Shown here: piece after piece, positions 1 to 64,000 of the stretch
How positions within the stretch are numbered: the first letter of the stretch is position 1
How the letters are laid out: every line of letters starts with the position of its first letter
Source of the DNA: Minisyncoccia bacterium
GTDB lineage: Bacteria; Patescibacteriota; Minisyncoccia; UBA6257; 2-01-FULL-56-20
Direction of reading: 5' to 3'
Assembly (NCBI GenBank): GCA_049997875.1
Contig: JBEKRC010000003.1
Coordinates: 115,687-179,686 of the forward strand
Length of the DNA: 64,000 bases
The notes under the pieces: model-generated
Database searches by the model: none
What the model was told of the DNA's origin: nothing
What the model saw: only the letters and a program-made list of their open reading frames with translations
Program-made: the position numbers and the translations under genes

Positions 1-764
1 CGGATCTTCAGATCATCCAGAAGCGCTTTCCCCTCGGCAGTCCCAAGATAATCAGCGAGGACCACCGCAAGAACGATCGCGGCGATCACAACGACGACCC
101 ACCATTGCGCCATGAAATTCCCAACCGCGAGGAGCGCCTGCGTATACCATGGCAGTTGCACATTATTCTGGGAAAACACCGTCCCAATAGACGGAAACAC
201 AAAGGTGACGAGGATGAAAGCGACCACGATAAAAAGTGCGACCACGATAGCGGGATAAATGAGGGCCGAAACCACTTTGCTCACGAGGGCCCCTTCCTTC
301 TCGGTATAATCGGCGAGGAATCCTGTGACTTCGTTCATATTTCCGGTCACCTCCGCAGCCCGCACCATCTCTACGTAAAAATCAGGGAATGTTTCCCCTT
401 GCCGCTCCATCGCCTGGGAAAATGAAAGGCCAGCGTCAATATCTTCAGAGATCCGCGCAACCACATCTTTGAGAATTCTGTTCGCCGTCTGGTCGCGGAG
501 GGTCTTCAGGGCATTATTCAAAGGAACCCTTGCCTCAAGGAGCGTCGCGAGTTGGCGCGTGAAGACGATCATATCCTTGCGGCGAACGCGGTTCAATAAT
601 GCGGAGGCTCGGTCAATGAGACCTATCTTTCCTTCGGGTTCCACGCTCAAAATAAAGAGATCGTGGCCCGTGAGGATACTCACGGCGCCATCGCGGTTCC
701 CTGCTTCTACGAACCCGACCTGCGTCTCCCCCTCCTTGGTTTTGGCCTGGTACTTAAATCTCAT
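1..764 (-). CDS. pilC: Type IV pilus assembly platform protein PilC (GspF family), N-terminal part; the gene continues past the window start
   Basis: Minus-strand translation from the ATG at 764 reads MRFKYQAKTKEGE...LATLLEARVPLNNALKTLRDQ, a T2SS-F domain. It sits 2 nt downstream of the pilT stop. Confidence 0.8.
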   Translation of the reverse strand, partial: MRFKYQAKTKEGETQVGFVEAGNRDGAVSILTGHDLFILSVEPEGKIGLIDRASALLNRVRRKDMIVFTRQLATLLEARVPLNNALKTLRDQTANRILKDVVARISEDIDAGLSFSQAMERQGETFPDFYVEMVRAAEVTGNMNEVTGFLADYTEKEGALVSKVVSALIYPAIVVALFIVVAFILVTFVFPSIGTVFSQNNVQLPWYTQALLAVGNFMAQWWVVVVIAAIVLAVVLADYLGTAEGKALLDDLKI

Positions 765-766
765 TA

Positions 767-1843
767 TTACGTCCGTTCAAGAAGAATCCGAAGCTCCGCC
801 GGATTCAATGAATAGAGCTCGGCATTCTCGAGCGTTACTTCCTTGTTTTTTACGAGATTCGCGAGCGAGCGGTTCAGCGTCACCATGCCCTCCTGCAACG
901 AAGTCTCGATCACAAGATCAACTTGATACGTTTTCCGCTCGCGGATAAGGTTCCGGATGGCCGGATTCACGATCATAATTTCCATGGACGGGATGCGGCC
1001 GCCGGAGATCCTCGGCAAGAGACGCTCGGAGACGATCGCGACCAAGGTTGCCGCGAGCTGGGAGGTCACCTGCCCCTGCTGCTCGGCCGGAAAAGAGTCA
1101 ATAATGCGATCAATCGTCTGCGATGCGGAGTTCGTGTGCAGCGTGGAAAACACCAAGTGTCCTGTCTCCGCCGCTGTCATCGCGGTAGCAATGGAAACGG
1201 CGTCGCGCATTTCGCCGATCATGATGACGTCCGGGTCCTGCCGCAGCACGGTGCGCAGGGCGCTATGAAAGCTCACCGCATCGCTTCCTATTTCACGCTG
1301 TGAAACGATGCACTTGTCCTGCGTAAAAAGATATTCAACCGGATCCTCAATGGTAATGATGTGGTCGGCCCGGGTGTGGTTCACTTCGTCAAGGACTGCC
1401 GCGAGCGTTGATGACTTTCCGTGTCCCGCGGGACCTACGGCGAGGATGAACCCCTGCGACAGTTTGCTGAAATCGTGGAGGAGGGGCGGGAGGTTCAGCT
1501 CCTCAATCGTCCTGATGCGTGCGGGCACGAGGCGTAGCGCTGCCGCGAGGTAGCCGCGCTGGTAATAGACATTCACGCGGAACCGCGCCTTGTCCTCAAA
1601 ACTATAGGCGAAGTCAAGCTGCCGCTGGACAACAAGTTTCTCCTTCTGCTCGGCGCTCGTGAGCTCCGAAATGATGCCTTCCGCCGCCTCGGGCGTCATA
1701 ACAGACTCTTTCTGAAGCGGCACAAGGGCCCCGTCCATGCGCAACGTTGGCCGCCGTCCGACCGCGAGGTGCAAATCGGAAGCGCTCTGCTTCGCGCACG
1801 TCGTCAAAAGATCGTTCAATTTCGCCTTATAATCTTCCGCCAT
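767..1843 (-). CDS. pilT: Twitching motility ATPase PilT
   Basis: Walker A GPAGHGKSSTLAA, DPVEY, and LVFSTLHTNSA. The N-terminus ASDLHL fits the ATG at 1843; the ORF-track start at 1960 is an upstream extension. Confidence 0.9.
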   Translation of the reverse strand: MAEDYKAKLNDLLTTCAKQSASDLHLAVGRRPTLRMDGALVPLQKESVMTPEAAEGIISELTSAEQKEKLVVQRQLDFAYSFEDKARFRVNVYYQRGYLAAALRLVPARIRTIEELNLPPLLHDFSKLSQGFILAVGPAGHGKSSTLAAVLDEVNHTRADHIITIEDPVEYLFTQDKCIVSQREIGSDAVSFHSALRTVLRQDPDVIMIGEMRDAVSIATAMTAAETGHLVFSTLHTNSASQTIDRIIDSFPAEQQGQVTSQLAATLVAIVSERLLPRISGGRIPSMEIMIVNPAIRNLIRERKTYQVDLVIETSLQEGMVTLNRSLANLVKNKEVTLENAELYSLNPAELRILLERT

Positions 1844-1895
1844 GGATAGCTCTTTTTCTAAAGTATACCACAAAGGAAAGTGCTGCACACGGACC

Positions 1896-1911
1896 TGGAC
1901 GATCTTCGAAC
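1896..1911 (+). repeat. 16-nt motif TGGACGATCTTCGAAC (copy 1 of 3)
   Basis: Identical 16-mer also at 3153-3168; one-mismatch copy at 2309-2324. Confidence 0.6.
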
Positions 1912-1953
1912 GATCCTGGCTATTAGCCAGAAACAAGCCTATTTTGCCAAGAT

Positions 1954-1982
1954 TTGACAAATATAGATATTTCGGTTATACT
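1954..1982 (+). promoter_or_regulatory. Sigma70-like promoter, TTGACA-17-TATACT
   Basis: Perfect -35 and a near-consensus -10 with 17-nt spacing, about 45 nt upstream of the small ORF at 2030. Confidence 0.45.
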
Positions 1983-2029
1983 ATGTATGGTCAGTATCCG
2001 AACGAATTCGACAGCCCATAAGGAGTGCT

Positions 2030-2227
2030 ATGAGTTATCATCATTGGATCGCGTTGGCCTGCATGGTGGTTTGCTTCTTCCTGTTGAGCATACGCGCCAT
2101 TATGTCCTTCAGGAAGAAGAACTGGCGGGGAGCGATTTTCTCGTTGTTCTGCGCTTCGCTTTTTCTCTACGCAGTGATTGAAGGGTGTAGGGCAATGATC
2201 TTACACTATCAGAACCTAGCGCACTAA
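2030..2227 (+). CDS. Small membrane protein (65 aa)
   Basis: AAGGAG RBS 7 nt upstream of the ATG; hydrophobic protein; promoter and terminator flank it. Confidence 0.5.
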   Translation: MSYHHWIALACMVVCFFLLSIRAIMSFRKKNWRGAIFSLFCASLFLYAVIEGCRAMILHYQNLAH

Positions 2228-2247
2228 ACGGAGTGGGTAAATCACGT

Positions 2248-2296
2248 CGGCTCCCACAGAAAGGATATCCTGCTGTTCGGGAGCCTTTCTGTTTTT
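2248..2296 (+). terminator. Rho-independent terminator
   Basis: GGCTCCC...GGGAGCC stem followed by TTTCTGTTTTTTG. Confidence 0.6.
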
Positions 2297-2308
2297 TGCG
2301 CAGGGGCC

Positions 2309-2324
2309 TGGACGATGTTCGAAC
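2309..2324 (+). repeat. 16-nt motif TGGACGATGTTCGAAC (copy 2 of 3)
   Basis: One mismatch to copies 1 and 3. Confidence 0.5.
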
Positions 2325-2346
2325 GATTTTGTGGTCTGATATGACG

Positions 2347-3111
2347 CTATAAAGGCTTTGAGGTGGTGAATGTATTGAGTATGACTATTAAGTCCCTCAG
2401 CTCTGAAGGGGTGAATGTTCCCCTGTCGATGTTCGAGGGATCAAATAATGTTGGATTATTCGGCGTTGCGATATAGGCGAAGGGGCCGGTGTTGCTCGCA
2501 AAGATACCTTGAGCGCCTTCGTGATCTGACCAGAAAAGATAATAGTCCAGACCATTTTCATTGATTCCATGAATCATTTGATAATTTTGAGGAGGAATAC
2601 ATGCATCGGTTGCTCCGGCCAAGCACCATGACAACACATTTTGAAGAGGGGTACCGCTTCTATTAACACCTTGAGGCGAACTTAAATTTATGCCTACTCC
2701 CGATGGCCAAGTGATTCTTAATCGAGGCCATGCCTCATGACTTGGATAACTAATGGTTAAATATGAAGGATAACAAAAGGAAATCCCGGCTTCTTGGGAT
2801 GAAAAAGTATTTGTTGCTATAAAAAGACTATAGCTACTAGTTACCACCGGGTCGCCATAAACGGATGTGCTTGTCGCTAAATTTGAGCAATCAGCAACTC
2901 CATATTGAAAAGAAGTTGTTGTCACGGTCGGCATAGCAGTAGATGTTGAGACCTTCTGTGTCGTAGTTAAGCTGCCAGTTTCTGCAGAAACTGGATTTGG
3001 AATTGAGGCGGTTTTACTTTCATTATAAAAATAAAAACCCATTAGAACGATTATCATCCCAAAAACAATTCCTACCACTAACTCAACAACACCAAAACCT
3101 TTCCGGTTCAT
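2347..3111 (-). CDS. Type IV pilin-like protein (prepilin-type N-terminus)
   Basis: N-terminus MNRKGFGVVELVVG has the G-F-x-x-x-E class III signal; Ser/Thr-rich body. Confidence 0.8.
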   Translation of the reverse strand: MNRKGFGVVELVVGIVFGMIIVLMGFYFYNESKTASIPNPVSAETGSLTTTQKVSTSTAMPTVTTTSFQYGVADCSNLATSTSVYGDPVVTSSYSLFIATNTFSSQEAGISFCYPSYLTISYPSHEAWPRLRITWPSGVGINLSSPQGVNRSGTPLQNVLSWCLAGATDACIPPQNYQMIHGINENGLDYYLFWSDHEGAQGIFASNTGPFAYIATPNNPTLFDPSNIDRGTFTPSELRDLIVILNTFTTSKPL

Positions 3112-3152
3112 GGTTTAATTATAACAAAATAAAAAATCTTTGCGCACAGGAG

Positions 3153-3168
3153 TGGACGATCTTCGAAC
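3153..3168 (+). repeat. 16-nt motif TGGACGATCTTCGAAC (copy 3 of 3), flanked by the 7-bp inverted repeat AGGAGTG/CACTCCT
   Basis: Lies between the divergent pilin gene and a small ORF. Confidence 0.6.
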
Positions 3169-3229
3169 ACTCCTTATGGCAATTGACGTTGCGGTATGAA
3201 TATGCCATCATCCCTTGCGGAGGTAGCCG

Positions 3230-3511
3230 ATGACCCCTATTGAAATCAAAGGAATCTGGCAGCTCTGTGAGCTGAGACGGGCCTGCAAGAAAGTTATCAT
3301 CGCTCTGTGGATTCTTGCTCCGCCCATCGCACCTTGTTCTTTCTATTTTTCCACCAAAGCACATCTCCTTTCGCTTCCTAGCTATATCGCTTCTAGCATC
3401 ATCTTGCTCATAACAGCCCTCGCAACCGCAGCAATTTATTTCAAGATGCGTGGCATTGACAAGGTCCTGCGGAAGGCTTTGAGTGAGAACACACCAGCCA
3501 GAATCGTGTAG
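3230..3511 (+). CDS. Small membrane protein (93 aa)
   Basis: GGAGGT RBS; two predicted TM helices. Confidence 0.45.
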   Translation: MTPIEIKGIWQLCELRRACKKVIIALWILAPPIAPCSFYFSTKAHLLSLPSYIASSIILLITALATAAIYFKMRGIDKVLRKALSENTPARIV

Positions 3512-3567
3512 CGAGACGCTTCTGCCCCACCTCAGCGGAAAGGGAGTTTCTGCCGAAACAACAACAA

Positions 3568-3590
3568 GGGCTACCCCATAAAGGTAGCCC
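3568..3590. terminator. Palindromic hairpin GGGCTACC-ccataaa-GGTAGCCC, possibly a bidirectional terminator
   Basis: Perfect 8-bp stem between convergent transcription units. Confidence 0.4.
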
Positions 3591-3636
3591 GCGTCATTTT
3601 CGTGCACGGGGCAGGATTCGAACAAAAAAGGCAGCG

Positions 3637-3758
3637 GCGCATGAGCGTTGGTTTTTGGAGCATCCCGGAGCCACAACGGCTTGAGGCGACCTTCAGGTCG
3701 CCTGTTGCAGCGAGGGCGAGCGGCGTTTCCCCGCTGGAGGAAACGACCGCTCATGCGC
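3637..3758 (-). terminator. Complex intrinsic terminator after fusA. An 11-bp closing stem (GCGCATGAGCG) encloses a conserved multi-hairpin insert of about 90 nt.
   Basis: Starts at the fusA stop codon. On the minus strand the stem is followed by CGCTGCCTTTTTTG. The interior is homologous to 7153-7244. Confidence 0.5.
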
Positions 3759-5863
3759 TAGCGCTTCTTCCCCTCTATAATAAGCTGCGCCACATTGTTG
3801 GGCGTCGGCTCATAGTGATCAAATTCCATCGTGAACGAACCGCGTCCCTGCGACATTGAGCGGAGCTCGGTCGCGTAGCCGAACATTTCGGAAAGCGGGA
3901 CTTTCGCGTCAATCACCTTCAGCCCCGGCCGGTCGCCAAGCGATTCAATGCGGCCGCGCTTTGAGTTTAATTGGCCCGTCACTTCGCCCAAGAAATCCGG
4001 CGGGACGAGCACCTGCAATTTCATAATTGGCTCCAGTATCACCGGCTTCGCACGCCTTGCGGCCTCCTGAAACGCGATGGATCCCGCGATCTTGAACGCC
4101 GCCTCCGACGAGTCCACTTCATGGAACGAACCGTCATACAAAGTCACCTCAACGTCGGTCACCGGATAGTGCGCGAGAATGCCTTTATCCAAGGCCTCCT
4201 TCACTCCTTTCTCCGTCGCCGGAATGAATTCATGGGGAATGATACCTCCTTTGATCTCATCCAAAAATACGAACCCCGTGCCGCGTTCAAGCGGTTTCAC
4301 GCGCAGCCACACATGGCCATATTGTCCGCGCCCGCCGGATTGGCGGATGTATTTTCCTTCCGCTTCCGCTTCACCCAAGATTGTTTCCTTGTATGCAACT
4401 TGAGGCCGACCCACATTTGCTTCCACGCCAAACTCCCGCTTCATGCGGTCCACAATGATCTCCAAATGCAGCTCGCCCATGCCGGAAATGATCGTTTCGC
4501 CGGTATCCGGATCCCCTGCCACACGGAAGGTTGGGTCCTCCTCGGCGAGCCGGTGCAGGGCCGTACCCATCTTTTCCTGATCAACCTTCGTCTTCGGTTC
4601 AATGCGAATGCCAATCACGGGCTCGGGAAAAGTGATGCGCTCCAAGACGATTGGCGAATCAGGATCACAGAGTGTGTCCCCCGTCGTCGTATTTTTGAGG
4701 CCGACAATTGCCGCAATCTCGCCCGCATAGACCTCCTCCACCTCCTCGCGATCATTCGCATGCATGCGGACCACGCGCCCGATGCGTTCCTGATTATCTT
4801 TGGTCGCATTCAAAATATACGAGCCGCGCCTCAAAACGCCGGAATAATTCCTGAAATACGTGAGTGTGCCGACGTAGGGGTCCGTTGCGATCTTAAACGC
4901 AAGTGCCGAGAACGGTTCTTCGTCGCTTGCGTGGCGCGTGATTTCCGCGCCCGTTTTTAGATCATGGCCTGTGACCGGCGGCAAATCCGTCGGTGCCGGC
5001 AGATACTCCACAACAGCATCCAATATGAACTGTACCCCTTTGTTCTTCAAGGCCGAGCCGCAGAACACCGGAACGATTTTGTTCGCGATCACCGCCTTGC
5101 GCAGCACGCGGCGAAGCTCCTCAATGCCAATCTCCTTTCCGTCCAGATACGCCGCCATCGCCCCGTCGTCGTTTTCGGCAATTTTTTCAATCAGCTTGTG
5201 GCGGTGCTTCGCAATGTCCGCCTTCATCTCGTCCGGGATCGGGATTTCAACTATCTTCTCGCCATGCTCGCCTTCAGACCCAAACGCCTTGTTCAAAAGG
5301 AGGTCCACGATCCCCCTGAAATTCCCTTCCAAACCGATCGGCAGCTGCACCGGGATAGCATGCGGCGTGAGCCGGTCAAGAATTGATTGAAAACTCCCCA
5401 TAAAGTTCGCGCCCATCCGATCAAGTTTGTTGATAAAGCAGATGCGCGGCACATTGTATTCGTCCGCATAGCGCCAATTCGTTTCCGACTGCGGTTCAAC
5501 GCCCGCGACGCCGTCAAACACGACGACCGCGCCGTCCAAAACGCGGAGCGACCGCTTCACCTCAACCGTGAAGTCAATGTGTCCCGGCGTATCTATCAAA
5601 TTGATGCGATGTTCAAAATTTTTGTCGTGATTGCGGTACGTCGGCGTCCAGAACGCGGTCGTCGCGGCCGAGGTGATCGTGATGCCGCGCTCGCGCTCCT
5701 GCTCCATCCAATCCATTATGGTGTCCCCCGTGTGCACCTCGCCGATCTTGTGCGAAACGCCCGTATAAAAAAGCACCCGCTCCGAGACGGTCGTCTTTCC
5801 GGCATCAATATGGGCAATGATGCCGATGTTTCTTACCTTTTCAATAGGATATTGTCGAGGCAT
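3758..5863 (-). CDS. fusA: Elongation factor G
   Basis: AHIDAGKTT and DTPGHIDF GTPase motifs; full-length EF-G architecture. Confidence 0.97.
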
Positions 5864-5878
5864 GCGGTTCGGTGCGGA

Positions 5879-6346
5879 TTATCGTGCGAAGTGCGCGAAG
5901 GCACGGTTGGCCTCGGCCATGCGGTGCGTGTCCAGTTTCTTTTTGATCGCGGCGCCTTCGTTCTTTGCGGCAGCGATCAATTCTTCCGCAAGTTTGTCCG
6001 CCATCGGCTTCCCTTTTTTCGCGCGGGCCGCACCGATGATCCAGCGAACCGCAAGGACGAAGCGCCGTTCGGGACGCACCTCCCGCGGCACCTGGTAATT
6101 CGCGCCGCCCACGCGCCGCGACGCCACCTCCAACATCGGCGATGCATTCTCTATCGCTTTCTCAAATACCTTGACGGGGTCTTCTTTGGTCGCCGCTTTG
6201 ACTTTTTCCAGAGCACCATACACTACCCTCTCGGCCACCGACTTCTTCCCGTCCCTCATCACATAGTTGATAAACCGGCCGAGCTCCACGCGCCCATGCA
6301 CGGCATCCGGCTTATGATATTTTTTATAAACGCGCTTTTTTCTCAT
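5879..6346 (-). CDS. rpsG: 30S ribosomal protein S7
   Basis: Typical S7 sequence in str-operon position. Confidence 0.97.
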   Translation of the reverse strand: MRKKRVYKKYHKPDAVHGRVELGRFINYVMRDGKKSVAERVVYGALEKVKAATKEDPVKVFEKAIENASPMLEVASRRVGGANYQVPREVRPERRFVLAVRWIIGAARAKKGKPMADKLAEELIAAAKNEGAAIKKKLDTHRMAEANRAFAHFAR

Positions 6347-6376
6347 TGGTTTCCTAGTTACTAGTTACCAGGCCAG

Positions 6377-6790
6377 CTATGCCTTCGGCTTTTTCATACC
6401 ATACTTAGACCGCTGCTGTTTGCGATTTGTGACGCCGGTCGTGTCCAGGACCCCGCGCACCACGTGGTACCGCACGCCCGGAAGGTCCTTCACGCGGCCG
6501 CCGCGCACCATTACTATAGAGTGCTCCTGGAGCGCGTGGCCCTCGCCCGGAATATACGCCGTGATCTCCATGCCGTTTGTGAGCCGCACGCGCGCCACCT
6601 TCCGCAGCGCCGAGTTCGGCTTCTTCGGCGTCGTTGTGAACACTTTGACACACACCCCTCTCTTGAAGGGTGAACCGGAATCCACCGGCCGGTTCTTCAA
6701 TGAATTAAAATAGAACGACAAAGCCGGCGCCTTGGTCTTGGACTTCAAGGGCTGCCTTCCCTTCTTGATCAGTTGCCTGATGGTCGGCAT
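6377..6790 (-). CDS. rpsL: 30S ribosomal protein S12
   Basis: [10 protein letters not shown]...[10 protein letters not shown]12 signature. Confidence 0.97.
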
Positions 6791-7053
6791 ACGTTAAGCA
6801 ATTGTAGCGGAGACGGCCCGAGGTGTCAACAAAAAATGAATTCCCCGCCCCCAGGAATGAAGAATGAAGCTGGTGGTGGGGCGGGGTGATATGATTCCGC
6901 CGCGCGGAGTGGGAATCCAGAAGTGTGCTGTACGAGTGTGCGCACACAAAGGAGAGGAAAACCCACTCCGCGAGCGTTTGTCCTTGGTTTAATAACAAAT
7001 TACCCCATCTTTCATTTTCTGTCAAGCGCTATTACAATGAGATTGACAAAGGA

Positions 7054-7127
7054 GGGCCTGTAGCTTAGTGGCAGAGCAGCCGGTTTGCATCCGGCAGATA
7101 GGGGTTCGATTCCCCTCAGGTCCACCA
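7054..7127 (+). tRNA. tRNA-Ala (TGC) with encoded CCA
   Basis: Cloverleaf built by hand: acceptor GGGCCTG/CAGGTCC, anticodon loop TTTGCAT, T-arm GGGGTTCGATTCCCC, 3' CCA. Confidence 0.9.
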
Positions 7128-7269
7128 GGAATAACGAATACTCTTAAAAGGGACGGTGTCGTTTCCTCCGGCGGGGAAACGCACCTCGCTCTCGCCACGG
7201 CAGACGACCTAAAGGTCGTCTCAAACCGCCGTGGCTCCGAGATGCCCTTTTAAGAGTATTCGTTATTCC
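7128..7269 (+). terminator. Complex terminator-like structure. A perfect 25-bp stem (GGAATAACGAATACTCTTAAAAGGG) encloses a conserved multi-hairpin insert of about 90 nt.
   Basis: Begins immediately after tRNA-Ala and is followed by a T-rich run. The interior has GTTTCC-N8-GGAAAC and GACGACC-N4-GGTCGTC hairpins homologous to the fusA 3' element. Confidence 0.5.
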
Positions 7270-7283
7270 TTATTGTTCTCTTG

Positions 7284-7413
7284 GGGAATCAAACGAGGAA
7301 AGGGGTCGGGGAAACCTTAGGTTTCCCCGTGTCGGAAAGAAGTTGAGAACCGTGGGTTCTCAAAGCGCAGGCCGGTCTTACCGGCCGAGCAGTGAGATTC
7401 CCCTCATGTCCAC
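7284..7413 (+). ncRNA. Conserved structured element E1, a candidate ncRNA or mini integrated element. It ends with a duplicate of the tRNA-Ala 3' end.
   Basis: About 85 percent identical to 36367-36517 over the conserved blocks, with compensatory hairpin changes. The 3' end GATTCCCCTCATGTCCAC copies the tRNA-Ala T-stem plus acceptor. Confidence 0.4.
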
Positions 7414-7493
7414 GGAGAACAAGCAAGGCAGTGAGACTCCCCTTAAAAAGGGAGCCGCAGTGGCTCTCTCGTGGCAACACACTGCGGCCCAAC

Positions 7494-7790
7494 TCACGGC
7501 AACAAAAACGGCATAAAAATGCGTTCGCTACCCAGGAGTCTTTGCAGATAAAGATGGCGTAGGATCGGCGGATCGCCCACGAAGAACACTTCCACCGTCA
7601 TCTCCCCTTTTCGACTTAACTTGGTAGCACAAAGGGATTCAATCGCCCTTTCTCCTTCCTCCACCTGGAGAAGTTCGAGGGCAGTGAAGAGTTCGCGACG
7701 GAACTCAAGAGCGCTCGGCGGGATCATAATGACCACTATTTTCCCGCCGCGGGCAAGACGAAGCTCGTTTCCATTCAGTATCACGTTCAC
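7494..7790 (-). CDS. Hypothetical protein (98 aa)
   Basis: ORF only; weak resemblance to small beta-grasp proteins. Confidence 0.35.
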   Translation of the reverse strand: MNVILNGNELRLARGGKIVVIMIPPSALEFRRELFTALELLQVEEGERAIESLCATKLSRKGEMTVEVFFVGDPPILRHLYLQRLLGSERIFMPFLLP

Positions 7791-7847
7791 CTCCAGTAGA
7801 ACGATTCAAGAAAAAAACCGACTATATCATATCATAAAACAGAACCA

Positions 7848-8486
7848 TCACAACCCGAGCGGTTGGCCGGTGAAAATAAGAAAAAGAAAATTGACGAGCG
7901 GCATAAGGAGCTGGAATCCAAAGAACACGAAAATAAGGACGAGGAAAAGCCCCCAGCGTTCCAAGAAATACATCACGCGGTAAGTTGCCTGCGTTTGCGG
8001 GAGCGCGGCGAAAAGCACGCGCGAACCGTCCAGCGGCGGAATGGGAACGAGGTTGAAAATGCCGAGAAGGACGTTGATGAACACGACGACCCCAAGGAAG
8101 GAAAGAAATGCATCGGAGACAAAGGGCAAATAGCTCAATATGCGAACGAGAATCCCGAAGATCACGGCGATGAGCAAGTTTGTTCCCGGTCCCGCGAGCG
8201 CGATTTTGACCGAGCCGGTTCGCGGATTCTTAAGATTGCGTGGATCATAGGGCACCGGCTTCGCGGCGGCGAAAAAGAATGCTCCGTCGGAGGCAATGTA
8301 AAGGAAGATAGGCAGGAGAATCGAACCGAAGGGATCCAGATGCTTCAAGGGATTGAGCGTGAGGCGTCCCGCGTTCCGCGCCGTGGGATCCCCCAGCCGT
8401 TCCGCCTCATAACCGTGCGCGATCTCGTGCAGCACCGCCGAAAAAAGCAGGACGATGAATTCAAACACAACGATTGCGACGTTCAT
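7848..8486 (-). CDS. Peptidase M50 family (site-2-protease-like) membrane metalloprotease
   Basis: HEIAHG HExxH motif in a TM helix; LDG motif; polytopic membrane protein. Confidence 0.85.
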   Translation of the reverse strand: MNVAIVVFEFIVLLFSAVLHEIAHGYEAERLGDPTARNAGRLTLNPLKHLDPFGSILLPIFLYIASDGAFFFAAAKPVPYDPRNLKNPRTGSVKIALAGPGTNLLIAVIFGILVRILSYLPFVSDAFLSFLGVVVFINVLLGIFNLVPIPPLDGSRVLFAALPQTQATYRVMYFLERWGLFLVLIFVFFGFQLLMPLVNFLFLIFTGQPLGL

Positions 8487-8571
8487 TGGAATAAGTGTAC
8501 CATGCGGAAGCGAATTATTCTGGAAAATTATGAAGTGGCGTGATATGCTCTATAAAAATATTCGATAGCTT

Positions 8572-8644
8572 GCCCTCGTGGTGAAACGGATATCACAACT
8601 GCCTTCGAAGCAGTAAGTGGGGGTTCGACTCCCTCCGGGGGCGC
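8572..8644 (+). tRNA. tRNA-Arg (TCG)
   Basis: Acceptor GCCCTCG/CGGGGGC, anticodon loop CTTCGAA, T-arm GGGGGTTCGACTCCCTC. Confidence 0.8.
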
Positions 8645-8710
8645 ACTTTGGAGATTAAAAAAATATTAAAGAACCTTTGACTTTCCGGCGGGTTGCATCA
8701 CACTGTGAAC

Positions 8711-9106
8711 ATGGACAGCAACAACGAACCGGTTACGAAGGCTATGTTCATAGAAGGGATGGCGAATCTGAAAACGGAACTTAAGACGGAACTTACCGCA
8801 ACGCTGACCGCGGCGTTTACCGCGGCAATTACCGAGGCGATTGATGGCCTCGCCCGCTTGGTGAACAAGGGATTCGCGGATATTGAGGAAAGGATGGCGA
8901 CCAAAGAGGAACTGCGCGCCGTGGACGGCCGCCTCTCGCATGCCATCGGGCAGGTTGACAACCGTCTCTCGGTGGCGATTGATAAAGTTGACATGCACCT
9001 TTCGGCATACGCCACGCAGTGGAACAGGGAATTTGAAAACGTAACTGGGCGGCTTGATGAACACGATGGGCGGCTGCGGTTTTTAGAGAAACGACGGGTC
9101 GGGTAA
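8711..9106 (+). CDS. Small coiled-coil protein
   Basis: Preceded by the ATTAAAGAACCTTTGAC motif shared with the gene at 20157; heptad-rich sequence. Confidence 0.55.
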   Translation: MDSNNEPVTKAMFIEGMANLKTELKTELTATLTAAFTAAITEAIDGLARLVNKGFADIEERMATKEELRAVDGRLSHAIGQVDNRLSVAIDKVDMHLSAYATQWNREFENVTGRLDEHDGRLRFLEKRRVG

Positions 9107-9207
9107 TGGCGGCGGTGCGAAGCGCTGTGAGCGCGGCTTTGCCAACAGACCATTGTCCACAGGCGTCGCTTTGCGCCACAGCGGCTTGTTGTATAATAGA
9201 GGGAACG

Positions 9208-9690
9208 ATGAAGCTTGAGAAAAAGACGGCGGTTTTGATCATAGTGGGGGTCATAATCTTCGCGGCCATCATCCTGTATGCGTATCTCTACGGGCCATCA
9301 TGGCCGACTTCGCCGCAGGCGACCGGCCCCGCTCCCGTCCACGCCCTGCAGGGGCAGGTGGTTGCGGGTTTCCCCCAAGATCTCATCTTGGACAGCGGGG
9401 CGCAGGTGAATAACAGCTACTCCGTCAATTATTCCTCAAGTACGAACCAGTATACCGTGCAGTGGAATTCCTCAAGCGCGGTGGCACGCATCTATAACGA
9501 CTACCTCGCGTACTTCCCGACGCACGGCTGGACAGTCACGAACCGCTTTACCACGCGTCCCGACCTGCGCGGCCTGTACGCCGTAAATGCCTCGTCATCG
9601 GCCAGTGCGAATGTTACAATCGCAGTGCAGGGCGCGGGGTCCGAGGTGAGCGTGAGTTACGCGGTGACGGAGAATCCCATGGTGAAATAA
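9208..9690 (+). CDS. Membrane-anchored hypothetical protein
   Basis: TATAAT, then a GAGGGA RBS, then the ATG; N-terminal TM helix; Ser/Thr-rich ectodomain. Confidence 0.6.
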   Translation: MKLEKKTAVLIIVGVIIFAAIILYAYLYGPSWPTSPQATGPAPVHALQGQVVAGFPQDLILDSGAQVNNSYSVNYSSSTNQYTVQWNSSSAVARIYNDYLAYFPTHGWTVTNRFTTRPDLRGLYAVNASSSASANVTIAVQGAGSEVSVSYAVTENPMVK

Positions 9691-9694
9691 AAAA

Positions 9695-10819
9695 ATGAAG
9701 AAGAAAAAAAATCTCGATTGGTTTCCGGTTTTGGCGGCGCGTGTTTGCGCGCTCGCCGCGCTGGGGGTTGGCGGTGCGTTTGTGGCAATGTATCTGGCAA
9801 ACTCCCTGCCAACGCATACAGCCTTAGCTGGCACAAACAAATGTCCAGCGGGGCCCTTTTGGACACTTGACCCAGGAATCTCCGTAAGCGGTTCCTTCAG
9901 TTCAAATACGCTCACGTTTTCCGGTACCGCACAGGGAGGCGAACAGTCGTGTAACTGCGGCGATTTCAGTTACGGTACGCCGGTAACTATCGGATCGGAC
10001 CAATACACTATTACAAATTCGTCCGGCACAGTAGTGGCTCGATCAGCTTTGCCAAATTGGTCCCTTGCGCAGGGCCCTGCGAGCAGCCTATGCACCAGCG
10101 TCTCTCCCGCTAATGAAGATAGTTATAGTTTCGGGCCCGGTACGGTGAATACCTCCGGCTGGGCACCGGGCGTTTATACGCTCACCGTGACGATTGGTGA
10201 TTCCTGCGGAGGTCCATTTACAAACTCGGGCTATACATGCCCTCCACCGCCAACGGACACTTATGTTTTCACCGTGACGGGCGGCACTATCTCTGTGCTG
10301 TCGCAGAATGCCGCGGGCAATCCACTAAGCTCATCGTGGGGCTTCGTCGGCCCTCTCGGCGGCCCCTGCGAGGGCACTCCCCTTTGTTCGGGCACCTCCG
10401 GCATCTACAACAACCAGCCGCCCGGCACCTATTCCCTATCTCCCGGCAGCGCCCCTTCGGGTTACAGCGGCTATACCATTTACTTAAACAACAACTATAA
10501 CCAAGCGTGTTCTGTCACCTCCTGCGCGGGGACGCTCCAGAACGGCGGCACGTTAACTTTCACTATTAAGTGGAATCTGATAGAACCGGCCATCGCCGCG
10601 TCGTGGAACACCACATATCTTGTGCAATCCATCGCAACCACCGTGCCGGCCGGGAGCAATCTGAACATCTCCGATTACATAAGAAACATCGGGCCGACAA
10701 ATTCGTCGTTAGATTGGATTTGTAGTGTGCACGGGCCAGCGGGATGGACTGGAACGCTGAACTATGGTCTATGCCAACAAGGCCAGCCCTTGAGCGGCGG
10801 CGCGTCGCCGTTCCAGTAA
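9695..10819 (+). CDS. Secreted Cys- and Gly-rich hypothetical protein
   Basis: Signal/TM N-terminus; many Cys and Gly. Confidence 0.7.
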   Translation: MKKKKNLDWFPVLAARVCALAALGVGGAFVAMYLANSLPTHTALAGTNKCPAGPFWTLDPGISVSGSFSSNTLTFSGTAQGGEQSCNCGDFSYGTPVTIGSDQYTITNSSGTVVARSALPNWSLAQGPASSLCTSVSPANEDSYSFGPGTVNTSGWAPGVYTLTVTIGDSCGGPFTNSGYTCPPPPTDTYVFTVTGGTISVLSQNAAGNPLSSSWGFVGPLGGPCEGTPLCSGTSGIYNNQPPGTYSLSPGSAPSGYSGYTIYLNNNYNQACSVTSCAGTLQNGGTLTFTIKWNLIEPAIAASWNTTYLVQSIATTVPAGSNLNISDYIRNIGPTNSSLDWICSVHGPAGWTGTLNYGLCQQGQPLSGGASPFQ

Positions 10820-10911
10820 AAGCAAAAGGTTGCAAAAGCAAAGGGCCCCGACCAAAAGGAAGGGGCCCGAAGCTTCAATCTCAATTATCAAAGAACAGTG
10901 TGCTATCGCGG

Positions 10912-12834
10912 TTACTGCGGTGATGGCGTCCAATCTGCGAGCGCGGCCTGCGTGCAAGTTGTGGTGCCGCACATAGTCGTACCATCAGAGCCGGTTCCCG
11001 CAAAGACATAGTGCACAATGCCCTGCTGGTCCGCGTACGACGCGAGGTCGTTCCAGACGGTGACGGATCCGCCGGGCGTGTTGGTTTGGTCCGCGCGCAT
11101 CGTCCAGAGTTCCTGTGCGGGACGAGAGGTACCGGAAACGGAGATGGCGCAGGCGTCGGTCTTCGTGAGATCGGCGCTGCCAATGCGAGAGCATGACCCT
11201 GCCACCGTGAGTCCAACCTGGCTTCCCAAATTCAGGATTGAACTCATGGCAATGTTTACGCTTGAAGCGCCCGTGCCGGTGCCATTGTCTCCCCACCAGA
11301 CGTACAGAATGGTCTGCGACCAGTTGCTGGGGTTATCAGGATTGACGGCAATGGTGAAGTCCTGGTTCGTGGCGCTCCAATACGTTGAACATCCCCACAA
11401 CACCTGGCCGGTCCCGCTGTTGAACAACCGGCAATTGTAACTGTGATTCCCGGCAGCAACCTGCCCGGACATAAGCGGCGTGCCGGTGAGCGAATAAGGG
11501 CCTTCGGCCCAACCATGTATCAGGTTGCCGCCTTTTTCCCCCGTGCCGATCGTCCAGAGATGATCGGGGAACATAGCGACTCCGGTTACTGGATTTGTGA
11601 AGTTCGGGTCGTCATCATAGCCGTTCACCGCGAACGGGTCTTGTTGCATTACTCCGCTTGCGGAATTCAAAACCACTATCCAGCCGCCGCTGCTGTACCA
11701 GCCACTTTGCGGATCCTGCAAGCGGTAGTCGGAGTTCGTTCCGACATAGAGAGCGGAACCAAGGATGTTGATGGTTTTTGCTTCGGTGCGCACGCCGGGC
11801 CCGGAGGTAGGCAGTTGGAAATCGGCGAGCGCGAGAACATCGAGTGTGTTGCTCGCCAAGCCAACTTGCCAAACCATTGCGGAGCGGGTTGCGGTGCTGT
11901 TGGGATCCAATTGCTGCCAGCCCGCCGCGTAGGCAACCATGCCGTCGGCGCTAATCACTATTTGGTTGATTTGGCACGCCGTCGGCGAGTTGCTCCACTT
12001 ATCGAGCAAGTTGTGAGCGTTGTCGTAAAGTGCAAGCCCACAACTTGTTGCGGTAGCGTCTGCCATAATGCGCAACGCACCAAGAGCGGTAACCGCCACG
12101 GCCGTTGCCTGGTCGTTAACGTTCTTGCCATCCACTTGGGGAGTACGGTATGTGAGGTGGTTGAAGTTCACCACGAGCGTAGCCCCGTTCAGGCTGCAGC
12201 CGGTCACCCCGTTCGGGGCGTAGGTCCAACCCGAGCCACTGATGGTAGTGCTGCTTTGTGTTTCGCCAGTCACAGTGGTACCAGAAACGGTGGCCACCGC
12301 GGTGTTGCCGGAAACGAAGCTGCCGCCCGTGAAGCCCGTGGGCGCCGAGGCGGTGCTTGTTCCATTCACCGTAATGACGGCGGGCGTGAGCACCACCACA
12401 TTGCCTGTAGTAGGACAAGGACCAGCGCTTACCACGTACTTCACAGTCGCGGTCTGCGGGCTGTTGTCGGCGTTGGGATCAGCGACGCTGACCGTACAGG
12501 TCGACGTGCCGACGCTTGCCGGAGCAGCCACGGTAACCGTGAGCGCAATGCTGCCACCCACGGCGACACTACCAGAGGTCGGTGCCACATAGCACCAACT
12601 CTGGCCGGCGGCCACTGTCCAATTTAAGCTGGCCGTGCCGGTGTTCTCTACCATCAGGGTCTGCCCCGACGGTGCCGTTCCTCCCATAATTGCGTTGAAA
12701 GTGAGTGTCATGGGAGAAAGAACGATGTTAGGCTGGGGCAGCTGCCGAGTAGTCCCTCCCCCGCCGCAACTGGTCAAGGTCAGCCCTAGGAGGCTGACCA
12801 GAACCACCAATAAGCACTTCTTTTCTGTATTCAT
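10912..12834 (-). CDS. Surface lipoprotein with Ig-like (BACON/Big_2-like) domains
   Basis: LTLTSC lipobox; domains with the pattern NTGTASLNW...W...P.SG also found in the 20758 giant protein. Confidence 0.75.
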   Translation of the reverse strand: MNTEKKCLLVVLVSLLGLTLTSCGGGGTTRQLPQPNIVLSPMTLTFNAIMGGTAPSGQTLMVENTGTASLNWTVAAGQSWCYVAPTSGSVAVGGSIALTVTVAAPASVGTSTCTVSVADPNADNSPQTATVKYVVSAGPCPTTGNVVVLTPAVITVNGTSTASAPTGFTGGSFVSGNTAVATVSGTTVTGETQSSTTISGSGWTYAPNGVTGCSLNGATLVVNFNHLTYRTPQVDGKNVNDQATAVAVTALGALRIMADATATSCGLALYDNAHNLLDKWSNSPTACQINQIVISADGMVAYAAGWQQLDPNSTATRSAMVWQVGLASNTLDVLALADFQLPTSGPGVRTEAKTINILGSALYVGTNSDYRLQDPQSGWYSSGGWIVVLNSASGVMQQDPFAVNGYDDDPNFTNPVTGVAMFPDHLWTIGTGEKGGNLIHGWAEGPYSLTGTPLMSGQVAAGNHSYNCRLFNSGTGQVLWGCSTYWSATNQDFTIAVNPDNPSNWSQTILYVWWGDNGTGTGASSVNIAMSSILNLGSQVGLTVAGSCSRIGSADLTKTDACAISVSGTSRPAQELWTMRADQTNTPGGSVTVWNDLASYADQQGIVHYVFAGTGSDGTTMCGTTTCTQAALADWTPSPQ

Positions 12835-13040
12835 CTTACCCTCCTGTTGGTCAACCTCCTACGGCTGACCTCATATTCAGCTTACAGCCCGGGTTCCCTC
12901 AATCAGCGAAGGCTACCCGTTAGCTACCTATACTATACCAGTTTCCGCGTAAAAACGCAAGGTTTGGACTGGACCGAACTCAAGCGATCGTTCAAACGAT
13001 TGGAAAAGCCGAATTTATGGTACATTAACCATACAAACCC

Positions 13041-13490
13041 ATGGACTGCATCTTCTGCAAAATAGCAAAGGGAGAGGCGCCCGCCCACACGATATGGGAA
13101 GACGAAAAACATTTGGCATTCCTCTCCATTTTCCCCAATACCGAAGGCTTCTCGGTGGTGGCGACGAAGGAACACTTTCCGAGCTATCCCTTTGATCTCC
13201 CCGACGAGGTACTGGTCGGGCTGGTCTTGGCGGCAAAGAAAGTCGCGAAGCTCTTGGACGAGAAGCTCAACGACGTCGGGCGGACCGGCATGATTTTTGA
13301 AGGGTTCGGCGTTGACCATACGCACGCGAAACTTTTTCCCATGCATGGCACGAAAACGCCGGAATGGAAACCGCGTCAATCAAACGTTGATAAATATTTT
13401 GAGACGTACGAGGGCTATATTTCGTCGCACGATTACAAGCGTGCCGATGATGAAAAGTTGGCGCGGCTCGCAGAGAAAATAAGGGACTGA
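13041..13490 (+). CDS. HIT family hydrolase
   Basis: GVDHTHAKLFP histidine triad. Confidence 0.9.
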   Translation: MDCIFCKIAKGEAPAHTIWEDEKHLAFLSIFPNTEGFSVVATKEHFPSYPFDLPDEVLVGLVLAAKKVAKLLDEKLNDVGRTGMIFEGFGVDHTHAKLFPMHGTKTPEWKPRQSNVDKYFETYEGYISSHDYKRADDEKLARLAEKIRD

Positions 13491-13644
13491 TTTTGCTAAA
13501 TAGGCCCGGGTGCCGCAGGCGACCAGATCTATTCTTTTCGGCCCCTTTTAAAAGCCGCGGATTAGAAAATTGTGCTAAAATCATTTCAATAATCAAGCAC
13601 TCCCATCCGAGTACATTCTGCACAAGCAGCTTCAAAGAAGTCCC

Positions 13645-14586
13645 ATGAAAAAGAACTTAGAATATTTTAAGTCCCTTAGAAAGGCGAATTGCCATTTGCA
13701 CATAACCGGTTCTCTCAGACCACGAGACCTAAGACGTCTGGCAAAGATCGCTCATCGCGATATAGCCCAATACGAACCGCTTGAGGAACATATGAAATTT
13801 TATGATCCAGTAATTTGGTCAGCAGCAAAAGAGATAACCTCCACCGCGGAGGGCCTTTCCGAGGCAATTAAAATTATATTGACGCGCGAGGCAGAAGATA
13901 ATGTTGCGTACGTTGAGTTTACAATAAACCCAGCAGGCATGGTGCGTCGCGGCATGACAAGCCAAGATATCGTCGTATCAATTAAAAATGGTTTTGCACA
14001 TGGAGATACTCTCGGAATCACGAGCAAAGTAAAATTCGGCGTAAACCGAAAAGATGGCCCTGATTCAGTTGCCATTGTAAAAGACGTATTTAACGCGACG
14101 CCCGAGAGCTGGAGAGTGTGTATCGACCTTAATGGTGACGAAAGAATGTTCCAGACATCAGATTTTATTAGGCCTTTCCTGCAATTGGCTTCCGAAAACA
14201 TCCCCGTAAGCATCCATGCCGGTGAATACATGGGTCTGTGCAACTCATTAAAAGACGCGATTACAATGAATCCTCGGAGAATTGCTCACGCTATCGCAGT
14301 CAACGAAGACGAAAGCATAATAAATTCTTTTATTGAGAACAACATAATTTTAGAAGCGTCGCTGATGTCAAATTTAAAAACCGGCGCCATAAGTGACATA
14401 ACGAAACATCCGATTAAAAAGTTTATCAACTCCAACGTTCCGATCGTTTTGGGCAGCGATAATCCAGCTTTTTTCGGAACAACCGTTAGCTCAGAGCTAG
14501 TATGTCTCGCTAACGCAGGTGTAGGTATAGATGAAATAGAAGAATTAAACCAGCGCGTATTTAAGCTGGTCGATATGACGAAATGA
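13645..14586 (+). CDS. Adenosine/AMP deaminase-family metallohydrolase
   Basis: CHLHITGS (HxHLxGS), SIHAGE and GSDNP motifs typical of the adenosine deaminase family. Confidence 0.75.
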   Translation: MKKNLEYFKSLRKANCHLHITGSLRPRDLRRLAKIAHRDIAQYEPLEEHMKFYDPVIWSAAKEITSTAEGLSEAIKIILTREAEDNVAYVEFTINPAGMVRRGMTSQDIVVSIKNGFAHGDTLGITSKVKFGVNRKDGPDSVAIVKDVFNATPESWRVCIDLNGDERMFQTSDFIRPFLQLASENIPVSIHAGEYMGLCNSLKDAITMNPRRIAHAIAVNEDESIINSFIENNIILEASLMSNLKTGAISDITKHPIKKFINSNVPIVLGSDNPAFFGTTVSSELVCLANAGVGIDEIEELNQRVFKLVDMTK

Positions 14587-15695
14587 TCGCTCCCGCACCA
14601 TTGGCTGAAATAGAGAAAGCCCTAAACGCCAAGGTGATTAATATTGAGAGGGTAACCAAAATCTACGGCTCCGATGCAGATAGTTTTCTGATCAAGGTGG
14701 TTTCTGCCAAAAACAAAATTACTATGTATTTTCTTAAATTTGAAGAAAAGAATCGCACTAACCAAGAAATAGCGGGGATTCGCTTCATTGAAAAATTTCT
14801 ACCTACCCCAAAGATTATTGTTACCTCGCGCGGAAAATCACTTTCTCCAGGATGGATTCTATTCGAACACGTTCAGGGCAAACTTATGGCCGAAAAATAT
14901 CTCAAGATTAAAGATGAAAATGAATTTGAATCGTTTTGCAAGCTTGAACAACGAAAGGAAAAACTCCTTGGGGTCCTTTACTCTCAACCAACAATCAAAA
15001 TGAGTTATAACGACTATATCAAATTGCCGGCAAACCAATTGTTTCGTGAAAGACTATGTGGGAAGAGATATGGGGAGTTCTTCGGAAATAAACAAGGCAA
15101 TGTATCGCAGTATTTTGATCGTCGCATCTCAATCAATAAATGTAACTTCCCCTCCACGGTAAATCAGATTTTTGAATCAATTAGAAAAAAATATTCTTCG
15201 CGAAAGCATGAGCTAGTTACCGCCCTCATGGGTCAGGGCGATGCTCACCACGGGAACATTATCGTGAACAAAGGGATAGAATTCATTGATAACGAGTACG
15301 CGGGGTTTATGCCACCCTTTATGGAATTGGCCAAGCCTTACTATAACGATTTTATTGGCACGTTATTTTTCCACCATCACCAAACCCTAGAGCAACATTT
15401 TCAGATTCGTAGCTTCAAGGATACGGGCACAAAACTTCTATTCGAAATCAAATCTCCTCAAAAAATCACCAGGCCTATCAAAATAACTCAGATCAAATTA
15501 TTTGAAAGGAAAAAGTGGGTGAATGAGGCGACGGATGATTTCTTGTCTCTAAACGACTACTTAGTTCTTTCCCATGCCCTGACGAAAAATCCAAATACTT
15601 ATCCGCCGAAAACCAAATTGTTGTTTTTGACTTTCGTCGCAATATTGGCTCAATTTGACCCACTGGATCCGGAATCCCTATACCGCCTCTTCTAA
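14583..15695 (+). CDS. Phosphotransferase of the APH/choline-kinase fold
   Basis: GDAHHGNIIV catalytic loop and a downstream IDNEYAG; 4-nt overlap with the upstream deaminase. Confidence 0.7.
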   Translation: MIAPAPLAEIEKALNAKVINIERVTKIYGSDADSFLIKVVSAKNKITMYFLKFEEKNRTNQEIAGIRFIEKFLPTPKIIVTSRGKSLSPGWILFEHVQGKLMAEKYLKIKDENEFESFCKLEQRKEKLLGVLYSQPTIKMSYNDYIKLPANQLFRERLCGKRYGEFFGNKQGNVSQYFDRRISINKCNFPSTVNQIFESIRKKYSSRKHELVTALMGQGDAHHGNIIVNKGIEFIDNEYAGFMPPFMELAKPYYNDFIGTLFFHHHQTLEQHFQIRSFKDTGTKLLFEIKSPQKITRPIKITQIKLFERKKWVNEATDDFLSLNDYLVLSHALTKNPNTYPPKTKLLFLTFVAILAQFDPLDPESLYRLF

Positions 15696-16975
15696 GTAGA
15701 GTGTCTTCGGTTGCGACTAAATCTCTCAACCTTCCTAAATACGTATGCGCCGAACTTCTCAATGAAACGATCAGCTTGCATCACTAGCTCAGAGATGTCT
15801 TTTTTATCGTTGAGATTGTGCCAGTTCTGGATCGTTTCCTGAGCAAGTTTTAGAAATGTAAAGTTGTATGAGGCGAAAGTTTTTCTCGCTTGATCCAGAA
15901 GGGGGGTTTCCTCGGAGTACTCGCCGAAATATTGGATAGCCAACTTAACGATCGTAAGAGACGCCCTAATTTCTCCTTTAAGTATTTCTTTCAGTCCTAT
16001 CGCCTCATCAGCAGTAAAACGCCCCGCAGCAGTGAGATCTCTCCTGTTCTTTCTAAAGAACATCCCGATGTTTGCCAAGCTGTACTCTCTAGCTTCCTCT
16101 GCGGTAGGAGTATAGAACTTGCTGAATCGTCCCTTTTTTACATATACAAGCCTGTCAGGATGGCGCTTCAGCTCCACCAATGCCTGAAGCGTCTTGCCAT
16201 CCAACGATACAATAGGAAGATTGGGATGTACGACTTCCTTTGTAGTGACCACATTGATGCCATAGTGAATCTTGGTTTTTCTCTCTAGCTTCCTTGTCAT
16301 TCCAGCAATATTGTTCTTTGTCTTGATATTCATTCTCTCTACCACTAACAACAGATCTACATCGCTCCATCCATCGCGATATACTTTTCTAGCAGCGCTT
16401 CCGGTCATGACGATAGCCGCCAAGTTTGATGCAAGAGTTCCTTTCAATGCTTTAACCGCACTTGTAATAACCCTGTCCAATCTTGGACCCCCGCAGGGGT
16501 GTCTGTCGAGCAGAAAGAGGCGCCGTGCCTCGACCAGATTATCCCTATCAAAGGTAATCTTTTTCAGAGCATCTTGAAACGCAAGCCACCTCGCCGCGAC
16601 GAACTCCTCGGCCCTAAGGGGAAAAATTTTCTTTTTATTAGTTGAACAAAACACGTACAGATGAACACTCTTTTTGTGAGAAAGGATATCTCCACTAAGA
16701 GTAAAGGTATAGTTACTAATCCCTACCTTGCCTACAAGCTGCGGATTCACATTTAATGAAAGTTCTTCTTTAACTTCCCTGACTGCGGCAGCTTCCGGAC
16801 TCTCTCTCCTTTTAAGGTGTCCCTTCGGAATCACGTATTCCCCTCTCAAATTTTTAAGCAACGCCACATATAATCGATGGCCTTGTGGTCTCTGAAAAAA
16901 CAAAAAACCTCCGGCTGATTCATGCATCATGCTGTTCCCCTTCTTTTTGATTTTGTCATCTCTACTGAAATTCAC
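15692..16975 (-). CDS. NUDIX hydrolase fused to a Pol-beta-type nucleotidyltransferase
   Basis: N-terminal Nudix box GHLKRRESPEAAAVREVKEELSL; central GSAARKVYRDGWSDVDLLLVV nucleotidyltransferase motif; helical C-terminus. Confidence 0.8.
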   Translation of the reverse strand: MNFSRDDKIKKKGNSMMHESAGGFLFFQRPQGHRLYVALLKNLRGEYVIPKGHLKRRESPEAAAVREVKEELSLNVNPQLVGKVGISNYTFTLSGDILSHKKSVHLYVFCSTNKKKIFPLRAEEFVAARWLAFQDALKKITFDRDNLVEARRLFLLDRHPCGGPRLDRVITSAVKALKGTLASNLAAIVMTGSAARKVYRDGWSDVDLLLVVERMNIKTKNNIAGMTRKLERKTKIHYGINVVTTKEVVHPNLPIVSLDGKTLQALVELKRHPDRLVYVKKGRFSKFYTPTAEEAREYSLANIGMFFRKNRRDLTAAGRFTADEAIGLKEILKGEIRASLTIVKLAIQYFGEYSEETPLLDQARKTFASYNFTFLKLAQETIQNWHNLNDKKDISELVMQADRFIEKFGAYVFRKVERFSRNRRHST

Positions 16976-17065
16976 AGTTCTATATTACTAAAACCCCTTT
17001 AATTATAAAAATCGGAGGCCCTGAGAAAGCAAATTTCGAACAGGGCCTCGTCTCACTCCCGGTGA

Positions 17066-18055
17066 TCAGCAACGGTAGCGTGCGATCATCGCATCAACGG
17101 CGGCATAAAGATCTTCCAGAGTGCCAGAGTTGTCGATGACTTCTCCGGCAATCTCCTTAAGGGCTGGAATGCCTGATTTTGCTTTGATCTCATCGCGCGG
17201 CAGGAGAATCAACTTCGCCTGTCCGAAGTCCGAAAGCCCTTCCCGAATCATCTGGCGCTGAAGGCGTATCTCAAGTGGAATTTCAACGTAGACGATGCAG
17301 AAGTGGTCAGCCAGCCGCTGCCTCAGATAGAGTCCCAGTCCTCCTCCATAGAGGCTCTCAATGGACGCCATAGACGTTTCGAGGGTCTCCATCTCTTGGA
17401 GAAGTTCATCGAGAAAGACATCCCATAGGGCATATGGATCACTTGCTTCGCCCTTGTTCACCCATCCCCTGAGGTCCTCATTGGAATCTGGCGCTAGTCT
17501 TTCCTTAACCTTTCCAAAGAGGCGTACGATCTTGAGACGCCTAACGCCCCTCGAATCAAGGTACTTGCCCACGGTGCTCTTGCCACACTCGCTCATACCC
17601 GTGAGTGCAAATACCATCTTGCCTTGAAAGTTCTTCTGGTTTTTCATCCTCTCCTCCCTAAAGAGATCATCCATCAAACAGAGTTCGCGTTCGGCTGAGC
17701 GCAAAGAATCCGGCACGTGAGCAACATTCTTGATCCAATTCTCGGAATACTTCCCCCGCATGCCGTTAGGATATCGCCCAATAATATCCCATTTCACTTT
17801 GCTGACGGCTCCGATTCCTTCCACCCTCAACAGCAGGACGGTTCCCGAAGAAACCCAATTGACTACCTCTGTGAAATAAATTTCCTCTCGCTCCTCTCCA
17901 TACAACTTCTCTACTAGGTGCTGGGGAAGCTGCATCCGAACGCTGTCGGTCACTCTCAGGCCGTTCAGGCTTAGGTTAAGGAGGATTTCCCCAACCAAGC
18001 CCTTAGCGATGCCGTCCGGTTTTACTATAACAAGCGTCTGCTCAAAAAGCATCAT
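17066..18055 (-). CDS. Nucleoside diphosphate kinase-like domain fused to a P-loop (NMP/dephospho-CoA kinase-like) domain
   Basis: N-terminus LVIVKPDG...GEIL is NDK-like. C-terminus has the Walker A GMSECGKSTVGKYL. AAGGAGGA RBS before the ATG at 18055. Confidence 0.7.
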   Translation of the reverse strand: MMLFEQTLVIVKPDGIAKGLVGEILLNLSLNGLRVTDSVRMQLPQHLVEKLYGEEREEIYFTEVVNWVSSGTVLLLRVEGIGAVSKVKWDIIGRYPNGMRGKYSENWIKNVAHVPDSLRSAERELCLMDDLFREERMKNQKNFQGKMVFALTGMSECGKSTVGKYLDSRGVRRLKIVRLFGKVKERLAPDSNEDLRGWVNKGEASDPYALWDVFLDELLQEMETLETSMASIESLYGGGLGLYLRQRLADHFCIVYVEIPLEIRLQRQMIREGLSDFGQAKLILLPRDEIKAKSGIPALKEIAGEVIDNSGTLEDLYAAVDAMIARYRC

Positions 18056-18139
18056 GGGGATCCTCCTTCTAGCCAATATTCAGATGTTTATGAACTATAA
18101 ATCTATAAAAGCACGAAGACGGTGTCCTGTCAAACCATT

Positions 18140-18943
18140 TTATTTCTTTGCTAATACCACCCAAATTGAATAACGGAAGAATTTGAATGGGTCACATCCC
18201 TTTATGTTGCCGACAACTTGAGGAATTGAGAAGAAATTGGCTGCCACCTTATTGTCGTCAGGGATCATGCTCTTTAGCTCGAAGATTGTCGGCAGATGAG
18301 CATAGCCGTCGGGAGCCCCTAAAACTTTATTGTTTTTATACACAATATCGCCCGGCAAGAGGTTTGAATATTCTTTTCCAAACAACTTACAACCCACCAT
18401 CATTAGCCGTCGCCAGATGTCCCGCAGGATATTCTTTAGTGGCACAAGGAGACCGCGGCCAACGTATAGTTTATTGAAACTTTCCACAAAAACAATACCG
18501 TTCGGTTTTATGACTCTTAACATTTCAGCTATTGCCTTTTTCCTCTTTGCAAACGTTGCTACGGCGTTAATGGAAAATCTCGGGCAAAACACATAATCAA
18601 AAAATTCGTCCGGAAATGGGATGGCAGTCATGTCCCCCTCAATAAACTTCGCATCCCGGGCACCCTCATTAAATGCTTTTTTCTTTGCCTCCTGTACGGC
18701 CTGAGGCGTTATATCTATCCCTGTCACATTAAATCCGTGCAGCGCGGCGTTCACTGAAAACCTTCCCGATCCGCAACCGAGATCAAGGATCTTTGCGCCG
18801 CGAGGGAGATCGTCTAATATTTTCCTCTCAACCTTACGAAGAGGTGCTGCCGCATAGTACGAGGTTTCACCCGCATAATGGGCAATATTTAAATTTTTTA
18901 TTCTTTTGTAATATTTTTCTTCGTCAATCGCTTGGCGGGTCAT
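18140..18943 (-). CDS. Class I SAM-dependent methyltransferase
   Basis: ILDLGCGSGRFS motif I. Confidence 0.85.
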   Translation of the reverse strand: MTRQAIDEEKYYKRIKNLNIAHYAGETSYYAAAPLRKVERKILDDLPRGAKILDLGCGSGRFSVNAALHGFNVTGIDITPQAVQEAKKKAFNEGARDAKFIEGDMTAIPFPDEFFDYVFCPRFSINAVATFAKRKKAIAEMLRVIKPNGIVFVESFNKLYVGRGLLVPLKNILRDIWRRLMMVGCKLFGKEYSNLLPGDIVYKNNKVLGAPDGYAHLPTIFELKSMIPDDNKVAANFFSIPQVVGNIKGCDPFKFFRYSIWVVLAKK

Positions 18944-19087
18944 TAAGCGTAACTCTAAACAAATCTTTCTAAAACATCAACGTTAGCAGCCACACCAAAA
19001 TCTCATACAATAAGTTAAATATATCGCCGTCGCGCTCAATGTTAGCTACGTCCGCCGTTTACGCGCTTATTCTGCTAAACTGAAACC

Positions 19088-19633
19088 ATGAAGCTTTTAA
19101 TCCTTTATGGGCCTCCGGCAACGGGAAAATTGACGGTGGCGAAAGAATTGTCGGCGCTGACCGGCTATCCCCTTTTCCACAATCATCTCGTTGCCGATCT
19201 TGCATCATCCATCTTCCCTCTTGGCACCAAAGAATATGCCGCATTGTCGGAAGCAGTCCGCCTTTCAACCATCAGGGCGGCGGCGAGAAGTAGCGTACCG
19301 GGAATGATTGTCACGTTCGCCTACGGCGTTGAGACCCTCGGCGGCAAAGACGATGATGCCCTTCTTAAAAGAATGAGCCGTATCGTTAAGAGCGCGGGCG
19401 GAAAAACTTATTTCGTAAAATTTTCCGCTTCTGATGCGGCGCTCCGAAAACGCATCACGGCCACCGCAAGGAAAACATTCAAAAAGTTGAGAAGTTACAG
19501 GGCCCTACAAAAGCTGCGAGTCAGATACCGCATGGACGCGTCCGTACCGTTCGCGAAAAGCATTGTGATCAACACCACAAGCATTACCCCGAAGTCAGCG
19601 GCCCGGATGATTATGAGGGCAGTTCGGTTGTAA
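19088..19633 (+). CDS. P-loop ATPase/kinase-like protein
   Basis: GPPATGKLTVAKEL Walker A. Confidence 0.7.
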   Translation: MKLLILYGPPATGKLTVAKELSALTGYPLFHNHLVADLASSIFPLGTKEYAALSEAVRLSTIRAAARSSVPGMIVTFAYGVETLGGKDDDALLKRMSRIVKSAGGKTYFVKFSASDAALRKRITATARKTFKKLRSYRALQKLRVRYRMDASVPFAKSIVINTTSITPKSAARMIMRAVRL

Positions 19634-19652
19634 GGCCTCGCTATACAGACAT

Positions 19653-20153
19653 ATGTCGAGTGCCGGAGAAAAACCCAAGAGCAAAGCGGTCGGTTGCTTC
19701 CTTGAACACGAGGGCCAGTTTTTGATATTGCAGCGGCGCCCCGAAGAACATCAAGGCGGAAAGTGGGGCTTGCCGGCCGGCGGGGTTGAGCAAGGAGAAA
19801 CCGAAAAAGAGGCCGTCATCCGGGAGGTGCGCGAGGAAACGGGATTTTTAATTCCGCCGGCGAAACTGGAATTCCTGCGGGAAATCGTATTTGAGTTTCC
19901 CGAAAAAATAACCGACTTTTTCGCCTATCGCGTAAATCTTGATTCAAAAATTGCTGTCGCGCTTGATTCACACCATCAGGCCTACGCGTGGGTTACCGGA
20001 AAGGAGTGTTATGCGCGGGATGATCTCATCAAAGGCGTTCACGGCACGCTGGAGAAAACGAGGTACGCGCCAAACGTCGCTCATCACCGAGATCGCAAAA
20101 AACATTCCAATTTCCCGCGGGATGAGATTAAAAAATCATTAAAGAACCTTTGA
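19653..20153 (+). CDS. NUDIX hydrolase
   Basis: GGVEQGETEKEAVIREVREETG Nudix box. Confidence 0.85.
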   Translation: MSSAGEKPKSKAVGCFLEHEGQFLILQRRPEEHQGGKWGLPAGGVEQGETEKEAVIREVREETGFLIPPAKLEFLREIVFEFPEKITDFFAYRVNLDSKIAVALDSHHQAYAWVTGKECYARDDLIKGVHGTLEKTRYAPNVAHHRDRKKHSNFPRDEIKKSLKNL

Positions 20154-20156
20154 CAA

Positions 20157-20450
20157 TTGGGGGCGCTCCCTTACGATGACATTATGACGATTGACCAAAT
20201 GGCGGCCGCGTGCCAACTTGAGTTCGCCGCGATACACGAGAAGATTGACAAGCTTGCCGCGGAATCTTCGTCCATCCGCGAGGAGATGAAGAAATATGCC
20301 ACCAAAGAGGACCTTGCGAAGGGGCTCCTCTCCGTGGAAACCACCCTCCTCCGCCGCTTTGACGATTTTGAAACGCGGATGTTTGACTGGATGCGCGGCA
20401 TTGATCGCCGCGTGACCGCATTGGAACTTCAATGCGGAAAACACGTGTAG
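20157..20450 (+). CDS. Small coiled-coil protein, possible paralog of the 8711 gene
   Basis: Shared upstream motif ATTAAAGAACCTTTGAC; YATKEDL in one versus MATKEEL in the other. Confidence 0.5.
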   Translation: MGALPYDDIMTIDQMAAACQLEFAAIHEKIDKLAAESSSIREEMKKYATKEDLAKGLLSVETTLLRRFDDFETRMFDWMRGIDRRVTALELQCGKHV

Positions 20451-20757
20451 GCTTATCGCGATCATCGGCGAAAACAATGAGCATGTAATTGAGTACGCTC
20501 TTGAGGGTTTTGGAGTACTTGCAGCAATCGGGAATACCCCACCGGAGACCGAACGGGGGCACAAGGACGGTTGAACGCGGCCGGATTTATTGACCGGCCA
20601 TTTCATGCCTGCGGAAAAGGAAGAGATACGAACCGGACACAGGCGGTGGCGCGTATCGCAAGGTGGCCGCCCCGTTACTGTCGGGCGATGACGCAATCGG
20701 CATTGTCCCATCCGCCTTGTTTTATGCACACCTCTGCGGGCCGTTTACAATGCTATA

Positions 20758-23700
20758 ATGTACTCAATGGATAAAAGGCATTTTGTTCTCATTGCCGCCG
20801 CTCTCGTAGTGCTAGGCTTCGTTTTGATTTCTCCTCGTTCTGCCTTGACTCAAAGTTCTCAAGGGGATGGCAGCATTTCTCTTTCCAACGTCGTGAGCGG
20901 CACTTATACGATCGTGGTCACGGGGCAGGACCCCTCCGGCAGCTCCGTCGGCACGACAACGCTAACGGTGACCGTGACCACGCCGCCCTCCTGCCCCACC
21001 TCAAGCAATACCGTCACCCTCACGCCTTCCACGATCACGGTCGGCGGGACGAGCATCGCCTCGGCTCCCGCGGGCTTCACGGGCGGCAGCTTCTCTTCTA
21101 ATAACTCCTCGATAGCCAGCTCCCTCCAGGTGAACCCCGCCCCCACGGCCCACATCGTCCTTGCCCCCGCAAGCTTTTCCTTCTCTGGCGTCTCGGGCGG
21201 GGCGACGCCCGCGGGCAAGACCATGGCTATAGAGAACACCGGCACGGCGACCCTGACCTCCTGGACGGCGACCATCGCATCCTCCACAAGCTGGTGCCAC
21301 GTGAGCCCGGCATCGGGGAACAACGTTGCGGCGGGCGGTTCCCAGAACGTCACGGTGTCGGTGGATGCGCCCACGAACACCGGCGCCTTCTCCTGCACTA
21401 TCACCGTCGCCGGCAATGCCGACAACAGCCCGCAGAATGCGACCTACACGGTGACGGCGCCCAGCATCTCTCTTTCCCCCCAAAGCTTCTCCTTCTCGGG
21501 CGTCTCGGGCGGGGCGACGCCTGCCGGCCAGACCATGGCCATTACGAACACCGGCACGGCGACCCTGAACTGGACGGCGTCAGGGGTGCCCGGCAAGACG
21601 GGCACCTGGTGCCACATAAGCGATGCCTCGGGCACCGTTCCGGTGGGCAAAAACTGGCAGGAGAGCGAGCTCGTCACGGTGACGGTGGACGCGCCAACGA
21701 ACATAGGGACCTTCACCGACTGCGGCATCCGCATCACCGACTCCCATGCCGACAACAGCCCGCAGGATGCCACGATCACCTACACGGTGACGGCACCCCT
21801 CCCTCCCTCCTGTCCCACCTCAAGCAACGCCGTCACCCTCACGCCTGCGACCATCACGGTCGGCGGGACGAGCATCGCCTCCGCTCCCACGAGCTGGACG
21901 GGCGGCAGCTTCCTTTCTAGTAGCTCCTCGATAGCCAGCGTTTCCGGCACCACCGTGACCGGCGTCGCCGCGGGCAGCGCCACAATCAGCGGATCGGGAT
22001 GGAAGGCCCCCAACGGGGCGACGGGCTGCAGCTTGAGCGGGGCCGCCCTCACGGTGACGGGGCAGCCCACGCTTGTCATCTCCCCGCCATCGACGTCCAC
22101 CACGGTGGGAGGCACGGCCTCGTTCACGGCCTACTATGATCCTGACGGTTCCGGGCCACAGCCACAGCAGAACGTGACGGCGAGCGCAAGTTGGTCCTCC
22201 TCTTCTTCCACGATCGCGAGCTCGCAGGGAAGCGGCCAGTTCAAGGGGGTGAAATCGGGCACGGCAACCGTGAAGGCTATCTACGGAGGCCTTACGGCGA
22301 CAGCCATCCTGAATGTCAATGCCGTGGGCACGCCGGACTTCTCCCTCACGGTTTCCCCCCCGAGCCAGTCCATCATGCAGGGCACAAACGGCACCTACAT
22401 CGTGACGGCGTCCAGCTCGGGTGGGTTCAGCGGTTCCATCAATCTTTCCGCCACCAATCTTCCGTCAGGCGTGACCGCGACATTCTCCCCCGCCAGCATC
22501 ACGCCGGGCAATTCCTCCAATCTCACCCTGACCGTGGGCAGCGGCGTGCTCCCGGGCGCGTATACCTTCTACGTCAAGGGCACGTCGGGGTCGCTGATCC
22601 ACAGCTACCCGGTGGGGCTCACGGTCACCGCCGCCCCCACAGCCCATATCGTCCTTGTCCCCACAAGCTTCTCCTTCTCGGGCGTCTCGGGCGGGGCGAC
22701 GCCTGCCGGCCAGACCATGGCCATCAAGAACACCGGCACGGCGACCCTGAACTGGACGGCGTCAACCATATATGGCTGGGACCAGTTGAACCCAACCTCG
22801 GGGAACGTTACGGCGGGCGGTTCAAAGAACGTCGCGGTGACGGTGAGCCCGCCTTCGAACGTCGGGATCTTCCCCGATACTATCACCGTCAGCGGCAATG
22901 CCGACAACAGCCCGCAGCAAGCCTCCGTGACGTACACAGTGACAAGTTCCTCGCCGCCCACCTCGCCCTCGCCCACTCTTTCCCTATCCATCGCTCCGGA
23001 GGAGATCGCGCTCGGCCAATCAGCGTCCCTCGTCTGGTCAACGGCGAATGCGACTGCCTGCACCGCCTCCGGCAACGACCCGACTGAATGGTCGGGGTCG
23101 CAAGCGATAGGACAGAACCAGCAGGCTGTCATGTCGCCTTCCCCAGTGGGGACCTATACCTACACCCTCACCTGCACCGGCCCTGGCGGGAGTACGGCGC
23201 AGTCGGCGACCCTCGTGGTAGACCCCGGTTACGTCGGCGGCCCCACGCCATTTGGTTGCACATGTACGGAAGTTTCAGACCTTAGCGAAGTCACCTGTCC
23301 TCCCAATTGTCCCTATCCGTCGCTCGCCGCCTGCCAAGCGGCATGTTCAGCCTCCAATCCTCCCGGTCCCTCCAATCGGCTTACTATCTCCCCCGCAAGT
23401 CTATATCTTTCTGTTGGCGGCCAGAGCGGCAAATTCACGTTGACGTACAATGGCATCGACGTAACTACCGCCGCCACCTGGACCGCCGGCCAACACACTA
23501 CGGTATCAAATGGTGTGGTAACGGCAGTCTCATACGCCGTGTGGGACCCTATCATGGCGAACTACCAAGGAAACTGGACGGAGGGTATTGTTTACATATA
23601 TCAGTCGCCATCCGGTCCGTCTGGGCCGTCCGGCCCGTCCGGGCCCACATGCCCGGGTGGAAATGGCTGCCCGCCTCCGCCCTCCTGCACCTTCACCGCC

Positions 23701-23988
23701 AGTCCTTCGGAGATCATCGCGCCGCAATCAGCAAACCTCATCTATAATTGCAGCCATGTGACCACCTGCAGCATCACGGGATCCGACGGTTCAACCTACC
23801 CTGTTTCGGTGAGTCCCTCCGACCGTGCGAACGGCACCCGGGCGATCGCGCCAAGCGCGGACACCTCCTACACCTTGAGTTGCTACGGCGAGGAGGGATC
23901 TCCGTACAGCAACGCGGCCTACGATTCGGTCACGACCATTCAAATCAAAGTCAACAACAATCCCCATCTGCACGAGGTCAATCCGTAA
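20758..23988 (+). CDS. Giant secreted surface protein (1076 aa) with repeated Ig-like (Big_2/BACON-like) domains and a PSGPSGPSGPSGP linker
   Basis: Signal peptide; repeated modules of about 100 aa; Cys-rich C-terminal domains. Confidence 0.8.
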   Translation: MYSMDKRHFVLIAAALVVLGFVLISPRSALTQSSQGDGSISLSNVVSGTYTIVVTGQDPSGSSVGTTTLTVTVTTPPSCPTSSNTVTLTPSTITVGGTSIASAPAGFTGGSFSSNNSSIASSLQVNPAPTAHIVLAPASFSFSGVSGGATPAGKTMAIENTGTATLTSWTATIASSTSWCHVSPASGNNVAAGGSQNVTVSVDAPTNTGAFSCTITVAGNADNSPQNATYTVTAPSISLSPQSFSFSGVSGGATPAGQTMAITNTGTATLNWTASGVPGKTGTWCHISDASGTVPVGKNWQESELVTVTVDAPTNIGTFTDCGIRITDSHADNSPQDATITYTVTAPLPPSCPTSSNAVTLTPATITVGGTSIASAPTSWTGGSFLSSSSSIASVSGTTVTGVAAGSATISGSGWKAPNGATGCSLSGAALTVTGQPTLVISPPSTSTTVGGTASFTAYYDPDGSGPQPQQNVTASASWSSSSSTIASSQGSGQFKGVKSGTATVKAIYGGLTATAILNVNAVGTPDFSLTVSPPSQSIMQGTNGTYIVTASSSGGFSGSINLSATNLPSGVTATFSPASITPGNSSNLTLTVGSGVLPGAYTFYVKGTSGSLIHSYPVGLTVTAAPTAHIVLVPTSFSFSGVSGGATPAGQTMAIKNTGTATLNWTASTIYGWDQLNPTSGNVTAGGSKNVAVTVSPPSNVGIFPDTITVSGNADNSPQQASVTYTVTSSSPPTSPSPTLSLSIAPEEIALGQSASLVWSTANATACTASGNDPTEWSGSQAIGQNQQAVMSPSPVGTYTYTLTCTGPGGSTAQSATLVVDPGYVGGPTPFGCTCTEVSDLSEVTCPPNCPYPSLAACQAACSASNPPGPSNRLTISPASLYLSVGGQSGKFTLTYNGIDVTTAATWTAGQHTTVSNGVVTAVSYAVWDPIMANYQGNWTEGIVYIYQSPSGPSGPSGPSGPTCPGGNGCPPPPSCTFTASPSEIIAPQSANLIYNCSHVTTCSITGSDGSTYPVSVSPSDRANGTRAIAPSADTSYTLSCYGEEGSPYSNAAYDSVTTIQIKVNNNPHLHEVNP

Positions 23989-23999
23989 ACGGTGCGTTA

Positions 24000-26879
24000 A
24001 TGGATTTTTGGAGGAAAAATCGGGGCCAGTCGCTTATTGAGGCCATCATCGCGGTTGCCGTCGGCGCGGCATTTTTCATCGCCGGCGCGGGGATCATCGC
24101 GCCCGCCCTCAAGACGAGCAAGCAAACGCGCGTCATCCAAACGCAGACGGAGCTCGCAAAGGAACTCTTGGACGACGCAAAAGTATGGGCCACGGCGAAC
24201 TGGAATAATCTCCTCGCGCTCGCCACTACCTCGGCAAATCAATATCATCTTCTGACCGTGCAATCGCCATACTCCCCGGCAACGGGCACCGAGACGGTGG
24301 CCATCGGAGCCCCCACGAACGGCCTCGTCGGCTGGTGGACATTTGACGAGGGAACGGGATCAACGACGTATGATTCCTCGGGGAACAATAATAATGGGAC
24401 GTGGTACGGGGCGGCATCGGGTACCTCCGGCTACTACTCCGCAGGCAAGGTGGGACCATGGGCGGGGTACTTCAATGGGAGCAATGACTATCTCCAAACA
24501 CCGAATCTTTCAGCTATTAATTCTAGTACCCAACCATTTTCCGTAGCAGCCTGGTTCAATGCCAGTGCTGCGGGTGTAATTGTCGATGAAACTGGTCAGA
24601 CGAGCATAAATACTGGCTGGCATGATAGTTGGATAGAACTTCTATCAAGCGGAAGTGTTGGAGTAAGAATATGGAACTGTACATCCACAACAGCTGGGAC
24701 CGCAAACCTTAATGTATGGAATCACGTAGTACTTACATATGATGGTAGCAATCTCCATGGCTACTTGAATGGAGTAGCAAATGGCTCTGTGGCGTGTGCC
24801 AGATCTAGCCCGGGAGCTAGCGGTCATGGGGAATATCTTAATTTAGGTGGAAACGATTCGACTAATCTTGGCAGCGGTGCTTGGTTCAGTGGAATAATAG
24901 ACGATGTCCACGTCTACAACCGTGCCCTCTCGGCGGCGGAGGTTCAGGCACTCTATAGCAGCTCCGCGACGGCTTACCAACGCTATTTCTATTTGAGCGA
25001 CGCGTATCGCACCGCGGCGGGGAACCTCACCACGACCGCGAGCGGAAATTATTATGATCCCTCCGCAAAGCTCGTGACCGCGGTCACGACCAACACAAGC
25101 ACCAATTCTCTCGCATACGCCACGACGACCATGAGCGAATATCTCACCCGCTATGCCAATAATATTTATGATCAAAGCGATTGGTCGGGCGGCTCCGGGC
25201 AAGACACTCCCGTCACGGTCGCGGGCAACACCTTCGCGACATCCACCAATATAGTCACCAATACCGCGGGGCAGCTCACGCTATCAACGGCACCTAGCGG
25301 CCTCGTCGGCTGGTGGACCTTTGACGAGGGGACCGGCACGACGGCGTACGATTTAAGCGGAAACGGGAACAACGGAACGTTTAGTTCACCCGCGCCCACT
25401 TGGACGACCGGGAAGGTAGGGAGCGGCGCTTTGAGTTTCAATGGTACGAGTAGTTATGTAAGCGTACCTTCGGGTCCCACGCTTACCTATAATCCGATTA
25501 CGTTCGCGGTATGGGTTAATGAACCAGCAAGCACACTCGGAACTTTTATGATCGGGAAATCGACGTACGGAGGATTTTTGCGGGATTACGGGAACGGTCA
25601 ATACGAATGGGATATATACTCAGGGAGCGAGCATAATATCTTTGCGACGATCCCGTCTTATAATCAATGGCATTTTGTTGTCGGCACCTACGACGGGAGC
25701 GTCCAAAAATTGTATGTTGACGGCACCCTCGCGACATCGACAAATTTATCCGTCACTCCCCAATCGACTACCGACTTCGGCATAGGCGCATGCATATTTT
25801 GCGGTCCTGGTCAATTTACACATGGGTTGCTCGACGACGCCCGCATTTATAACCGCGCCCTTTCGGCTACCGAGGTTCAGATGCTCTACAACGCGAGCGG
25901 TACGCTGGATTCGGCAACCTTTGGAGCGACCGCGGGAGACCAATTGAACTCGGTTACGTGGCTGGGAAGTACGAGCACAAGCAACGGGACGGTAAAATTC
26001 CAATTCGCGGTGAGCAATACGAGCGCCTCAAGCACGCTGCAGAGTTTTCTGGGGCCCGACGGGACCTCGCTCTCCTATTTCGGCGGGACGAACGGAGCCA
26101 CCGAGGGCACTCCCGTGAACCTCTGTTCCACTTCCACTTCCAACGGCTACTCCCTTTTCAGCGGCTACCCATACTTCCGGTATCGCATTACCCTCTTCTC
26201 AAACGCGTCAACCCCCCCCATGAGCGGCCTGGTCGGCTGGTGGACATTTGACGAGGGGACGAGCACGACAGCCTATGATTCCAGCGGGAATGGGAACAAT
26301 GGGAGCTGGTATGGGACGGCTGGGGGAACGAGTGGATACTACTCCGCGGGCAAGGTGGGACAGTGGGCGGGGCATTTCGACGGAACCGACAATTATATAC
26401 TCATGGCTAGTAGCAGCATACTTTCGAGTTTTTCTGTTGCGGCATGGATAAACCCCGCCTCTCTTACTAGTCGGTCTGAGATTCTTGGTTACGCCGACAT
26501 CTTTTTTAATATACAAAATGGAAAAATCTGTCAGTATGTCGCGGGAGTAAACTCAAGCTATTTGTGTGGAAATACATCAGTTCCTACTAGTAGTTGGTCG
26601 TTTGCTGTTGCGACATGGGACGGTAGCACCGAGAAAATATTTTATAATGGTTCACCGGATGGCTCAGTAGTTCTATCTGGGACTCCGGCCAGCTGGAATA
26701 CCCCCAATATTGGTGTTTGTGGCTCTGGATGTGGATTCTTAGGTTATTTCCCAGGCCTCATCGACGATGTCCGCATCTACAACCGCGCCCTCTCCCCTAC
26801 CGAGGTTCAGGCACTCTATAGCAGCTATGGCAGTGGCAGTCCGACGGTAAATCAGGTTATCATAAACTGGAGTCCGTGA
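24000..26879 (+). CDS. Giant type IV pilin-like protein with three LamG (concanavalin-like) domains
   Basis: N-terminus MDFWRKNRGQSLIEAIIAV is a prepilin signal. GLVGWWTFDEGTG...YDSSGNGNNG is repeated three times. Confidence 0.8.
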   Translation: MDFWRKNRGQSLIEAIIAVAVGAAFFIAGAGIIAPALKTSKQTRVIQTQTELAKELLDDAKVWATANWNNLLALATTSANQYHLLTVQSPYSPATGTETVAIGAPTNGLVGWWTFDEGTGSTTYDSSGNNNNGTWYGAASGTSGYYSAGKVGPWAGYFNGSNDYLQTPNLSAINSSTQPFSVAAWFNASAAGVIVDETGQTSINTGWHDSWIELLSSGSVGVRIWNCTSTTAGTANLNVWNHVVLTYDGSNLHGYLNGVANGSVACARSSPGASGHGEYLNLGGNDSTNLGSGAWFSGIIDDVHVYNRALSAAEVQALYSSSATAYQRYFYLSDAYRTAAGNLTTTASGNYYDPSAKLVTAVTTNTSTNSLAYATTTMSEYLTRYANNIYDQSDWSGGSGQDTPVTVAGNTFATSTNIVTNTAGQLTLSTAPSGLVGWWTFDEGTGTTAYDLSGNGNNGTFSSPAPTWTTGKVGSGALSFNGTSSYVSVPSGPTLTYNPITFAVWVNEPASTLGTFMIGKSTYGGFLRDYGNGQYEWDIYSGSEHNIFATIPSYNQWHFVVGTYDGSVQKLYVDGTLATSTNLSVTPQSTTDFGIGACIFCGPGQFTHGLLDDARIYNRALSATEVQMLYNASGTLDSATFGATAGDQLNSVTWLGSTSTSNGTVKFQFAVSNTSASSTLQSFLGPDGTSLSYFGGTNGATEGTPVNLCSTSTSNGYSLFSGYPYFRYRITLFSNASTPPMSGLVGWWTFDEGTSTTAYDSSGNGNNGSWYGTAGGTSGYYSAGKVGQWAGHFDGTDNYILMASSSILSSFSVAAWINPASLTSRSEILGYADIFFNIQNGKICQYVAGVNSSYLCGNTSVPTSSWSFAVATWDGSTEKIFYNGSPDGSVVLSGTPASWNTPNIGVCGSGCGFLGYFPGLIDDVRIYNRALSPTEVQALYSSYGSGSPTVNQVIINWSP

Positions 26880-26881
26880 CC

Positions 26882-26953
26882 GCCCCCATAACTTAAAGGC
26901 TAAAGTAGCTGCCTCTTAAGCAGTAAATCCAGGTTCGAGTCCTGGTGGGGGCA
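26882..26953 (+). tRNA. tRNA-Lys (CTT)
   Basis: Acceptor GCCCCCA/TGGGGGC, anticodon loop CTCTTAA, T-arm CCAGGTTCGAGTCCTGG. Confidence 0.85.
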
Positions 26954-27077
26954 CAAAACACCTATCCACAGTCCTACCGCTCTGTCCAGGCGGCTCTGCG
27001 TGGTATAATTTCTGAAAAGGAAGGGATTAATCAAAGGCCGGAAAATAGCAGAAAATAAAAACTTAGCAATAAAAATT

Positions 27078-28892
27078 ATGAAAAAAACAATAGTTTTCGT
27101 GTCGGTGCTTGCCTTGTTCGGAAGCGGTCTTGGTCTTGCTGCCGCCCAGGCGGCGAGTTCTTCTACTCAGACACTCCTCACTGATGGCGTCAAGATTACC
27201 TTCCCCAGCGGAGGATATGAAATCTGGCTACGCAATTTAGGAGGAAATGCATCGCTACAGATGGTAGATGCCGTAACGGGGCAACCTGTGCCGTCTGGGG
27301 AGTGGGACATCAATCTTGTCAGGCCCGCTAACTACGTCCCTGTTCCGGCCCTGAATCAGTACCAGACCGCAGTGGACCTTATAGTAAGCTCTAATGATAA
27401 TAGCGGAAATTTCTCGCCTTTGGGATGGAATGCATCTCTTAGTGACAATGGCGTGGTCCCCGGACCATGGGTGGCGACCGGGATAGAGCCAATGGGGGTG
27501 AGCACTGGATCCGGCACTGCGTCCTGGCCTGCCGGCTACACGAGCGGAGAGCGGATCTCGGCAACTTCCAACGTCCTCTCGAACCCCATTCCCCCTGCCC
27601 CGTATCACGTGACCATCTCTCCCACGACCCTCAATTACTCTTTCATCCCCTCCAGCGGGCTGTCTGTCTCCATAACAGATCCGTCCGGCAACCGGCCGCC
27701 CGATGGTGTCTATGGGGTGTGGTTTGGACAGCCAGGCGGTACGGATGAATGGCAGATAGCGGTATCGAACGGTGAGGTACCGGTTTGGAACTGCTGGCGT
27801 TCTGATGGTACGGGGTTCATAACTTATCCGGCTGGGGAGTGGGCAACGGGCGACAACATGGCTTGTCAGGGCGGCGCCCCCAATTATGGCTGGGGAGCGC
27901 TTAGTCCGGGCACCTACCAAGTTGGTTTCGTAACGCTCCCGAGTAATTCGTCAACTACGGGAAACTGGCCGGGCGGAGCAACGGTGCCGGCAACCTCCAA
28001 TAGTTTTCAGGTAGCCGCGACCGCGGCCAGCTCCGGCGGCAGCGGCTCCGGCACTGGCGGCACCTCCTCGCCGACCTCGGGAGCGACGAAGCTTCAGCAG
28101 ACCATGGACACGCTCTCGCAAAAGCTCACCCAGCTCTCGCAAACCAACGCGGCGCTCTACACGCAAGCCCTGGCGATCCTAAACCAGCTCATAAGTCTCT
28201 TAGGGGGCACCGTCGTGTGCTCCGGCGGGAGCTGTGGCGGCCCCGTGTCAATCACCACGCCCCCCCCAAGCGCTTCGTTCAGCTACACCTGGAACACGGA
28301 CTTGCAGTACGGCATGTACGGCAATCCTGACGTAAGTGCGCTCCAGCAAGCGCTCACCCTACAGGGAGTATATAGCGGCCCCGTGAGCGGCAACTTCTTG
28401 AGCGCGACGGAGGACGCCGTGGTGCTCTTCCAGCAAAAGTATGGCATCTCGGGGACGGGATACGTTGGGGTGCTCACGCGCGCCAAGTTGAACGCGCTGT
28501 ACGGCGGCGGTCCATCAGCCACCACTCCCACTCCGCTTCCCATTTCCGAGCCCACCGGCAGCGCTAGCGTTGCGTCTCCGCTTTCCGTCTCTTGCTATGG
28601 CACCGCTTCTGTGAGTGGGACGAGTGCGGTGACGAATGTGGTATGGACGGCAACGGTAGCGGGCGGCACTCCGCCGTATACCTACTACTGGTTCAGGGGA
28701 ACGAGTGCGGACGGAACCATTCCACCGGGGACGTCTAACTACGCTACCAGCAACTTAGGCAATGGAGGGGGCGGCCACTCGGTCACGGCGAATTACGGCC
28801 CCTGGGCCACGTCCCAGACCGCGTATGTCCAGGTAAAAGACGCCTCTTCAAATCAAGCGACGTCAAGCTGCACGGTGGCCATGCCTCAATAG
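27078..28892 (+). CDS. Secreted protein with a peptidoglycan-binding (PG_binding_1) domain
   Basis: Signal peptide; VSALQQALTLQGVYSGPVSGNFLSATEDAVVLFQQKYG matches the PGB fold. Confidence 0.75.
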   Translation: MKKTIVFVSVLALFGSGLGLAAAQAASSSTQTLLTDGVKITFPSGGYEIWLRNLGGNASLQMVDAVTGQPVPSGEWDINLVRPANYVPVPALNQYQTAVDLIVSSNDNSGNFSPLGWNASLSDNGVVPGPWVATGIEPMGVSTGSGTASWPAGYTSGERISATSNVLSNPIPPAPYHVTISPTTLNYSFIPSSGLSVSITDPSGNRPPDGVYGVWFGQPGGTDEWQIAVSNGEVPVWNCWRSDGTGFITYPAGEWATGDNMACQGGAPNYGWGALSPGTYQVGFVTLPSNSSTTGNWPGGATVPATSNSFQVAATAASSGGSGSGTGGTSSPTSGATKLQQTMDTLSQKLTQLSQTNAALYTQALAILNQLISLLGGTVVCSGGSCGGPVSITTPPPSASFSYTWNTDLQYGMYGNPDVSALQQALTLQGVYSGPVSGNFLSATEDAVVLFQQKYGISGTGYVGVLTRAKLNALYGGGPSATTPTPLPISEPTGSASVASPLSVSCYGTASVSGTSAVTNVVWTATVAGGTPPYTYYWFRGTSADGTIPPGTSNYATSNLGNGGGGHSVTANYGPWATSQTAYVQVKDASSNQATSSCTVAMPQ

Positions 28893-28922
28893 AGGAAAGA
28901 GTGTGCTATACTATGGGCACGC

Positions 28923-31130
28923 ATGGCACCGCTTGCCCTTGATTCTCCTTTGTTTGAGGTTGTGGGCGCTCGGGTCCCGCTCCTTCGGCAACTGGAAAAG
29001 CTCGGCGTCACGACCGTCGGCGATCTTCTCTATTATTTCCCGTTCCGCTACGAAGATTTTTCAAAAATCTACGCCATTGCGGACCTTGAGCCCGGCCAGC
29101 AGGCGACCATACAAGCAACCATTGAGGAAATCTCTTTCCGGCATACCTGGAAGAAGCGGATGAGTATCGTAGAAGCAATACTTGCGGACACCTCCGGCTC
29201 CATCCGCGCCGTATGGTTCAACCAACCCTACGTGGCAAACGTCCTCAAAGTCGGCCGCCTCGCGAACTTCGCGGGGAAAGTTTCGCTTTCCGAAGAGGGC
29301 GAAGTGTATTTGAGCCATCCGGCGTACGAGGTGATCCGCCGCCCCCTTGGCACGGCATCCGCTGCGGATGCCGAAGTGGTGCTGGACAGGCAAACCAAGC
29401 ACACTGCGCGGCTCGTGCCTATTTATCCGGAAACGCGCGGCCTTACCTCCCGCGGCATCCGCTTCGTCATGCAGTCGGTCCTCCGGCGGACGCCGCTGCT
29501 CACGGAGTGGATCCCACCCGCCATCCTCACCGAATTCCGCCTTCCCGAGCTCGGCGAGGCAATCGCATCGGTCCATTTTCCAAAACATCTTGACGACGCC
29601 CTCGCCGCAAAAAAGCGATTTGCGTTTGAAGACCTTTTTCTTCTCCAGCTTTTCAATCTCCAGCAGAAACTCACGCTTTCCCGGGAACGAGCGCCGGCCA
29701 TCGCCGCCGATATTCCGAAAGTAAAGAGGGTGCTTTCCGCGCTGCCGTTCATGCTCACCGCGTCGCAGAAGAAATCACTCTGGGAAATCATGCAGGACAT
29801 GGCACGGCCGCGGCCGATGAATCGCCTGCTCCAGGGAGACGTGGGTTCCGGAAAAACCGTCGTTGCGGCCATCGCCGCAATGAGCGCGGCCACGAACGGT
29901 TTCCAGACCGCCTTCATGGCGCCCACGGAGATCCTCGCGCACCAGCATTTTGAAACCATGAAGAAGCTTTTTGATGATACCGCAGAGCATGGCACCGCGA
30001 TCGGCCTTCTCACGGCGAGCGGCGGCACCGTCTTTTATGAAAACGGCGTTGAGGCGAAAATGCCGAAACCCGCGTTGCACGCGAAGACCGCGCTGGGGGA
30101 AATTGCGATCGTTTTCGGCACGCATGCGCTCATCCAAAAGTCGGTGTATTTCAAAAATCTTGGTTTTGTCATTGTTGACGAGCAGCACCGCTTCGGCGTG
30201 CGCCAGCGCGCCGAACTCTCCGCAAAGAAAGGCGGTCTCACGCCCCATTTCCTAAGCATGTCGGCGACGCCGATCCCGCGGACGCTCATGCTTACGGTGT
30301 TCGGCGATCTTGATCTCTCGCTCATTACGGAACTCCCGGCGGGCAGGAAACCGATCGCGACGAAGCTTGTCCCTCCACTTGAACGGGCCGCCGCCTACAC
30401 CTTCGTGCGCGGCGAGATCAAGCAGGGCCGGCAGGCATTCGTTATCTGCCCGCGCATTGAACCGGCCGAAGTGCAAGCAGGGCAAGCGGGACAAGCGGGG
30501 CAAGCGGCAAAAACCGGCGAGCGCAAACAAATAAAAACGCTGGAGCTGAAATCGGTGAAAGAAGAATATGAAAAATTATCAAAAAACGTTTTCCCCGACC
30601 TCGCAATCGCAACGCTCCACGGCCAGATGAAAGCAAGTGAAAAAGACGGCGTCATGCGGCAATTCAGGGACAAACAATTTGATATTCTCGTCACGACCTC
30701 CGTCGTGGAAGTCGGCGTGGACATCCCGAACGCGACGATCATGATGATAGAGGGCGCCGAACGGTTCGGCCTCGCCCAGCTCTATCAGTTCCGCGGCCGC
30801 GTGGGGCGGGGCGAGCACCAATCCTATTGCTTCCTCATGGCGGACTCAAACGCAAAAACCGCGCATGCGCGGCTCAAAGCGATCCTTGAAGCGAAAAACG
30901 GGTTTGAACTCGCAGAAAAGGATCTCGCCCTGCGTGGCCCCGGCCAATTTTTCGGAGAAATCCAGACGGGGCTTCCCGATGTCGCCATGGAAGCGCTCCG
31001 CGACCCGGAGCTTGTAAAGGCGAGCCGCGACGCGGCGATCAAGACCATCCAAGCCGACCCTTCCTTAAAAACCCACCCCTTGCTCAAGACGAAGCTCACG
31101 AAGTTCCGAAACAGGATTCATCAGGAATAA
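28923..31130 (+). CDS. recG: ATP-dependent DNA helicase RecG
   Basis: GDVGSGKT, DEQHRFG, and helicase C motifs; contains a QAGQAGQAGQAA low-complexity insert. Confidence 0.9.
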   Translation: MAPLALDSPLFEVVGARVPLLRQLEKLGVTTVGDLLYYFPFRYEDFSKIYAIADLEPGQQATIQATIEEISFRHTWKKRMSIVEAILADTSGSIRAVWFNQPYVANVLKVGRLANFAGKVSLSEEGEVYLSHPAYEVIRRPLGTASAADAEVVLDRQTKHTARLVPIYPETRGLTSRGIRFVMQSVLRRTPLLTEWIPPAILTEFRLPELGEAIASVHFPKHLDDALAAKKRFAFEDLFLLQLFNLQQKLTLSRERAPAIAADIPKVKRVLSALPFMLTASQKKSLWEIMQDMARPRPMNRLLQGDVGSGKTVVAAIAAMSAATNGFQTAFMAPTEILAHQHFETMKKLFDDTAEHGTAIGLLTASGGTVFYENGVEAKMPKPALHAKTALGEIAIVFGTHALIQKSVYFKNLGFVIVDEQHRFGVRQRAELSAKKGGLTPHFLSMSATPIPRTLMLTVFGDLDLSLITELPAGRKPIATKLVPPLERAAAYTFVRGEIKQGRQAFVICPRIEPAEVQAGQAGQAGQAAKTGERKQIKTLELKSVKEEYEKLSKNVFPDLAIATLHGQMKASEKDGVMRQFRDKQFDILVTTSVVEVGVDIPNATIMMIEGAERFGLAQLYQFRGRVGRGEHQSYCFLMADSNAKTAHARLKAILEAKNGFELAEKDLALRGPGQFFGEIQTGLPDVAMEALRDPELVKASRDAAIKTIQADPSLKTHPLLKTKLTKFRNRIHQE

Positions 31131-31134
31131 TACC

Positions 31135-32205
31135 TTACTGCCACCACTCAACGATCACAATGCCGGTGCCGCCGGTGCCGCCGCTCGCGCCAGCGGTGGT
31201 GGTGGCGGTACCGGCGCCGCCGCCGCCGCCACCAGCGGCGGTGCCGCCGGTGCCGCCGGCGGTGCTGGCAGGACCGCCGACCTTGGCACCGGTGCCGCCA
31301 GCACCGCCAGTGCCGCTACCATAGCCGCCATAGCCACCACCGCCACCGCCACCACCGCTGGCACCGCCGGCACCACCACCGTTAGGGGCACCACCAGCAC
31401 CGCCATTGCCGAAAACACCGCCACCGCCACCGCCAGCGCCAGCGACGTTGGTGGCGGCTGTGGCGGCGGCGCCGGCGTTGTAGCCGCCGCCACCACCGCC
31501 ACCGTAGCCATAGATGCCGTTGCCGTTACCCCCGCCAGCGCCACCACTACCGGCGACACCGCCAGCACCGCCACCGCTGATGACGCCGGCGCCGCCGCCG
31601 GCACCGCCGCCATAGCCGCCACCGGTGCCGCCGCTTAGGTTGGCGGAACCAGCGCTGCCAGCACCGCCACCACCGCCACCGCTAGCCACAACAAGCGTCC
31701 CAAAAGAAGAAGCAGCACCTGAACCGCCGGCGCCACCGGCACCGCCACCGCCACCGCCGGCGCCGACCGTAACCGAAACACTACTACTGGTTGCCGCAAC
31801 AGGATAACGCACATAACACACGCCGCCACCACCACCGCCGCCGGGACTACCTGAATATGCAGCTGCGCCGTTGCCACCGCCGCCGCCACCGCCGCCACCA
31901 CCGCATACCGTTACCCACACCGTAGACGTCGCTAAAGAAGTCGTCCACGTGCCACTCGCAGTGAAGATCTGTATCTGCGGCGTTTTCCCGCCGCTTCCCG
32001 CGAGAATGGCGGTATCAACATACGCCTTCGTTGCCGCATCACTGGATGCCGTCGTCGTCGTAAGCCCCGTGATGCGGGCGGGAATCGTGATCACGCCGCT
32101 CACGGAGGCGTTCACCTCGTTCAGGCGGCTATAAAGGTAAAGCGCCGCCGCGAATGCGACAATCGCAAACATTGCAACGATGAGAATCTTGTACTTCGTT
32201 TCCAT
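31135..32205 (-). CDS. Gly-rich membrane-anchored protein (poly-GGxGG low complexity)
   Basis: N-terminal TM METKYKILIVAMF; more than 50 percent Gly/Ala with GGAGG repeats. Confidence 0.65.
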   Translation of the reverse strand: METKYKILIVAMFAIVAFAAALYLYSRLNEVNASVSGVITIPARITGLTTTTASSDAATKAYVDTAILAGSGGKTPQIQIFTASGTWTTSLATSTVWVTVCGGGGGGGGGGNGAAAYSGSPGGGGGGGVCYVRYPVAATSSSVSVTVGAGGGGGGAGGAGGSGAASSFGTLVVASGGGGGGAGSAGSANLSGGTGGGYGGGAGGGAGVISGGGAGGVAGSGGAGGGNGNGIYGYGGGGGGGYNAGAAATAATNVAGAGGGGGGVFGNGGAGGAPNGGGAGGASGGGGGGGGYGGYGSGTGGAGGTGAKVGGPASTAGGTGGTAAGGGGGGAGTATTTAGASGGTGGTGIVIVEWWQ

Positions 32206-32228
32206 TGCTGTGCAGTATTCGTTCTTCT

Positions 32229-32951
32229 TTAGTGTAGCATCCCCAGAAATGAGTCCCCTGTGGATAATCGAGGCACCGCGGGCCCCACCGCGACGTCCAC
32301 CTTCCCCTTGAAATCGCCGGCGCTTGCGAGGCCGAACCACGTGCTGTCAATGCTCCCCGCCGGATTGTTTCCCAGGACAAGATAGGCGTCGGCCAGAATG
32401 ATGCCGCCCTGATCGCCCACATAGAGCGCGAGCATCCGATCCGCGGCATCCGACACGAGGTAGGTTTCCCCTTGCGCGTTCACAAGCGGCGCGCCGTTTA
32501 TGAGGATGTGCCACCGGGAGCCGCTTTTTTGGAACGCGAGCGTATCTCCCGGCACTCCCATCACGCTTTTCACAAGATCCTCCGGCCCGCCGTAATCGTA
32601 ATCAACGATATCCCCGCGCGCCACCGCGTGGCAGGCGTAATAATTTTGGAGCACCGTGACGCGCTCGCCGTCGGAGAGAATTCCCTCCATGGAAGTCCCG
32701 CGCACGGTCACAGTCTCTTCCCGCACCGTGCAATTCGCAGTTTGCGGCGACGCGCTTGGCAGGGCCGTCGCGGCGGCCGACGCCGCACTCGCCGCCGCGG
32801 CCGAAAACAGCTCGTCTCTGCCGTTTTGAAGCGCGAATGAATTTCTGAAAACGACCAAGGTAACGAGCGCGAGCGCCGCGCCTACCGCGGCGCCGAGCAT
32901 GCTACATTTCGCTGCTGATGTAAGAAATCCGCGCATGAAAAATCTGCGCAT
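32229..32951 (-). CDS. lepB: Signal peptidase I (S26)
   Basis: GTSMEGIL (Ser box), RGDIVDY, KSVMGVPGDTL and GNNPAGSIDS boxes. Confidence 0.8.
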   Translation of the reverse strand: MRRFFMRGFLTSAAKCSMLGAAVGAALALVTLVVFRNSFALQNGRDELFSAAAASAASAAATALPSASPQTANCTVREETVTVRGTSMEGILSDGERVTVLQNYYACHAVARGDIVDYDYGGPEDLVKSVMGVPGDTLAFQKSGSRWHILINGAPLVNAQGETYLVSDAADRMLALYVGDQGGIILADAYLVLGNNPAGSIDSTWFGLASAGDFKGKVDVAVGPAVPRLSTGDSFLGMLH

Positions 32952-32961
32952 GGGCCGAGCG

Positions 32962-34164
32962 CTATGGCTTCGCGGGAACCAGGAGCCCCGGCGTAGTCGC
33001 ATCATCGGAAGCGTTGGGCCATTGCTGTGAATCAAACCGCGGCGCGGTCAGGCGGTAGCTCGCTTCAAGCGAACCCGGAGCCGAAGCTAGCGACGAAGCC
33101 GATGAACCGGGAACGCCGTACACGGTCAGGCGGTCGTTCGCGGCGTCCTTCTCGTACCACACGGCACCGTCAAACGACGGCGTGAGGAGCACCGACAAAT
33201 TGCTCCATCCTTCGCCGAAATCAGTCACCTGCGAAAAGAGCCAGAGGTCGGAGCCTTTTTCCAAATCGCCGAAATCAATCACCGCCTTCCACGTACCGGC
33301 AGCCGTCGTACCGCCCGCCGCCGGTTGCATCCGGAGCACTCCCGTCGTTTCTTCTTTCTGCCCCGTCATCCCCGCGCCGTAGGTGGCATACTTCTCCCCG
33401 CCGATGTTGTAGATCGGATCGTAGGTGCCCGCGGTGATCTTACCCGCGCCGCCGCCGACGACCACTGTGTCACCCGCGGCGGTGCCGAAGCGTGCCGTCG
33501 TGGAGCCGCCGCTTGCAACGTCAAACTCATACGCCGGAGTCAGGTTATTAATACCGATATTCGTGCTGCTGCTCACGAAATCAATGATGTTGTTCAGGGA
33601 GGCCCATAGGTTGGTTTGGGTTCCCAGGCCATACACCCCCGTGGAAGAAGGCACGACGGGTGAATCAAAGGTCGCCGCGGAAACCCGCGCGATGGACGTC
33701 TGAAACGCTTCCGAAAACGCCTGGAGAAGATTTGACGGGTTATAGGTCATCGTGAACGCGACGCTCAATGTGTCGTGCGACGGAGGGTTTGCACGCTTCG
33801 TGAATGAAAGATTGGTGACTGCCACCTTGGGGGAAGTGAGCGGCTGCAGCGCGCCGCTCCCCTGTTGGAGGTACACCGTGCCGCTCGAGAGCGTAAAGTA
33901 CGTGGGATCCGACGAACTGGCCGCCACCCGCAATTTCAATGTCGTGGAGGACGTGTCCGGCGGCATCTCAATCAAACTGGACTGCTGGACATAAAACTGG
34001 ATTTTCTGCAAGAGAAATTGGCTCTGCGCTTCCACTTCCGCGGCTGCGGTCTGGTTCGTCTGCACCCGCATCACGGAAACGAAGGCGCCAACCGAAACCA
34101 CCACGACCGCGGCAAAAATCGCCGCGTAAAGCAAGATTTCTACTATCCCAAATGCCTTGTTCAT
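32962..34164 (-). CDS. Pseudopilin-like secreted protein (atypical prepilin N-terminus KA/FGIVEIL)
   Basis: Hydrophobic N-terminus with Glu at +5 relative to Ala-Phe. Confidence 0.65.
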   Translation of the reverse strand: MNKAFGIVEILLYAAIFAAVVVVSVGAFVSVMRVQTNQTAAAEVEAQSQFLLQKIQFYVQQSSLIEMPPDTSSTTLKLRVAASSSDPTYFTLSSGTVYLQQGSGALQPLTSPKVAVTNLSFTKRANPPSHDTLSVAFTMTYNPSNLLQAFSEAFQTSIARVSAATFDSPVVPSSTGVYGLGTQTNLWASLNNIIDFVSSSTNIGINNLTPAYEFDVASGGSTTARFGTAAGDTVVVGGGAGKITAGTYDPIYNIGGEKYATYGAGMTGQKEETTGVLRMQPAAGGTTAAGTWKAVIDFGDLEKGSDLWLFSQVTDFGEGWSNLSVLLTPSFDGAVWYEKDAANDRLTVYGVPGSSASSLASAPGSLEASYRLTAPRFDSQQWPNASDDATTPGLLVPAKP

Positions 34165-34181
34165 CTCTTATCTTTATTATA

Positions 34182-35714
34182 TCATCTGGCGCCCTTTTCA
34201 CTTGTGGACAAACTTCCACCCCGTCCTTTGGGCGTTACCCAAAAACCCAAACGCCACCGCCCGCCGAGCATGAGCCGCGTTTGCGCTTCAAGCCCGGGGA
34301 AGGCGCCGAAAATAATCAGCGTGAGCGGCATGAAAATCCACTGCAAAAGATAAACAAGGTAATCGTGCCAGCGGAGGCCGCCGGACGGCTTCGGCGGCAG
34401 AAGAAGAATGGCGAGGATCGCGGAGCTCGCGATACCGATCATGGAAAGCGAGATGATGAACCGCGTGATCCGTGGCAGGCTGTAGGAAAGCAACGTGTAA
34501 CCAAAATGCTGTCCGCCGAGGACAAGCGGCAGCCATCCCAGCGCGAAGATCATAAGCGAGTTCGTGGCCCACGAATGGAATCCTTCAATTACATTGAATG
34601 TCCAGTAACGTTTTTTCGCCGGTGGAATCACGGGGTCGCGGCGGAATCCCTGGAGCATATAGGGGATATTCTCCGCGCCCCATCCCCACCGCCGCTGCTG
34701 GCGGTAAAGATTTTTCATTGTGGCCCAAAAGGTCGGCGCAACGTTCGCATCCATGGAGACCGGGTACAAGAGCGGCTCCACGCGGAAGTCGCCGTGATAG
34801 CGGAGGTATCCCTGCCAGAAGATCCGTGAATCCTCGGATACGATGTCTTTCTGCCAGAAGCCGACGTCCAAAAGCATCCGGAACGGAATAGATTGCGAAG
34901 AAAAGGACGTCAGGCGCTCCGGACGCGACTGCTGCATCATCTGCCAGAAGGTCGTGGAGAACGCGACGACGCGGGCAAGCGCCGGTGCCTCGTGGATATT
35001 GTTCGTGAAAAGCGGAATGGGCTGGTAAATGGCGCGCAGGCGATTTTCGGCGTTCAAAAACACATAGGTGAGCCGCCCGAAATATTCCGGGAAGACCTGC
35101 GTGTCCACGTCAAATACCGACACGAGGATATTTTCATACCGCAATTGCAACGGGTCAATGAGCGTTTCTTTTGCGCGGAGCGCCGCCCACGTTTCATTGG
35201 AACCCTTGCCGGGAATCTCGCCCGGCAAGTCCGTGGGATGCACCGTGAGAAGGAAACGGAAAAACCGCGCGCCAAATTCTTTTTTGATCCGCTCCCCCAC
35301 CGCGCGCGCCGCCTCCCCGCCGCGCGCCTCAACCGCGAGCACGACAAGTAATTTTTCTTTCGGATAATGCGCCGTGGCGAGCCGTGCGAAGCTTTCGCGC
35401 ACCACCTCGTATGGCTCGCGATACATCGGAAAGACGACCACATGATACACGTCTTCCCATGCAACAACATTCTTGTTCGCCTCGGGATTCGTCTCGGAAA
35501 GCTTCTCGCGCCAATTGACGCCCATGTTGCGCTTCATCGCGGAAAACGCCGCGCGGAGATGGAGCGACAGATACACGGTCTTCAAAAGCCAATAGATGTC
35601 AAAAAGGATGATGAAAACGGAAACCCACACGGGCAGGAACCGCGAAAGCAAAACCATAAGGACGATCGTCGCCCACGCAAGACCGCCGGGAAGGATCTCA
35701 AAAAACCGGTTCAC
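34182..35714 (-). CDS. Family 2 glycosyltransferase, processive type (cellulose-synthase-like)
   Basis: QQRRWGWG (QxxRW) motif; multiple TM helices. Confidence 0.85.
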   Translation of the reverse strand: MNRFFEILPGGLAWATIVLMVLLSRFLPVWVSVFIILFDIYWLLKTVYLSLHLRAAFSAMKRNMGVNWREKLSETNPEANKNVVAWEDVYHVVVFPMYREPYEVVRESFARLATAHYPKEKLLVVLAVEARGGEAARAVGERIKKEFGARFFRFLLTVHPTDLPGEIPGKGSNETWAALRAKETLIDPLQLRYENILVSVFDVDTQVFPEYFGRLTYVFLNAENRLRAIYQPIPLFTNNIHEAPALARVVAFSTTFWQMMQQSRPERLTSFSSQSIPFRMLLDVGFWQKDIVSEDSRIFWQGYLRYHGDFRVEPLLYPVSMDANVAPTFWATMKNLYRQQRRWGWGAENIPYMLQGFRRDPVIPPAKKRYWTFNVIEGFHSWATNSLMIFALGWLPLVLGGQHFGYTLLSYSLPRITRFIISLSMIGIASSAILAILLLPPKPSGGLRWHDYLVYLLQWIFMPLTLIIFGAFPGLEAQTRLMLGGRWRLGFWVTPKGRGGSLSTSEKGAR

Positions 35715-36169
35715 AATCCAAAGAGGAACAACCGGTCCAGCGAATAGGCCCCCGCGCCGTTCAGCGCAAGCACAAGAAGGGCCGCGAGGATGAGAAGATC
35801 AAATTCCCATCCGCCCACAAAGGGCTGCCTCTTTACGAGCTTCCAAACGACGATCGTCACGAACTGAAGCGCAAGCAGGGCCGCGATAGTAGGGGTGAAA
35901 ATCCCGAGGAGCAATCCGATGCCGCCGCCCGCAAATTCAAGGAGTGCGACGATCGTCCCCCAGAAAAATCCAGGCTTAAACCCCATCCCATCAAATGCCG
36001 CAGCCGTCTGTTTCAGACTTTTTATTTTTTGCCAGCCGTGGACAAGGAAAATGAGCGCGAGCGCGATGCGCAGCGCAAGGATCCCCATGCCACCGTAAAA
36101 GAAAAAAATGGAAAGCATAATAACGGTACAAAAGCAGACAAAAGCGAACCGACCTTTCAAAATGCGCAA
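35711..36169 (-). CDS. DoxX family membrane protein
   Basis: Four TM helices; DoxX-like pattern. Confidence 0.75.
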   Translation of the reverse strand: MRILKGRFAFVCFCTVIMLSIFFFYGGMGILALRIALALIFLVHGWQKIKSLKQTAAAFDGMGFKPGFFWGTIVALLEFAGGGIGLLLGIFTPTIAALLALQFVTIVVWKLVKRQPFVGGWEFDLLILAALLVLALNGAGAYSLDRLFLFGL

Positions 36170-36214
36170 CGCTATTATATTATAGCAAGCGTAGTCCCCG
36201 CGCGCAGCTGCGGC

Positions 36215-36286
36215 GGCCTCATCGTCTAATGGCTAGGACGGCGCCCTTTCACGGCGTAAATCCGGGTTCGATTCCCGGTGGGGCTA
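36215..36286 (+). tRNA. tRNA-Glu (TTC)
   Basis: Acceptor GGCCTCA/TGGGGCT with two GU pairs; anticodon loop CTTTCAC; T-arm CCGGGTTCGATTCCCGG. Confidence 0.75.
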
Positions 36287-36299
36287 CGGGCAAAGCAAA

Positions 36300-36364
36300 A
36301 GGGATTTGAAAGGAGTACTCAGAAGGGCTCCTTTCAAATCCCTTTTGCTTTGCTTTGTCTTCTA
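36300..36364 (+). terminator. Long perfect hairpin (26-bp stem) terminator after tRNA-Glu
   Basis: GCAAAGCAAAAGGGATTTGAAAGGAG, loop, then the reverse complement, followed by TTTGTCTTCT. Confidence 0.55.
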
Positions 36365-36366
36365 TC

Positions 36367-36493
36367 GGGAATCGAACGAGGAAAGGGGTCGGGGAAACCC
36401 TAGGTTTCCCCGTGTAGGAAGGTCGCGCGTTGCGCGCGACAGTTCGGCACCGAGGGTGCCGAAAGCGCAGGGCGCGAAGCGCCCGAGCAGTGA
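36367..36493 (+). ncRNA. Conserved structured element E2, homologous to E1
   Basis: Shares GGGAATCGAACGAGGAAAGGGGTCGGGGAAACCYTAGGTTTCCCCGTGT, AAAGCGCAGG and GAGCAGTGA blocks with E1; variable hairpins co-vary. Confidence 0.4.
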
Positions 36494-36517
36494 GATTCCC
36501 GGTGGGGCTACGAAAAT
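36494..36517 (+). repeat. Duplicate of the tRNA-Glu 3' end (GATTCCCGGTGGGGCTACGAAAAT); att-like direct repeat, copy 2
   Basis: Its first 20 nt are identical to tRNA-Glu 36268-36287; its last 20 nt (36498-36517) are identical to 37795-37814. Confidence 0.7.
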
Positions 36518-36577
36518 CCCGTAGATGCCAGAAATAAGAAAGCTGCGGGATCTCTTCAGACCCCGCAGATGTAATCC

Positions 36578-37498
36578 CTAACTCTTGGCAGCCAGTTTTT
36601 CAATCTCGCGATCGAGTGCTGCTTTCTTCTGTTCCGCCTCACGAATCGCTTCGAGCCGTTTGTGTTCCTTCGCTCTCAAATCGTACTCTTTGAGGAACCA
36701 AGCGGCCTTTGAGCCGACATAGCACGCCTCGTCGATCGTGGCAGCCAGGCGGTTCTTCGTTACGGGATGGTACGACGTCTTGAGTTCATTGCGCAAGGCG
36801 ATCTCTTTGAGTTTAGCGAGACATGCCTCGTCAAGCTCAAGTATCCACTCCCTCAACACATCGATCCTTTCCAACTGGGCAAAGACTTCAACCATCCAGG
36901 GCTTCGCCGCATCCACCCGAACGCGCGTTGCGGCGATACGTTTTTCTGCTTCATCTTTCTTGCTCGCGTCGTACCATTGCGTACCCGGCTCTTTCCATTT
37001 CCAGATGAAATTCGCCAGATTCAGTAGGAAGTCGAGGGCCTGCTGCTCGTTGTGAGACTGTTCCTCGCGATACGGAAGATTGCGGATTTCCACGCCATTG
37101 TCGAACCGTCGTTTCTCGACCCTGAAGAAGTTCTGGATGATTGGGAAAAGCCGTTCGGAGACAACCGTTCCCTCCCAGAACTCGTTAAACCTATCACCAT
37201 AACGGCCTCCTTCCAGAAGCTCCGCCTTGAAAAAATTCAAACAGAGCATGTCGAAGGCTTTGCGCGCCAACTGATGGCGGAGGTCGCTCTGCGTCTTTTG
37301 GATGCGTCTTCCGTTCGAGTCATACCCGAGATCGTACTCCTTACTCCCATCGGTTGGGAGCTGGAGCAAATAACGGTCCGCCCAGCCGTCGGCAATGATG
37401 AGATAGAACATGATCCGATCAATGCGGTCATATTTTTTCTCCCCGTCATGCCGTTGCTCAAGCGAAATACTGAATCCGACATGGAGCAAGCTCTCCAT
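36578..37498 (-). CDS. Hypothetical protein (306 aa), cargo of the tRNA-Glu-linked cassette
   Basis: Long ORF, mostly helical with a coiled-coil C-terminus; no recognisable motif. Confidence 0.65.
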   Translation of the reverse strand: MESLLHVGFSISLEQRHDGEKKYDRIDRIMFYLIIADGWADRYLLQLPTDGSKEYDLGYDSNGRRIQKTQSDLRHQLARKAFDMLCLNFFKAELLEGGRYGDRFNEFWEGTVVSERLFPIIQNFFRVEKRRFDNGVEIRNLPYREEQSHNEQQALDFLLNLANFIWKWKEPGTQWYDASKKDEAEKRIAATRVRVDAAKPWMVEVFAQLERIDVLREWILELDEACLAKLKEIALRNELKTSYHPVTKNRLAATIDEACYVGSKAAWFLKEYDLRAKEHKRLEAIREAEQKKAALDREIEKLAAKS

Positions 37499-37794
37499 CC
37501 ACTGGAAATCCTCTGCCCCCTGCCAGCGTGCAAGAAACTCGTGCCAATTGCGAATCGGTCGAATTTCCCGCGTAAGAAGCGTGTGAATCGCAACTTCGTC
37601 TTTCTATGTTTGTGTAGGCACGGTGTGCCTCCTTTTTGGGTTATGCCCCGCACTGTGACGGGACGATACAACTACCCAAAACTTACTCTTGCTGCCCGTG
37701 TTGTCAAGCACCACAAAATCCTTCAATACATTAGAATTGCTTGTTGTACTGCCCTCCACCCCCCATTTCCCTCATAATCCGGTTCCAACTATAT

Positions 37795-37814
37795 CCCGGT
37801 GGGGCTACGAAAAT
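37795..37814 (+). repeat. att-like direct repeat copy 3 (CCCGGTGGGGCTACGAAAAT)
   Basis: Exact 20-nt repeat of 36498-36517. Confidence 0.7.
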
Positions 37815-37926
37815 ATTTTGAAACAATCAGATCTGAAATCGCAATGAGTTTGTAAGCTCAGATCTGTGGTGGACGGCTCCTCGGGAACCGTCCACCAAAC
37901 CATTCTAGGATTCCTCCCTGCAAAGG

Positions 37927-38193
37927 TCAGGCAAGGATTTCATGCTGGGACGCAGGTGCTAGGTAAAGGCAATGGCCAGGGTTTAGCCGGTGCCTGGGAG
38001 TCATGGCACAGTACCAATCCCCGTGAACCTGAACGACCCAAAGCTTTCCTTCCTCGTCAGGCCCGCACCCACAAGGGAGCGGCATTTTTACCCTCGGCGA
38101 AACTTCACACACCCGCTGACCTTCAAAATACGAGCTACAAGCGCTCCGCCATTGATCAAACGTCATGGCGGGCTTCAGAGTGCTCGTCAGCAT
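37927..38193 (-). CDS. Hypothetical Cys-containing small protein (88 aa)
   Basis: Strong GAGGAGGT RBS 8 nt upstream of the ATG at 38193. Confidence 0.45.
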   Translation of the reverse strand: MLTSTLKPAMTFDQWRSACSSYFEGQRVCEVSPRVKMPLPCGCGPDEEGKLWVVQVHGDWYCAMTPRHRLNPGHCLYLAPASQHEILA

Positions 38194-38327
38194 TGACGTT
38201 TACCTCCTCATCTTTTTTATGGCCAATGGAATCAAGCCTAACGCCAATGTACAATATGAGAAATCTTTCCGCAAGAATAATCCCGCTCGTTGTTCTACTG
38301 CTAGGAAGGGATACTTCGTGCTTCTCC

Positions 38328-38714
38328 TCATTGGATGGTCTGCCACGAAACGACGCTTGGCTGGCCTGTAGTGGTATTTATCGTAACGACGACGTTTATT
38401 TTCCTCGTGTGGCCCGAAACCGTAGCTGTGGAAAGAATGGTCGCAGACCCGGCCGCCTGGGTGACGCTCACCGTTGCCGTTGAACCCCCCACCGCCACTT
38501 GATAACTGCTTGTGGCGAAAGCGGAATTACGGTCAAGCTGGAGCAGCGCGTCTTCCGCCCCCGATGTAGCTACCGCCTCTGCCTGCGCCGATGCCTGATA
38601 GCCATAACCGGTGTCAACGGAGGAATTCGCAAGAAACGCAAGGGTAAGACTGACGATAATAACTATCGCGCCGATCAAAAGCATGAATGTCAAAAGCACC
38701 TGGCCACGATTCAT
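38328..38714 (-). CDS. Pilin-like membrane-anchored protein (minor pilin candidate)
   Basis: N-terminus MNRGQVLLTFMLLIG is a hydrophobic anchor with a G-Q prepilin-like site but no Glu at +5. Confidence 0.55.
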   Translation of the reverse strand: MNRGQVLLTFMLLIGAIVIIVSLTLAFLANSSVDTGYGYQASAQAEAVATSGAEDALLQLDRNSAFATSSYQVAVGGSTATVSVTQAAGSATILSTATVSGHTRKINVVVTINTTTGQPSVVSWQTIQ

Positions 38715-38732
38715 CTCGTTGATTATACCATC

Positions 38733-39212
38733 TCAATAGCTCACGGCCCCGGACGAAGCAACGGAAATAGTGGAGGAAAGCGACGCGGTGCCCCGCGAGT
38801 AGAGCCCAACGCTCGTTGCAACCGAAGCGGCGCCGGTGACCTGCGAAAACGTGATGTTGATCGCCGCGCCGGAAGCGAGCGTCGCGGTAACATAGGCGAC
38901 GGACGACGGCAAAGGGTAATACCCCACGATCGCGGACTTAGCGTAGGTGGAGGAGGCGAAAAGGGCGTAGAACGGCGTGGTCGCTGTCGCATTCTCAAGA
39001 TGCACGCCCCACGAAACGCCTTGTTCCTGCGCCATTGAATCGCTTTGCGCTTCGCGGAGCAGCGCCGCGATATCTTCCGTGGCGCCATTCAGATCCGCCT
39101 TGTTGCGGCTTCCAAATAAATTGGCGGTGCTGAGCAGGGCAATGAGAGCGACGAAGAGCGCAACCGTGACGAGAAGCTCTATGAGCGTAAACCCCGCACG
39201 AAGGGTTTTCAT
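38733..39212 (-). CDS. Type IV pilin / pseudopilin
   Basis: MKTLRAGFTLIELLVTVAL is a canonical prepilin cleavage/methylation motif. Confidence 0.85.
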   Translation of the reverse strand: MKTLRAGFTLIELLVTVALFVALIALLSTANLFGSRNKADLNGATEDIAALLREAQSDSMAQEQGVSWGVHLENATATTPFYALFASSTYAKSAIVGYYPLPSSVAYVTATLASGAAINITFSQVTGAASVATSVGLYSRGTASLSSTISVASSGAVSY

Positions 39213-39221
39213 TTCCTTTCG

Positions 39222-40244
39222 CTAAATGGATTTTGCCCGATACGCTTTCGGCGCTTTACGCAAAAATTGCATGAGCTTCGCTTTCGTGAGTAATCCCGTC
39301 TGCGCCCCGAAGAACTGGACCACGTGCATGGATTCAATCGGCGCCCAGCGCAACGCCTCGTGCACCGGCAGGCCGTAGATGAGAGCACAGAGGAAGCCCG
39401 TAGAGAACGCGTCGCCCGCCCCCGTGCGCGAAATCGGCGGCTTGGGATCCGGATACGGCGGCATAAAATACCGCGAGGTCCCGTTGGAGGCGTAGGCCCC
39501 ATTGGGCCCATCCGTGATCGCGACGATCTTTGGGCCGAGTTTGTGGAGCGCTTCAAAGAGCGCGCGGATGTCGGCGCCTTCCTTTTTCTTTGCCACGAGC
39601 TCCGCTTCTTCGCGATTCACGAAAAGCACGTAGGTATGCTTGTAAACATCCTTCAGCTTGTCCGCCCCGAAGCGCAGCTGGAACGTACCCGGGTTGAACC
39701 CCATCCGCACCCCGGGATGCCGCTTCATATACGCCGCAATCTTGTGATGCAGCGGCAGCGTATGTTCGCCGATGGAAGAGAAATAAAGCCAATCGGTCCG
39801 CCGGTCCAACGCGCGCGGATCCACGTATTCGTAGTCCTCATGCTTTATCAAAATCGTCCGCTCGGCTTTGAATGTCAGCACAAAATGATAGTTCGTCGGC
39901 TTCTGCGGATTTACCTTCACAAACTCCGGCGATACGCCCTCTTTCCGATATACGTCAAGGATCTCCTCGCCGTAATGATCCTTCCCGATGGCGGCGAGCA
40001 TCGCCGTATTAAGCCCGAGGCGGCTCGCGCCCACGGCGACGTTGGAAGCATTGCCCACCGCCGGCGCGACAACGAGCGACTCGTACGGGATCTTGTCCGC
40101 GAACGACATGCAAAGTTGGCAGCGCTCGTGGTTCAGATCGCAATGCACCGACGCTTCGTGCAGCTGGATGAAGGCGTCAATCACCACGTCGCCGACGCAC
40201 ACCAGGTCATATTTTTGCTTCATAATACTTTCATTATACCCCAT
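39222..40244 (-). CDS. PfkB-family (ribokinase-like) sugar kinase
   Basis: RTGAGDAFSTGF anion-hole motif; N-terminal GG-type motif. Confidence 0.85.
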   Translation of the reverse strand: MGYNESIMKQKYDLVCVGDVVIDAFIQLHEASVHCDLNHERCQLCMSFADKIPYESLVVAPAVGNASNVAVGASRLGLNTAMLAAIGKDHYGEEILDVYRKEGVSPEFVKVNPQKPTNYHFVLTFKAERTILIKHEDYEYVDPRALDRRTDWLYFSSIGEHTLPLHHKIAAYMKRHPGVRMGFNPGTFQLRFGADKLKDVYKHTYVLFVNREEAELVAKKKEGADIRALFEALHKLGPKIVAITDGPNGAYASNGTSRYFMPPYPDPKPPISRTGAGDAFSTGFLCALIYGLPVHEALRWAPIESMHVVQFFGAQTGLLTKAKLMQFLRKAPKAYRAKSI

Positions 40245-40288
40245 GCTGGACAGTGACGCGCTGTGTACATTTGGAGTAAAATGGAGCT

Positions 40289-41038
40289 ATGCCGAAGGAA
40301 TCACTTTCGCCACCCTCGCCCCATGAAGAGGATCGAAGCCGGGAAGAACGGGAAGAAGGTGAGCGCCTTTATGCTGAAAAGAACAGGGAGCTTGAAAACC
40401 GTGGATTTGAAAATACAGAGCAAGGCTTGTTATGGTTACACTCCCGGGAAGCGGCGCATCATGAAGCAGCGATAGAACGCGCCGCCAAAGCGGAAGAGCT
40501 TGCCATCACAGACGGACTTACCGGACTTCTCAACCGCCACGGCTTTGAAACAGCCACGGAAAAAATGCTTTCTCCGAAACCCGTCCCAAGGATCGAACAA
40601 AGAAAAAATCCCGCCAGGCGACCGCGTTCCTTCTCCGTGCTTGCGATCGATATAGACAGTTTCAAAAAAAAGATTAATGACCAGTATGGCCACCCGGCAG
40701 GAGACGCTGCCCTTAAGGGAATCGCGGGCTTTTTAAAGGAAAATCTTCGGGAAGGAGACATCGCTTCCCGGCCAGGAGGAGACGAATTCATCCTGCTCTT
40801 CCCTGACGCCGCACCGAGGGATATCAAAAAACGTTTTGAAGGCAAAGCGATTGAGGTAGAAATTCCGCAAAATGAAGGGCTGAAGAAAAAAATAACCGTA
40901 ACCTTAAGCGGCGGGCTGCGAGAGTTCAAGCTGGGAGAAAATTTTGCGGCGGCATGTGCAGCGGCCGACGATGCCCTCTATGACGCAAAGGAAAAAGGGG
41001 GAAATAAAATAGTGATCGCGGGCGAAGCCGGCGAGTAA
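40289..41038 (+). CDS. GGDEF-domain diguanylate cyclase
   Basis: DGLTGLLNR, DIDSFKKIND and RPGGDEF motifs. Confidence 0.85.
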   Translation: MPKESLSPPSPHEEDRSREEREEGERLYAEKNRELENRGFENTEQGLLWLHSREAAHHEAAIERAAKAEELAITDGLTGLLNRHGFETATEKMLSPKPVPRIEQRKNPARRPRSFSVLAIDIDSFKKKINDQYGHPAGDAALKGIAGFLKENLREGDIASRPGGDEFILLFPDAAPRDIKKRFEGKAIEVEIPQNEGLKKKITVTLSGGLREFKLGENFAAACAAADDALYDAKEKGGNKIVIAGEAGE

Positions 41039-41042
41039 CTCG

Positions 41043-42035
41043 TTATTTTTTCCTTCGCAAAACTTTCTTTGCGGCAGATACGATATCCTTCACGCCCATG
41101 CCGTATTTTGTGATGAGCGCGTCCGGCGGGCCGGATTCCCCGAATACATCGTGCAAGCCGACGAACTCCATGGGCACGGGCGCGTGTTTCGCGAGTGCTT
41201 CCGCAACCGCGCCGCCCAGTCCCCCGCTCACCTGATGTTCTTCCACGGTCACGACCGCGCCGATCTTTTTTGCAAGCTCGGCGATCCTCTTTTCGTCCAG
41301 CGGCTTTATCGTGTGGCAGTCGAGAACGACCGTGCCGATTTTTTCCTTCTCCAATTCCCGCGCGGCGACGAGCGCATTATAGAGAAGCCCGCCGCAGCCG
41401 ACAATAAGCACCTGCGGTTTTTTTGATTCCCAGAAAACCTCTGCCTTTCCGGGCAGGTAGGGCGTCTCCTCGGTCGTCACGATGGGCGTCCTCTCACGCT
41501 CAAAGCGAAGATACACCGGGCCCCAGATCCGCGCCGCTGCGAGCGTCGCTTTTTTCGCCTCCACCGCGTCGCACGGCACGAACACTTTCATGTTCGGCAT
41601 CGCCCGCATCATGGCGATGTCCTCCGTCGCCTGGTGCGTCGCCCCGTCAGCTCCCGTGGAAACTCCCGCATGGTGCCCCGCGATCTTCACATTTGCATCA
41701 TTGTAGGCAATCGTCGTCCTGATTTGTTCCCAGTTCCTGCCCGGCGAAAAAGTAGCGAAAGACGCGATAAACGGAATCTTTCCCGAAACGCCGAGCCCCG
41801 CCGCGATCGCCGCCATGTTCTGCTCGGCAACGCCCATTTCTATGAATCGCTCCGGGAACTTCTTCGCGAACGCCTCGGTGCGCGTGGATTCCGTAAGGTC
41901 GGCGCACAGCGCGACGACATTCCGGTTATCCTCCCCTGCCGCGAGCAAGCCGTCGCCATACCCGTCGCGCGTCGGTTTCCGTTCCACGTCGGCATCAAAC
42001 AACTTCGGATTCAGTTTTGCATCGGGATTCAACAT
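41043..42035 (-). CDS. Transketolase, C-terminal (pyrimidine-binding) subunit
   Basis: GVAEQNMAAIAAGL...GHHAGVSTGADGATHQ. Confidence 0.9.
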   Translation of the reverse strand: MLNPDAKLNPKLFDADVERKPTRDGYGDGLLAAGEDNRNVVALCADLTESTRTEAFAKKFPERFIEMGVAEQNMAAIAAGLGVSGKIPFIASFATFSPGRNWEQIRTTIAYNDANVKIAGHHAGVSTGADGATHQATEDIAMMRAMPNMKVFVPCDAVEAKKATLAAARIWGPVYLRFERERTPIVTTEETPYLPGKAEVFWESKKPQVLIVGCGGLLYNALVAARELEKEKIGTVVLDCHTIKPLDEKRIAELAKKIGAVVTVEEHQVSGGLGGAVAEALAKHAPVPMEFVGLHDVFGESGPPDALITKYGMGVKDIVSAAKKVLRRKK

Positions 42036-42097
42036 TGCTTTATCTTTCCGCGCAGCGTCCGCCCAGCACTATTTTTCGAGAAAAATAGTGCTGGACT

Positions 42098-43657
42098 TTA
42101 CTCATGCTCGGATTTAATCTTTCCTCTCATGGTCCGGAGTTCGGCGAGCGCTTTTTGCGCTTCTCCGGACTTGAAGGGCTTCGCGTGCCAACGGTAATCA
42201 TTTTCCATAAAATCCACGCCCTTGCCGGGAATCGTGTGCGCGATGATACAGGTCGGCATCTCATAAACAGCCTTCGCTTCGTTCACCGCCGCGATGATTT
42301 CTTCAAAACTGTGCCCATCAATTTCCAAAACATGCCAGTTGAACGCTTCGTACTTCGCGCGCAATGGCTCTAACGGCATCACGTCCTCGGTAAACCCGTC
42401 TATCTGTATATTGTTGCGGTCCATGATGACGGTAAGGTTGTTTAAACAATGCTTCCCCGCGAACATGACCGCCTCCCATGTGTTGCCTTCCTCGTGCTCT
42501 CCGTCGGAGGTCACACAATATGTCCGCCATTTTTTGCCGTCCATTCGCGCCGCGAGCGCAATGCCCACGCTCTGTGAAACGCCGGAACCAAGCGGACCGG
42601 AAGTCGTTTCAATGCCGGGGAGCGCAGTGCGGTGCGGATGGCCCTGCAATCGTGAACCAAGCTGCCGCAGCGTTTTCAATTCCTCCACTGGATAATATCC
42701 CGCGCGGGCGAGCGCGGCATACTGCACCGGGCAAATGTGGCCATTGGAAAGCACCAGGCGGTCGCGCTCCGGCCAACCGGGCCGCTTGGGATCATATCGC
42801 AAAATATGGAAATACAACGCGGTGAAAATTTCGGCCATGCCCAAGGGCCCCGCAATGTGGCCGGAACCCGCATGCGAGACCATTTCAATCACATCCTCGC
42901 GCAGGCGGTTCGCCATACGCTCCATCTCAAGTAATTTTTCTTCGGTGAGCGGCTCCATATGTGCATTGCGCGCATGCGCCTCAACCGTCGCGCGATACCA
43001 TTCCGAACGCGGAAGGCGGACATGCACGAGGTCATCATACGCCGCAGACGGATCATCGCTCCCAAAAATGTAGCTTCCCGCGACCACAATGTCCGCGCCG
43101 GCGGTCTTCACGCGCCGCGCAGTCAAGGGCACGACCCCCCCATCCACCTCAATGATAGCGTGAGGCATCTTTCGCCTCAAAAACCTGATCCTTGCGAGCA
43201 TGAGCGGGAGAAATTTCTGTCCTGCGGGACCGGGATAGACCGCAAGCACCTGAAACCGCGTTACTTTCCTGAAATAGGGTTCCAGTTTTTTTACGGAGGT
43301 CTCGGGATTCAGCGCGAGCATCACCTCCGCGCCGCGCGCCGCGCATTTCTCGCGGATCGCATTGAATGTTTTTTCATTTACGGTTTCTACATGCACGATG
43401 AAACGCTTAGCGCCCGCCGCGAGCCACCGTTCAATGTACGACTCCGGCCGTTCCACCATCAGGTGCACTTCCAGATTGAACGGCGCGCGGAGATTCGCCC
43501 ATTCCGTGGGGTTGGCCCACGTCTTGTGAAGCGTGAACGCCCCGTCGGCAACGTCAAGATGAAAAAACGTGCCGCTCTCCAAAAATGCCTTTGCGGCTTC
43601 TACCCTCTCCCGCGCGCACCGAAAATTTGGGCAATTGATGATGGGGAGAACCTCCAT
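42098..43657 (-). CDS. Ribulose-phosphate 3-epimerase fused to the transketolase N-terminal (TPP-binding) subunit
   Basis: N-terminal half is RPE-like (HLDVADGAF...VDGGV). C-terminal half has GSGHIAGPLGMAEI and SNGH transketolase motifs. Confidence 0.8.
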   Translation of the reverse strand: MEVLPIINCPNFRCARERVEAAKAFLESGTFFHLDVADGAFTLHKTWANPTEWANLRAPFNLEVHLMVERPESYIERWLAAGAKRFIVHVETVNEKTFNAIREKCAARGAEVMLALNPETSVKKLEPYFRKVTRFQVLAVYPGPAGQKFLPLMLARIRFLRRKMPHAIIEVDGGVVPLTARRVKTAGADIVVAGSYIFGSDDPSAAYDDLVHVRLPRSEWYRATVEAHARNAHMEPLTEEKLLEMERMANRLREDVIEMVSHAGSGHIAGPLGMAEIFTALYFHILRYDPKRPGWPERDRLVLSNGHICPVQYAALARAGYYPVEELKTLRQLGSRLQGHPHRTALPGIETTSGPLGSGVSQSVGIALAARMDGKKWRTYCVTSDGEHEEGNTWEAVMFAGKHCLNNLTVIMDRNNIQIDGFTEDVMPLEPLRAKYEAFNWHVLEIDGHSFEEIIAAVNEAKAVYEMPTCIIAHTIPGKGVDFMENDYRWHAKPFKSGEAQKALAELRTMRGKIKSEHE

Positions 43658-43658
43658 A

Positions 43659-44111
43659 TCAGTGATGTGCTTCTATAGCCCTAACCTTTTCCAGCCGGCG
43701 CGCGTACTTTTCTTCCTTCGCGAACGGCGTTGTGAGAAATACCTTGACAATCTTCATGGCGGTTTCTTCGTCCACAAAGTCCGCCGCGAGCGCGAGCACG
43801 TTTATATCGTCATCATGGCGGCCTTGATACGCGTGATCCGGCGAGATCGCAAGCCCCGCGCGGATGCCATCCACCTTGTTCGCCGCGATATCCACCCCAA
43901 ATCCCGATCTGCAGATCACAATGCCGCGGCGCTGCGTCGGATCCTCACTCACTTTTTTTGCCACCGCAAGCGCGTAATCGGGATAATCGTCGTCCGGTAC
44001 TATGGTCACCGCGCCGCAATCCGTAACCACATACGCCTCGTCCACAAGCACCGCCTTCAGACGCTCTTTTAAATTGAACCCACCATGGTCTGTGCCGATA
44101 TAAATCGTCAT
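43659..44111 (-). CDS. rpiB: Ribose-5-phosphate isomerase B
   Basis: IGTDHGGF...CRSGFGVDIAANK. Confidence 0.9.
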   Translation of the reverse strand: MTIYIGTDHGGFNLKERLKAVLVDEAYVVTDCGAVTIVPDDDYPDYALAVAKKVSEDPTQRRGIVICRSGFGVDIAANKVDGIRAGLAISPDHAYQGRHDDDINVLALAADFVDEETAMKIVKVFLTTPFAKEEKYARRLEKVRAIEAHH

Positions 44112-44120
44112 GAAAGTTCC

Positions 44121-45152
44121 TTACAACAATGCCGCGATTTTCTCCACGTGTCTCACAAGCGTGGAAACGTATCCGGCTTCGTTGTCATACCAGCTCAACA
44201 CCTTTACGAGATCGCCGTCAACCACTTTGGTGAAATTGAGGTCCACGATCGCACCGTAGGGATCACCCACGATGTCCGAAGATACAATCTGGTCGCGCGT
44301 CACTTTCAATATCCCCTGCCAGCGGGGTGACGCGGCCGCGTCGGTGAGGATTCTATTGATCTCTTCCACGGAGGTTTTCCGCTTCGCCACAAACGTAATG
44401 TCCGAGATGGAACCCGTGACGGAGGGCACGCGGAACGCCATGCCGTCAAACATCCCTTTGAGCGACGGGATCGCGCGCGTGACCGCGATCGCGGCGCCCG
44501 TCGTGGATGGGGAAATATTCTGCGCCGCCGCGCGCCCGCGCCGGTAATCTTTGCCCCCGCGGATCGGCCCGTCCACAATGCTCTGTGTCGCCGTGTAGGA
44601 ATGCACTGTGGAAAGCATTGCTTTCGCAATGCCCGGGTCCTCCCCAAGCACTTCAATCACGGGCGACGCCGAGTTCGTGGTGCACGAACCGTTGGAAGTA
44701 ATGGCGCAGGTCTTTATATCCTCCTCATTCACGCCCATCAATATCGTTTTCCCGTCCGGCCCGTCCTCGTCCTTCGCCGGCGCCGTGATCACCACGCGCT
44801 TCGCGCCCGCCGCAAGATGCACCTTATTCGCGGCGTACGATTCAAAAATTCCCGTAGACTCAACGACAATATCAACATTCATCGCCTTCCACGGGAGCTG
44901 CGTTGCGTCTTTGATTTGCAGAAAATCAATTGCCGTCCCGCCGACGATCAATTTTCCATTTGGAAGGTCGGCGCGCACCTCCTTATCGTACCGGCCGTAC
45001 ACCGTGTCGTACTTCAAAAGGTATGCCAAGTTCTCCACGTCGCCCAGATCGTTCACCGCCACGATCTCCAAATCCGGCGACTCAAACGCCGCCTTAAAAA
45101 ACAACCGACCGATCCGCCCGAACCCGTTGATCGCAACGCGTGCTTTTGCCAT
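44121..45152 (-). CDS. gap: Glyceraldehyde-3-phosphate dehydrogenase
   Basis: INGFGRIGR and the SCTTN active site. Confidence 0.92.
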   Translation of the reverse strand: MAKARVAINGFGRIGRLFFKAAFESPDLEIVAVNDLGDVENLAYLLKYDTVYGRYDKEVRADLPNGKLIVGGTAIDFLQIKDATQLPWKAMNVDIVVESTGIFESYAANKVHLAAGAKRVVITAPAKDEDGPDGKTILMGVNEEDIKTCAITSNGSCTTNSASPVIEVLGEDPGIAKAMLSTVHSYTATQSIVDGPIRGGKDYRRGRAAAQNISPSTTGAAIAVTRAIPSLKGMFDGMAFRVPSVTGSISDITFVAKRKTSVEEINRILTDAAASPRWQGILKVTRDQIVSSDIVGDPYGAIVDLNFTKVVDGDLVKVLSWYDNEAGYVSTLVRHVEKIAALL

Positions 45153-45191
45153 ACCTTTATTATATACCATTAACGCGGCGGGGCCGACGCC

Positions 45192-45710
45192 TCAACCGCC
45201 GAGCGGCCCAATTTGTACTCCGTCTCCTACCTTTATGTTGTCCTTCGCAACCGTTCCGGCGATCACTTCAAGCGCTTTGTCCGTGCCGCCGGGCGAGTTA
45301 TAGATAGTAAGTCCCCACAGCGGAACGCCCGGCTGCGGCATGGCGTTTTGGGCAAAGCCAAGCACCTCGCAGCTGCTCTTGCCGTCTCCGTTTTTTCCCG
45401 CGCCGATCCAGATTATATCAATTGGAAAATTCATGTCCTTCATCCAAAAGCTTTGGATGGACGGCGTAGTAAAGAAGAAAAGCATTCCCTGATTTGCTTC
45501 CAGACCCGCGCGGAAGGAGAGACCGCGTGCTTTTTCCGCCGTGGTTGAAGCGATTTCCACTTCAAAGGTCGCCCCGTTGATGCGCACCTCGTTTTTCGCA
45601 AGCAGCGGATTCGCTTTTCCAAAAATAAAAAAGCGCAAAACGACCGCCACCGCTCCTACTACTACGATGCCGAGCAAAACCCAGAGCATCATCGCCCACT
45701 TCAAACTCAT
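45192..45710 (-). CDS. DUF192-domain protein
   Basis: GMLFFF...FWMKDMNFPIDIIWI pattern of DUF192/COG1430. Confidence 0.7.
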   Translation of the reverse strand: MSLKWAMMLWVLLGIVVVGAVAVVLRFFIFGKANPLLAKNEVRINGATFEVEIASTTAEKARGLSFRAGLEANQGMLFFFTTPSIQSFWMKDMNFPIDIIWIGAGKNGDGKSSCEVLGFAQNAMPQPGVPLWGLTIYNSPGGTDKALEVIAGTVAKDNIKVGDGVQIGPLGG

Positions 45711-45715
45711 TTTCC

Positions 45716-47371
45716 TTATGGTACCACAAAGAAGTCGTTCGCGTTGTTGTCGGTATCTATCGGCGCGCCGTCCGCCGCGGATTTTCTTTCAAGCACATGG
45801 CTTACCTCGGGATTCGTCGGATACGCCGCGCCTTCCACGTATTGATTGGTCCCCTCGCCCCAGGCGACGGCATCAATTATCGTCCCCTTGGCGTCAAGGA
45901 GCGCCACGCTGTTATCCGCCGCGAGCGTCGCCGTACTTGTCACGTTCGCGGCGACGGAATCGCCAAAACCGTTTTCAGAATTCGCCCACATGAAATACCC
46001 GTGGGAAGACACGGAACTCCCATCGGGAAAAACGCGGAGCGAATAGTCGACACCGCTTTTTGATTTTTTACGGAGCTTCCACCCGCTCACGTCCACCGCG
46101 CCCGCCGTCGGATTGAATATTTTCACGAAATCATTCGTGGTGGACGCGCCCGCGATCTGAACTGCTGCGATCACGATATGGCTCATGGCAGTGGCAGTTG
46201 TATTCGCGTTCGCGCTTGTACCCGCGTTCACACCCGCATCCGTAGATGACGCCGCGGTTGTGGTCCCAGTCGTTGTCGTTGTGCCAGCGTCGGTGTCGGC
46301 GCTAGTACTAGTGTTGGTGTTGGAATTCGTACTGGCACTAGTGGTAGTCGTAGCATCTGCAATCGTGGCGGCACTTCCCGATGTCCCCGCCGTCGCAATT
46401 GTCGCAATCGTTGTAGTCGCAATCTGCGCCACCAGCGCGGAATTTTCCGCCTTTGGCGTGCCGCCAGGCGCCACGCTCGTATGCCACCCTAAGCCGTCCG
46501 CGTCGCGCTCAAGCGTCTGTTTTGTTTCATTGTTTCCCGCCGGCCAGCCAAGTGACGCATCCAGAATATCCGACGCGCCGCATACGACATCAACAACCGC
46601 GAGCACGGCACCTGCATTGGAAAGCGCGCCGGAATACGTCGCATCCGCCAACGCCCACGGAACCGCGTCTCCGCGTTCAAGGAGCGTGAATCCTCCCGCG
46701 GGCACAATCGTCCCTATACCAAAAATGATTTTTATGCTTCCCTTCGCATCAAGAACCTGCCAGCCGGAAATATCAAGCGCGGCACCCGAAACATTTTTGA
46801 GTTCCATCCATTCGCGACCGCTTGCCGCAAGGGCGCTTTCCCCTATCCGTTGCGGCGATCCCATCCATGCAATCTCATTGAAAATAAGTTTTCGCGAGAG
46901 CGGTGCGGACACGGCTACCGTGCACACCGCAGGCGCGGGCGCGTCGGCAACGGCTGGCGTCCCGGTAGCGGCGGAACTGGAGTCGGTCGCCGCGTCGCTT
47001 TGCGTCATACTGTTCTGCGCGCCGCTCTCTGCCGCAGAAGTTCCCATATCAAATATGACCGTCGGACTCGCGGGAGCTGCCGGCGCAGGAGATTCCGGCA
47101 CGGGAGCTTCCGACGCTGGAGCGGCAAAATCGGAATCGGAAGAAGACGTACCGTCCGATCCAAGGTTAATCTCCGCAACTTGCTGGTCCGGCGGACCGCC
47201 GAAGGTGTCATTCCATGATTGCGCGACGATCGCGGCGGCGTTCGTAAGCATTCGCGCGGGTGCGGACGGGAAAAATACCCATGCGGCAGCCATCGCCACA
47301 ATAGCCGTGCCCACCGCAACGCCGATGAAAATCCTTTTTATGCTGATAGGGCTTCTTGTGCACATGCGCAC
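45716..47371 (-). CDS. Secreted protein with two lamin-tail domains (LTD)
   Basis: LIFNEIAW...EWMELKNVSGAALDISGWQV and a second copy VIAAVQIAG...SGWKL; Ser/Thr/Ala-rich linkers. Confidence 0.7.
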   Translation of the reverse strand: MRMCTRSPISIKRIFIGVAVGTAIVAMAAAWVFFPSAPARMLTNAAAIVAQSWNDTFGGPPDQQVAEINLGSDGTSSSDSDFAAPASEAPVPESPAPAAPASPTVIFDMGTSAAESGAQNSMTQSDAATDSSSAATGTPAVADAPAPAVCTVAVSAPLSRKLIFNEIAWMGSPQRIGESALAASGREWMELKNVSGAALDISGWQVLDAKGSIKIIFGIGTIVPAGGFTLLERGDAVPWALADATYSGALSNAGAVLAVVDVVCGASDILDASLGWPAGNNETKQTLERDADGLGWHTSVAPGGTPKAENSALVAQIATTTIATIATAGTSGSAATIADATTTTSASTNSNTNTSTSADTDAGTTTTTGTTTAASSTDAGVNAGTSANANTTATAMSHIVIAAVQIAGASTTNDFVKIFNPTAGAVDVSGWKLRKKSKSGVDYSLRVFPDGSSVSSHGYFMWANSENGFGDSVAANVTSTATLAADNSVALLDAKGTIIDAVAWGEGTNQYVEGAAYPTNPEVSHVLERKSAADGAPIDTDNNANDFFVVP

Positions 47372-47445
47372 CGCATCCTACCACGCTGCCCATTAAAACC
47401 TTCTTAAAGGAAACTTGCGCGCGGGAATTTTGCTACAATGGACAT

Positions 47446-48087
47446 ATGAAAACCGACTGGTTGAAAATGACATTTGTTGTCCTCTCCGCTGCGGCGCTTG
47501 CCCTCGCCGTCCTCGCAGGTTTTATTGTTTTCTATCCCACCGGCTCTTACCAGCCCGTCGTACTACAAAATCACGGTGTCGCTTCTTCTTCCGCTTCTCC
47601 CGCGGTTCCGTTACCCTCCTCAACCGCCTCGTCAACAAGTCCGACTTCCCAAACGCCAGCACTACCCGCAACCGCCAGCGGCTTCTCAAGCGAATATTCG
47701 TCGCCCTACCCCGTCCAGTGGTCCGAGGGCGGCGAATCGTTCTCCATCACCGGCGCCGCACTCCAAAATAACCAGCTCACGCTCTCGCTCGCCATCAAAA
47801 TGGGTGCTATTTCGGAATGTGTGCTGGTTAACCTCCACCTCGTCGCGGACGAATTTGGAACACTCCGACCGCCGAGCACGCCGCCCGCGAGCACATTCAC
47901 GTTTCCCGATACCCAATCGTGCGACGGCACGCCCGGCGCAACGTATAGCGAATCTGTTGTCTTCAGCATTGACTCAATCCCCGCCCCGTTCCTCCTTGCG
48001 ACCGGCGGCGCATCAAATGTTTTCTTCAACGTTGCAACGGACACCACGGGCGGCGTGGACGTCACGCTACCGTCGCGTTCGGGATAA
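47446..48087 (+). CDS. Membrane-anchored hypothetical protein
   Basis: TACAAT -10 upstream; N-terminal TM; Ser/Thr-rich. Confidence 0.6.
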   Translation: MKTDWLKMTFVVLSAAALALAVLAGFIVFYPTGSYQPVVLQNHGVASSSASPAVPLPSSTASSTSPTSQTPALPATASGFSSEYSSPYPVQWSEGGESFSITGAALQNNQLTLSLAIKMGAISECVLVNLHLVADEFGTLRPPSTPPASTFTFPDTQSCDGTPGATYSESVVFSIDSIPAPFLLATGGASNVFFNVATDTTGGVDVTLPSRSG

Positions 48088-48190
48088 TCGCCCTAACGCA
48101 ACCGTGCCGCAGCGGCACTGGGACGCGGTGCACTGCATAAGGCCAGGTACCGCTTGAAACACGACGCGCTTCTGCTACACTACTATCGTA

Positions 48191-48262
48191 TTCCGGCGTA
48201 GCTCAATGGTAGAGCGGCTCCCTGTTAAGGAGATGGTTCCAGGTTCGAGTCCTGGCGCCGGA
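48191..48262 (+). tRNA. tRNA-Asn (GTT)
   Basis: Acceptor TCCGGCG/CGCCGGA, anticodon loop CTGTTAA, T-arm CCAGGTTCGAGTCCTGG; anchor of the downstream repeat array. Confidence 0.85.
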
Positions 48263-48264
48263 GC

Positions 48265-48294
48265 ACCTAGTAAAAGTATCCGGGAGACCGAGAG
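48265..48294 (+). repeat. B-motif prototype (CCTAGTAAAAGTATCCGGGAGACCGAGAGG) directly after tRNA-Asn
   Basis: Recurs after most A-motif copies in the array. Confidence 0.7.
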
Positions 48295-48323
48295 GTCGTA
48301 GTCAATTCGATATACTTAAGATC

Positions 48324-48725
48324 ATGGATCAAAAGAAGATTGCTCCTATTATTGTCATTGTCGGTGCTACCGCCATGCTGGTCGGGGCACTTGATCCATT
48401 GGAAGGATCGGTCGTCATCCTGGTGGGCAGTGGCTTGGTGGCACTCGGCACATTCCTGAGCAATGCTAGCCGACGCTTGCGTGTTTACTGGATATGGACT
48501 TTCCTCCTGATAGCGTTCGGAGTCGGCGTGATGTTCGGAGCGAGCGCGATGGGAGGTTTTGGCGGCACTACCGGACGTTCGATATGGTGGGCAGTTCTAG
48601 TTCTGCCCTATCCTGTTGGCTGGGTGATGGGTGTCGTCAATCTGTTTTTCAGACTTAGACGAAAACGCGGTTATCGAGACAAGGGCGTTTTCCCCTCTCC
48701 CCCAGATTCTCACTTCGTCCAGTGA
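48324..48725 (+). CDS. Polytopic membrane protein (cassette 1)
   Basis: GATATACT -10; four TM helices. Confidence 0.6.
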   Translation: MDQKKIAPIIVIVGATAMLVGALDPLEGSVVILVGSGLVALGTFLSNASRRLRVYWIWTFLLIAFGVGVMFGASAMGGFGGTTGRSIWWAVLVLPYPVGWVMGVVNLFFRLRRKRGYRDKGVFPSPPDSHFVQ

Positions 48726-48735
48726 GCGGAGCGGA

Positions 48736-48765
48736 GAAAAATATAGTGAGTAGCGGGGTGGGGTA
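48736..48765 (+). repeat. G-rich C-motif (ATAGTGAGTRGCGGGGTGGGGTAAC), copy 1
   Basis: Also at 49993-50024 and 51319-51349, with a partial copy at 51581-51596. Confidence 0.6.
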
Positions 48766-48841
48766 ACTTTTTAGGTTAAGCCACCGGTTGCAAATCCGGT
48801 ATATAGATATGCTGATTTTCCTCTAATGCCTTGCAAATTCT

Positions 48842-48901
48842 GGTTCTAACGTCGTCCACGATGCGGAGCGGACAACATTTTTTATCGGATAGACCGAGAG
48901 G
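48842..48901 (+). repeat. Array repeat R1: A-motif (GGTTCTAACGTCGTCCACGATGCGGAGCGG) plus the B' variant
   Basis: Copy of the tRNA-Asn 3' end region. Confidence 0.75.
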
Positions 48902-48938
48902 CCCCAATTTTTCAAGATTCTTTAGAACCGAGGCAGGA

Positions 48939-48997
48939 GGTTCTAACGTCGTCCACGATGCGGAGCACCTAGTTAAAGTATTGGGGAGACCGAGAGG
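48939..48997 (+). repeat. Array repeat R2: A-motif plus B-motif
   Basis: 40 of 47 nt identical to the tRNA-Asn 3' end plus flank. Confidence 0.75.
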
Positions 48998-49077
48998 CAT
49001 CGGTTTGGCAGAAGCAGAAATCCATGCTATGTTCATTGCTGGAAGTTGGGTTTCAAAATTCTTTATTGGGGGTGGTT

Positions 49078-49278
49078 ATGTTACCAGGGAATCGGGTGCG
49101 AGTACGCGAAGAAAAGCGAGATGAGCCCCTGCTGCGAGGGTTGCCTCCCGTCCCTCCAAAGGGCTATGGGGTAGAGAAGGTGGTGAGTGACCCAGAGTGC
49201 CCCTTGGGAACGCAGGCTCAAATCCTCATAAAGCTGGATGGCGTAACAGATTTGTTGCCAGAGGTTCTTTTCCGTTAG
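49078..49278 (+). CDS. Small hypothetical protein (66 aa)
   Basis: ORF in the cassette between R2 and R3; weak. Confidence 0.3.
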   Translation: MLPGNRVRVREEKRDEPLLRGLPPVPPKGYGVEKVVSDPECPLGTQAQILIKLDGVTDLLPEVLFR

Positions 49279-49382
49279 GCGATGTGCCGATCAAATTACC
49301 AAGATGGGGTCGCGTCTGGCCCCATCCCAACTTAAACCTACAAAAAGCTTGCGGTTTTAGGTTGGGATAAGGTATTGATGGT

Positions 49383-49412
49383 GGTTCTAACGTCCTCCAG
49401 CCGCCGGGACGC
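49383..49412 (+). repeat. Array repeat R3 (A-motif)
   Basis: GGTTCTAACGTCCTCCAGCCGCCGGGACGC. Confidence 0.75.
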
Positions 49413-49562
49413 AATCCCGAAATTGGAAATGGGCAAGTCGTTTTCGACCTGCCCATTGTATCCGCCGATAGCATCTCGGGTTTCATCGACCCGTAGCGCT
49501 TGAAGGCCTCGGCGGGGGCCTTTCTTCCAGCAAACTAGAGGTTATCGTCGATCGCGATTGCG

Positions 49563-49934
49563 CTAGCGGAACGGACGCATCTTTTCCGTACACTTCCCGC
49601 AAACGACGACCCGCTTTTCGCCCTCGTCGGTCGCCATAATCCGAGATGCGTTCGGATAGTGGTGACACTTGTGGCACTCGCCGTCCGAATATGCCGCCCT
49701 GGGAAGCTTGGAGTAAACAATGCTTCCCGTGCCGACCGCGGTGCCCGCCTTCACCTCCCGCGGAGCAGGAGTGCAACCTCCTTTGCCGCGCCCTTGGCGG
49801 CGCAACTTCTTACGCATCCATCCCTTGCTCTTCCACGGATGGCCGCCATTGGCAGCCGTGTAGTCGATGTAGTGCATATACGCCTCCCTGGGTCCGAGCT
49901 TACATCCGACGCGGTGCAAAATGCAAACATCCAT
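49563..49934 (-). CDS. Zinc-ribbon-containing hypothetical protein
   Basis: CHKCHH...CGKC Cys/His clusters; hairpin terminator downstream at 49414-49446. Confidence 0.5.
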   Translation of the reverse strand: MDVCILHRVGCKLGPREAYMHYIDYTAANGGHPWKSKGWMRKKLRRQGRGKGGCTPAPREVKAGTAVGTGSIVYSKLPRAAYSDGECHKCHHYPNASRIMATDEGEKRVVVCGKCTEKMRPFR

Positions 49935-49961
49935 CTCGGGAAATCTGCGAACCTGATGCGA

Positions 49962-50024
49962 TTCTTACGTCATCCATCCACCTGTGCACCTCAAAACAAT
50001 AGTGAGTGGCGGGGTGGGGTAACC
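49962..50024 (+). repeat. Degenerate A-motif plus C-motif copy 2
   Basis: TTCTTACGTCATCCATCCACCTGTGCACC followed by AAAACAATAGTGAGTGGCGGGGTGGGGTAAC. Confidence 0.55.
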
Positions 50025-50097
50025 CTAGACTAAGGCTAATAATCCCCTGATTTCCCTCATAGCAAGAGTGGGATCGGGCAAGGCTGCCTCCCACCCA

Positions 50098-50158
50098 AAG
50101 GTTCGAAAGGCGTCCTGCCAAGCGAGCACCTAGTAAAAGTATCGGATAGACCGAGAGG
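50098..50158 (+). repeat. Degenerate A-motif plus B-motif
   Basis: ...CCAAGCGAGCACCTAGTAAAAGTATCGGATAGACCGAGAGG. Confidence 0.6.
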
Positions 50159-50167
50159 GGCAAAATA

Positions 50168-50207
50168 GTTCGAGCCGACCGTTGGTGTCATCGCGGGTCG
50201 GCTCGAC
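50168..50207 (-). terminator. Hairpin terminator (12-bp stem) downstream of the minus-strand gene 50255-51103
   Basis: GTTCGAGCCGACC...GGTCGGCTCGAC. Confidence 0.5.
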
Positions 50208-50254
50208 ATAGGAACTGTTCCATGCTTGGCGAGAAGTCGGCCAGGCTCGTGGTG

Positions 50255-51103
50255 TCAGAAGGTGAAACAACCCTTGAGGATGGTGGCAAAAGTACCATCA
50301 GCGGTTTCGAGGGTGACATCTCCCCGAATCGTGTGCACCCCAGGTCCGGCAATCCCCCCAGTCACGATCGTTTGCCCGTCATAGGAGACAAGGCCAGGCA
50401 CGACGCTGAAGCCCCCTTCAAAGCCCATTATCCCAAAATAGAAATCCATGGGCTGGTTTTTGGGGAAAGTGCCATAAATCGTAAAGAATTGGTACCCTTG
50501 AGCCGTCGTCGCCGTAACTACGTGATCGATGACGATCGGTCCAACCTCACCCGACGGCTGGGTCCAGAGAATGTATGCCGTCAGACGTGCATTTTGGATC
50601 ACCTCGCGGGTCGTCATATCATGGAACGTTACCAGGAAATCATAGCGTCCGTACTGCCACCCCTGGAACGTATCAGTCGCGAACAGTTTGGCACTATAGA
50701 GCTGGATGCTCGGGAAATAGCCTGGGGCGCTCTCGTTGGCGCCTCTTGCTCCGATGGGTCGAGCCCAAATGGGGCTGGACGCTGACCCATAGTAGTACTC
50801 CTCCACACTCACCGACACCGGATCGGTGATAGCCTGCAAAGCTTGGTACCAGAGTTCTATCGTGGATAGAGGCTGACAGAACTTACAGCTCTGGTTAAGC
50901 AGGAAGGGCGGGGCCGAAGTGCTCGTGGCAGCCGAATTGGCCTCGCTGGCTGACGCTTCGTCCACTTTTCCTTCGTGGACTAAAACCATTTTTGGCTTTT
51001 GGAACCGCGGTTCTCGGACCATGCTTTCCTGCCCGTAAGTCACCATACAACCGAATACAAACACGACTCCAGCGAACCCTACAATCCCACACAGTTTTCT
51101 CAT
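50255..51103 (-). CDS. Secreted hypothetical protein (282 aa)
   Basis: Perfect AAGGAGG RBS before the ATG at 51103; signal peptide MRKLCGIVGFAGVVFVFGCMV. Confidence 0.7.
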   Translation of the reverse strand: MRKLCGIVGFAGVVFVFGCMVTYGQESMVREPRFQKPKMVLVHEGKVDEASASEANSAATSTSAPPFLLNQSCKFCQPLSTIELWYQALQAITDPVSVSVEEYYYGSASSPIWARPIGARGANESAPGYFPSIQLYSAKLFATDTFQGWQYGRYDFLVTFHDMTTREVIQNARLTAYILWTQPSGEVGPIVIDHVVTATTAQGYQFFTIYGTFPKNQPMDFYFGIMGFEGGFSVVPGLVSYDGQTIVTGGIAGPGVHTIRGDVTLETADGTFATILKGCFTF

Positions 51104-51318
51104 ACTCTGACTTCCTCCTTGTGATCTCTTTTGTGAAATGCGAACTCCGGCGACATCATATGACATTTAATCTTAGTTTGTCAATAGTTCGTAATGGTTC
51201 AATAGCTTGGAACCACCCCGGAAATATTTCAAGCTATGTATATGGCATATAACAATAATCCCGAACATCCGCCGGTAATCAATTAACCAAATCTGACCCT
51301 GTGTAGATGATTTTGCCC

Positions 51319-51349
51319 TAAAACAATAGTGAGTGGCGGGGCGGGGTAA
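51319..51349 (+). repeat. C-motif copy 3
   Basis: AAAACAATAGTGAGTGGCGGGGCGGGGTAAA. Confidence 0.6.
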
Positions 51350-51411
51350 ATCAATCCAGTCGTGGTAATATAAGGTAAAGGCCGTTCACTAACAAATCAC
51401 CACTTATTACT

Positions 51412-51576
51412 ATGAACTCCTTATACGTTGTAGCGTTCGTTGTGCTGTTGGTAGCCGTCGTAGTCACCGTGGATATCCTGTTCTTCAGAAACCTGTTCTG
51501 GGAACGGCTGATGGTGAATGTTGGAATTGTCCTGATATTCGCAGCGTTCGGCTTGAGATTCCTGAAGCATCTATGA
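51412..51576 (+). CDS. Very small membrane protein (54 aa)
   Basis: Two TM helices; below the 60-aa cut-off of the ORF track; found by hand. Confidence 0.35.
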   Translation: MNSLYVVAFVVLLVAVVVTVDILFFRNLFWERLMVNVGIVLIFAAFGLRFLKHL

Positions 51577-51662
51577 AACCCGCGTGGGTGGGGTAATCAA
51601 ACTTTCACTGCTTCCGGCCTCAAGTCAGGGATGTAAATATACCCCTTTTGCTCCTCAATTCT

Positions 51663-51721
51663 GGTTCTAACGTCCTCCACGCGCCGGAGCGGCCAGGAGA
51701 AGTATCGGGGAGACCGAGAGG
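51663..51721 (+). repeat. Array repeat R4: A-motif plus B-motif
   Basis: GGTTCTAACGTCCTCCACGCGCCGGAGCGG followed by CCAGGAGAAGTATCGGGGAGACCGAGAGG. Confidence 0.75.
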
Positions 51722-52550
51722 CATCATCCCTTTTGTTACGGTCACACTCGCACGATCCAGACTCTCTGATTTCAGAAAAAAACAAGGGCATACGCCTGTT
51801 GCGTCGCCCTTTCTTGGATCCCCCGGAGGAGTGGAGAAGCTGCCGCCTGTACGAACTCGCCTCGTACCCTTGCGAGCACAATGCGGGTCCGTGAAGCGGA
51901 GCCTCTCTCACTTCCTTCGCGGTTTGAGAGCAAATGGATGAGGAGTATTTCCTGCCGTGAGGCCGGATCGGATTGTTGCTACCGCTTGCGCGATAGCCCG
52001 CCTTCTTGGAGTTTCCCATAAAGGATACTCCGCAGAACAGTGCCGAAGAGCACGCTCTCCGTCACCGGGAGATCGCCTCCCGAGGGTTCCGCTTACGCGG
52101 AACATCCCGGATGGCCCCGAATCCTCCACATTGCTGCGAAGGAGATCTCCATATGTATCTTCTGGCTGTTGCGCCAGATTCTCCCCATTCTGTCTCCGTG
52201 GGTTCGCAGCGACGGTTCCTTGCGGAACCTTTTCTCTCCCTAATCGCTAGGCAGAGCCGTCGCGCAGCACATCGTCCGTCGTGTGATAACTCGACCTTAT
52301 CGGCCAAGTCGTCCCTCGCGGATCGCTTGCCGTCGCCAAGGCTTTTTGCATCCCTTGCGAAACACTGAAGCGTTTGGTAAAACCCGCTGCTCTCATCTGA
52401 CAAACTCTGACAATGTACGTGATTATCATTCTATAGGTGTCACGGGGATGGTCAATGCTCAAAAGGCTAAGAAACTGAATAGGCTGTGGAATGCTTGTGG
52501 GGAATATGGATTTATATAGCAATCTGCCTCAAGAAGGGCTTCCCCAGCCA

Positions 52551-52609
52551 GATTCTCCCATCCTCCAGCCGCCGGAGCGGCTAGTAAAAGTATCGGGGAG
52601 ACCGAGAGG
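52551..52609 (+). repeat. Array repeat R5: degenerate A-motif plus B-motif
   Basis: GATTCTCCCATCCTCCAGCCGCCGGAGCGG followed by CTAGTAAAAGTATCGGGGAGACCGAGAGG. Confidence 0.75.
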
Positions 52610-52640
52610 CGTCGCGCTTGCTATAATGAGCGTGAACATC

Positions 52641-53126
52641 ATGGAACAATCACCTTCGAATTTCTGGAAAAATATTCCCAAGAAAAGAATGGGGACGGGC
52701 GCGCTCATCTTTAACGAGAAGAGTGAGGTATTAATTGTGAAACCGACCTACAAAGGTCATTGGTCCGTTCCTGGTGGCGTTGTTGACGCCAATGAGTCTC
52801 CGCGTGAAGCATGCATGCGAGAGATTAAGGAGGAAATCGGACTGATCATGCCAGAACTTCACTTTATATGCGTCGCATACCAACGCAATTCAGGCACCGA
52901 GAAAGGAGAAAGTCTTCAGTTCATGTTTTACGGCGGCGTTCTTATCCAAGACACAATTGAGCAAATTGTCATCTCAAAAGAAGAAATTGCGGAGTTTAAG
53001 TTCGTGGATATGAAAATGGCATTGTCTCTCTTGAACAGTGCCCTCGCCAATCGCCTGTCGCTCTCAATGGAAGCGATCAAGAAAAATCAACCTTTCTATC
53101 TGGAACGAGAGAATGCGGATTCTTAA
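52641..53126 (+). CDS. NUDIX hydrolase (cassette)
   Basis: GGVVDANESPREACMREIKEEIGL Nudix box; TATAAT 14 nt upstream. Confidence 0.8.
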   Translation: MEQSPSNFWKNIPKKRMGTGALIFNEKSEVLIVKPTYKGHWSVPGGVVDANESPREACMREIKEEIGLIMPELHFICVAYQRNSGTEKGESLQFMFYGGVLIQDTIEQIVISKEEIAEFKFVDMKMALSLLNSALANRLSLSMEAIKKNQPFYLERENADS

Positions 53127-53131
53127 GCAGA

Positions 53132-53160
53132 GGTTCTAACGTCGTCCAGCCGCCGGAGCA
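53132..53160 (+). repeat. Array repeat R6 (A-motif)
   Basis: GGTTCTAACGTCGTCCAGCCGCCGGAGCA. Confidence 0.75.
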
Positions 53161-53185
53161 GACAGGTTTTTGCTATAATCGCTTT

Positions 53186-53842
53186 ATGATCAAGGCGGTC
53201 ATATTCGACATGGACGGTCTCATGATTGACAGCGAACCGATCCAATCGAAATCATTCGAGTATGTTCTCAGGACTCATGACAAAGCGCCGATTTTCAACC
53301 CCAACGGTTTGATCCAGACGATAGGCATCACCGCAAAGGATAATTGGATTCTGTTAAAAGAAAAACACAATCTTACCGCCAGCGTAGCGTCCCTCTTGGC
53401 AAAAAAAAGAAGTGTCTATGGGAAATTACTGAAAGAGAACGTCAAACCACAAAAAGGACTGTTCTCCCTTATCAAAAAGTTGAAAAAAGGGGGGTTCAAA
53501 CTGGGCATCGCCTCTTCGTCCAAGTTAAGCAATATCAAGCTGGTGTTGTCCTCTCTTCATTTGAGCCGCTCGTTTGACGTAATACTATCCGGAGAATCAC
53601 TCACCCGTGGGAAACCGCACCCTGACATCTTTTTGGAAACAGCGAGGAAACTAAGCGTGGATCCAAGCGACTGCGTTGTCCTCGAAGACGCAGAGAGCGG
53701 GGTGGAAGCGGCGCATCGCGCGAAGATGAAGGTCATTGCGGTGCCGAACAAATTTACCCGTGATCATGATTTCAAAAAAGCGGATCTCGTCGTTTCCAGC
53801 CTGGGGAAAATCACACCAAGAACACTCCGGAACAGGTTCTAA
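53186..53842 (+). CDS. HAD-superfamily hydrolase (beta-phosphoglucomutase-like subfamily)
   Basis: N-terminus AVIFDMDGLMIDSE (DxD); downstream GKPHPDIF and LEDAESGVEAA motifs. Confidence 0.85.
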   Translation: MIKAVIFDMDGLMIDSEPIQSKSFEYVLRTHDKAPIFNPNGLIQTIGITAKDNWILLKEKHNLTASVASLLAKKRSVYGKLLKENVKPQKGLFSLIKKLKKGGFKLGIASSSKLSNIKLVLSSLHLSRSFDVILSGESLTRGKPHPDIFLETARKLSVDPSDCVVLEDAESGVEAAHRAKMKVIAVPNKFTRDHDFKKADLVVSSLGKITPRTLRNRF

Positions 53843-53862
53843 CATAGTCTAAGCGCCGGAGC
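53835..53862 (+). repeat. Array repeat R7 (degenerate A-motif)
   Basis: GGTTCTAACATAGTCTAAGCGCCGGAGC. Confidence 0.6.
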
Positions 53863-53928
53863 AAATAAAGTGGCCAGCACATCGGTCTGGCCACTCGGTT
53901 GAACTTTCATTAAGGGAAGGAGCGAGCA

Positions 53929-54174
53929 TCATGCTGACATCGTGGCGACGTCGGTATCCAGTTGCGCCTGGAGCAGAGATCCCCCCTCCCTGTAGGCCGA
54001 CTCGTACGCTGTCTCGTCGGTGCCGAAAGATACCTTCCCTTCGGAGACCTTAGAGCCTAGAGCCGAAACTGACGGCACGAAGCCTTTCCCCAGGAAAGAA
54101 TCCACGTGCGCAATGCTAAACTCGTAGATACTCTCGGTTGCTACGATATCGGTGCGATTCTTCTTCCACCTCAT
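53929..54174 (-). CDS. Small hypothetical protein (81 aa), downstream member of an overlapping gene pair
   Basis: ATGA start/stop overlap with the 54171-54479 gene. Confidence 0.4.
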   Translation of the reverse strand: MRWKKNRTDIVATESIYEFSIAHVDSFLGKGFVPSVSALGSKVSEGKVSFGTDETAYESAYREGGSLLQAQLDTDVATMSA

Positions 54175-54479
54175 TGTCCTACCTCCCTACGGGAACGAAT
54201 GCCCGTTTTTGGTCGTTGCGACATAAGGAAGGATGCGAATCGCATCTCCCCTTGTCCTTCCCTTACGTATACCCGAATCTTGAGGTTGCTTTGGAATGCG
54301 CTCCGTCTCAAGTAGGAGAGTTTTCGGGACCCGACGCGGTAGATGTCGTGCTTGATTCCTTGACTATCGCGGATATCCCGCAAAACATCCTCCTCAGGTA
54401 ACTCCCTAGCTAGTGCCGCATTAGTATTGGCATCGAGCGGCTCTACAAACCAATCGTACGTTCGTTTCCTTTTTCCCAT
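54171..54479 (-). CDS. Small basic hypothetical protein (102 aa), upstream member of the overlapping pair
   Basis: GAGAGGTG RBS before the ATG at 54479. Confidence 0.45.
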   Translation of the reverse strand: MGKRKRTYDWFVEPLDANTNAALARELPEEDVLRDIRDSQGIKHDIYRVGSRKLSYLRRSAFQSNLKIRVYVREGQGEMRFASFLMSQRPKTGIRSRREVGQ

Positions 54480-54563
54480 AGAACACACCTCTCTTCCACG
54501 AAAAGATGGCTGGCTATCACGATATTCGCAGACAACGCACTAGGTGTCAATCCGCGCCAAACA

Positions 54564-54593
54564 GGTTCTAACGTCCCCCAGCCGCCGGAGCGG
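54564..54593 (+). repeat. Array repeat R8 (A-motif)
   Basis: GGTTCTAACGTCCCCCAGCCGCCGGAGCGG. Confidence 0.75.
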
Positions 54594-54726
54594 ATAGGAT
54601 TTGCAAATCGTTTCAAACTTGAAACCATTACAACTGTAGTGAGCTCAAGTTTACGCCCGATCCATTAGCCTCCTTTCTGGTTGACTAATCGGGCGTTTGA
54701 TTTAGAAGGAACTCCGCCCCGATACC

Positions 54727-55011
54727 TCATTGCGCAGTCGTTGGAGAGTGTCCCTCACCTAGCACTGTGGTGAACCTAGGACGAAATCTGGCCTGCCACC
54801 ATCGGTCCCTTTTCCGGAACCACTCCTCCACTTCTTTCGGAGATCTCCCCTCCAGGGTTTCGGCGAGTTGCATGATAGCATACTGCACAACGAAAGACCT
54901 CGAAGCCTTGTGATACCCTTGTCGCTGAAGCGTTGCCTTAATAGCGTCCAAACTTTCTGCCTGATCCTGGTAAAGACTGATTGCCCGTATCACGTATCTT
55001 CGTTTGGACAT
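54727..55011 (-). CDS. Ribbon-helix-helix (CopG/Arc-like) small DNA-binding protein
   Basis: KRRYVIRAISLY strand followed by an SRSFVVQYAIMQL helix. Confidence 0.5.
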   Translation of the reverse strand: MSKRRYVIRAISLYQDQAESLDAIKATLQRQGYHKASRSFVVQYAIMQLAETLEGRSPKEVEEWFRKRDRWWQARFRPRFTTVLGEGHSPTTAQ

Positions 55012-55122
55012 ATTCTTACCACCTTCCTTTCGATATGAATGTGCAATTGCAAGTTATAAGCCTAAAAAGTGTGATTGTCAACAAACGCCATCAATCGGAG
55101 GTGGCATAATCCTCACCAGAGA

Positions 55123-55152
55123 GGTTCTCACCTCCTCCAGTCGCCGGAGCGG
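55123..55152 (+). repeat. Array repeat R9 (A-motif)
   Basis: GGTTCTCACCTCCTCCAGTCGCCGGAGCGG. Confidence 0.75.
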
Positions 55153-55260
55153 ATAGGTTTTCACACCGCAAAGAGCCGAAGTTTGCACATCCCTTGATTG
55201 TGTGTCTATACTGGAACCAGGACTGGGAATTATCCCAGCATTTAAAAGGAGGGTTAGGCC

Positions 55261-55716
55261 ATGAAAAGACTGTTATGGGTTGCTACCGCGCTAGTGGCAA
55301 TTTGTGTATTCATCCAGGCACCAGTTGTGGGACAAACGGACAATGTGACGATCGCACCCCAAGCTCCGGTGGCAGAGCATCAACTGCTGGAAGCGAAGAT
55401 CGACGAGAAACTCCTTCTGCCGGGCGAGAAGCAATGTTCATTCTTTCTCCTCACGACGTTTGGTGGCAGACTGAAGCCGGGGATTCGTTTCCAATTCCTC
55501 GACAACGGTCCTCCAAAGAAAATCAAGGTGGAGATTGTTCCCGTCACAAAAATCCGCGTCATCATAGATGAACAGAAAAGTCTGCCCACAGCCGAGAAGG
55601 TCGAGAATGACAATGGAGAGTTCATCTGGTTACTCCGGTTGAGTACTAAGACTTACGAACCTTGTAAGGATTGCCTACCAGAGCCGACCAAACCACCGGC
55701 ATCCCCACAAAAGTAG
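55261..55716 (+). CDS. Secreted hypothetical protein (151 aa)
   Basis: TATACT -10; AAAAGGAGGG RBS; signal peptide. Confidence 0.7.
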   Translation: MKRLLWVATALVAICVFIQAPVVGQTDNVTIAPQAPVAEHQLLEAKIDEKLLLPGEKQCSFFLLTTFGGRLKPGIRFQFLDNGPPKKIKVEIVPVTKIRVIIDEQKSLPTAEKVENDNGEFIWLLRLSTKTYEPCKDCLPEPTKPPASPQK

Positions 55717-55824
55717 CGCCGATTGCTTTCAGTTCCGGGCGCGCAGCACCGGCATCGCCGATGCTACCTCCGCCCACTCCCCCAAGATCGGCAACAAAGG
55801 TTGATGATTTTAGGTGAGACAACA

Positions 55825-55854
55825 GGTTCTCACATCGTCCAGCCGCCGGAGCGG
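55825..55854 (+). repeat. Array repeat R10 (A-motif)
   Basis: GGTTCTCACATCGTCCAGCCGCCGGAGCGG. Confidence 0.75.
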
Positions 55855-55902
55855 AAAGTTGATGCGGACAAGAACTTTTTCTGGTATGCTAGAGCTTGAT
55901 AT

Positions 55903-56469
55903 ATGATCAAGTTTGTTTTTCATGGCGGCGCTACGAGAAAACCTCTTGAAGGAAATAAGCGGTTTTTTGCCGAAATGGTTCGGGGCCTCCGCGAGCCTAT
56001 TAAGATATTGAATGTCTATTTCGCGAGGGAGGAAAGTCGATGGAACGAAGCGATGGAAGATGACAAGCAAAACTTTCGGAATGCCGCACCGAATATCAAA
56101 ATGGAGTTTTCCTTAGCGAACCCCGAATCTTTCGTGACACAGGTCAAAGATGTGGGCGTGGTCTATGTGCGCGGCGGGAGTACTCCCCTCCTCAAGAAGG
56201 CCTTTGAACCATTTTCTCAATTTCTCACACTCCTCGATGGAAAAGTCTATGGCGGCTCCTCTGCTGGAGCCGACGTTCTTGCAAAATACTATTGCTCTAG
56301 AGAATCTGACGAAATCCTAGAAGGACTTGGCCTCCTGCCCATCAAAGTATTCCCTCATTATGACGAAAGCGAGCGAGAGAAACTGGAAAAACTTAAGGCA
56401 TGGAAGGAGGATCTGCCGACATACACCATAGCAGAGGGAGAGTATTTTATTTACAAAAACAGGTTCTAA
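55903..56469 (+). CDS. Peptidase S51 (dipeptidase E)-like protein
   Basis: VYVRGGSTPLL and GGSSAGADVL resemble the GGNTF and GxSAG motifs of PepE. Confidence 0.65.
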   Translation: MIKFVFHGGATRKPLEGNKRFFAEMVRGLREPIKILNVYFAREESRWNEAMEDDKQNFRNAAPNIKMEFSLANPESFVTQVKDVGVVYVRGGSTPLLKKAFEPFSQFLTLLDGKVYGGSSAGADVLAKYYCSRESDEILEGLGLLPIKVFPHYDESEREKLEKLKAWKEDLPTYTIAEGEYFIYKNRF

Positions 56470-56520
56470 CGTCGTCCAGCTCGCGGAGCGGGCAACATTT
56501 TTTATCGGACAGACCGAGGG
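56462..56520 (+). repeat. Array repeat R11: A-motif plus the B' variant
   Basis: GGTTCTAACGTCGTCCAGCTCGCGGAGCGG followed by GCAACATTTTTTATCGGACAGACCGAGGG (B' as in R1). Confidence 0.75.
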
Positions 56521-56563
56521 GCGTAGCAAAATATCTTGAAGCTTCGTTTGCTACAATTGAGGT

Positions 56564-57196
56564 ATGAATAAGAAAGGATTTGCGACGCTCGCGATCGCGT
56601 TGATTGTCGTGGCCATTCTGATCGCTGGCGGTGTTTGGTATTACATGAAAAACATTTCTTCACCGACCCAATTGGTCGCTTGTACCCAGGAAGCGAAGGA
56701 ATGCCCCGACGGTTCCTACGTTGGGCGCACCGGTCCCAATTGCGAATTTGCCGCTTGCCCGGGCATGACAACAACTACATCCTCAATACCGTTGCCAACA
56801 GCCTATGTGAATGTTCTCTATAACGGTTTATTGCACATAGCGACTTCCAATATCTCAACACTGGGCCAGTTACCCCCGGGGCTATCACTTGTCCCGATGG
56901 AACATGGTTGCGTACCGTCTGAGCCACAATGCCCTCAAAATGATTTTTATCTCCACGGGCAAGCTACGCAAGCGGGAACATATGCATTCAGTGTTGTATT
57001 TTCTATTGACGGCGATCAAATTACCCAATCCTATCACATACAGGTCTTACCACAAAATCAGGAATCGGCACACAATACCTGCGAGAGCAATTTTGATTGC
57101 CCCGCAGGACAAACGTGTATGGTGACCGGTCCGATCATAGCGGGTAGAACAATCCAAAAAAATTGTTATCCAGCAGGACAAGCGGCACCCCAATAG
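56564..57196 (+). CDS. Membrane-anchored Cys-rich secreted protein (210 aa)
   Basis: TACAAT -10; GAGGT RBS; N-terminal TM; about 14 Cys. Confidence 0.7.
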   Translation: MNKKGFATLAIALIVVAILIAGGVWYYMKNISSPTQLVACTQEAKECPDGSYVGRTGPNCEFAACPGMTTTTSSIPLPTAYVNVLYNGLLHIATSNISTLGQLPPGLSLVPMEHGCVPSEPQCPQNDFYLHGQATQAGTYAFSVVFSIDGDQITQSYHIQVLPQNQESAHNTCESNFDCPAGQTCMVTGPIIAGRTIQKNCYPAGQAAPQ

Positions 57197-57223
57197 GTTC
57201 TTACGTTGTCCACACTCCGGAGC
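57196..57223 (+). repeat. Array repeat R12 (degenerate A-motif)
   Basis: GGTTCTTACGTTGTCCACACTCCGGAGC. Confidence 0.65.
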
Positions 57224-57249
57224 ATCGTTTAGTGTGCTATAATAAAAAC

Positions 57250-57381
57250 ATGCTTTGGACAATCATCATCGTTCTATTCGTTCTTTGGTTATTGGGATTC
57301 GGCTTCAAAATTGGAGGGAAATTGATTCACGTACTGCTCGTGATCGCTCTCATTGTGATCATCTATCGGCTTTTGTTCTAA
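57250..57381 (+). CDS. Small membrane protein (43 aa), lmo0937-like family
   Basis: MLWTIIIVLFVLWLLGF...LIHVLLVIALIVIIY; TATAAT 9 nt upstream. Confidence 0.5.
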   Translation: MLWTIIIVLFVLWLLGFGFKIGGKLIHVLLVIALIVIIYRLLF

Positions 57382-57394
57382 CTGATGAGAAAGG

Positions 57395-58063
57395 CTATTG
57401 CGCAGCGTCAGTGAAAACGACCAACCTTTGGGTGTAGCTTAATTGGGCCTGATTCCAAGAACCTTCACAGGTGATAAGGTTAAGATGGGCGCCGCCATCA
57501 GTAGAGGTAAAAACATCAATGGCGTCCGCTGATGGATCGTAACTACGGCTCTCGCGAACCGTGAAAGTGGCGGACTCTCCTTTGTCGTTTAAAACATACA
57601 GTTTGTCTCCCGCGCTCAATTCGTTCAAATCATTAAAAACGCCAAGCTTCGTGACTACCCCCTTGCGTATCTGGGCGATATGTCCGGTGATAATGGCAAC
57701 GCCCCTCTCCCCTGGACGCGCACTGCCCGTAAACCACCCAACGTCATAAATATTGCTTGGCACCTCCATTGTGCCATCGGACTTGAGACCAGTATATTGA
57801 AAGCCTGCGTCGATATTGAGCTTTGGGATTATGAGACGCACCGGGGACCCATCTTCGTTTTTTGCAATCATCGCACCCGTCGTTCCGACTGTAGTGGTCG
57901 TTAATGATATCGTCTGAGTTACAACCTGTATTGCCTGCGTTGCAACCATGATCGCTTGTTGTTGCTGCGCAACCGACAGGGAAGTATTATTCTGAACCGA
58001 TACGATAAGCGATAGTGCCAACTGTAATATTGTTGATAAAATTGAAGGCATTGTAATAATCAT
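57395..58063 (-). CDS. Sortase (class E/F-like transpeptidase)
   Basis: ITGHI (His), LNLITCEGS (Cys) and RLVVF (Arg) catalytic triad; N-terminal TM. Confidence 0.8.
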   Translation of the reverse strand: MIITMPSILSTILQLALSLIVSVQNNTSLSVAQQQQAIMVATQAIQVVTQTISLTTTTVGTTGAMIAKNEDGSPVRLIIPKLNIDAGFQYTGLKSDGTMEVPSNIYDVGWFTGSARPGERGVAIITGHIAQIRKGVVTKLGVFNDLNELSAGDKLYVLNDKGESATFTVRESRSYDPSADAIDVFTSTDGGAHLNLITCEGSWNQAQLSYTQRLVVFTDAAQ

Positions 58064-58084
58064 AACAAAAATAGGTCTAGCATC

Positions 58085-58109
58085 CTCTTTAGTATCGGAT
58101 GGACCGAGG
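58085..58109 (+). repeat. Isolated B-motif copy
   Basis: CTCTTTAGTATCGGATGGACCGAGG. Confidence 0.5.
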
Positions 58110-58180
58110 CATAGCCCTGGGTATGGGCAAAAGAAAAAAGCGCCCCGAGAAAGGCACTCTTTTCTTCTGGAACGAGGTAC

Positions 58181-58411
58181 TTACATCTTCCCTTCGTGCG
58201 TTGCCCAACAACCGCAGGATCTCTTACCCAGCTTCAGACATCCCGCGATGATAACAAGAATCGGCCAGATGACGTTGACGAATCCCCACGTGAGGACGCC
58301 GAGCGATCCGAGCAAGAAGTCCAGCCCGAAAAGGATGACGAGGATCGGCATGGTCTTATGGCATCCGCACCCGCACGTCTTCCCGCCCATTTTTATGCCG
58401 TCATTTTCCAT
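58181..58411 (-). CDS. Small Cys-rich membrane protein (76 aa)
   Basis: GAGGT RBS; CGCGCH and CGCW motifs flanking a TM segment. Confidence 0.45.
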   Translation of the reverse strand: MENDGIKMGGKTCGCGCHKTMPILVILFGLDFLLGSLGVLTWGFVNVIWPILVIIAGCLKLGKRSCGCWATHEGKM

Positions 58412-58470
58412 GGTACGTAGTTTTGTGCATACTCGACCTTTCGCTGATTATGTTTTCCATTTCATTATAC

Positions 58471-58490
58471 CTCGTCCAGCCGCCGGGGGC
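58471..58490 (+). repeat. Partial A-motif (CTCGTCCAGCCGCCGGGGGC); last detectable array repeat
   Basis: Only the 3' half of the motif is present. Confidence 0.55.
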
Positions 58491-58525
58491 AAAACAAAAA
58501 CCCGCAACAATATGCGGGTTTTTGC
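58491..58525. terminator. Rho-independent terminator (bidirectional)
   Basis: AAAAACCCGCA-acaatat-GCGGGTTTTTG. Confidence 0.7.
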
Positions 58526-58544
58526 GGTCGCGCGAATAAGATCG

Positions 58545-59246
58545 CTATTGCTGCGCCGAGGTCGCCGGAATCGAGACATCCCTCACGATCTGCGCAGTGA
58601 TCGTTCCGCTTGCGTTCACGCCCCAGACACGAACGTTGTCACCGCTATTGATGCTTGCGAGGGGAAGCGTGATCCAATTCCGATTAACCACTTCGGCGCC
58701 GGAAGCGACATTCACCGTATCAGCCACGCCATTCACGGTTAAGGTGAACGAGCTGCCGCTCAGACTGCTTGCCACGCCGACGTAGTTCCTCGGCGTGCCG
58801 CTCTTTATCGTGGTCTGCGCCGATTGAATATTCTGCTTCTGCTCCTGGACTGTCGCCTGACGATAGGTCCAGTCACGCACGAGCGTGGCATCGATTGTCC
58901 AATTTGCCGATTGGGAAACCGTTCCCTGGACACCCACGAAATCGCCGGTCCTGAACTGGGCGAGGTCGTTGCCTGCCGCTACAGGAAGCACCTGGGCAGA
59001 AGCCCCGACATTCACCGTCCAGACGCCACCCCAACTGTTCACGGTGAGCGCGCCGCTTGTTGCGGAAGCAAGGGTGCCCCGCATGAGAACCTTACCCGCA
59101 GGACCGATCTGCAAAATCGGCTGCTCAGACGCGGTTGTCAGAGCCGATGCGGCGGCTGGTGCCGTCGTTTGGGCGGCTGCGATGAATGCCGTCGCCACCA
59201 CCGCAACTCCCGTTGCGACGCTTGCGATACATAATATCTTTTTCAT
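58545..59246 (-). CDS. Secreted hypothetical protein (233 aa)
   Basis: Signal peptide; internal repeats of about 70 aa (GTLASATSGALTVNSWGGVWTVNV / SSLSGSSFTLTVNGVADTVNV). Confidence 0.7.
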   Translation of the reverse strand: MKKILCIASVATGVAVVATAFIAAAQTTAPAAASALTTASEQPILQIGPAGKVLMRGTLASATSGALTVNSWGGVWTVNVGASAQVLPVAAGNDLAQFRTGDFVGVQGTVSQSANWTIDATLVRDWTYRQATVQEQKQNIQSAQTTIKSGTPRNYVGVASSLSGSSFTLTVNGVADTVNVASGAEVVNRNWITLPLASINSGDNVRVWGVNASGTITAQIVRDVSIPATSAQQ

Positions 59247-59476
59247 TTGAATATCCTTTATGTTCTCGACCTTTACGCTCTTTGCTTACGCCCATTATAC
59301 GAAATTTGAAGCAATTTGGTTGCTATAAGGATCGCTTGCGTCGGTTGACGGCTTGCGGATATCGGATGGGTTTTTCGACTCTTTTTACCATACCAAAACT
59401 GTTCAGGAAGTGGGTGGATTCCACACCCTGTCTTTGCGGCCGTTCCCGTTCGGATCGTCAAACTTCATGCCCGAGA

Positions 59477-61132
59477 TCAACCCGAGCCGAGCTTGAAATT
59501 GCCGAAATTGTCATTCTTCGAAACTTTGCCCGCGGTCAAGACAATGGTATAACTTCCGCTTGCAGGATAGGTTTCCACCCAGCCCGGCTGCTCAACTTCG
59601 CGGACGACGTAGGTTCCGGCGGGCAGGTTCAAGAAACGGTATTCGCCGCACTTGTTCGTTACCGTGGACGGGTCACCGGGATCCAACTTTCCGTCATTGT
59701 TCATGTCGAGATAGATGGTCACTCCGGCGAGCCGATGATGATGACCGTTACCTTTCAATGTACCGCTGCCATCCCTGTCCACGTACTTGGTACCGCGAAT
59801 CTCGCCGAGAAGCTTGTTGCTCGTGTCCGTTATGGTGCAGGTGTCGACTCCTCCGGCGGTCACGACGACCGCGGAGCAATCGCTGTCGGTCTGCGTCCAG
59901 CCCTTCGGAATATTCTTTTCGGTGATGGTGTAGGTTCCGGGAGCCACGTTGTTGAAGATCTTGCTGCCCGTACCCGACACCGTCGTAACGCTGAATGCAC
60001 CCAAGCCGTTATTGCCGGTAAAGGTGAACGTGCCGTTACCTCCGATCGTGTCTTTGTTCACAACGAGCGTTCCGGTGTAGGTGACCGGAGGAGATACAGG
60101 AATCGGCCCGAAGCTCACGGCGATGGTGTGGTTGGCAGTTACATCGGAGAAGGTATAACTGGTGGTCGTCGCTACGGGAGCACCGTCCACCACGAGCGTA
60201 TTAATTTGATCGCCGGAACCAGGAGTGATCGCGAAGGTCTGACTGGAACCGCCGGCCACAGAAACCGTGCCAGAGGGGCTGATCGAACCGTATTGTGGGC
60301 CGACGACAGAGGTGGTAATGGCATAAGTCGGTGCGGGAACCGAAGTGGTGGTGGGAACGGTAACGGTATTGGCAATGAGCGTAACTGCGGTCTGGGCGAG
60401 TGCCCTGCCGTTCAGTACTGCGCCAGACTGCATCGCAATATTTGTGTAATCCAGAATAGTTCCATTGACAACGGACGATGGGTGAATTGTTGTCGCGCCA
60501 GCGACCGCCCAAAAGACGTTCTGTGCCCGTGCACCACCACTGAGAACAACCGCCGCAGGCTTGGCCGTCGCACCAACGTCGAAAGTCCCTGGTATTTGGA
60601 ATATCCATACATCGTTTGCGCCGCCCGAGAGGATGAGATTTGTTGATATGGTCACATTCTTCCCAGCGCCAGTAAACGTATAGACGCCGGGGGCGAGCGT
60701 CAGCCCACCAATCTCTCCGGCAGTTCCAGGGTTAGAAACACCGGTTGCTCGTGAAAGAGCGTCAGTGTACGCGGTTTGCATGTTGCTTACCGCCGTGGTG
60801 AGCATGCTAGGAGTCGGAGCCGCATAGTTCGCCGCATAGACTTTTCCAGTCACAAGAGTTGATCTCGAAAATGTACCCGACCAATCCCGCACCAACCCGA
60901 ATCCCGTTATGGCAGTACTACCGATTGGACTCACGCCAATATTCCCAACAATTTTGGTGACTCCCGTCGTTGAGATCCCTGCTTTCGAGAGAATCGCAAA
61001 ATTACCTGCCGTTCCAAGATTTACTGTTGCCGGACCGGCTGCGAACGCAGCAATCGGCCCACTGAGGCCGAGCATCAAGGAAACGGCCACTACGGTTATA
61101 GTTGTTATTGAATTCCTATTAAACTTTTTCAT
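59477..61132 (-). CDS. Surface protein: ice-binding-like DUF3494 domain, Ig-like region, SdrD-B/Cna-B-like C-terminal domain
   Basis: VNLGTAGNFAILSKAGISTTG...TGF is the DUF3494 signature; C-terminus has a DGKLDPGDP...YRF...GTYVV pattern. Confidence 0.75.
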   Translation of the reverse strand: MKKFNRNSITTITVVAVSLMLGLSGPIAAFAAGPATVNLGTAGNFAILSKAGISTTGVTKIVGNIGVSPIGSTAITGFGLVRDWSGTFSRSTLVTGKVYAANYAAPTPSMLTTAVSNMQTAYTDALSRATGVSNPGTAGEIGGLTLAPGVYTFTGAGKNVTISTNLILSGGANDVWIFQIPGTFDVGATAKPAAVVLSGGARAQNVFWAVAGATTIHPSSVVNGTILDYTNIAMQSGAVLNGRALAQTAVTLIANTVTVPTTTSVPAPTYAITTSVVGPQYGSISPSGTVSVAGGSSQTFAITPGSGDQINTLVVDGAPVATTTSYTFSDVTANHTIAVSFGPIPVSPPVTYTGTLVVNKDTIGGNGTFTFTGNNGLGAFSVTTVSGTGSKIFNNVAPGTYTITEKNIPKGWTQTDSDCSAVVVTAGGVDTCTITDTSNKLLGEIRGTKYVDRDGSGTLKGNGHHHRLAGVTIYLDMNNDGKLDPGDPSTVTNKCGEYRFLNLPAGTYVVREVEQPGWVETYPASGSYTIVLTAGKVSKNDNFGNFKLGSG

Positions 61133-61292
61133 GTATTATTGTTATTAGTTAATTTTAAGAACGTTATTTATCTATTGGATCTAACGTCATCGACCGACCT
61201 CAACGTTGAGACACCACAATAGGGTGCCGTTCCTATGGCCGGTTCATTACAGCGCAGGGTATGGCGAGCGGCGGGATGGGGTTAATCAATGC

Positions 61293-61805
61293 TTATGCGC
61301 AGTGGTAGAGCAACTTCAGTTTCTCAAGTCCCCGATGCGCCTGCACGGCAAGAGCATTTTTTGATCGTCCGGTGATAAGGGACATCTCTTTGAGCGACAG
61401 ATCTTGCACGTACCGCATCCGCATCACTTTTTGGTAGGCGAGCGGGAGCCGTTGAATCAAGAGAAGCGCCATTTTGCCGTCCAAAAAATTAGAAAGGTGT
61501 CCGGGATGGCCGCTGCTTGGTTCAAACCCTTTTTCCATAAGGACATCGAGCGAGGTCGTTTTGCGTTTTCGATATTCGTCCACGATAAGGTTATTGAGGA
61601 CGTGATAAAGAAATGCCTTCATCACGTCAATCTTCCCGCCTTTGACAAGATAACTCCATGTTTTCATAAAGGCGTCCTGCACCAAGTCCTCGCCGGCCGC
61701 ATGGTCATTTATCTTGGAAAAGGCATATACATTAAGCTCCCTTTCGTAGTCGTGGTTGGCTACCGTGAGCGCTGCTTGCCGTTGTTTCTTTTGTTTTAGG
61801 GTCAT
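61293..61805 (-). CDS. RNA polymerase sigma-70 family factor (ECF-type)
   Basis: Region 2 DLVQDAFMKTW; region 4 LSLKEMSLITGRSKNALAVQAHRGLEKLK. Confidence 0.85.
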   Translation of the reverse strand: MTLKQKKQRQAALTVANHDYERELNVYAFSKINDHAAGEDLVQDAFMKTWSYLVKGGKIDVMKAFLYHVLNNLIVDEYRKRKTTSLDVLMEKGFEPSSGHPGHLSNFLDGKMALLLIQRLPLAYQKVMRMRYVQDLSLKEMSLITGRSKNALAVQAHRGLEKLKLLYHCA

Positions 61806-61900
61806 TACTTTATACCATGCCCGAGCTTTAAGTATGGCACATTATGCATCTTATAGCAAGTTGTTTGTAATAACTCAGGCGCTCGGACGGCTTCTTAATT

Positions 61901-62452
61901 ATGGAAAAAACCAAAAGGTCCGTCGGGACTGATCTCGCTGAACGTTTATGGAAAGAAAGCTGGGCCTATATCAAAACCGTGGTCGATACTGCGCGAGAAC
62001 CCTTTCTCATTCTCGATAAAGATCTTCGCGTGATGGCGACCAATGAGTCTTTCTATCGGACGTTCCAAATTGAACCGAAAGATGTCGAGAACAAGATGGT
62101 GTATGAACTCGGGAACGGCCAATGGGATATTCCAGCCCTGCGGAAACTTCTTGAAGATATTCTGCCTAAAAACACCTTTTTCAAAGGTTTTGAGGTCATT
62201 CATGAATTTCCTGCCATCGGACGCAAGGTGATGATCTTAAATGCTCGCCAGATCCATTTCAAAGAGGATGCCGACTTTCCACCCATCATATTTCTTGCCA
62301 TGGAAGATGTCACGGAAATGATGGCGGTCGCTGAAACGCTTGCCGGTCACGCAAATCACCTAGAAGCCAAGCTCGCGGAACGAACACGGGAACTGGAGAC
62401 GTATATCGGAAGATTAGAAAGAGAAATAAACGAACTCAAAAAGAAGTTATAA
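61901..62452 (+). CDS. PAS-domain protein with a C-terminal coiled coil
   Basis: PFLILDKDLRVMATNESFYRTF PAS S-box. Confidence 0.7.
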   Translation: MEKTKRSVGTDLAERLWKESWAYIKTVVDTAREPFLILDKDLRVMATNESFYRTFQIEPKDVENKMVYELGNGQWDIPALRKLLEDILPKNTFFKGFEVIHEFPAIGRKVMILNARQIHFKEDADFPPIIFLAMEDVTEMMAVAETLAGHANHLEAKLAERTRELETYIGRLEREINELKKKL

Positions 62453-62468
62453 CACCCAGGGGGTATAA

Positions 62469-62768
62469 TTGAACTCTATGGCACAAAGCGACGGTTATAA
62501 CAATGATTTTACGGATAAAGCCAGCGCATCGAGCGACGGAGCGATCGAAGAAAAGGAAGACTGGCTCAATGAGCACGGCCAGCCTGATTTTGAGTATCTT
62601 CAATCCCTCGCGACGAACGGCAGCCCGGGCGCATTGGAGAAGTTAAGGTCCATCGCTGAGGATCTTAATGTGGAATACGATCCTAGCACCTCAACCGAAG
62701 AGTTGATCGGAAGGATCAGATCGGCCACCGAACGGAACGAGGACGGAGGGCCTGATGCTACTACTTAA
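62469..62768 (+). CDS. Acidic hypothetical protein (99 aa)
   Basis: ORF only. Confidence 0.45.
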   Translation: MNSMAQSDGYNNDFTDKASASSDGAIEEKEDWLNEHGQPDFEYLQSLATNGSPGALEKLRSIAEDLNVEYDPSTSTEELIGRIRSATERNEDGGPDATT

Positions 62769-62771
62769 CCA

Positions 62772-62969
62772 TTATGCGCGCGTAACGTTCGTGGCGTTCG
62801 GGCCCTTGTCGCTCTGGGCGACATCGAAAGTGACGGCATCGCCAACTTTAAGCTCGTCAAAGGTAACTCCCCTTAACTCGTTTGAATGAAAGAAGAGGTC
62901 TTTTGTTTCGCCTTCGCGAGCAATGAATCCGAACCCCTTCTCCGTGAGCCGTTTAATAGTTCCTTTCAT
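62772..62969 (-). CDS. Cold-shock protein (CspA family)
   Basis: KGFGFI RNP1 and DLFFH RNP2-like motifs. Confidence 0.9.
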   Translation of the reverse strand: MKGTIKRLTEKGFGFIAREGETKDLFFHSNELRGVTFDELKVGDAVTFDVAQSDKGPNATNVTRA

Positions 62970-63225
62970 GTTTTTGTTTTTTTGCTTTCCAGAAATTCGA
63001 CTAGATTTCTTAGTTCCCGTATCATCTCCTTTTTTCTAATGGGGAAATAACCCGGCTATTAAACTTTTGCCGCGCTTTCCGGTTGCGCTTGATCCTTGTT
63101 TTTTTGCCGCCGCGTCTCATTTCTTTATCATTTTCATTATACTCCTCGCCGCCCGTTCACTCAAGTCGGTGACCTTAAGTTATTCTGCTCAAAGCTCTGA
63201 GGATAATGATATGAAAAACAACCTA

Positions 63226-63723
63226 TCAGCCCTGCTGTCCTGCCATTGACATAAGCTGCTTCACCAGGTCCTCTTTGGAAAACCGCTCGTAGTTTATGGC
63301 AATGCTGCCGTCACTCACGTAGGTGATCCTATTTCCGAAGACAATCAAGGTAATCTGTAACTTCTTGAAATTGCTGCGCCCAATCCGCTTGGCCGTTTCC
63401 TCAAATGCATCAATGAGTTTCCACAACTGATACTGCTCCTTGTCTTTGCCTCGGGAGATGAATCCCGCAAAATCCACATTGGGATAGCGGATTACCAATT
63501 GCTCAAGGCTTGAGATGGTGGAAACTGCGCTGCGAGGACCTTTCCCCGTGGCCGACGCGTCACGAGCCAACATCTTCTTAAGATACTCCATGACAAGCTC
63601 TTTCTGGGCACGGGGAAGAGAAGAAATCCTCGTTATAACTTCCTCAAAATCAATTCCCCTATCTTCATAGTTTGGAGAGTTCACTTTTGTAGTATACTCC
63701 CGATTCTCATATCGTCCAGCCAC
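63226..63723 (-). CDS. Hypothetical protein (165 aa)
   Basis: ORF only. Confidence 0.55.
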   Translation of the reverse strand: MAGRYENREYTTKVNSPNYEDRGIDFEEVITRISSLPRAQKELVMEYLKKMLARDASATGKGPRSAVSTISSLEQLVIRYPNVDFAGFISRGKDKEQYQLWKLIDAFEETAKRIGRSNFKKLQITLIVFGNRITYVSDGSIAINYERFSKEDLVKQLMSMAGQQG

Positions 63724-63810
63724 GGGAGCAGGCGAATGTATACACGTCGTTTCGCAAAAGCTATATACTTTAAGGAATGATCAACGGCGTGTTGTATTCG
63801 CATAGACACC

Positions 63811-64000
63811 ATGACCCTCCGCGTCAATAATCTAGGGTACAACCTGACCGATCTCGCCCGTACGCTTGGCTATCGGCCTCTTGGCTACACCGGGAAGGGC
63901 GAACTGAACTGCGTCCGTCCGCTGGGCGCTGCCTATCCCCGCTTCCATGTTTATATGAAGGCCACTCCCGATGTCCTCACGCTGAACATTCATCTTGATC
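63811..64000 (+). CDS. Hypothetical protein; N-terminal fragment truncated by the window end
   Basis: ATG at 63811; open to the end of the window. Confidence 0.3.
   Translation, partial: MTLRVNNLGYNLTDLARTLGYRPLGYTGKGELNCVRPLGAAYPRFHVYMKATPDVLTLNIHLD

What the first reader, a model, noticed from the sequence alone, without database searches (positions are those of the whole stretch)
15692..16975. NUDIX hydrolase fused to a Pol-beta-type nucleotidyltransferase
A single 427-aa protein has an N-terminal Nudix box and a central minimal-nucleotidyltransferase motif GS-x10-DVDL, followed by a helical domain. Nucleotidyltransferase plus nucleotide pyrophosphatase in one chain suggests synthesis-plus-hydrolysis control of a nucleotide signal, or a proofreading mechanism. 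Related domain pairs occur in signalling-type defence systems and in toxin-antitoxin (MNT-HEPN) contexts. I do not know this exact fusion as a characterised family.
Basis: partly seen in the sequence, partly recalled or inferred. Interest (0 to 1): 0.6.

Follow-up and report, generated by a model that had tools for sequence, protein, structure and literature searches.

The report
Nudix hydrolase fused to ANT-like nucleotidyltransferase
A real but uncharacterised two-enzyme fusion from an ultra-small (Patescibacteria) bacterium, in which a nucleotide-pyrophosphate-cleaving domain is joined to a nucleotide-transferring domain built like an aminoglycoside-resistance enzyme; it sits in a conserved small-molecule operon, not in a toxin-antitoxin or phage-defence system.

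Summary
ORF 15692-16975(-) encodes 427 aa with a complete Nudix box (G52-L74), a Pol-beta motif (G192-S193-x11-D205-V-D207) and a helical C-terminus. Both Pfam hits pass their gathering scores.

The carboxylate that acts as catalytic base in AadA (E87) is missing. The family has invariant G239 and near-invariant N241 there.

The family is rare: 42 clusters below 1e-30 among 1.84 billion representatives. It occurs in Patescibacteria and on one apparently archaeal contig.

The NTase nearly always neighbours a small-molecule kinase-like gene (APH/choline-kinase type, or an unknown 324-aa family). A SAM methyltransferase and an NDK-P-loop-kinase fusion are usually nearby. The same Nudix lineage is fused either to this NTase or to a soluble GT2 glycosyltransferase.

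Best reading (inferred): the kinase makes X-phosphate, the NTase makes NDP-X, and the Nudix domain cleaves that bond. A defence or TA role is not supported. I rate it a new variant of known kinds, of moderate interest.

The parts
15692..16975 (-). Complete ORF (427 aa plus stop), the Nudix-NTase fusion protein
   Evidence: It is 100% identical to P0001, annotated 'NUDIX domain-containing protein [Minisyncoccia bacterium]'.
16505..16927 (-). Nudix hydrolase domain (about residues 17-157)
   Evidence: Pfam NUDIX 9.6e-14. phmmer against the PDB: CT771 1.3e-8, Aquifex Ap4A hydrolase 1.9e-5. Foldseek: 3i7u E 5e-12, target-normalised TM 0.85.
16754..16822 (-). Nudix box G52-x5-E58-x7-R66-E67-V-x-E70-E71-L-S-L74
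   Evidence: Conserved in the fusion family and in the Nudix-GT2 relatives.
16478..16504 (-). Inter-domain linker (residues 158-166), modelled with low confidence
   Evidence: pLDDT below 50 for residues 159-164; whole-chain pTM 0.59 against 0.82 for the C-terminal module alone.
16106..16489 (-). Pol-beta-type nucleotidyltransferase alpha/beta lobe (residues 163-290)
16352..16402 (-). hG[GS]-x11-DhD motif: G192 S193 ... W203 S204 D205 V D207 L
   Evidence: Invariant in 24 and in 34 aligned family members. Aligns to AadA G35 S36 S46 D47 D49.
16244..16270 (-). Strand beta3 (I236-H-Y-G239-I-N241-V-V-T244), where the third catalytic carboxylate should be; here Gly/Asn
   Evidence: AadA E87 aligns to G239. 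More distant relatives carry D/E at column 241 or D at column 239.
16178..16204 (-). Family-specific invariant motif L-D-G260-K261-T-L-Q264-A-L
   Evidence: Function unknown.
15695..16105 (-). C-terminal helical lobe (residues 291-427): HEPN/KNTase-C-like fold with no conserved Rx4-6H. Invariant K344 aligns with the ATP-phosphate ligand R192 of AadA.
14583..15695 (+). Convergent partner gene: APH/choline-kinase-like small-molecule kinase (370 aa) with HGDAHHGN and IDNE motifs. Its stop codon overlaps that of the fusion gene.
   Evidence: It lies next to the NTase in every APH-type locus.
13645..14586 (+). Adenosine-deaminase-family gene (313 aa), an accessory member of the cluster
   Evidence: Pfam A_deaminase 3e-39. 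Co-conserved in L004, L005, L006, L012, L013.
13041..13490 (+). HIT-family gene (149 aa), an occasional member of the cluster
   Evidence: Also present in L006.
17066..18076 (-). NDK domain fused to a P-loop (dephospho-CoA-kinase / NMP-kinase-like) domain, immediately upstream and co-directional. Gene callers start it at 18055 (329 aa).
18140..18943 (-). Class I SAM-dependent methyltransferase (267 aa), the first gene of the co-directional trio

Best explanation
The protein is a soluble bifunctional enzyme belonging to a conserved small-molecule operon of ultra-small symbionts (Patescibacteria, and at least one apparently archaeal contig).

Proposed mechanism:
1. The neighbouring kinase-like enzyme (APH/choline-kinase type, or the alternative 324-aa family) phosphorylates a small substrate X (a sugar, cyclitol or nucleoside-like compound), giving X-phosphate.
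2. The C-terminal AadA-like module binds NTP-Mg through G192/S193, S204, D205, D207 and K344.
3. That module transfers NMP onto the phosphate of X-P, giving an NDP-X compound. A phosphate nucleophile needs no general base. This would explain why the family has replaced the catalytic-base Glu of the aminoglycoside enzymes with Gly/Asn while keeping every NTP/Mg ligand.
4. The N-terminal Nudix domain (Ap4A-hydrolase-like, catalytic box intact) hydrolyses that same class of pyrophosphate bond, NDP-X to NMP + X-P. This sets the level of the activated compound or proofreads it.
5. In sister operons the same Nudix lineage is fused to a soluble GT2 glycosyltransferase, which would consume NDP-X.
6. 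The upstream NDK-P-loop-kinase fusion recycles the released NDP/NMP to NTP, and the methyltransferase modifies X.

What is shown: the domain identities, the fold relationships, the motif conservation, the loss of the third carboxylate, the gene-neighbourhood conservation and the fusion-partner swapping.

What is inferred: the identity of X, the direction and chemistry of each step, and the coupling of the two domains.
For: Domains and motifs.

Nudix domain nearest to Ap4A/Ap6A hydrolases, CT771, and MutT1/Rv2985 diadenosine polyphosphatase.

NTase plus helical lobe match AadA/ANT(9) as one unit:
- Foldseek TM 0.55-0.61.
- hhalign of a 101-sequence profile against a verified AadA sequence: probability 86.6%, E 4.5e-6, 225 columns.

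NTP/Mg ligands are conserved but E87 aligns to G239/N241. E87 is the catalytic base of AadA, and the E87Q mutant no longer adenylylates but still hydrolyses ATP (PMC6065190).

Neighbourhood:
- The NTase lies beside or within a few genes of an APH-like or 324-aa gene in about 20 distinct loci. A methyltransferase and NDK-P-loop gene are usually present, and the flanks differ between genomes.
- The APH-like and 324-aa genes are mutually exclusive at the same position.
- The Nudix lineage (44-58% identity) is fused to the NTase, fused to GT2 with the NTase as an overlapping next gene, or is a separate neighbouring gene.
- The APH-like family keeps the HGDxHxGN/IDNE kinase motifs, and some members hit choline-kinase Pfam.
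- No cluster protein, including Nudix-GT2, has a TM-like segment.

Chemical logic (established knowledge): Nudix enzymes cleave pyrophosphate bonds, not the phosphodiester made by O-nucleotidylylation. The two domains can therefore act on one compound only if the NTase product is NDP-X or NpnN.

Precedents for kinase plus NTase making an activated NDP-X, from my own knowledge: LicA/LicC, AmgK/MurU, ValC/ValB.
Against: - No substrate is identified.
- I know of no Pol-beta-fold enzyme characterised as an X-phosphate nucleotidylyltransferase. Known sugar-1-P and phosphocholine NTases use other folds.
- The near-invariant E247, six residues after N241, could be a displaced general base. That would permit ordinary O-nucleotidylylation.
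- The window-type operon has no glycosyltransferase. Instead it has an adenosine-deaminase-family gene and a HIT gene, which points towards nucleoside/nucleotide chemistry rather than sugars.
- The nearest characterised Nudix relatives act on dinucleoside polyphosphates rather than NDP-sugars.
- The 324-aa family has no detectable similarity to any kinase.
- The relative orientation of the two domains is not predicted with confidence (pTM 0.59).
Confidence: 0.38

Rival explanations
1. Dinucleoside-polyphosphate cycle. The NTase module transfers NMP onto the terminal phosphate of a second nucleotide, making Ap4A-type NpnN (possibly methylated by the neighbouring methyltransferase, possibly used as an alarmone or an RNA 5' cap). 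The Ap4A-hydrolase-like Nudix domain destroys it. This would be synthetase and hydrolase in one chain, as in bifunctional Rel enzymes.
For: The Nudix domain's best characterised relatives are Ap4A/Ap6A hydrolases, CT771, Rv2985 diadenosine polyphosphatase and RppH. A phosphate acceptor again explains the loss of the catalytic base. The window-type operon is nucleotide-centred, with HIT, an adenosine-deaminase family gene and NDK-NMP-kinase.
Against: The sister operons fuse the same Nudix lineage to a GT2 glycosyltransferase and add a DHQ-synthase-like sugar-phosphate cyclase, which points to sugar/cyclitol chemistry. This scheme has no obvious role for the small-molecule kinase that always accompanies the NTase. 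Substrates of Nudix subfamilies are poorly predicted from sequence.
Confidence: 0.15
2. Ordinary ANT-type O-nucleotidylylation. The NTase module adenylylates a hydroxyl of a small molecule (an antibiotic, xenobiotic or biosynthetic intermediate), alongside an APH-type phosphotransferase. The Nudix domain does a separate job, either nucleotide-pool sanitation or regulation of the neighbouring NDK, as reported for the mycobacterial MutT1 Nudix domain.
For: The best structural matches are aminoglycoside/spectinomycin adenylyltransferases. The partner is an APH-family kinase. A DHQ-synthase-like cyclase in sister operons could make a cyclitol. The near-invariant E247 might act as base. The MutT1 Nudix domain dephosphorylates NDK-Pi (PMC11784022), and here the Nudix gene directly follows the NDK gene in most loci.
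Against: The catalytic-base position is Gly/Asn, and the equivalent E87Q change abolishes adenylylation in AadA. The ANT(9)/(3'')(9) substrate determinants W112, D182 and H/N185 are not conserved. Persistent fusion or adjacency of Nudix with the pathway enzymes (NTase or GT2) argues for a shared substrate. NCBIfam ANT models score far below their cut-offs (16.7 against 340 bits).
Confidence: 0.2
3. The NTase module is a catalytically dead, nucleotide-binding regulatory or scaffolding domain that controls the Nudix hydrolase or assembles the operon's enzymes.
For: The canonical third carboxylate is lost throughout the core family.
Against: G192, S193, S204, D205, D207, K220, K261, Q264 and K344 are invariant over 34 sequences at 35-62% identity. 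The module also exists as a free-standing 257-aa protein, which is the commoner form. This pattern is typical of an active site under selection.
Confidence: 0.1
4. A fused MNT-HEPN-type toxin-antitoxin, or a CBASS-like signalling defence module with a Nudix signal-degrading domain.
Against: No conserved Rx4-6H. The two lobes match AadA as one enzyme much better. No effector gene is present. The conserved neighbours are metabolic-type enzymes and the flanks are housekeeping genes. CD-NTase structures give Foldseek TM of at most about 0.3.
Confidence: 0.03

Closest known systems
AadA / ANT(3'')(9) and ANT(9) aminoglycoside adenylyltransferases (PDB 7uy4, 5g4a, 6fzb, 6sxj, 6xxq)
   Different: Only 13-15% identity. 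Catalytic base E87 is replaced by G239/N241. The spectinomycin/streptomycin determinants W112, D182 and H/N185 are absent. It carries its own invariant LDGKTLQAL motif, is fused to a Nudix domain, and sits in a metabolic operon rather than on a resistance element.
Nudix Ap4A/Ap6A hydrolases (Aquifex aq_158 3i7u, Chlamydia CT771 4ilq, Thermus Ndx1 1vc8) and the mycobacterial MutT1/Rv2985 Nudix domain
   Same: Best sequence and fold matches of residues 17-157. Complete catalytic Nudix box and the PKGH motif preceding it.
   Different: 21-29% identity. Substrate untested. The penultimate Gly of the box is Ser. It has a conserved 17-residue N-terminal extension and is covalently joined to an NTase (or, in relatives, to a GT2).
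NadM-Nudix bifunctional NMN adenylyltransferase / ADP-ribose pyrophosphatase (NCBIfam PRK05379 family)
   Same: Functional analogy: a nucleotidyltransferase that makes a pyrophosphate-linked dinucleotide, and a Nudix hydrolase, in one chain.
   Different: The NTase there has the HIGH-motif Rossmann-like fold and is N-terminal. There is no homology to the NTase module here. The fusion protein (protein 1) has no PRK05379 hit; those models hit only the separate Nudix gene at 19653-20153 (protein 8), and weakly.
MNT-HEPN (MntA-HepT) toxin-antitoxin pairs
   Different: Here the two lobes form one chain, there is no HEPN Rx4-6H RNase motif, and there is no TA gene arrangement or context.
Kinase-plus-nucleotidyltransferase activation pairs (LicA/LicC for phosphocholine, AmgK/MurU for MurNAc, ValC/ValB for cyclitols). 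Recalled from knowledge, not tested here.
   Same: An APH/choline-kinase-fold small-molecule kinase encoded next to an NTase, with a transferase (GT2 in the sister operons) downstream. This is the pathway logic I propose.
   Different: In those systems the NTase has the GlmU/RmlA-type fold, not the Pol-beta fold. None includes a fused Nudix domain or an NDK-kinase fusion.

Membership tests
Nudix hydrolase superfamily | Nudix box GX5EX7REUXEEXGU with the catalytic Glu residues, on an alpha/beta/alpha Nudix fold | tested here: met
   G52-x5-E58-x7-R66-E67-V-x-E70-E71-L-S-L; only the penultimate G is S. Pfam 52 bits against 21.1. Fold match to 3i7u, target-normalised TM 0.85.
Nudix Ap4A/ApnA hydrolase subfamily | Hydrolysis of dinucleoside polyphosphates; a conserved Tyr about 16-18 residues after the box (rule recalled from the literature) | tested here: inconclusive
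   The best hits are ApnA hydrolases, and a conserved Tyr lies 15 residues after the box (Y89; consensus 'YxF'). Activity is not testable here.
Pol-beta-type nucleotidyltransferase superfamily | hG[GS] motif followed after 9-13 residues by [DE]h[DE]h on strand 2 | tested here: met
   G192-S193-x11-D205-V-D207-L, invariant in 34 sequences. Pfam NTP_transf_2 27.6 bits against 21.
Pol-beta-type nucleotidyltransferase superfamily | Third catalytic carboxylate (h[DE]h) on strand 3 | tested here: not met
   Strand 3 reads I-H-Y-G239-I-N241-V-V. G239 is invariant, and N241 is invariant or nearly so in the core family. More distant relatives have D/E at column 241 or D at column 239.
ANT(3'')(9) / ANT(9) aminoglycoside adenylyltransferases | Two-lobed NTase plus helical-domain architecture | tested here: met
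ANT(3'')(9) / ANT(9) aminoglycoside adenylyltransferases | Catalytic base Glu-87 and substrate determinants Trp-112, Asp-182, His/Asn-185 (PMC6065190) | tested here: not met
   E87 aligns to G239. W112 is unaligned. D182 aligns to D323, which lies in a non-conserved, low-pLDDT loop. N185 aligns to R337. NCBIfam ANT_9 scores 16.7 bits against a cut-off of 340.
HEPN domain (as RNase toxin) / MNT-HEPN TA | Conserved Rx4-6H catalytic motif in the helical domain; separate cognate MNT and HEPN genes | tested here: not met
   No His is invariant or nearly invariant in the helical lobe. The regex hits fall in the query's unconserved tail. From my reading of the alignment, a subset of the standalone homologues has an 'RIIDQWH' stretch that the query and its closest relatives lack. 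The protein is a single chain.
CD-NTase / CBASS or other signalling defence | cGAS-like fold with three acidic residues; an adjacent effector gene; a defence-island context | tested here: not met
   Foldseek to CdnE/CdnC gives TM of at most about 0.3 and E of 0.01 or worse. PADLOC gives only motif-level hits. The neighbours are metabolic-type genes.

The most novel reading that the evidence does not exclude
The conserved operon is a self-contained make-modify-break cycle for a previously unknown nucleotide-linked compound specific to ultra-small symbionts (CPR bacteria and DPANN-like archaea). Its parts are the kinase, a Pol-beta NTase lacking the general base, Nudix, a methyltransferase, the NDK-NMP-kinase fusion, and optionally GT2/cyclase or deaminase/HIT. 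The compound could be, for example, a methylated dinucleoside polyphosphate used as an alarmone or RNA 5' cap, or an NDP-activated cyclitol/nucleoside analogue. The NTase would be the first Pol-beta-fold enzyme shown to nucleotidylylate a phosphate acceptor.
Probability: 0.15. Interest if true: 0.8.

Novelty: new variant of a known kind. Interest (0 to 1): 0.45.

Why it matters
Patescibacteria and DPANN archaea cannot make nucleotides de novo, and most of their conserved gene clusters have no assigned function.

This cluster is small, soluble and sharply defined, and it recurs across distant lineages with different flanks. It should therefore be directly testable by heterologous expression.

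If the NTase module really uses a phosphate acceptor, it would extend the chemistry known for the AadA-like branch of the Pol-beta superfamily. It would also explain why a whole subfamily has given up the catalytic base.

If instead the protein makes and destroys a dinucleoside polyphosphate, it would be a dedicated synthase/hydrolase for a class of molecules whose dedicated synthesis is still debated.

If neither holds, the result is still useful. It removes this architecture from the list of candidate TA or defence modules and corrects the automatic 'MutT/8-oxo-dGTPase' annotation.

Tried and rejected
- **Defence/TA reading.** PADLOC scan of all eight cluster proteins gave only generic motif-level hits. 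No conserved Rx4-6H was found. Rejected.
- **Narrow-profile hhalign (A3) against AadA.** It aligned only as far as residue 73, so it could not place E87. Replaced by a 101-sequence profile. MAFFT and hhalign both put E87 on G239, whereas strand register suggested N241 to me. Either way no carboxylate is present.
- **Sequence and profile searches of the PDB.** The APH-like kinase and the 324-aa family gave nothing significant. My motif-level impression that the 324-aa family resembles HPr-kinase P-loops is therefore unsupported and is not used.
- **Pfam/NCBIfam for the 324-aa family.** No hits.
- **Foldseek against afdb50.** Intended to look for named examples of the fusion, but the library was unavailable.
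- **Homologue search with the Nudix domain alone.** It returned only three standalone Nudix proteins, limited by the word index. It was not informative about fusion partners.
- **Literature searches.** Searches for the fusion, the cluster, and CPR/DPANN NDK fusions found nothing specific.
- **Promoter/terminator scan.** Counts were no different from shuffles.
- **Ordinary aminoglycoside-resistance ANT plus APH pair.** Considered and set aside as the leading view, because the catalytic base and the substrate determinants are missing and because of the co-conserved NDK/methyltransferase/Nudix/GT2 genes. It is kept as a rival explanation.
Full report

Yes. The ORF is at 15692..16975 on the minus strand, 427 aa, with a GTG start.

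The GTG is the first start codon after an in-frame TAA. The 17 residues before the Nudix core align with the N-termini of homologues, which begin at the same point.

Pfam finds two domains, both above the curated cut-offs:
- NUDIX, residues 41-147, 52 bits, E 9.6e-14.
- NTP_transf_2, residues 185-241, 27.6 bits, E 3.8e-6.

The Nudix box is G52-x5-E58-x7-R66-E67-V-x-E70-E71-L-S-L74.

AlphaFold models of the full chain (pLDDT 88, pTM 0.59) and of residues 163-427 (pLDDT 89, pTM 0.82) show three parts:
- a Nudix alpha/beta sandwich;
- a low-confidence linker (residues 159-164);
- an alpha/beta NTase lobe followed by an all-helical lobe (residues 292-426).

The identical protein is in NCBI as 'NUDIX domain-containing protein [Minisyncoccia bacterium]' and on four independent contigs. 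The source organism is therefore a patescibacterium (CPR).

**2. What the two halves are**

*Nudix domain.* By sequence it is closest to Chlamydia CT771 (1.3e-8), Aquifex Ap4A hydrolase (1.9e-5) and Thermus Ndx1, an Ap6A hydrolase. By fold the same proteins lead, together with MutT1/Rv2985 (a diadenosine polyphosphatase) and RppH.

*NTase module.* Residues 163-427 match the aminoglycoside adenylyltransferases as a single two-lobed unit:
- Foldseek E about 1e-5, TM 0.55-0.61 to AAD(9) and AadA.

No His is conserved in it. The scattered Rx4-6H regex hits fall in unconserved positions.

**3. The active site**

I verified an AadA sequence against annotated aadA genes (100% identity). I then aligned it to a 101-sequence profile of the family (hhalign probability 86.6%, E 4.5e-6, 225 columns).

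| AadA residue | Role in AadA (PMC6065190) | Equivalent here |
|---|---|---|
| S36 | contacts the ATP phosphates | S193 |
| S46 | contacts the ATP phosphates | S204 |
| D47 | Mg ligand | D205 |
| D49 | Mg ligand | D207 |
| R192 | contacts the ATP phosphates | invariant K344 |
| E87 | third Mg ligand and catalytic base | invariant G239 (N241 lies two residues on, same face of strand 3) |

In AadA, the E87Q mutant cannot adenylylate streptomycin but still hydrolyses ATP.

In the core family this strand reads G-[IVL]-N. More distant relatives carry D or E at column 241, or D at column 239. That shows this is where the carboxylate normally sits.

The ANT(9)/(3'')(9) substrate determinants W112, D182 and H/N185 are not conserved.

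The module keeps everything needed to bind NTP-Mg, plus its own invariant K220 and L-D-G260-K261-T-L-Q264 motif. It lacks the general base. The near-invariant E247 might substitute, but I could not test this because model coordinates are not exposed.

**4. How common is it, and where**

A profile of the NTase module against 1.84 billion representative proteins finds 350 hits at E below 1e-3, but only 42 below 1e-30. About a dozen of those are roughly 400-aa Nudix fusions; the rest are free-standing proteins of about 257 aa.

In species-representative genomes the family is found in the following:
- Paceibacterota, Shapirobacteria and Levybacteria MAGs;
- a Saccharibacteria-labelled MAG;
- unclassified Patescibacteria MAGs;
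- two MAGs labelled Gammaproteobacteria.

**5. Genomic context: the most informative result**

Gene tables and a tblastn map of about 20 distinct loci show a conserved neighbourhood. Its outer flanks differ from genome to genome (gyrB, nusG, murD, argS, pilM and others).

Operon layouts seen:
- **Window type:** SAM-MTase > NDK-P-loop kinase > Nudix-NTase < APH-like kinase < adenosine-deaminase family (< HIT). Found in the window, L004, L005 and L006 (L012 without the NDK fusion; L013 rearranged).
- **Second type:** MTase > NDK-P-loop > Nudix-GT2 > NTase (overlapping start) > DHQ-synthase-like < unknown 324-aa protein. Found complete in L007 and L018. L015, L017 and L019 show the same downstream genes on short or cut contigs. 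L016 has the cyclase elsewhere, and L009 lacks it.
- **Mixed forms:**
  - L010: Nudix-NTase with the 324-aa gene.
  - L020: Nudix-GT2 with the APH-like gene.
  - L036: separate Nudix and NTase genes beside the APH-like gene.

Four regularities stand out:
- The NTase nearly always lies beside or within a few genes of either the APH-like gene or the 324-aa gene, never both.
- The Nudix domains of the NTase fusions and of the GT2 fusions are equally similar to the query (44-58%). One Nudix lineage has therefore swapped partners within the same pathway.
- Remote NTase relatives at 25-30% identity keep the neighbourhood. One of them is on a contig that also encodes an eIF2-alpha-family protein and is thus probably archaeal.
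- No cluster protein, including Nudix-GT2, has a TM-like hydrophobic segment.

Properties of the partner genes:
- The APH-like family keeps the HGDxHxGN and IDNE kinase motifs. JGI calls it 'thiamine kinase-like', and some members hit the choline-kinase Pfam model.
- The NDK domain is a normal NDK. From my reading of the translation, it keeps the active-site His in 'NVAHVPDS'.
- The NDK's fused P-loop domain weakly resembles dephospho-CoA kinase and archaeal AdkA-like kinases.
- The DHQS-like protein scores below the aroB cut-off and also hits 'AroB-related sugar phosphate phospholyase (cyclizing)'.

**6. Mechanism**

Nudix enzymes hydrolyse pyrophosphate linkages. They cannot reverse O-nucleotidylylation, which makes a phosphodiester. 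(This is established knowledge.)

The recurrent fusion or adjacency of this Nudix lineage with the NTase or with the GT2 is therefore most simply explained if the pathway intermediate is an NDP-linked compound. The proposed steps are:
1. The kinase makes X-phosphate.
2. The NTase module adds NMP to that phosphate, which needs no base. This fits the Gly/Asn replacement of E87.
3. GT2, where present, uses NDP-X.
4. Nudix trims or proofreads it.
5. NDK plus the NMP-type kinase regenerates NTP.
6. The methyltransferase decorates X.

The domain, motif and context statements are shown. Every chemical step is inferred.

My confidence is layered:
- About 0.75 that this is a soluble bifunctional small-molecule nucleotide enzyme of this operon, and not a TA or defence module.
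- About 0.38 for the specific NDP-X scheme.

Rival explanations:

| Rival | Confidence |
|---|---|
| NpnN (Ap4A-type) synthase/hydrolase cycle | 0.15 |
| Ordinary ANT-like O-adenylylation, with Nudix doing pool sanitation or NDK regulation (the mycobacterial MutT1 Nudix domain dephosphorylates phospho-NDK; PMC11784022) | 0.20 |
| Dead, regulatory NTase module | 0.10 |
| MNT-HEPN or CBASS-like | 0.03 |

**7. Comparison with known systems, and novelty**

It works most like AadA-type enzymes on the NTase side and ApnA-type Nudix hydrolases on the other. It fails the membership tests for ANT(9)/(3'')(9) (no catalytic base, no substrate determinants), for HEPN toxins (no Rx4-6H) and for CD-NTases.

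It is analogous to NadM-Nudix, where an NTase and a Nudix domain share one chain, but the NTase fold is unrelated.

No curated family model, defence model or paper in the searchable library describes the fusion or the operon.

I rate it a new variant of known kinds, of moderate interest at 0.45. The domains are familiar and unknown fusions are common in CPR genomes. The conserved operon, the partner swapping and the systematic loss of the catalytic base nonetheless make it a well-defined and testable unknown.

Noticed in passing
window 13645-14586 (+); also L004, L005, L006, L011: The cluster's adenosine-deaminase-family proteins keep the HxH and HAGE motifs but all have 'SDNP' where, as I recall, canonical adenosine deaminases have 'DDP' (second Asp replaced by Asn). 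This may indicate a substrate other than adenosine.
   Followed up: partly
window 17066-18076 (-): Nucleoside diphosphate kinase is fused to a P-loop kinase domain (weakly dephospho-CoA-kinase / AdkA-like). The same fusion accompanies the NTase in most loci, including the probably archaeal contig L033.
   Followed up: partly
L007 9824-10798 (-), L009, L010, L016, L017, L033: An unknown family of about 320 aa replaces the APH-like kinase at the same convergent position next to the NTase. It has invariant motifs FLLHGS and DDGxSTAKTL and no Pfam, NCBIfam or PDB match.
   Followed up: partly
L007 6629-8029 (+) and L009, L015-L018, L020-L022: The same Nudix lineage is fused to a soluble GT2 glycosyltransferase. 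The free-standing NTase gene overlaps its 3' end, and a DHQ-synthase-like sugar-phosphate cyclase often follows.
   Followed up: partly
window 13645-16975 and 18140-18943: The deaminase, APH-like, Nudix-NTase and methyltransferase genes have 40-44% GC, against 54% for the window and 56-63% for the flanking surface-protein genes. The NDK fusion and HIT genes are 51-52%. This could reflect horizontal acquisition or amino-acid composition.
   Followed up: no
window 15692-15695: The stop codons of the convergent APH-like and Nudix-NTase genes overlap on opposite strands. Tight 3'-3' apposition of the NTase with its kinase-like partner recurs in other loci.
   Followed up: no
window 19088-19633 (+) and 19653-20153 (+): A second P-loop kinase-like protein (181 aa) and a second, MutT-like Nudix hydrolase (166 aa) lie just beyond the cluster. 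They are not conserved with it in most other loci.
   Followed up: partly
window 9695-12834 and 20758-26879: The cluster is flanked by very large Gly/Ser/Thr-rich repeat proteins that look secreted (374, 640 [BACON_2], 1076 and 1043 aa), typical of CPR surface proteins.
   Followed up: no
L015, L016 (CAYJQQ010000150.1, CAZINS010000004.1): Two MAGs labelled 'uncultured Gammaproteobacteria' carry the complete patescibacterial-type operon. This suggests mis-binning, mislabelling or horizontal transfer.
   Followed up: no

Follow-up and report, generated by a model that had tools for sequence, protein, structure and literature searches.

The locus analysed here raises the question whether a very large LamG-bearing protein can be a genuine type IV pilin that carries its domains to the pilus tip, and whether the Ig-repeat protein encoded directly upstream has a part in this. 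A life attached to other microbes is assumed for Patescibacteria, and in the few cultivated ones type IV pili (T4P) have the best support as attachment organelle (PMC11623550). The two genes, ORF1 and ORF2, are located in a stretch of 64,000 nt from a Minisyncoccia contig (the window). In the original prediction, made without database searches, they were taken as an adhesion module consisting of a secreted Ig-like repeat protein and a candidate pilus-tip adhesin. We consider it reasonably probable that ORF2 is a modular minor type IV pilin of Patescibacteria (Minisyncoccia) with a proposed role as a lectin at the pilus tip.

The frame of ORF2 opens mechanically at a TTG (position 23748), while the real start is the ATG 11 nt past the ORF1 stop. 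Independently called homologues start at the same MDF[WY]RKNRGQSLIEA. The gene arrangement had been predicted correctly, including a protein of about 960 aa with this spacing and the tRNA-Lys next to it (Table 1), and in the sister genome L001 a tRNA-Lys(ctt) is likewise found downstream of the ORF2 orthologue. As the exact protein occurs on five contigs (NCBI, JGI, Logan, ENA), ORF2 is not an assembly artefact. It is deposited as MGC9599347.1 under the NCBI name "LamG domain-containing protein [Minisyncoccia bacterium]".

Table 1. Features of the ORF1-ORF2 locus and of the pilus genes of the same genome. Nucleotide positions refer to the window unless contig L026 is given.
Feature	Position (nt)	Residues	Strand	Remarks
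Right end of type IV pilus cluster	1..3111		-	same genome
PilC start	runs off window at nt 1		-	
PilT-family ATPase	767..1843		-	358 aa; TIGR01420, 426 bits
Pilin-like protein	2347..3111		-	254 aa; G/FGVVE
PilD	L026 12950-13786			278 aa; A24_N_bact (PF06750) + Peptidase_A24 (PF01478); about 1.1-1.9 kb outside window; adjoins PilC and pilins
ORF1	20758..23988		+	1076-aa secreted or membrane-anchored Ig-like repeat protein
ORF1 N-terminal signal/TM		1-35		
ORF1 BACON_2/DUF1573-like modules	21124-21453, 21466-21798, 22618-22941	123-232, 237-347, 621-728	+	three modules
ORF1 Big_2-like module	about 22054-22317		+	
ORF1 Cys-rich stretch	about 23239-23367		+	
ORF1 (PSG)n linker	23602-23646 (PSGPSGPSGPSGP about 23607-23645)	951-963	+	PSGPSGPSGPSGP
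ORF1 repeated C-terminal module	22981-23193, 23689-23901	742-812, 978-1048	+	two copies
ORF2	24000..26879		+	959 aa
ORF2 pilin module, part A	24000..24320	1-107	+	leader, G9/Q10 site, E14 (+5), hydrophobic alpha1 helix, first beta-strands
LamG1	24321..24968	108-323	+	inserted in beta-hairpin of pilin sheet
ORF2 pilin module, part B	24969..25292	324-431	+	YQRYFYLSDAYR strand, remaining beta-strands, conserved DWSGG extension
LamG2	25293..25892	432-631	+	between pilin module and C-terminal sandwich
C-terminal beta-sandwich, part A	25893..26210	632-737	+	
LamG3	26211..26828	738-943	+	inserted before last strand of C-terminal sandwich
Last strand of C-terminal sandwich and stop codon	26829..26879	944-959 (strand)	+	GSGSPTVNQVIINWSP
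tRNA-Lys(ctt)	26882..26954		+	2 nt past ORF2 stop
Canonical small pilin	38733..39212		-	159 aa; MKTLRAG/FTLIELLV; N_methyl 24 bits, above cut-off; GspH/ComGD-like

The N-terminus of ORF2, MDFWRKNRG/QSLIEA (the slash marks the predicted PilD site), has a basic leader of 9 residues. After QSLIE14 it continues with AIIAVAVGAAFFIAGAGIIAP, the hydrophobic stretch comprising about 21 residues. G(-1), S(+2), L(+3), I(+4) and E(+5) are in register with the canonical G/FTLIE pilins of the same genome. A genuine prepilin signal had been claimed, and the claim had hinged on correct spacing and on a PilD in the genome; the spacing equals that of the G/FTLIE pilins, neither G(-1) nor E(+5) varies in the family alignment, and a PilD was found. 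The N_methyl score of ORF2 (PF07963), which had gone unnoticed in the original prediction, is 18.2 bits and lies below the gathering cut-off of 21.2 bits. This low score is due to Gln at +1 in place of Phe or Met. Relatives score on both sides of the cut-off: P0121, a protein from a sister genome, and a family member from locus L021 pass with 21.3 and 22.5 bits, respectively, while P0127 reaches 20.4 bits.

A similarity search with the first 104 residues of ORF2 by exhaustive HMMER defines a family in Patescibacteria with 352 cluster representatives, and the match is always at the N-terminus of the target. The pilin motif occurs in 140 of 151 representatives and takes the form G/QS[LI]xE in 129 of these 140; Gly9 (-1) and Glu14 (+5) are invariant in all 30 aligned family members. 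Gln at +1 is the hallmark of this G/QSLIE family, which was defined in this analysis and has no curated model. Its members have in common some 100 N-terminal residues that contain G-Q-S-L-x-E, Gly at +13 (invariant), Pro at +26, W68 and S89-P90, with YxRYFY...DWSGG after them. ORF2 carries every one of these invariants, and YQRYFY...DWSGG resumes after LamG1. Three LamG copies are rare in the family (2 of 156 representatives); the member from locus L021 has one, at the LamG1 site.

Related loci were fetched with an alignment of 8 sequences. In about 17 of the 24 Patescibacteria loci obtained, the family gene follows one or more major pilins, PilB (T2SSE+MshEN), PilC (T2SSF) and a small minor pilin. 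Genes of about 259 aa upstream of the major pilins were considered as PilD and rejected, as Pfam assigns them to the pseudouridine synthases.

No NCBIfam pilin model matched ORF2, and neither ORF2 nor P0121 matched TIGR01707 (gspI) or TIGR02523 (PilV) at E <= 0.01. A profile of the pilin core, run against PDB sequences, retrieved nothing meaningful (best E-value 0.78). P0121 is the sister orthologue of ORF2 with no LamG domain at all, and its predicted structure is a pilin "lollipop", in which a long N-terminal helix packs in the model on an antiparallel beta-sheet; the closest structures are GspI-type tip pseudopilins. It is very likely that ORF2 is a true type IV pilin-like protein.

Laminin_G_3 (PF13385) matches ORF2 in three stretches with 223 bits (cut-off 27.6 bits, E 2.4e-66), and each domain opens with GLVGWWTFDEGT (residues 108, 436 and 741), which confirms the predicted three domains with a recurring segment. 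Foldseek retrieves LamG/ConA-like structures for them, among these the AbnA arabinan-binding domain, trans-sialidase lectin domains, neurexin LNS domains and neurotoxin Hc (match 5hon has a TM-score of 0.69 at 24% identity).

The LamG domains are not a C-terminal string but insertions into a scaffold of pilin module and sandwich, a point overlooked in the original prediction. The scaffold of 345 aa is interrupted three times, twice within beta-hairpins and once between domains. Its four segments (residues 1-107, 324-431, 632-737 and 944-959) are collinear with the LamG-less P0121 at 81-91% identity. As the structure model of full-length ORF2 is modest (pLDDT 64.7, pTM 0.39), the insertion topology rests mainly on this alignment.

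LamG1 has only 44% identity to LamG1 of a sister genome, whereas every other segment of ORF2 has 88-95%. It is 58-62% identical to LamG domains of other Patescibacteria proteins and, judged from these identities, looks like an exchanged cassette. A simple tandem duplication as origin of the three domains was rejected, because their mutual identity is no more than 35-45% and LamG domains of other proteins are closer to each of them. It seems that close relatives have acquired, lost and swapped LamG domains, a behaviour to be expected of a specificity determinant.

The pilus machinery of this genome is located elsewhere. Contig L026 is identical to positions 1..11843 of the window (100% identity, 0 mismatches), and beyond the window it codes for PilC, PilD, a major pilin and four minor pilins of 197, 177, 172 and 133 aa. 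Among the minor pilins is a small, PilV-like one with G/QSLLE. Together with the PilT-family ATPase this provides the prepilin peptidase and pilus genes that had been suggested as a check on the pilin assignment. Neither the window nor L026 was found to encode the assembly ATPase PilB. ORF2 is outside any pilus operon, about 21 kb from the cluster. Minus-strand genes at 31135-37498 (306, 510 and 400 aa, then an S26 peptidase) were considered as the remnant of a pilus operon with a vacated G/QSLIE slot. This was rejected because BLASTP against the operon proteins of the 24 loci gave no match at 1e-5. Two counterpoints to the pilin model are that Gln at +1 is atypical and that the cluster already has a small G/QSLLE pilin of its own.

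Lectin-bearing modular pilins are already known. Raynaud et al. 2021 define a modular pilin by a pilin module and at least one non-T4P module, and list N_methyl+PF13385 among the 15 commonest architectures (PMC8179133). ORF2 has both signatures, with three PF13385 domains, and operon-type relatives such as the member from locus L021 pass both Pfam thresholds. In these modular pilins the additional module is grafted C-terminally via a short linker (PMC8179133), whereas ORF2 is closer to an insertion of the GspK type. Comparable proteins are the minor pseudopilins GspI/XcpV/EpsI and GspK of the T2SS tip complex (PDB 5bw0, 2ret, 3ci0). GspK also has a large domain inserted into the pilin beta-sheet, but this is an alpha-domain (PMC8179133) while ORF2 has lectin-type jelly rolls, and Glu5, which is kept in ORF2, is absent from GspK.

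PilC from Streptococcus sanguinis is a glycan-binding pilin modelled at the pilus tip (PMC9934059). Like ORF2 it combines a class III signal and pilin module with a lectin module of the ConA-like/LamG superfamily (PMC9934059, PMC8179133), and both are minor pilins proposed to be part of a tip complex. PilC, however, has a single, C-terminal lectin module and a very short pilin moiety, whereas ORF2 adds a beta-sandwich and three LamG domains, of which two are nested in beta-hairpins. Beyond the LamG fold there is no detectable sequence relationship between the two; ORF2 differs also in Gln at +1, and organism and envelope are different. Closer by taxonomy are PilX1 and PilX2 from the T4P of Nanosynbacter lyticus TM7x (Saccharibacteria), which belongs to the same superphylum (PMC11623550). 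These lectin-like minor pilins have been linked to host binding. Like ORF2 they are large and have been proposed as tip adhesins, their lectin-like module being a jelly roll (L-type-lectin-like) or of another type, and SignalP did not recognise their non-canonical signal peptides as substrates of PilD (PMC11623550). Compared on the basis of their published description, their genes lie within pilus loci and the proteins carry a single accessory domain at the C-terminus, while ORF2 is out-of-operon and has three LamG domains. The haloarchaeal filament-associated protein TafC (NCBIfam NF052521; PMC11821415) shares LamG-type repeats with ORF2 but is Tat-exported, archaeal and not a type IV pilin. 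Membership of ORF2 in TafC was rejected, as it scores 114.6 bits against a cut-off of 410 bits, with the LamG parts only.

We propose that the class III signal peptide would insert ORF2 into the membrane, where the PilD of the genome would cut behind Gly9 and so make Gln the N-terminal residue. The GspI/PilV-like module could then join the priming complex of minor pilins and thus reach the pilus tip. There, ORF2 would display its three LamG (concanavalin-A-like lectin) domains and the C-terminal beta-sandwich, which may attach to a ligand on the surface of a host cell or substratum, a glycan being the likeliest candidate. Proteins, too, are bound by LamG domains, and thousands of Patescibacteria surface proteins that are not pilins combine such domains with ordinary anchors, so that the ligand class is a guess. 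The original reading of ORF2 as a candidate pilus-tip adhesin fits the GspI-like core fold, the PilB-PilC-minor pilin operons of the relatives and the characterised pilins with lectin modules (PMC9934059, PMC11623550), and ORF2 is probably such an adhesin.

Alternatively, ORF2 might be a membrane-anchored surface lectin or adhesin that never enters a filament, with the pilin-like N-terminus serving only as a signal-anchor, cleaved or not. Among the best 120 full-length matches of ORF2, 116 are multi-LamG proteins with plain N-terminal anchors. A location outside pilus operons and a score under the N_methyl threshold would also agree with a mere anchor, and at about 95 kDa ORF2 is very bulky for a pilus subunit. 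However, assembly at tips is documented for bulky modular pilins (PMC8179133, PMC9934059), and a mere anchor would have no need for invariant G(-1) and E(+5) and a pilin module of about 100 residues kept over all 352 representatives. The operon context of the relatives, the GspI-like fold and the presence of PilD also argue against an anchor, which we consider unlikely.

The modular minor pilin, our preferred reading of ORF2, leaves the role of its neighbour to be considered. The prediction of a secreted 1076-aa protein with Ig-like modules and a linker was accurate, as the ORF, its Pfam modules and PSGPSGPSGPSGP attest. DUF1573 (36 bits, cut-off 26.1) and BACON_2 (34.6 bits, cut-off 25) score above their gathering thresholds, while Big_2 with 21.6 bits is slightly under its cut-off of 22.8 bits; internal repeats were detected by BLAST of the protein cut into pieces. 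Pfam and database searches assigned ORF1 to no specific family and revealed neither specific homologues nor a pilus-related domain. Two sister genomes, L001 and L002, are the only ones with orthologues (570 and 805 aa, respectively), in which the N-terminus and the C-terminal domain (with the NNNPxLxExNP tail) are kept and the middle varies. The remaining database matches are generic Ig/BACON repeats covering at most 36% of the protein.

In the three sister genomes ORF1 and ORF2 are on the same strand with gaps of 11, 12 and 3 nt, and their upstream neighbours differ. At the remaining 21 loci, a small minor pilin or an unrelated gene takes the upstream position. Scans of positions 20100-27200 for promoters and terminators remained at background level and are neutral on co-transcription. 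ORF1, encoded in the same orientation as ORF2 and probably transcribed together with it, is an Ig-repeat surface protein exported via Sec, and it is linked to the pilin by synteny only. Because the pairing is kept only in these three closely related genomes, the functional link within the postulated adhesion module is putative. No DGR template/variable repeats were found near the RT of L001.

An extended interpretation, tentative and in our opinion unlikely to hold in full, is that ORF1-ORF2 is a rapidly evolving host-recognition cassette of an episymbiont. A GspI-like scaffold with nested, swappable LamG receptor-binding cassettes (0-3 in close relatives, LamG1 exchanged) would be combined with a reshuffled Ig partner, like phage receptor-binding proteins, and Gln(+1) might mark a distinct N-terminal chemistry (e.g. 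pyroglutamate or N-methyl-Gln) of a tip pilin specific to Patescibacteria. More doubtful still is a two-component device, in which the tip pilin ORF2 would carry or secrete ORF1 via its LamG or sandwich domains, the pair setting the attachment specificity. ETEC CofB-CofJ is a precedent (PMC8179133), and the Sec-type signal of ORF1, its conserved termini around a reshuffled middle and the tight same-strand spacing below differing upstream genes are in agreement with it. It is opposed by the narrow distribution of the pairing, the lack of specific homologues or a pilus-related domain in ORF1, and the absence of a correlation between ORF1 length and LamG count (1076 aa with three, 570 aa with three, 805 aa with none).

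That ORF2 belongs to a competence/DNA-uptake or secretion-type pseudopilus, its LamG domains binding cell-wall or extracellular polymers during uptake or secretion, is very improbable: the T2SS GspI pseudopilins are the nearest fold, minor pilins of the neighbouring cluster match ComGD, ComGE and GspH weakly and DNA uptake has been discussed as a function of T4P in Patescibacteria (PMC11623550), but the ATPase of the cluster is of the PilT family (retraction), typical of true T4aP, long major pilins and a PilB with an MshEN domain are found in the operons of the relatives, and the literature examined offered no precedent for a LamG-bearing competence pilin.

The G/QSLIE minor pilin family accepts lectin modules at defined loop positions, and its members are candidate determinants of host or surface specificity in uncultivated lineages. 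The versions with no and with three LamG domains, together with the exchanged cassette, form a natural series on how bulky modules may be fitted at a pilus tip. Because Gln(+1) places them at or below the N_methyl threshold, family members are named only "LamG domain-containing protein". ORF2 itself would be missed in a census of the N_methyl+PF13385 architecture, and censuses of modular pilins will therefore undercount G/QSLIE proteins. JGI names some family members PulG or PilV, an automatic assignment at COG level only.

The original prediction of two adjacent large ORFs, separated by 11 nt, with three LamG domains in the second and a trailing tRNA-Lys gene, was confirmed by ORF calls, Pfam and the tRNA position. 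The mechanical start of ORF2, the LamG-bearing pilin-like gene, is TTG 23748, within the 3′ end of ORF1, which codes for a secreted Ig-repeat protein. We consider ATG 24000 to be the real start, because the same MDF[WY]RKNRGQSLIEA opens three independently called homologues and because a class III signal requires a short leader. For ORF1, DUF1573 and BACON_2 are above the Pfam threshold and Big_2 is slightly under it; Ig-like modules repeat internally, and a (PSG)n linker covers residues 951-963. ORF2 has three Laminin_G_3 matches (223 bits), and its N_methyl match, at 18.2 bits, stays below the threshold of 21.2 bits. The identical protein was found on 5 public contigs. From its database name, 'LamG domain-containing protein [Minisyncoccia bacterium]' (MGC9599347.1), the organism is a member of the Patescibacteria; the pilin character of the protein is absent from the annotation.

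Features of the window and of its left-hand extension L026 (a slash marks the predicted PilD site)
Feature	Location	Strand	Remarks
PilT-family ATPase	770..1843	-	TIGR01420, 426 bits
254-aa protein	2347..3111	-	KG/FGVVELVV, class-III-like N-terminus
640-aa BACON_2 protein	10912..12834	-	large predicted surface protein
ORF1	20758..23988	+	1076 aa
ORF2	start ATG 24000	+	959 aa; 11 nt past ORF1 stop; N-terminus RG/QSLIEA, class-III-like
LamG1 of ORF2	24321-24968		
tRNA-Lys(ctt)	26882..26954		2 nt beyond ORF2 stop
604-aa PG_binding_1 protein	27078..28892	+	predicted surface protein, directly downstream of tRNA-Lys, conserved in sister-genome locus L001
401-aa protein	31135..32340	-	
159-aa pilin	38733..39212	-	canonical; AG/FTLIELLV, N_methyl 24 bits
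Transketolase C-terminal half	41043..42035		
519-aa apparent fusion ORF	42098..43657	-	
551-aa protein	45716..47371	-	two Lamin Tail Domains, large predicted surface protein
Sortase	57395..58063	-	
551-aa protein	59477..61132	-	Ice_binding-like, SpaA/SdrD_B prealbumin-like domains
PilC	L026, beyond window		403 aa
Major pilin	L026, beyond window		G/FTLIE
PilD	L026, beyond window		278 aa, A24_N_bact + Peptidase_A24
Minor pilin	L026, beyond window		197 aa, G/FTLIE
Minor pilin	L026 14382-14915		177 aa, G/QSLLE, weakly PilV-like; ~2.5-3.1 kb left of window position 1
Minor pilins	L026, beyond window		172 aa and 133 aa

Six-frame translation of the window revealed only three class-III-like N-termini, those of ORF2, the canonical pilin and the 254-aa protein. 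The latter starts with MNRKG/FGVVELVVGIVFGMIIVL, is encoded immediately upstream of the PilT-family ATPase and has no Pfam match; one gene caller begins it 18 residues further on, so that its signal is lost.

The N-terminal module of ORF2 (residues 1-104) defines a Patescibacteria pilin family, G/QSLIE, with Gln at +1. An exhaustive HMMER search with this module retrieved 352 cluster representatives at E<=1e-3, 151 of them at E<=1e-10. It is always N-terminal in its matches, which are 79-1533 aa long. The G-x4-E motif occurs in 140 of the 151 inspected sequences, and 129 of these 140 have Gln at +1. Gly(-1), Glu(+5), Gly(+13), W68 and S89-P90 are invariant across 30 aligned members, with Pro(+26) kept in at least 90%. 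Judged from these sequences, Gln(+1) is a hallmark of the family and not a defect, and the marginal N_methyl scores are attributable to it. The Pfam threshold is passed by two relatives, the LamG-less ORF2 orthologue P0121 (21.3 bits) and the member from locus L021 (22.5 bits). According to a local LamG HMM, 119 of 156 family representatives carry no LamG domain, 32 carry one, 3 carry two (one of these is a truncated ORF2 copy), and just two, ORF2 and the orthologous P0001, carry three.

The prepilin signal had been taken as genuine unless the genome lacked PilD or the spacing was wrong; the spacing holds, and PilD is encoded on ENA contig k141_992949 (L026), which extends the window to the left in the same genome. 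This contig has 0 mismatches to window positions 1..11843, carries the same PilT-family ATPase and reaches 9.2 kb further left. PilB was found neither in the window nor on L026. The 177-aa G/QSLLE pilin shares 29% identity with the ORF2 N-terminal module over 86 residues; as it lies in the pilus cluster, the genome holds a small operon copy and, with ORF2, a giant orphan copy.

The context of relatives was scanned in one genome per species, resulting in 24 loci. These are from Patescibacteria-type MAGs (including Liptonbacteria, Paceibacteria, Parcubacteria, Minisyncoccia, Brennerbacteria and Jorgensenbacteria), except for L023, on a contig labelled Acidobacteriota, and some records without lineage name. 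In about 17 of the 24, the G/QSLIE gene is part of a recurrent array: one or more major pilins (G/FTLIELLVV), proteins of ~190, ~570 and ~401 aa, a small minor pilin, the G/QSLIE gene, and proteins of ~295, ~150 and ~505 aa. Pfam identifies the 571-aa protein of L021 as PilB (T2SSE+MshEN), the 401-aa protein as PilC (T2SSF) and the small flanking proteins as N_methyl pilins, and assigns N_methyl and one Laminin_G_3 (residues 160-318) to the 431-aa G/QSLIE member. The single-LamG G/QSLIE pilin is thus a regular part of Patescibacteria pilus operons. The conserved genes trailing the G/QSLIE pilin in these operons are Pfam-less (L021 8160-11102, L016 6763-9695, equivalents in ~15 loci). The ~295-aa protein is secreted and has the motif WAWND.IGWI...TGYASSS.G.ISLDC, the ~150-aa protein has the N-terminus RRAQAALS..FLIGGI, and the ~505-aa protein has a PilM-like N-terminal motif, GGLEISDTALRF.

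P0121, a 345-aa protein from the sister chromosome OY970382.1 (L002), is collinear with ORF2 residues 1-107, 324-431, 632-737 and 944-959 at 81-91% identity and is devoid of all three LamG domains. Its AF2 model (mean pLDDT 79) has a pilin lollipop (helix 5-66 and a beta-sheet with strands 82-169), a low-confidence region (~172-222) with a conserved DWSGG motif, and a C-terminal beta-sandwich (225-344). Mapped onto this model, LamG1 would be inserted into the turn between pilin-sheet strands 98-105 and 108-123, LamG2 between pilin module and sandwich, and LamG3 into the turn preceding the last sandwich strand, a topology which we infer from alignment and secondary structure. For full-length ORF2, the model is of modest quality (pLDDT 64.7); the helix is recovered, and well-scored strands (324-383) pick up again past LamG1. 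No sequence relatives of the pilin core occur in PDB. With Foldseek, the LamG domains match the AbnA arabinan-binding domain, trans-sialidase lectin domains, neurexin LNS domains and neurotoxin Hc.

The LamG domains of ORF2 share only 35-45% identity with each other. LamG1 is only 44% identical to its P0001 counterpart, while every other segment shows 88-95% (80% overall); it is closer to the LamG domains of P0025, another family pilin (62%), and of the operon-type P0167 (58%). This pattern suggests that LamG1 was acquired by recombinational cassette exchange.

Modular pilins are an established class, N_methyl+PF13385 being among the 15 most frequent architectures, and several of the representative proteins shown are from candidate-phyla organisms (PMC8179133). 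The ConA-like lectin pilin PilC of S. sanguinis binds sialylated glycans and glycosaminoglycans, and a model places it at the pilus tip together with the GspI-like PilA (PMC9934059). The lectin-like minor pilins PilX1 and PilX2 of Saccharibacteria are proposed adhesins, and efficient host binding needs PilX2 (PMC11623550). ORF2 differs from these in that its insertions are nested, LamG is present in three copies, the family signature is Gln(+1) and the gene lies outside an operon, beside an Ig-repeat gene; these are variations on a known theme. The reading of ORF2 as a pilin and candidate pilus-tip adhesin is supported; the protein would be cleaved, assembled and located at the tip, where it may bind a ligand.

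It had also been proposed that ORF1 and ORF2 form an adhesion module. The exact ORF1 sequence is absent from the protein collection searched, and database matches cover at most 36% of the protein and are generic repeats (BACON, DUF1573 or Ig) that come from many phyla. Orthologues occur in both sister genomes (L001, 570 aa; L002, 805 aa), where 12 and 3 nt, respectively, separate them from the pilin gene directly downstream. They retain the signal/N-terminal domain and a ~100-residue C-terminal domain ending NNNPxLxExNP, with a reshuffled middle. All three genomes retain the pair, with RecG downstream of it, despite differing upstream neighbours, which speaks for co-transcription and perhaps for a common role. 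A tRNA-Lys gene lies behind the pilin gene in both the window and L001, and L001 also has the peptidoglycan-binding protein. The adjacency is upheld, but functional coupling is unproven: the pairing is missing from the remaining 21 of the 24 loci, and ORF1 shows no feature related to pili.

Right behind RecG, L001 codes for an RVT_1 reverse transcriptase, bAvd and a 246-aa protein (19974-22311), a set which resembles a diversity-generating retroelement; the search for a template/variable repeat pair was negative. The reverse transcriptase and Avd are absent from the corresponding place in the window, and residues 46-113 of the window's 401-aa protein (31135..32340) show 85% identity to the 246-aa protein. 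The sortase gene adjoins that for the Ice_binding-like 551-aa protein, and the pair may represent either a surface protein anchored by the sortase or a pilus-like system, separate from the type IV pilus. In the 519-aa ORF, ribulose-phosphate 3-epimerase is apparently fused to the N-terminal (TPP-binding) half of transketolase, the C-terminal half being encoded by the next gene.

Follow-up and report, generated by a model that had tools for sequence, protein, structure and literature searches.

A tRNA-matched structured element and a putative one-gene cassette behind a tRNA-Glu gene of Patescibacteria

Introduction

Among described systems, the tycheposons of Prochlorococcus, tRNA-targeting integrative elements that accrete in tandem (bioRxiv 10.1101/2020.12.28.424599), come close to the locus presented here. 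As in tycheposons, elements adjoin a complete tRNA, partial copies of which lie between the elements, and repeated integration at one site would push older units outward, with degenerate remnants and cargo-only stretches. Unlike tycheposons, the units at hand are tiny (0.3-1.3 kb, one gene) and carry no gene for an integrase, replication or packaging, the T-loop is rewritten in a characteristic way in the partial tRNA copy (GGTTC-YAAC-N4), and a structured, tRNA-matched element, here called E2, stands between tRNA and cargo.

The genomes of Patescibacteria (CPR) are tiny, at about 0.9 Mb, and their gene gain and loss is poorly understood. Here we analyse a tRNA-Glu locus within a 64-kb stretch of patescibacterial DNA, referred to as the window, together with related loci from other assemblies, denoted by L numbers. 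Our analysis points to a locus built in two layers, an E2 module that would be resident and a one-gene unit that would have been captured later.

Results

The tRNA-Glu locus and its repeats

The locus is headed by tRNA-Glu(UUC) at 36215-36287 on the plus strand, called by ARAGORN (ttc) and by Rfam (60.7 bits), with the CCA not encoded. About 30 nt upstream lies a promoter-like site, TTCAAA-16-TATTAT (36156-36183, plus strand), which is a consensus match only, at 9 of 12 positions; it is the sole plus-strand candidate able to drive both tRNA-Glu and E2, no separate promoter for E2 being detected. The three copies of the tRNA 3' end that an earlier note on this DNA had reported are all in place on the plus strand: copy 1, GATTCCCGGTGGGGCTACG, at 36270-36288; copy 2, again GATTCCCGGTGGGGCTACG and thus identical to the tRNA 3' end over 19 nt, at 36494-36512, where it forms the 3' arm of E2; and copy 3, the shorter TCCCGGTGGGGCTACG with 16 nt of the tRNA 3' end, at 37794-37809. 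Upstream of copy 3, the likeness to a tRNA extends into a pseudo T-arm, AATCCGGTTC-CAACTATA-TCCCGG, with an enlarged and altered T-loop. A 20-mer that had been described as common to copies 2 and 3 can be extended to an exact 21-bp direct repeat, TCCCGGTGGGGCTACGAAAAT, on the plus strand (left, 36497-36517; right, 37794-37814, comprising copy 3 and AAAAT). The same note had conceded that its reading would suffer if the 20-mer were a frequent genomic word, which it is not, with two occurrences in 64 kb against 0.00 expected from 100 shuffles.

Between copies 1 and 2, a fourth copy of the tRNA 3' part is found in inverted and degenerate form (TTTGTCTTCTATCGGGAATCGAAC, 36354-36377), which the first reading of the locus had missed. 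It is preceded by a trailer hairpin at 36290-36353 on the plus strand; the 26-bp arms of the hairpin (36290-36315 and 36328-36353) are perfect and enclose a loop of 12 nt. The stems of this hairpin are perfect or near perfect at the orthologous loci examined (L003 and L018), despite different sequences. The two hairpins already noted past copy 3 are likewise present on the plus strand, one at about 37827-37866 by reading of the sequence, the other at 37867-37897. As their homologue at L004, the paralogous tRNA-Glu(CUC) locus of a sister genome, directly abuts the 3' arm of E2, this pair of hairpins is probably the original downstream flank.

E2 is a conserved structured element

E2 is a module of ~150 nt, of which ten copies were found across several Patescibacteria assemblies. 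Eight lie immediately 3' of a tRNA or a tRNA 3' end; of the other two, one (L001) has a degenerate tRNA-like remnant upstream, and the contig of the second (L019) ends before any tRNA. The hosts are Glu-UUC, Glu-CUC, Ala and Asp tRNAs and one uncalled tRNA 3' end. The window holds a second copy 3' of its tRNA-Ala, the other tRNA-linked copies being those of L002-L004, L017, L018 and L020. With a covariance model, all ten copies score 65-152 bits and nothing else is recovered in 155 kb, and there is no further copy in the window, for example in its tRNA-Asn array.

The structured core of the tRNA-Glu copy (36366-36501, plus strand; 144.3 bits) comprises a closing helix P1, to which copy 2 contributes the 3' strand, a tandem G-A internal loop, an invariant hairpin GGGGAAACC/GGTTTCCCC, an optional GC hairpin, two covarying hairpins and the invariant joining strands GAACGAGGAAAGGGGTC, AAAGCGCAGG and CCGAGCAGTGA. 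Fold z-scores are -5.3 and -5.7. In the alignment, 93% of cells are paired and 16 of 37 pairs show double compensatory changes, compared with 7.8 +/- 1.5 in shuffles, none of which reaches 16 in 500 trials, and at most 6 in slid controls; the secondary structure is backed by covariation beyond these controls. In a search of the whole window against Rfam 15 at gathering thresholds, only tRNA-Glu passes at this locus, and nothing credible overlaps 36354-36512 at E-values up to 10. The structure of E2 is well supported, Rfam has no family that matches it, and no description of E2 was found in a literature search. As candidate identities, permuted tmRNA, retron ncRNA, k-turn, TIGR repeat and T-loop intron were each dropped for want of a supporting feature, and RNase P-like RNA was dropped with the word GAGGAAAG as its sole shared feature.

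Where the tRNA 3' end is readable, as in seven copies, E2 matches the cognate tRNA at both ends: the 5' arm is antisense to its T-loop and 3' end, in exact blocks of 8-14 nt, and the 3' arm is sense, in exact blocks of 11-19 nt. We know of no standard att-site mechanism that yields an element tracking its neighbouring tRNA on both strands. At tRNA-Glu, the 5' arm is the inverted copy on the plus strand, where CGGGAATCGAAC is the exact reverse complement of GTTCGATTCCCG, and pairing in the outer part is maintained via G-U. Such pairs fit a plus-strand RNA and not a perfect DNA palindrome and, like the promoter-like site upstream of the tRNA, lend indirect support to transcription. E2 is most likely a non-coding RNA transcribed in the same sense as tRNA-Glu. 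Two partners are available to the 5' arm, the 3' part of the tRNA itself or the 3' arm of E2. The long hairpin formed with the tRNA folds in all eight loci tested, and the two global folds lie within 10 kcal/mol of each other for the Glu locus (-164 versus -174) and within about 1 kcal/mol for Ala. A tRNA-coupled RNA acting as a processing or regulatory element would be in line with these features, and the duplicated tRNA 3' end may double as a landing site that lies beyond the essential tRNA.

The unit between copies 2 and 3

The DNA specific to the second interval spans 1276 bp (36518-37793), or 1297 bp as a unit from repeat to repeat. Its only gene, on the minus strand at 36578-37621, belongs to a Patescibacteria-wide family of ~345 aa with no known domain. 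The minus-strand ORF of 306 aa given in the earlier note is present (36578-37498), but represents only part of the gene: its ATG at 37498 is a restart aligning with Met40 of homologues, and the translation shows that the conserved N-terminus continues in frame to a GTG start at 37621, cut by a TAG at 37606-37604 (codon 6). This TAG occurs in all 13 conspecific contigs covering the site, and the cargo gene is predicted to be inactivated or N-terminally truncated by it. Upstream of the start, a 5'-UTR element conserved in the family (37622-37664, minus strand) consists of a covarying hairpin, GCATAACCCAA and an A-rich ribosome-binding site; the same hairpin-GCAUAACCCAA element precedes the homologues in L011, L013, L024 and L026. 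Straight after the stop codon follows a terminator-like hairpin of the intrinsic type with a T-tract (36543-36568, minus strand).

An Abi or defence function, as had been guessed for the cargo, finds no support. The 306-aa ORF has no match in Pfam, PADLOC or PHROG, NCBIfam returned nothing for two full-length homologues, and a profile search against PDB sequences gave noise only. No structural neighbour was found for the family, nor any remote homology to the cargo proteins of L001, L004 and L020. Part of the linkage between this family and tRNA-Glu could be ancestral or functional and not due to insertion, because in three distant genomes (L024-L026) the family adjoins tRNA-Glu in the same orientation without flanking repeats.

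At its right end, the unit carries a cassette-end motif, CCACCCCCCATTTCCCTCATAATCCGGTTCCAACTATA (37756-37793, plus strand), which contains GGTTCCAAC at 37781-37789. This motif (...CATAATCCGGTTCCAACTATA) also terminates every unit of the tRNA-Asn array in the window and the units of an array in a distant genome, and recurs at L001:3356 and L003:4139. Within the window, GGTTCYAAC occurs nine times, always on the plus strand, against 0.94 expected. The site type at unit ends, ...ATAAT-NN-GGTTCYAAC-N4-tRNA 3' strand, written as the pattern ATAATNNGGTTCYAAY, is common to the tRNA-Asn array and to tRNA-linked arrays of other Patescibacteria; in one of these, the tRNA-Ala(GGC) array of L012, one unit is P0004, a 62%-identical homologue of the cassette protein. 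In the window, L001 and L003, the motif is conserved, unlike the DNA upstream of it. Since unrelated DNA follows the motif in L003, a crossover directly after ...CTATAT is suggested. Arrays of tRNA-anchored cassettes in CPR were not found described in a literature search. A phage origin of E2 or the cassette ends was rejected, as the E2 core and the end motif are absent from IMG/VR, in which two chance 17-mer matches fail the covariance model.

The absence of a recombinase, also remarked on in the earlier note, extends to all ORFs screened. Within the window, no recombinase family was detected among the called genes at ~26-64 kb and ten larger ORFs at 0.8-15.7 kb. The unit itself has neither a tyrosine nor a serine recombinase, its only ORF being without a family match, and the called genes on either side of the arrays, which start at tRNA genes, have no recombinase domain. 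Ten larger ORFs flanking E2 at four other loci include no recombinase. Around six E2 loci, each screened ORF either is a housekeeping gene or has no Pfam match, and none has a recombinase or nuclease domain.

The locus in sister species

Two sister species keep E2 at the orthologous locus with ~88-90% nucleotide identity. In both (L001 and L003), E2 and the right flank with its pilin genes are retained and different genes lie in between. As E2 is kept while the cargo behind it differs, E2 is older than the cassette, contrary to the order 'newest nearest the tRNA' that the earlier note had assumed. Within the species, 13 conspecific contigs from at least eight samples are 100% identical over 1.7 kb and all filled; no polymorphism is seen among them, and the arrangement appears to be fixed. 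An identical arrangement without polymorphism, which had been taken to speak against insertion, is thus found within the species and not between species. A true empty site was not found at the orthologous locus; the one uninterrupted junction is that of the paralogous tRNA-Glu(CUC) locus, L004.

Discussion

What can be deduced from this anatomy about the origin of the locus? With little more than even confidence, we favour two layers, an older, resident E2 module and a younger one-gene cassette inserted site-specifically. The older layer (36288-36512) would be made up of tRNA-Glu followed by the long perfect hairpin and E2, whose closing helix would pair two copies of the segment from the T-loop to the 3' end, antisense in the 5' arm and sense in the 3' arm. 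The 5' arm may alternatively pair with the 3' half of the tRNA itself, lengthening the trailer hairpin, and the tRNA 3' part, the inverted copy and the direct copy would thereby yield two helices that exclude one another, around the conserved core of several hairpins. The younger layer (36518-37793), a self-contained 1.3-kb unit with a possible promoter, the conserved 5'-UTR element, one gene and a terminator, would have entered exactly at the 3' arm of E2, through conservative site-specific recombination in or beside the 21-bp identity, with a recombinase supplied in trans. Such a cassette would have a circle junction reading ...CCGGTTCCAACTATATCCCGGTGGGGCTACGAAAATCCCGTAGATGCC... and leave an empty junction reading ...GCAGTGAGATTCCCGGTGGGGCTACGAAAATATTTTGAAACAATCAG....

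Of the alternatives, the one that does without site-specific recombination survives best, although we consider it unlikely. The interval between E2 and the pilin operon could be a replacement hot spot in which homologous recombination swaps cargo between two conserved anchors, namely E2 to the left and, to the right, a fossil pseudo-tRNA fragment with copy 3, the repeats being old duplications. The end motif and copy 3 occur once per locus in three sister genomes (the window, L001 and L003) and could be an orthologous fossil bounding such a hot spot; the repeats in L001 are already degenerate, and a recombinase among the screened ORFs and polymorphism within the species are both lacking. However, a perfect 21-bp repeat coincides exactly with the unit boundaries, and the GGTTCYAAC site type marks every unit boundary of the tRNA-Asn and L012 arrays. 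Moreover, L004 links E2 straight to the right-flank DNA without the end motif, and L003 has hybrid Glu-type/Asn-type junctions, as site-specific exchange would give.

Distinctly unlikely, in our view, are two successive integrase-type insertions at the tRNA 3' end, of which E2 would be the more recent, the copies being plain attL/attR scars, as essentially proposed in the earlier note. Direct repeats of the tRNA 3' end do bracket both units with the tRNA left intact, as in integrative elements, and hairpin modules are interchangeable between the E2 units of different tRNAs, suggesting a spread between loci. The conservation of E2 across species with variable cargo is, however, the reverse of the predicted age order, and att duplication explains neither the tRNA-matched inverted 5' arm nor the covarying hairpins. 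Further objections are the lack of an integrase in the screened parts of the window and in the flanks of other E2 loci, the existence of loci with E2 only (such as L002, L004 and L020), and the absence of sister genomes with the cassette but without E2. What stands of that proposal is the cassette-like character of the unit between copies 2 and 3, evident in its perfect 21-bp repeat, the shared end motif and the L004 junction; the interval between copies 1 and 2 holds the trailer hairpin and E2 and is not a recent stacked insertion.

It is quite improbable that E2 acts as DNA, namely as a single strand folded into a recombination site, in the manner of attC or the CTX attP(+) hairpin, with a stem that rebuilds the duplex tRNA target. 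E2 is indeed an imperfect palindrome with a stem of target sequence, its 3' arm is where cargo is inserted in the window, in L001 and in L003, and the minus strand of its 5' arm (CCCCTTTCCTC-GTTCGATTCCCG) resembles the end motif (CCCCCATTTCCCTC...GGTTCC) by inspection. Yet there are cassette arrays without E2 (tRNA-Asn in the window, L012) and E2 copies without cargo (tRNA-Ala in the window, L002, L004), typical RNA features are present (conserved joining strands left single-stranded, a tandem G-A loop, G-U pairs), and the GTT...AAC boxes have the reverse polarity of those in attC. Very improbable is a guide-type RNA in the style of bridge RNA or omega RNA, its arms specifying the tRNA 3' end for an RNA-programmed recombinase or nuclease: the conserved scaffold of about 130 nt, similar in length to known guide-RNA scaffolds, and the variable ends matching the adjacent tRNA on both strands would suit it, but no IS110, TnpB or IscB-type gene adjoins any locus inspected, the arms pair together rather than sitting in open loops, and Rfam gives no match.

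Returning to the two-layered locus with a resident E2, we tentatively put forward, as a low-probability extension, that E2 represents an undescribed class of tRNA-coupled RNA in Patescibacteria, a scaffold with ends programmed to the neighbouring tRNA. It could serve as a switch by which the tRNA is either matured or has its 3' half sequestered; alternatively, it could be the landing pad or RNA component in a tRNA-anchored system that captures cassettes without an integrase. E2 thus raises the question of whether a bacterial RNA senses, mimics or guards the 3' half of a specific tRNA. With regard to such a switch, E2 resembles the three-segment devices of attenuators and riboswitch expression platforms in that its 5' arm has a choice of two identical pairing partners, one in the tRNA 3' part and one in the E2 3' arm. 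We note this as a likeness only; unlike in those devices, the regulated element would be the upstream tRNA and not a downstream ORF, and no ligand or protein partner is known.

With regard to the cassettes, the Glu locus, the tRNA-Asn array in the window and the distant tRNA-Ala array point to a shared system, in which units of one gene each, lacking their own recombinase, are lined up behind tRNA genes, with a conserved pseudo T-arm as the site. If cassette capture is the correct reading, genomes in which mobile DNA is thought to be very scarce would possess a device akin to an integron. It would differ from integrons in that a tRNA, and not intI or attI, heads the array, and in that the repeat is a pseudo tRNA 3' part instead of an attC palindrome with RYYYAAC/GTTRRRY boxes, no attC-type inverted partner being found by inspection at the GGTTCYAAC-N4-tRNA 3' strand unit ends; unlike integron cassettes, the one studied here also appears to have its own promoter and terminator. 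As in integrons, however, single-gene units form arrays in which each unit ends in a repeat resembling a recombination site, some ORFs enter this repeat, with two units of the tRNA-Asn array ending ...NRF-stop inside GGTTCTAA, and the cassette genes belong to diverse, mostly unannotated families.

A Structured Module behind tRNA-Glu

The repetition of tRNA-Glu 3' ends at this locus is real and non-random. The tRNA-Glu(UUC) gene, called by ARAGORN and Rfam, lies at 36215-36287; GATTCCCGGTGGGGCTACG, its last 19 nt and two trailing bases (36270-36288, copy 1), recurs exactly at 36494-36512 (copy 2), and a shorter copy, TCCCGGTGGGGCTACG, is found at 37794-37809 (copy 3). Copies 2 and 3 have the exact 21-mer TCCCGGTGGGGCTACGAAAAT in common, and their 20-mer is no frequent word, with two occurrences in 64 kb versus 0.00 expected. 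The earlier note had described the three copies correctly, together with a 306-aa minus-strand ORF and two hairpins after copy 3, both of which were found, but had not recognised that there is a fourth copy, in inverted orientation, or what kind of element fills the first interval.

Rather than a scar, this interval (36288-36512) is a structured module that has been conserved. Its two parts are a hairpin with a perfect 26-bp stem (36290-36353) and, after it, E2, a module of ~150 nt with a second copy in the window after tRNA-Ala (7283-7403) and eight further loci found when GTDB genomes and JGI metagenomes were scanned for its pattern. There, it is preceded by tRNA-Asp (L002), tRNA-Glu(UUC) (L003, L018), tRNA-Glu(CUC) (L004, L020) or an uncalled tRNA 3' end (L017); at L001 only a degenerate tRNA-like remnant lies upstream, and at L019 the contig ends before any tRNA is reached. 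A covariance model trained on nine copies recovers 10 of 10 at 65-152 bits, with no other match in 155 kb. Helix P1 closes the consensus fold, which also contains a tandem G-A loop, an invariant hairpin, a GC hairpin that is optional and two more hairpins, the helices being joined by the invariant strands GAACGAGGAAAGGGGTC, AAAGCGCAGG and CCGAGCAGTGA. Pairing holds in 93% of alignment cells, and 16 of 37 pairs show double compensatory changes, versus 7.8 +/- 1.5 in shuffles (0 of 500 reaching the observed value) and at most 6 with partners slid; folding of single sequences gives z-scores of -5.3 and -5.7. E2 has no match in Rfam 15, and no description of it was found in literature searches or Rfam. 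Relative to the insertion mechanism, it is the more original element of the locus. Partial forms also occur: in the distant genome L026, tRNA-Glu(CUC) comes with a hairpin, an inverted copy of the 3' end and no more than a vestigial start of E2, and a fragment with weak likeness to E2 (15 bits, E = 0.13), absent from the window, lies immediately upstream of the tRNA-Glu in the sister genome (L003:3413-3523).

The E2 3' arm, which is copy 2 at tRNA-Glu, has an exact 11-19-nt block in common with the cognate tRNA 3' end, while the 5' arm reads as the reverse complement of that tRNA's T-loop and T-stem, exact over blocks of 8-14 nt (Glu CGGGAATCGAAC, Ala GGGGAATCAAAC, Asp GATGGGATTTGAAC). At all eight loci folded, one long uninterrupted hairpin runs from the tRNA 3' part through the trailer hairpin to the 5' arm, so that the two pairings open to the 5' arm exclude each other. 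When evaluated on the Glu transcript, a modular fold made of cloverleaf, hairpin and closed E2 gives -164.3 kcal/mol and the swapped fold -174.0, the optimum for Ala being the modular one. Trailer stems in orthologous loci are perfect or near perfect despite differing sequences, which may point to a processing stem. On the + strand before E2, no promoter-like site was found except the tRNA's own (36156-36183, upstream of the tRNA). At tRNA-Ala(UGC) (7054-7420), a perfect 26-bp stem encloses a 92-nt structured insert ahead of E2; the other strand has an 83%-complementary copy of this insert right after the EF-G gene (3660-3747). This hairpin type also precedes E2 at tRNA-Glu(CUC) of L004, with compensatory stem changes.

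A Probable Inserted Cassette and Its Gene

Interval 2 behaves as an inserted cassette, a unit of 1297 bp with a perfect 21-bp repeat at both bounds. On its minus strand, a possible promoter, read by eye and not called by the promoter scan (TTGACA-17-TAAGTT, 37708-37680), and a conserved hairpin in the 5'-UTR with GCATAACCCAA behind it (37664-37622) precede the gene, and a terminator (36568-36543) follows it. The right end, CCACCCCCCATTTCCCTCATAATCCGGTTCCAACTATA, is conserved in the sister genomes L001 and L003, the DNA upstream of it being unrelated; in L003 the motif gives way to unrelated sequence, which suggests a crossover directly after ...CTATAT. Right of copy 3, ~110 nt are homologous to DNA that, in a sister genome, comes straight after the E2 3' arm at tRNA-Glu(CUC), an uninterrupted junction, though at a paralogous site.

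Nine copies of the core GGTTCYAAC, all on the + strand, are found in the window versus 0.94 expected, and eight of these lie within an array behind tRNA-Asn. Behind tRNA-Ala(GGC) of the distant Patescibacteria contig L012, at least 13 repeat sites follow the same design (GGTTCCAA(C/T), spacer, tRNA 3' strand), with a 62%-identical homologue of the cassette protein, P0004, as one unit. The tRNA-Asn(GUU) array (48192-57230) holds at least 11 units of 0.56-0.89 kb, some longer, which end in GGTTCT(A/C)AC-N4-TCCAGCCGCCGGAGC, a pseudo tRNA-Asn 3' part, and carry unrelated small genes on either strand (NUDIX, HAD hydrolase, peptidase S51, several unknowns). Two ORFs terminate as ...NRF-stop within the repeat, and ~30 nt of the tRNA downstream flank is also repeated at five sites. 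The motif A(A/T)ATAGTGAGT(A/G)GCGG(G/A)(G/A)TGGGGTA(A/G)C (48737-48766, 49993-50022, 51320-51349, 61255-61284) is recurrent inside this array, and it is also found 3' of a cargo-family gene in a Giovannonibacteria genome (L011:7090-7120).

The exact cassette protein is annotated as 'hypothetical' in a Minisyncoccia MAG; its family has more than 150 homologues of ~340-350 aa in Patescibacteria, among which no Pfam domain was found. The conserved N-terminus is in frame from GTG 37621, with TAG as codon 6 (37604-37606) in 13 of 13 conspecific contigs covering the site and the gene otherwise intact; the 306-aa ORF starts at the residue aligned with Met40 of the homologues. The gene is either a young pseudogene, or is reinitiated at Met40, or is read through. 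Searches of PDB and BFVD with a confident AlphaFold model (pLDDT 94) returned no significant structural neighbour, and with no Pfam domain either, we see no basis for a recombinase or for the Abi or defence protein that had been guessed. Of nine family members inspected, four adjoin tRNA-Glu (window, L024, L025, L026), one follows tRNA-His (L011), one sits in the tRNA-Ala array (L012) and two have no nearby tRNA. In L024-L026 the gene is co-oriented with the tRNA and flanking repeats are absent, so part of the linkage to tRNA-Glu may be ancestral or functional. In several Patescibacteria, tRNA-Glu(CUC) keeps its place behind the mraZ-PBP-murE cluster; next comes the family gene (L025, L026) or E2 (L004, L020). 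A candidate cis-regulatory RNA, made up of a short hairpin with covarying pairs, GCAUAACCCAA and an A-rich ribosome-binding site in this order, precedes family genes of distantly related Patescibacteria (window 37622-37664, minus; L011:5950-5990; L013:5945-5985; L024:5005-5045; L026:4945-4985).

Age of the Proposed Layers and Alternative Readings

Synteny with two complete sister genomes (~88-90% identical in nucleotide sequence) extends to either side of the locus. L003 retains tRNA-Glu, hairpin and E2, with a 0.3-kb unit devoid of genes, an NYN-domain gene, a secreted protein and glycogen synthase between E2 and the pilin genes; L001 retains E2, with 418-aa and 168-aa ORFs as cargo. Thus, E2 is older than the cargo, which contradicts the proposed order with the newest unit nearest the tRNA. 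In these relatives the site was found to be filled with other cargo, the only uninterrupted junction being the paralogous one at tRNA-Glu(CUC). At L003, hybrid junctions (3827-4153 and 4890-4932) place an Asn-type 3' fragment (CAGCCGCCGGAGC) straight after a Glu-type E2 arm, and a Glu-type GGTTCCAACTATAT end before unrelated DNA, which suggests exchange between sites of different tRNAs. In the window, the pilin-like and signal-peptidase genes adjoin a GC-rich (0.69), 9-nt-periodic repeat (GCCACCGCC and similar; 31160-31910), whose minus strand encodes a glycine-rich repeat.

No recombinase families were found among the called genes at ~26-64 kb and ten larger ORFs at 0.8-15.7 kb of the window, in line with the earlier note over that range, nor in ten ORFs around E2 at four other loci. 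The cassette gene is present in 23 of 23 contigs with the neighbouring DoxX protein, and 13 contigs spanning the region are 100% identical over 36200-37900, giving no sign of current mobility within the species; polymorphism appears between species, where the cargo of L001 and L003 differs.

On balance, we lean towards a two-layer locus. A resident, tRNA-coupled structured module, E2, carries its own copy of the tRNA 3' end, and at this copy a small recombinase-less cassette would have inserted behind it. Among the main rivals, a replacement hot spot would have its cargo exchanged by homologous recombination. Another takes E2 as a recombination site folded at the DNA level; in the outer 5' arm of the Glu copy (TTTGTCTTCTATC), however, pairing with GGTGGGG is kept via G-U, which is possible only for the + strand as RNA and differs from the product expected of DNA-palindrome homogenisation. 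E2 is probably an RNA, and a further rival makes it one of the guide type. The remaining main rival is the earlier note's model of stacked integrase-type insertions; against it, E2 predates the cargo, and simple att-site duplication accounts for the sense copy in E2, but not for the matching antisense 5' arm. In the two-layer reading, the cassette would have been inserted by a variant of the known site-specific accretion that targets tRNAs; while defining features of both are lacking here, its closest analogues are tycheposons and integrons.
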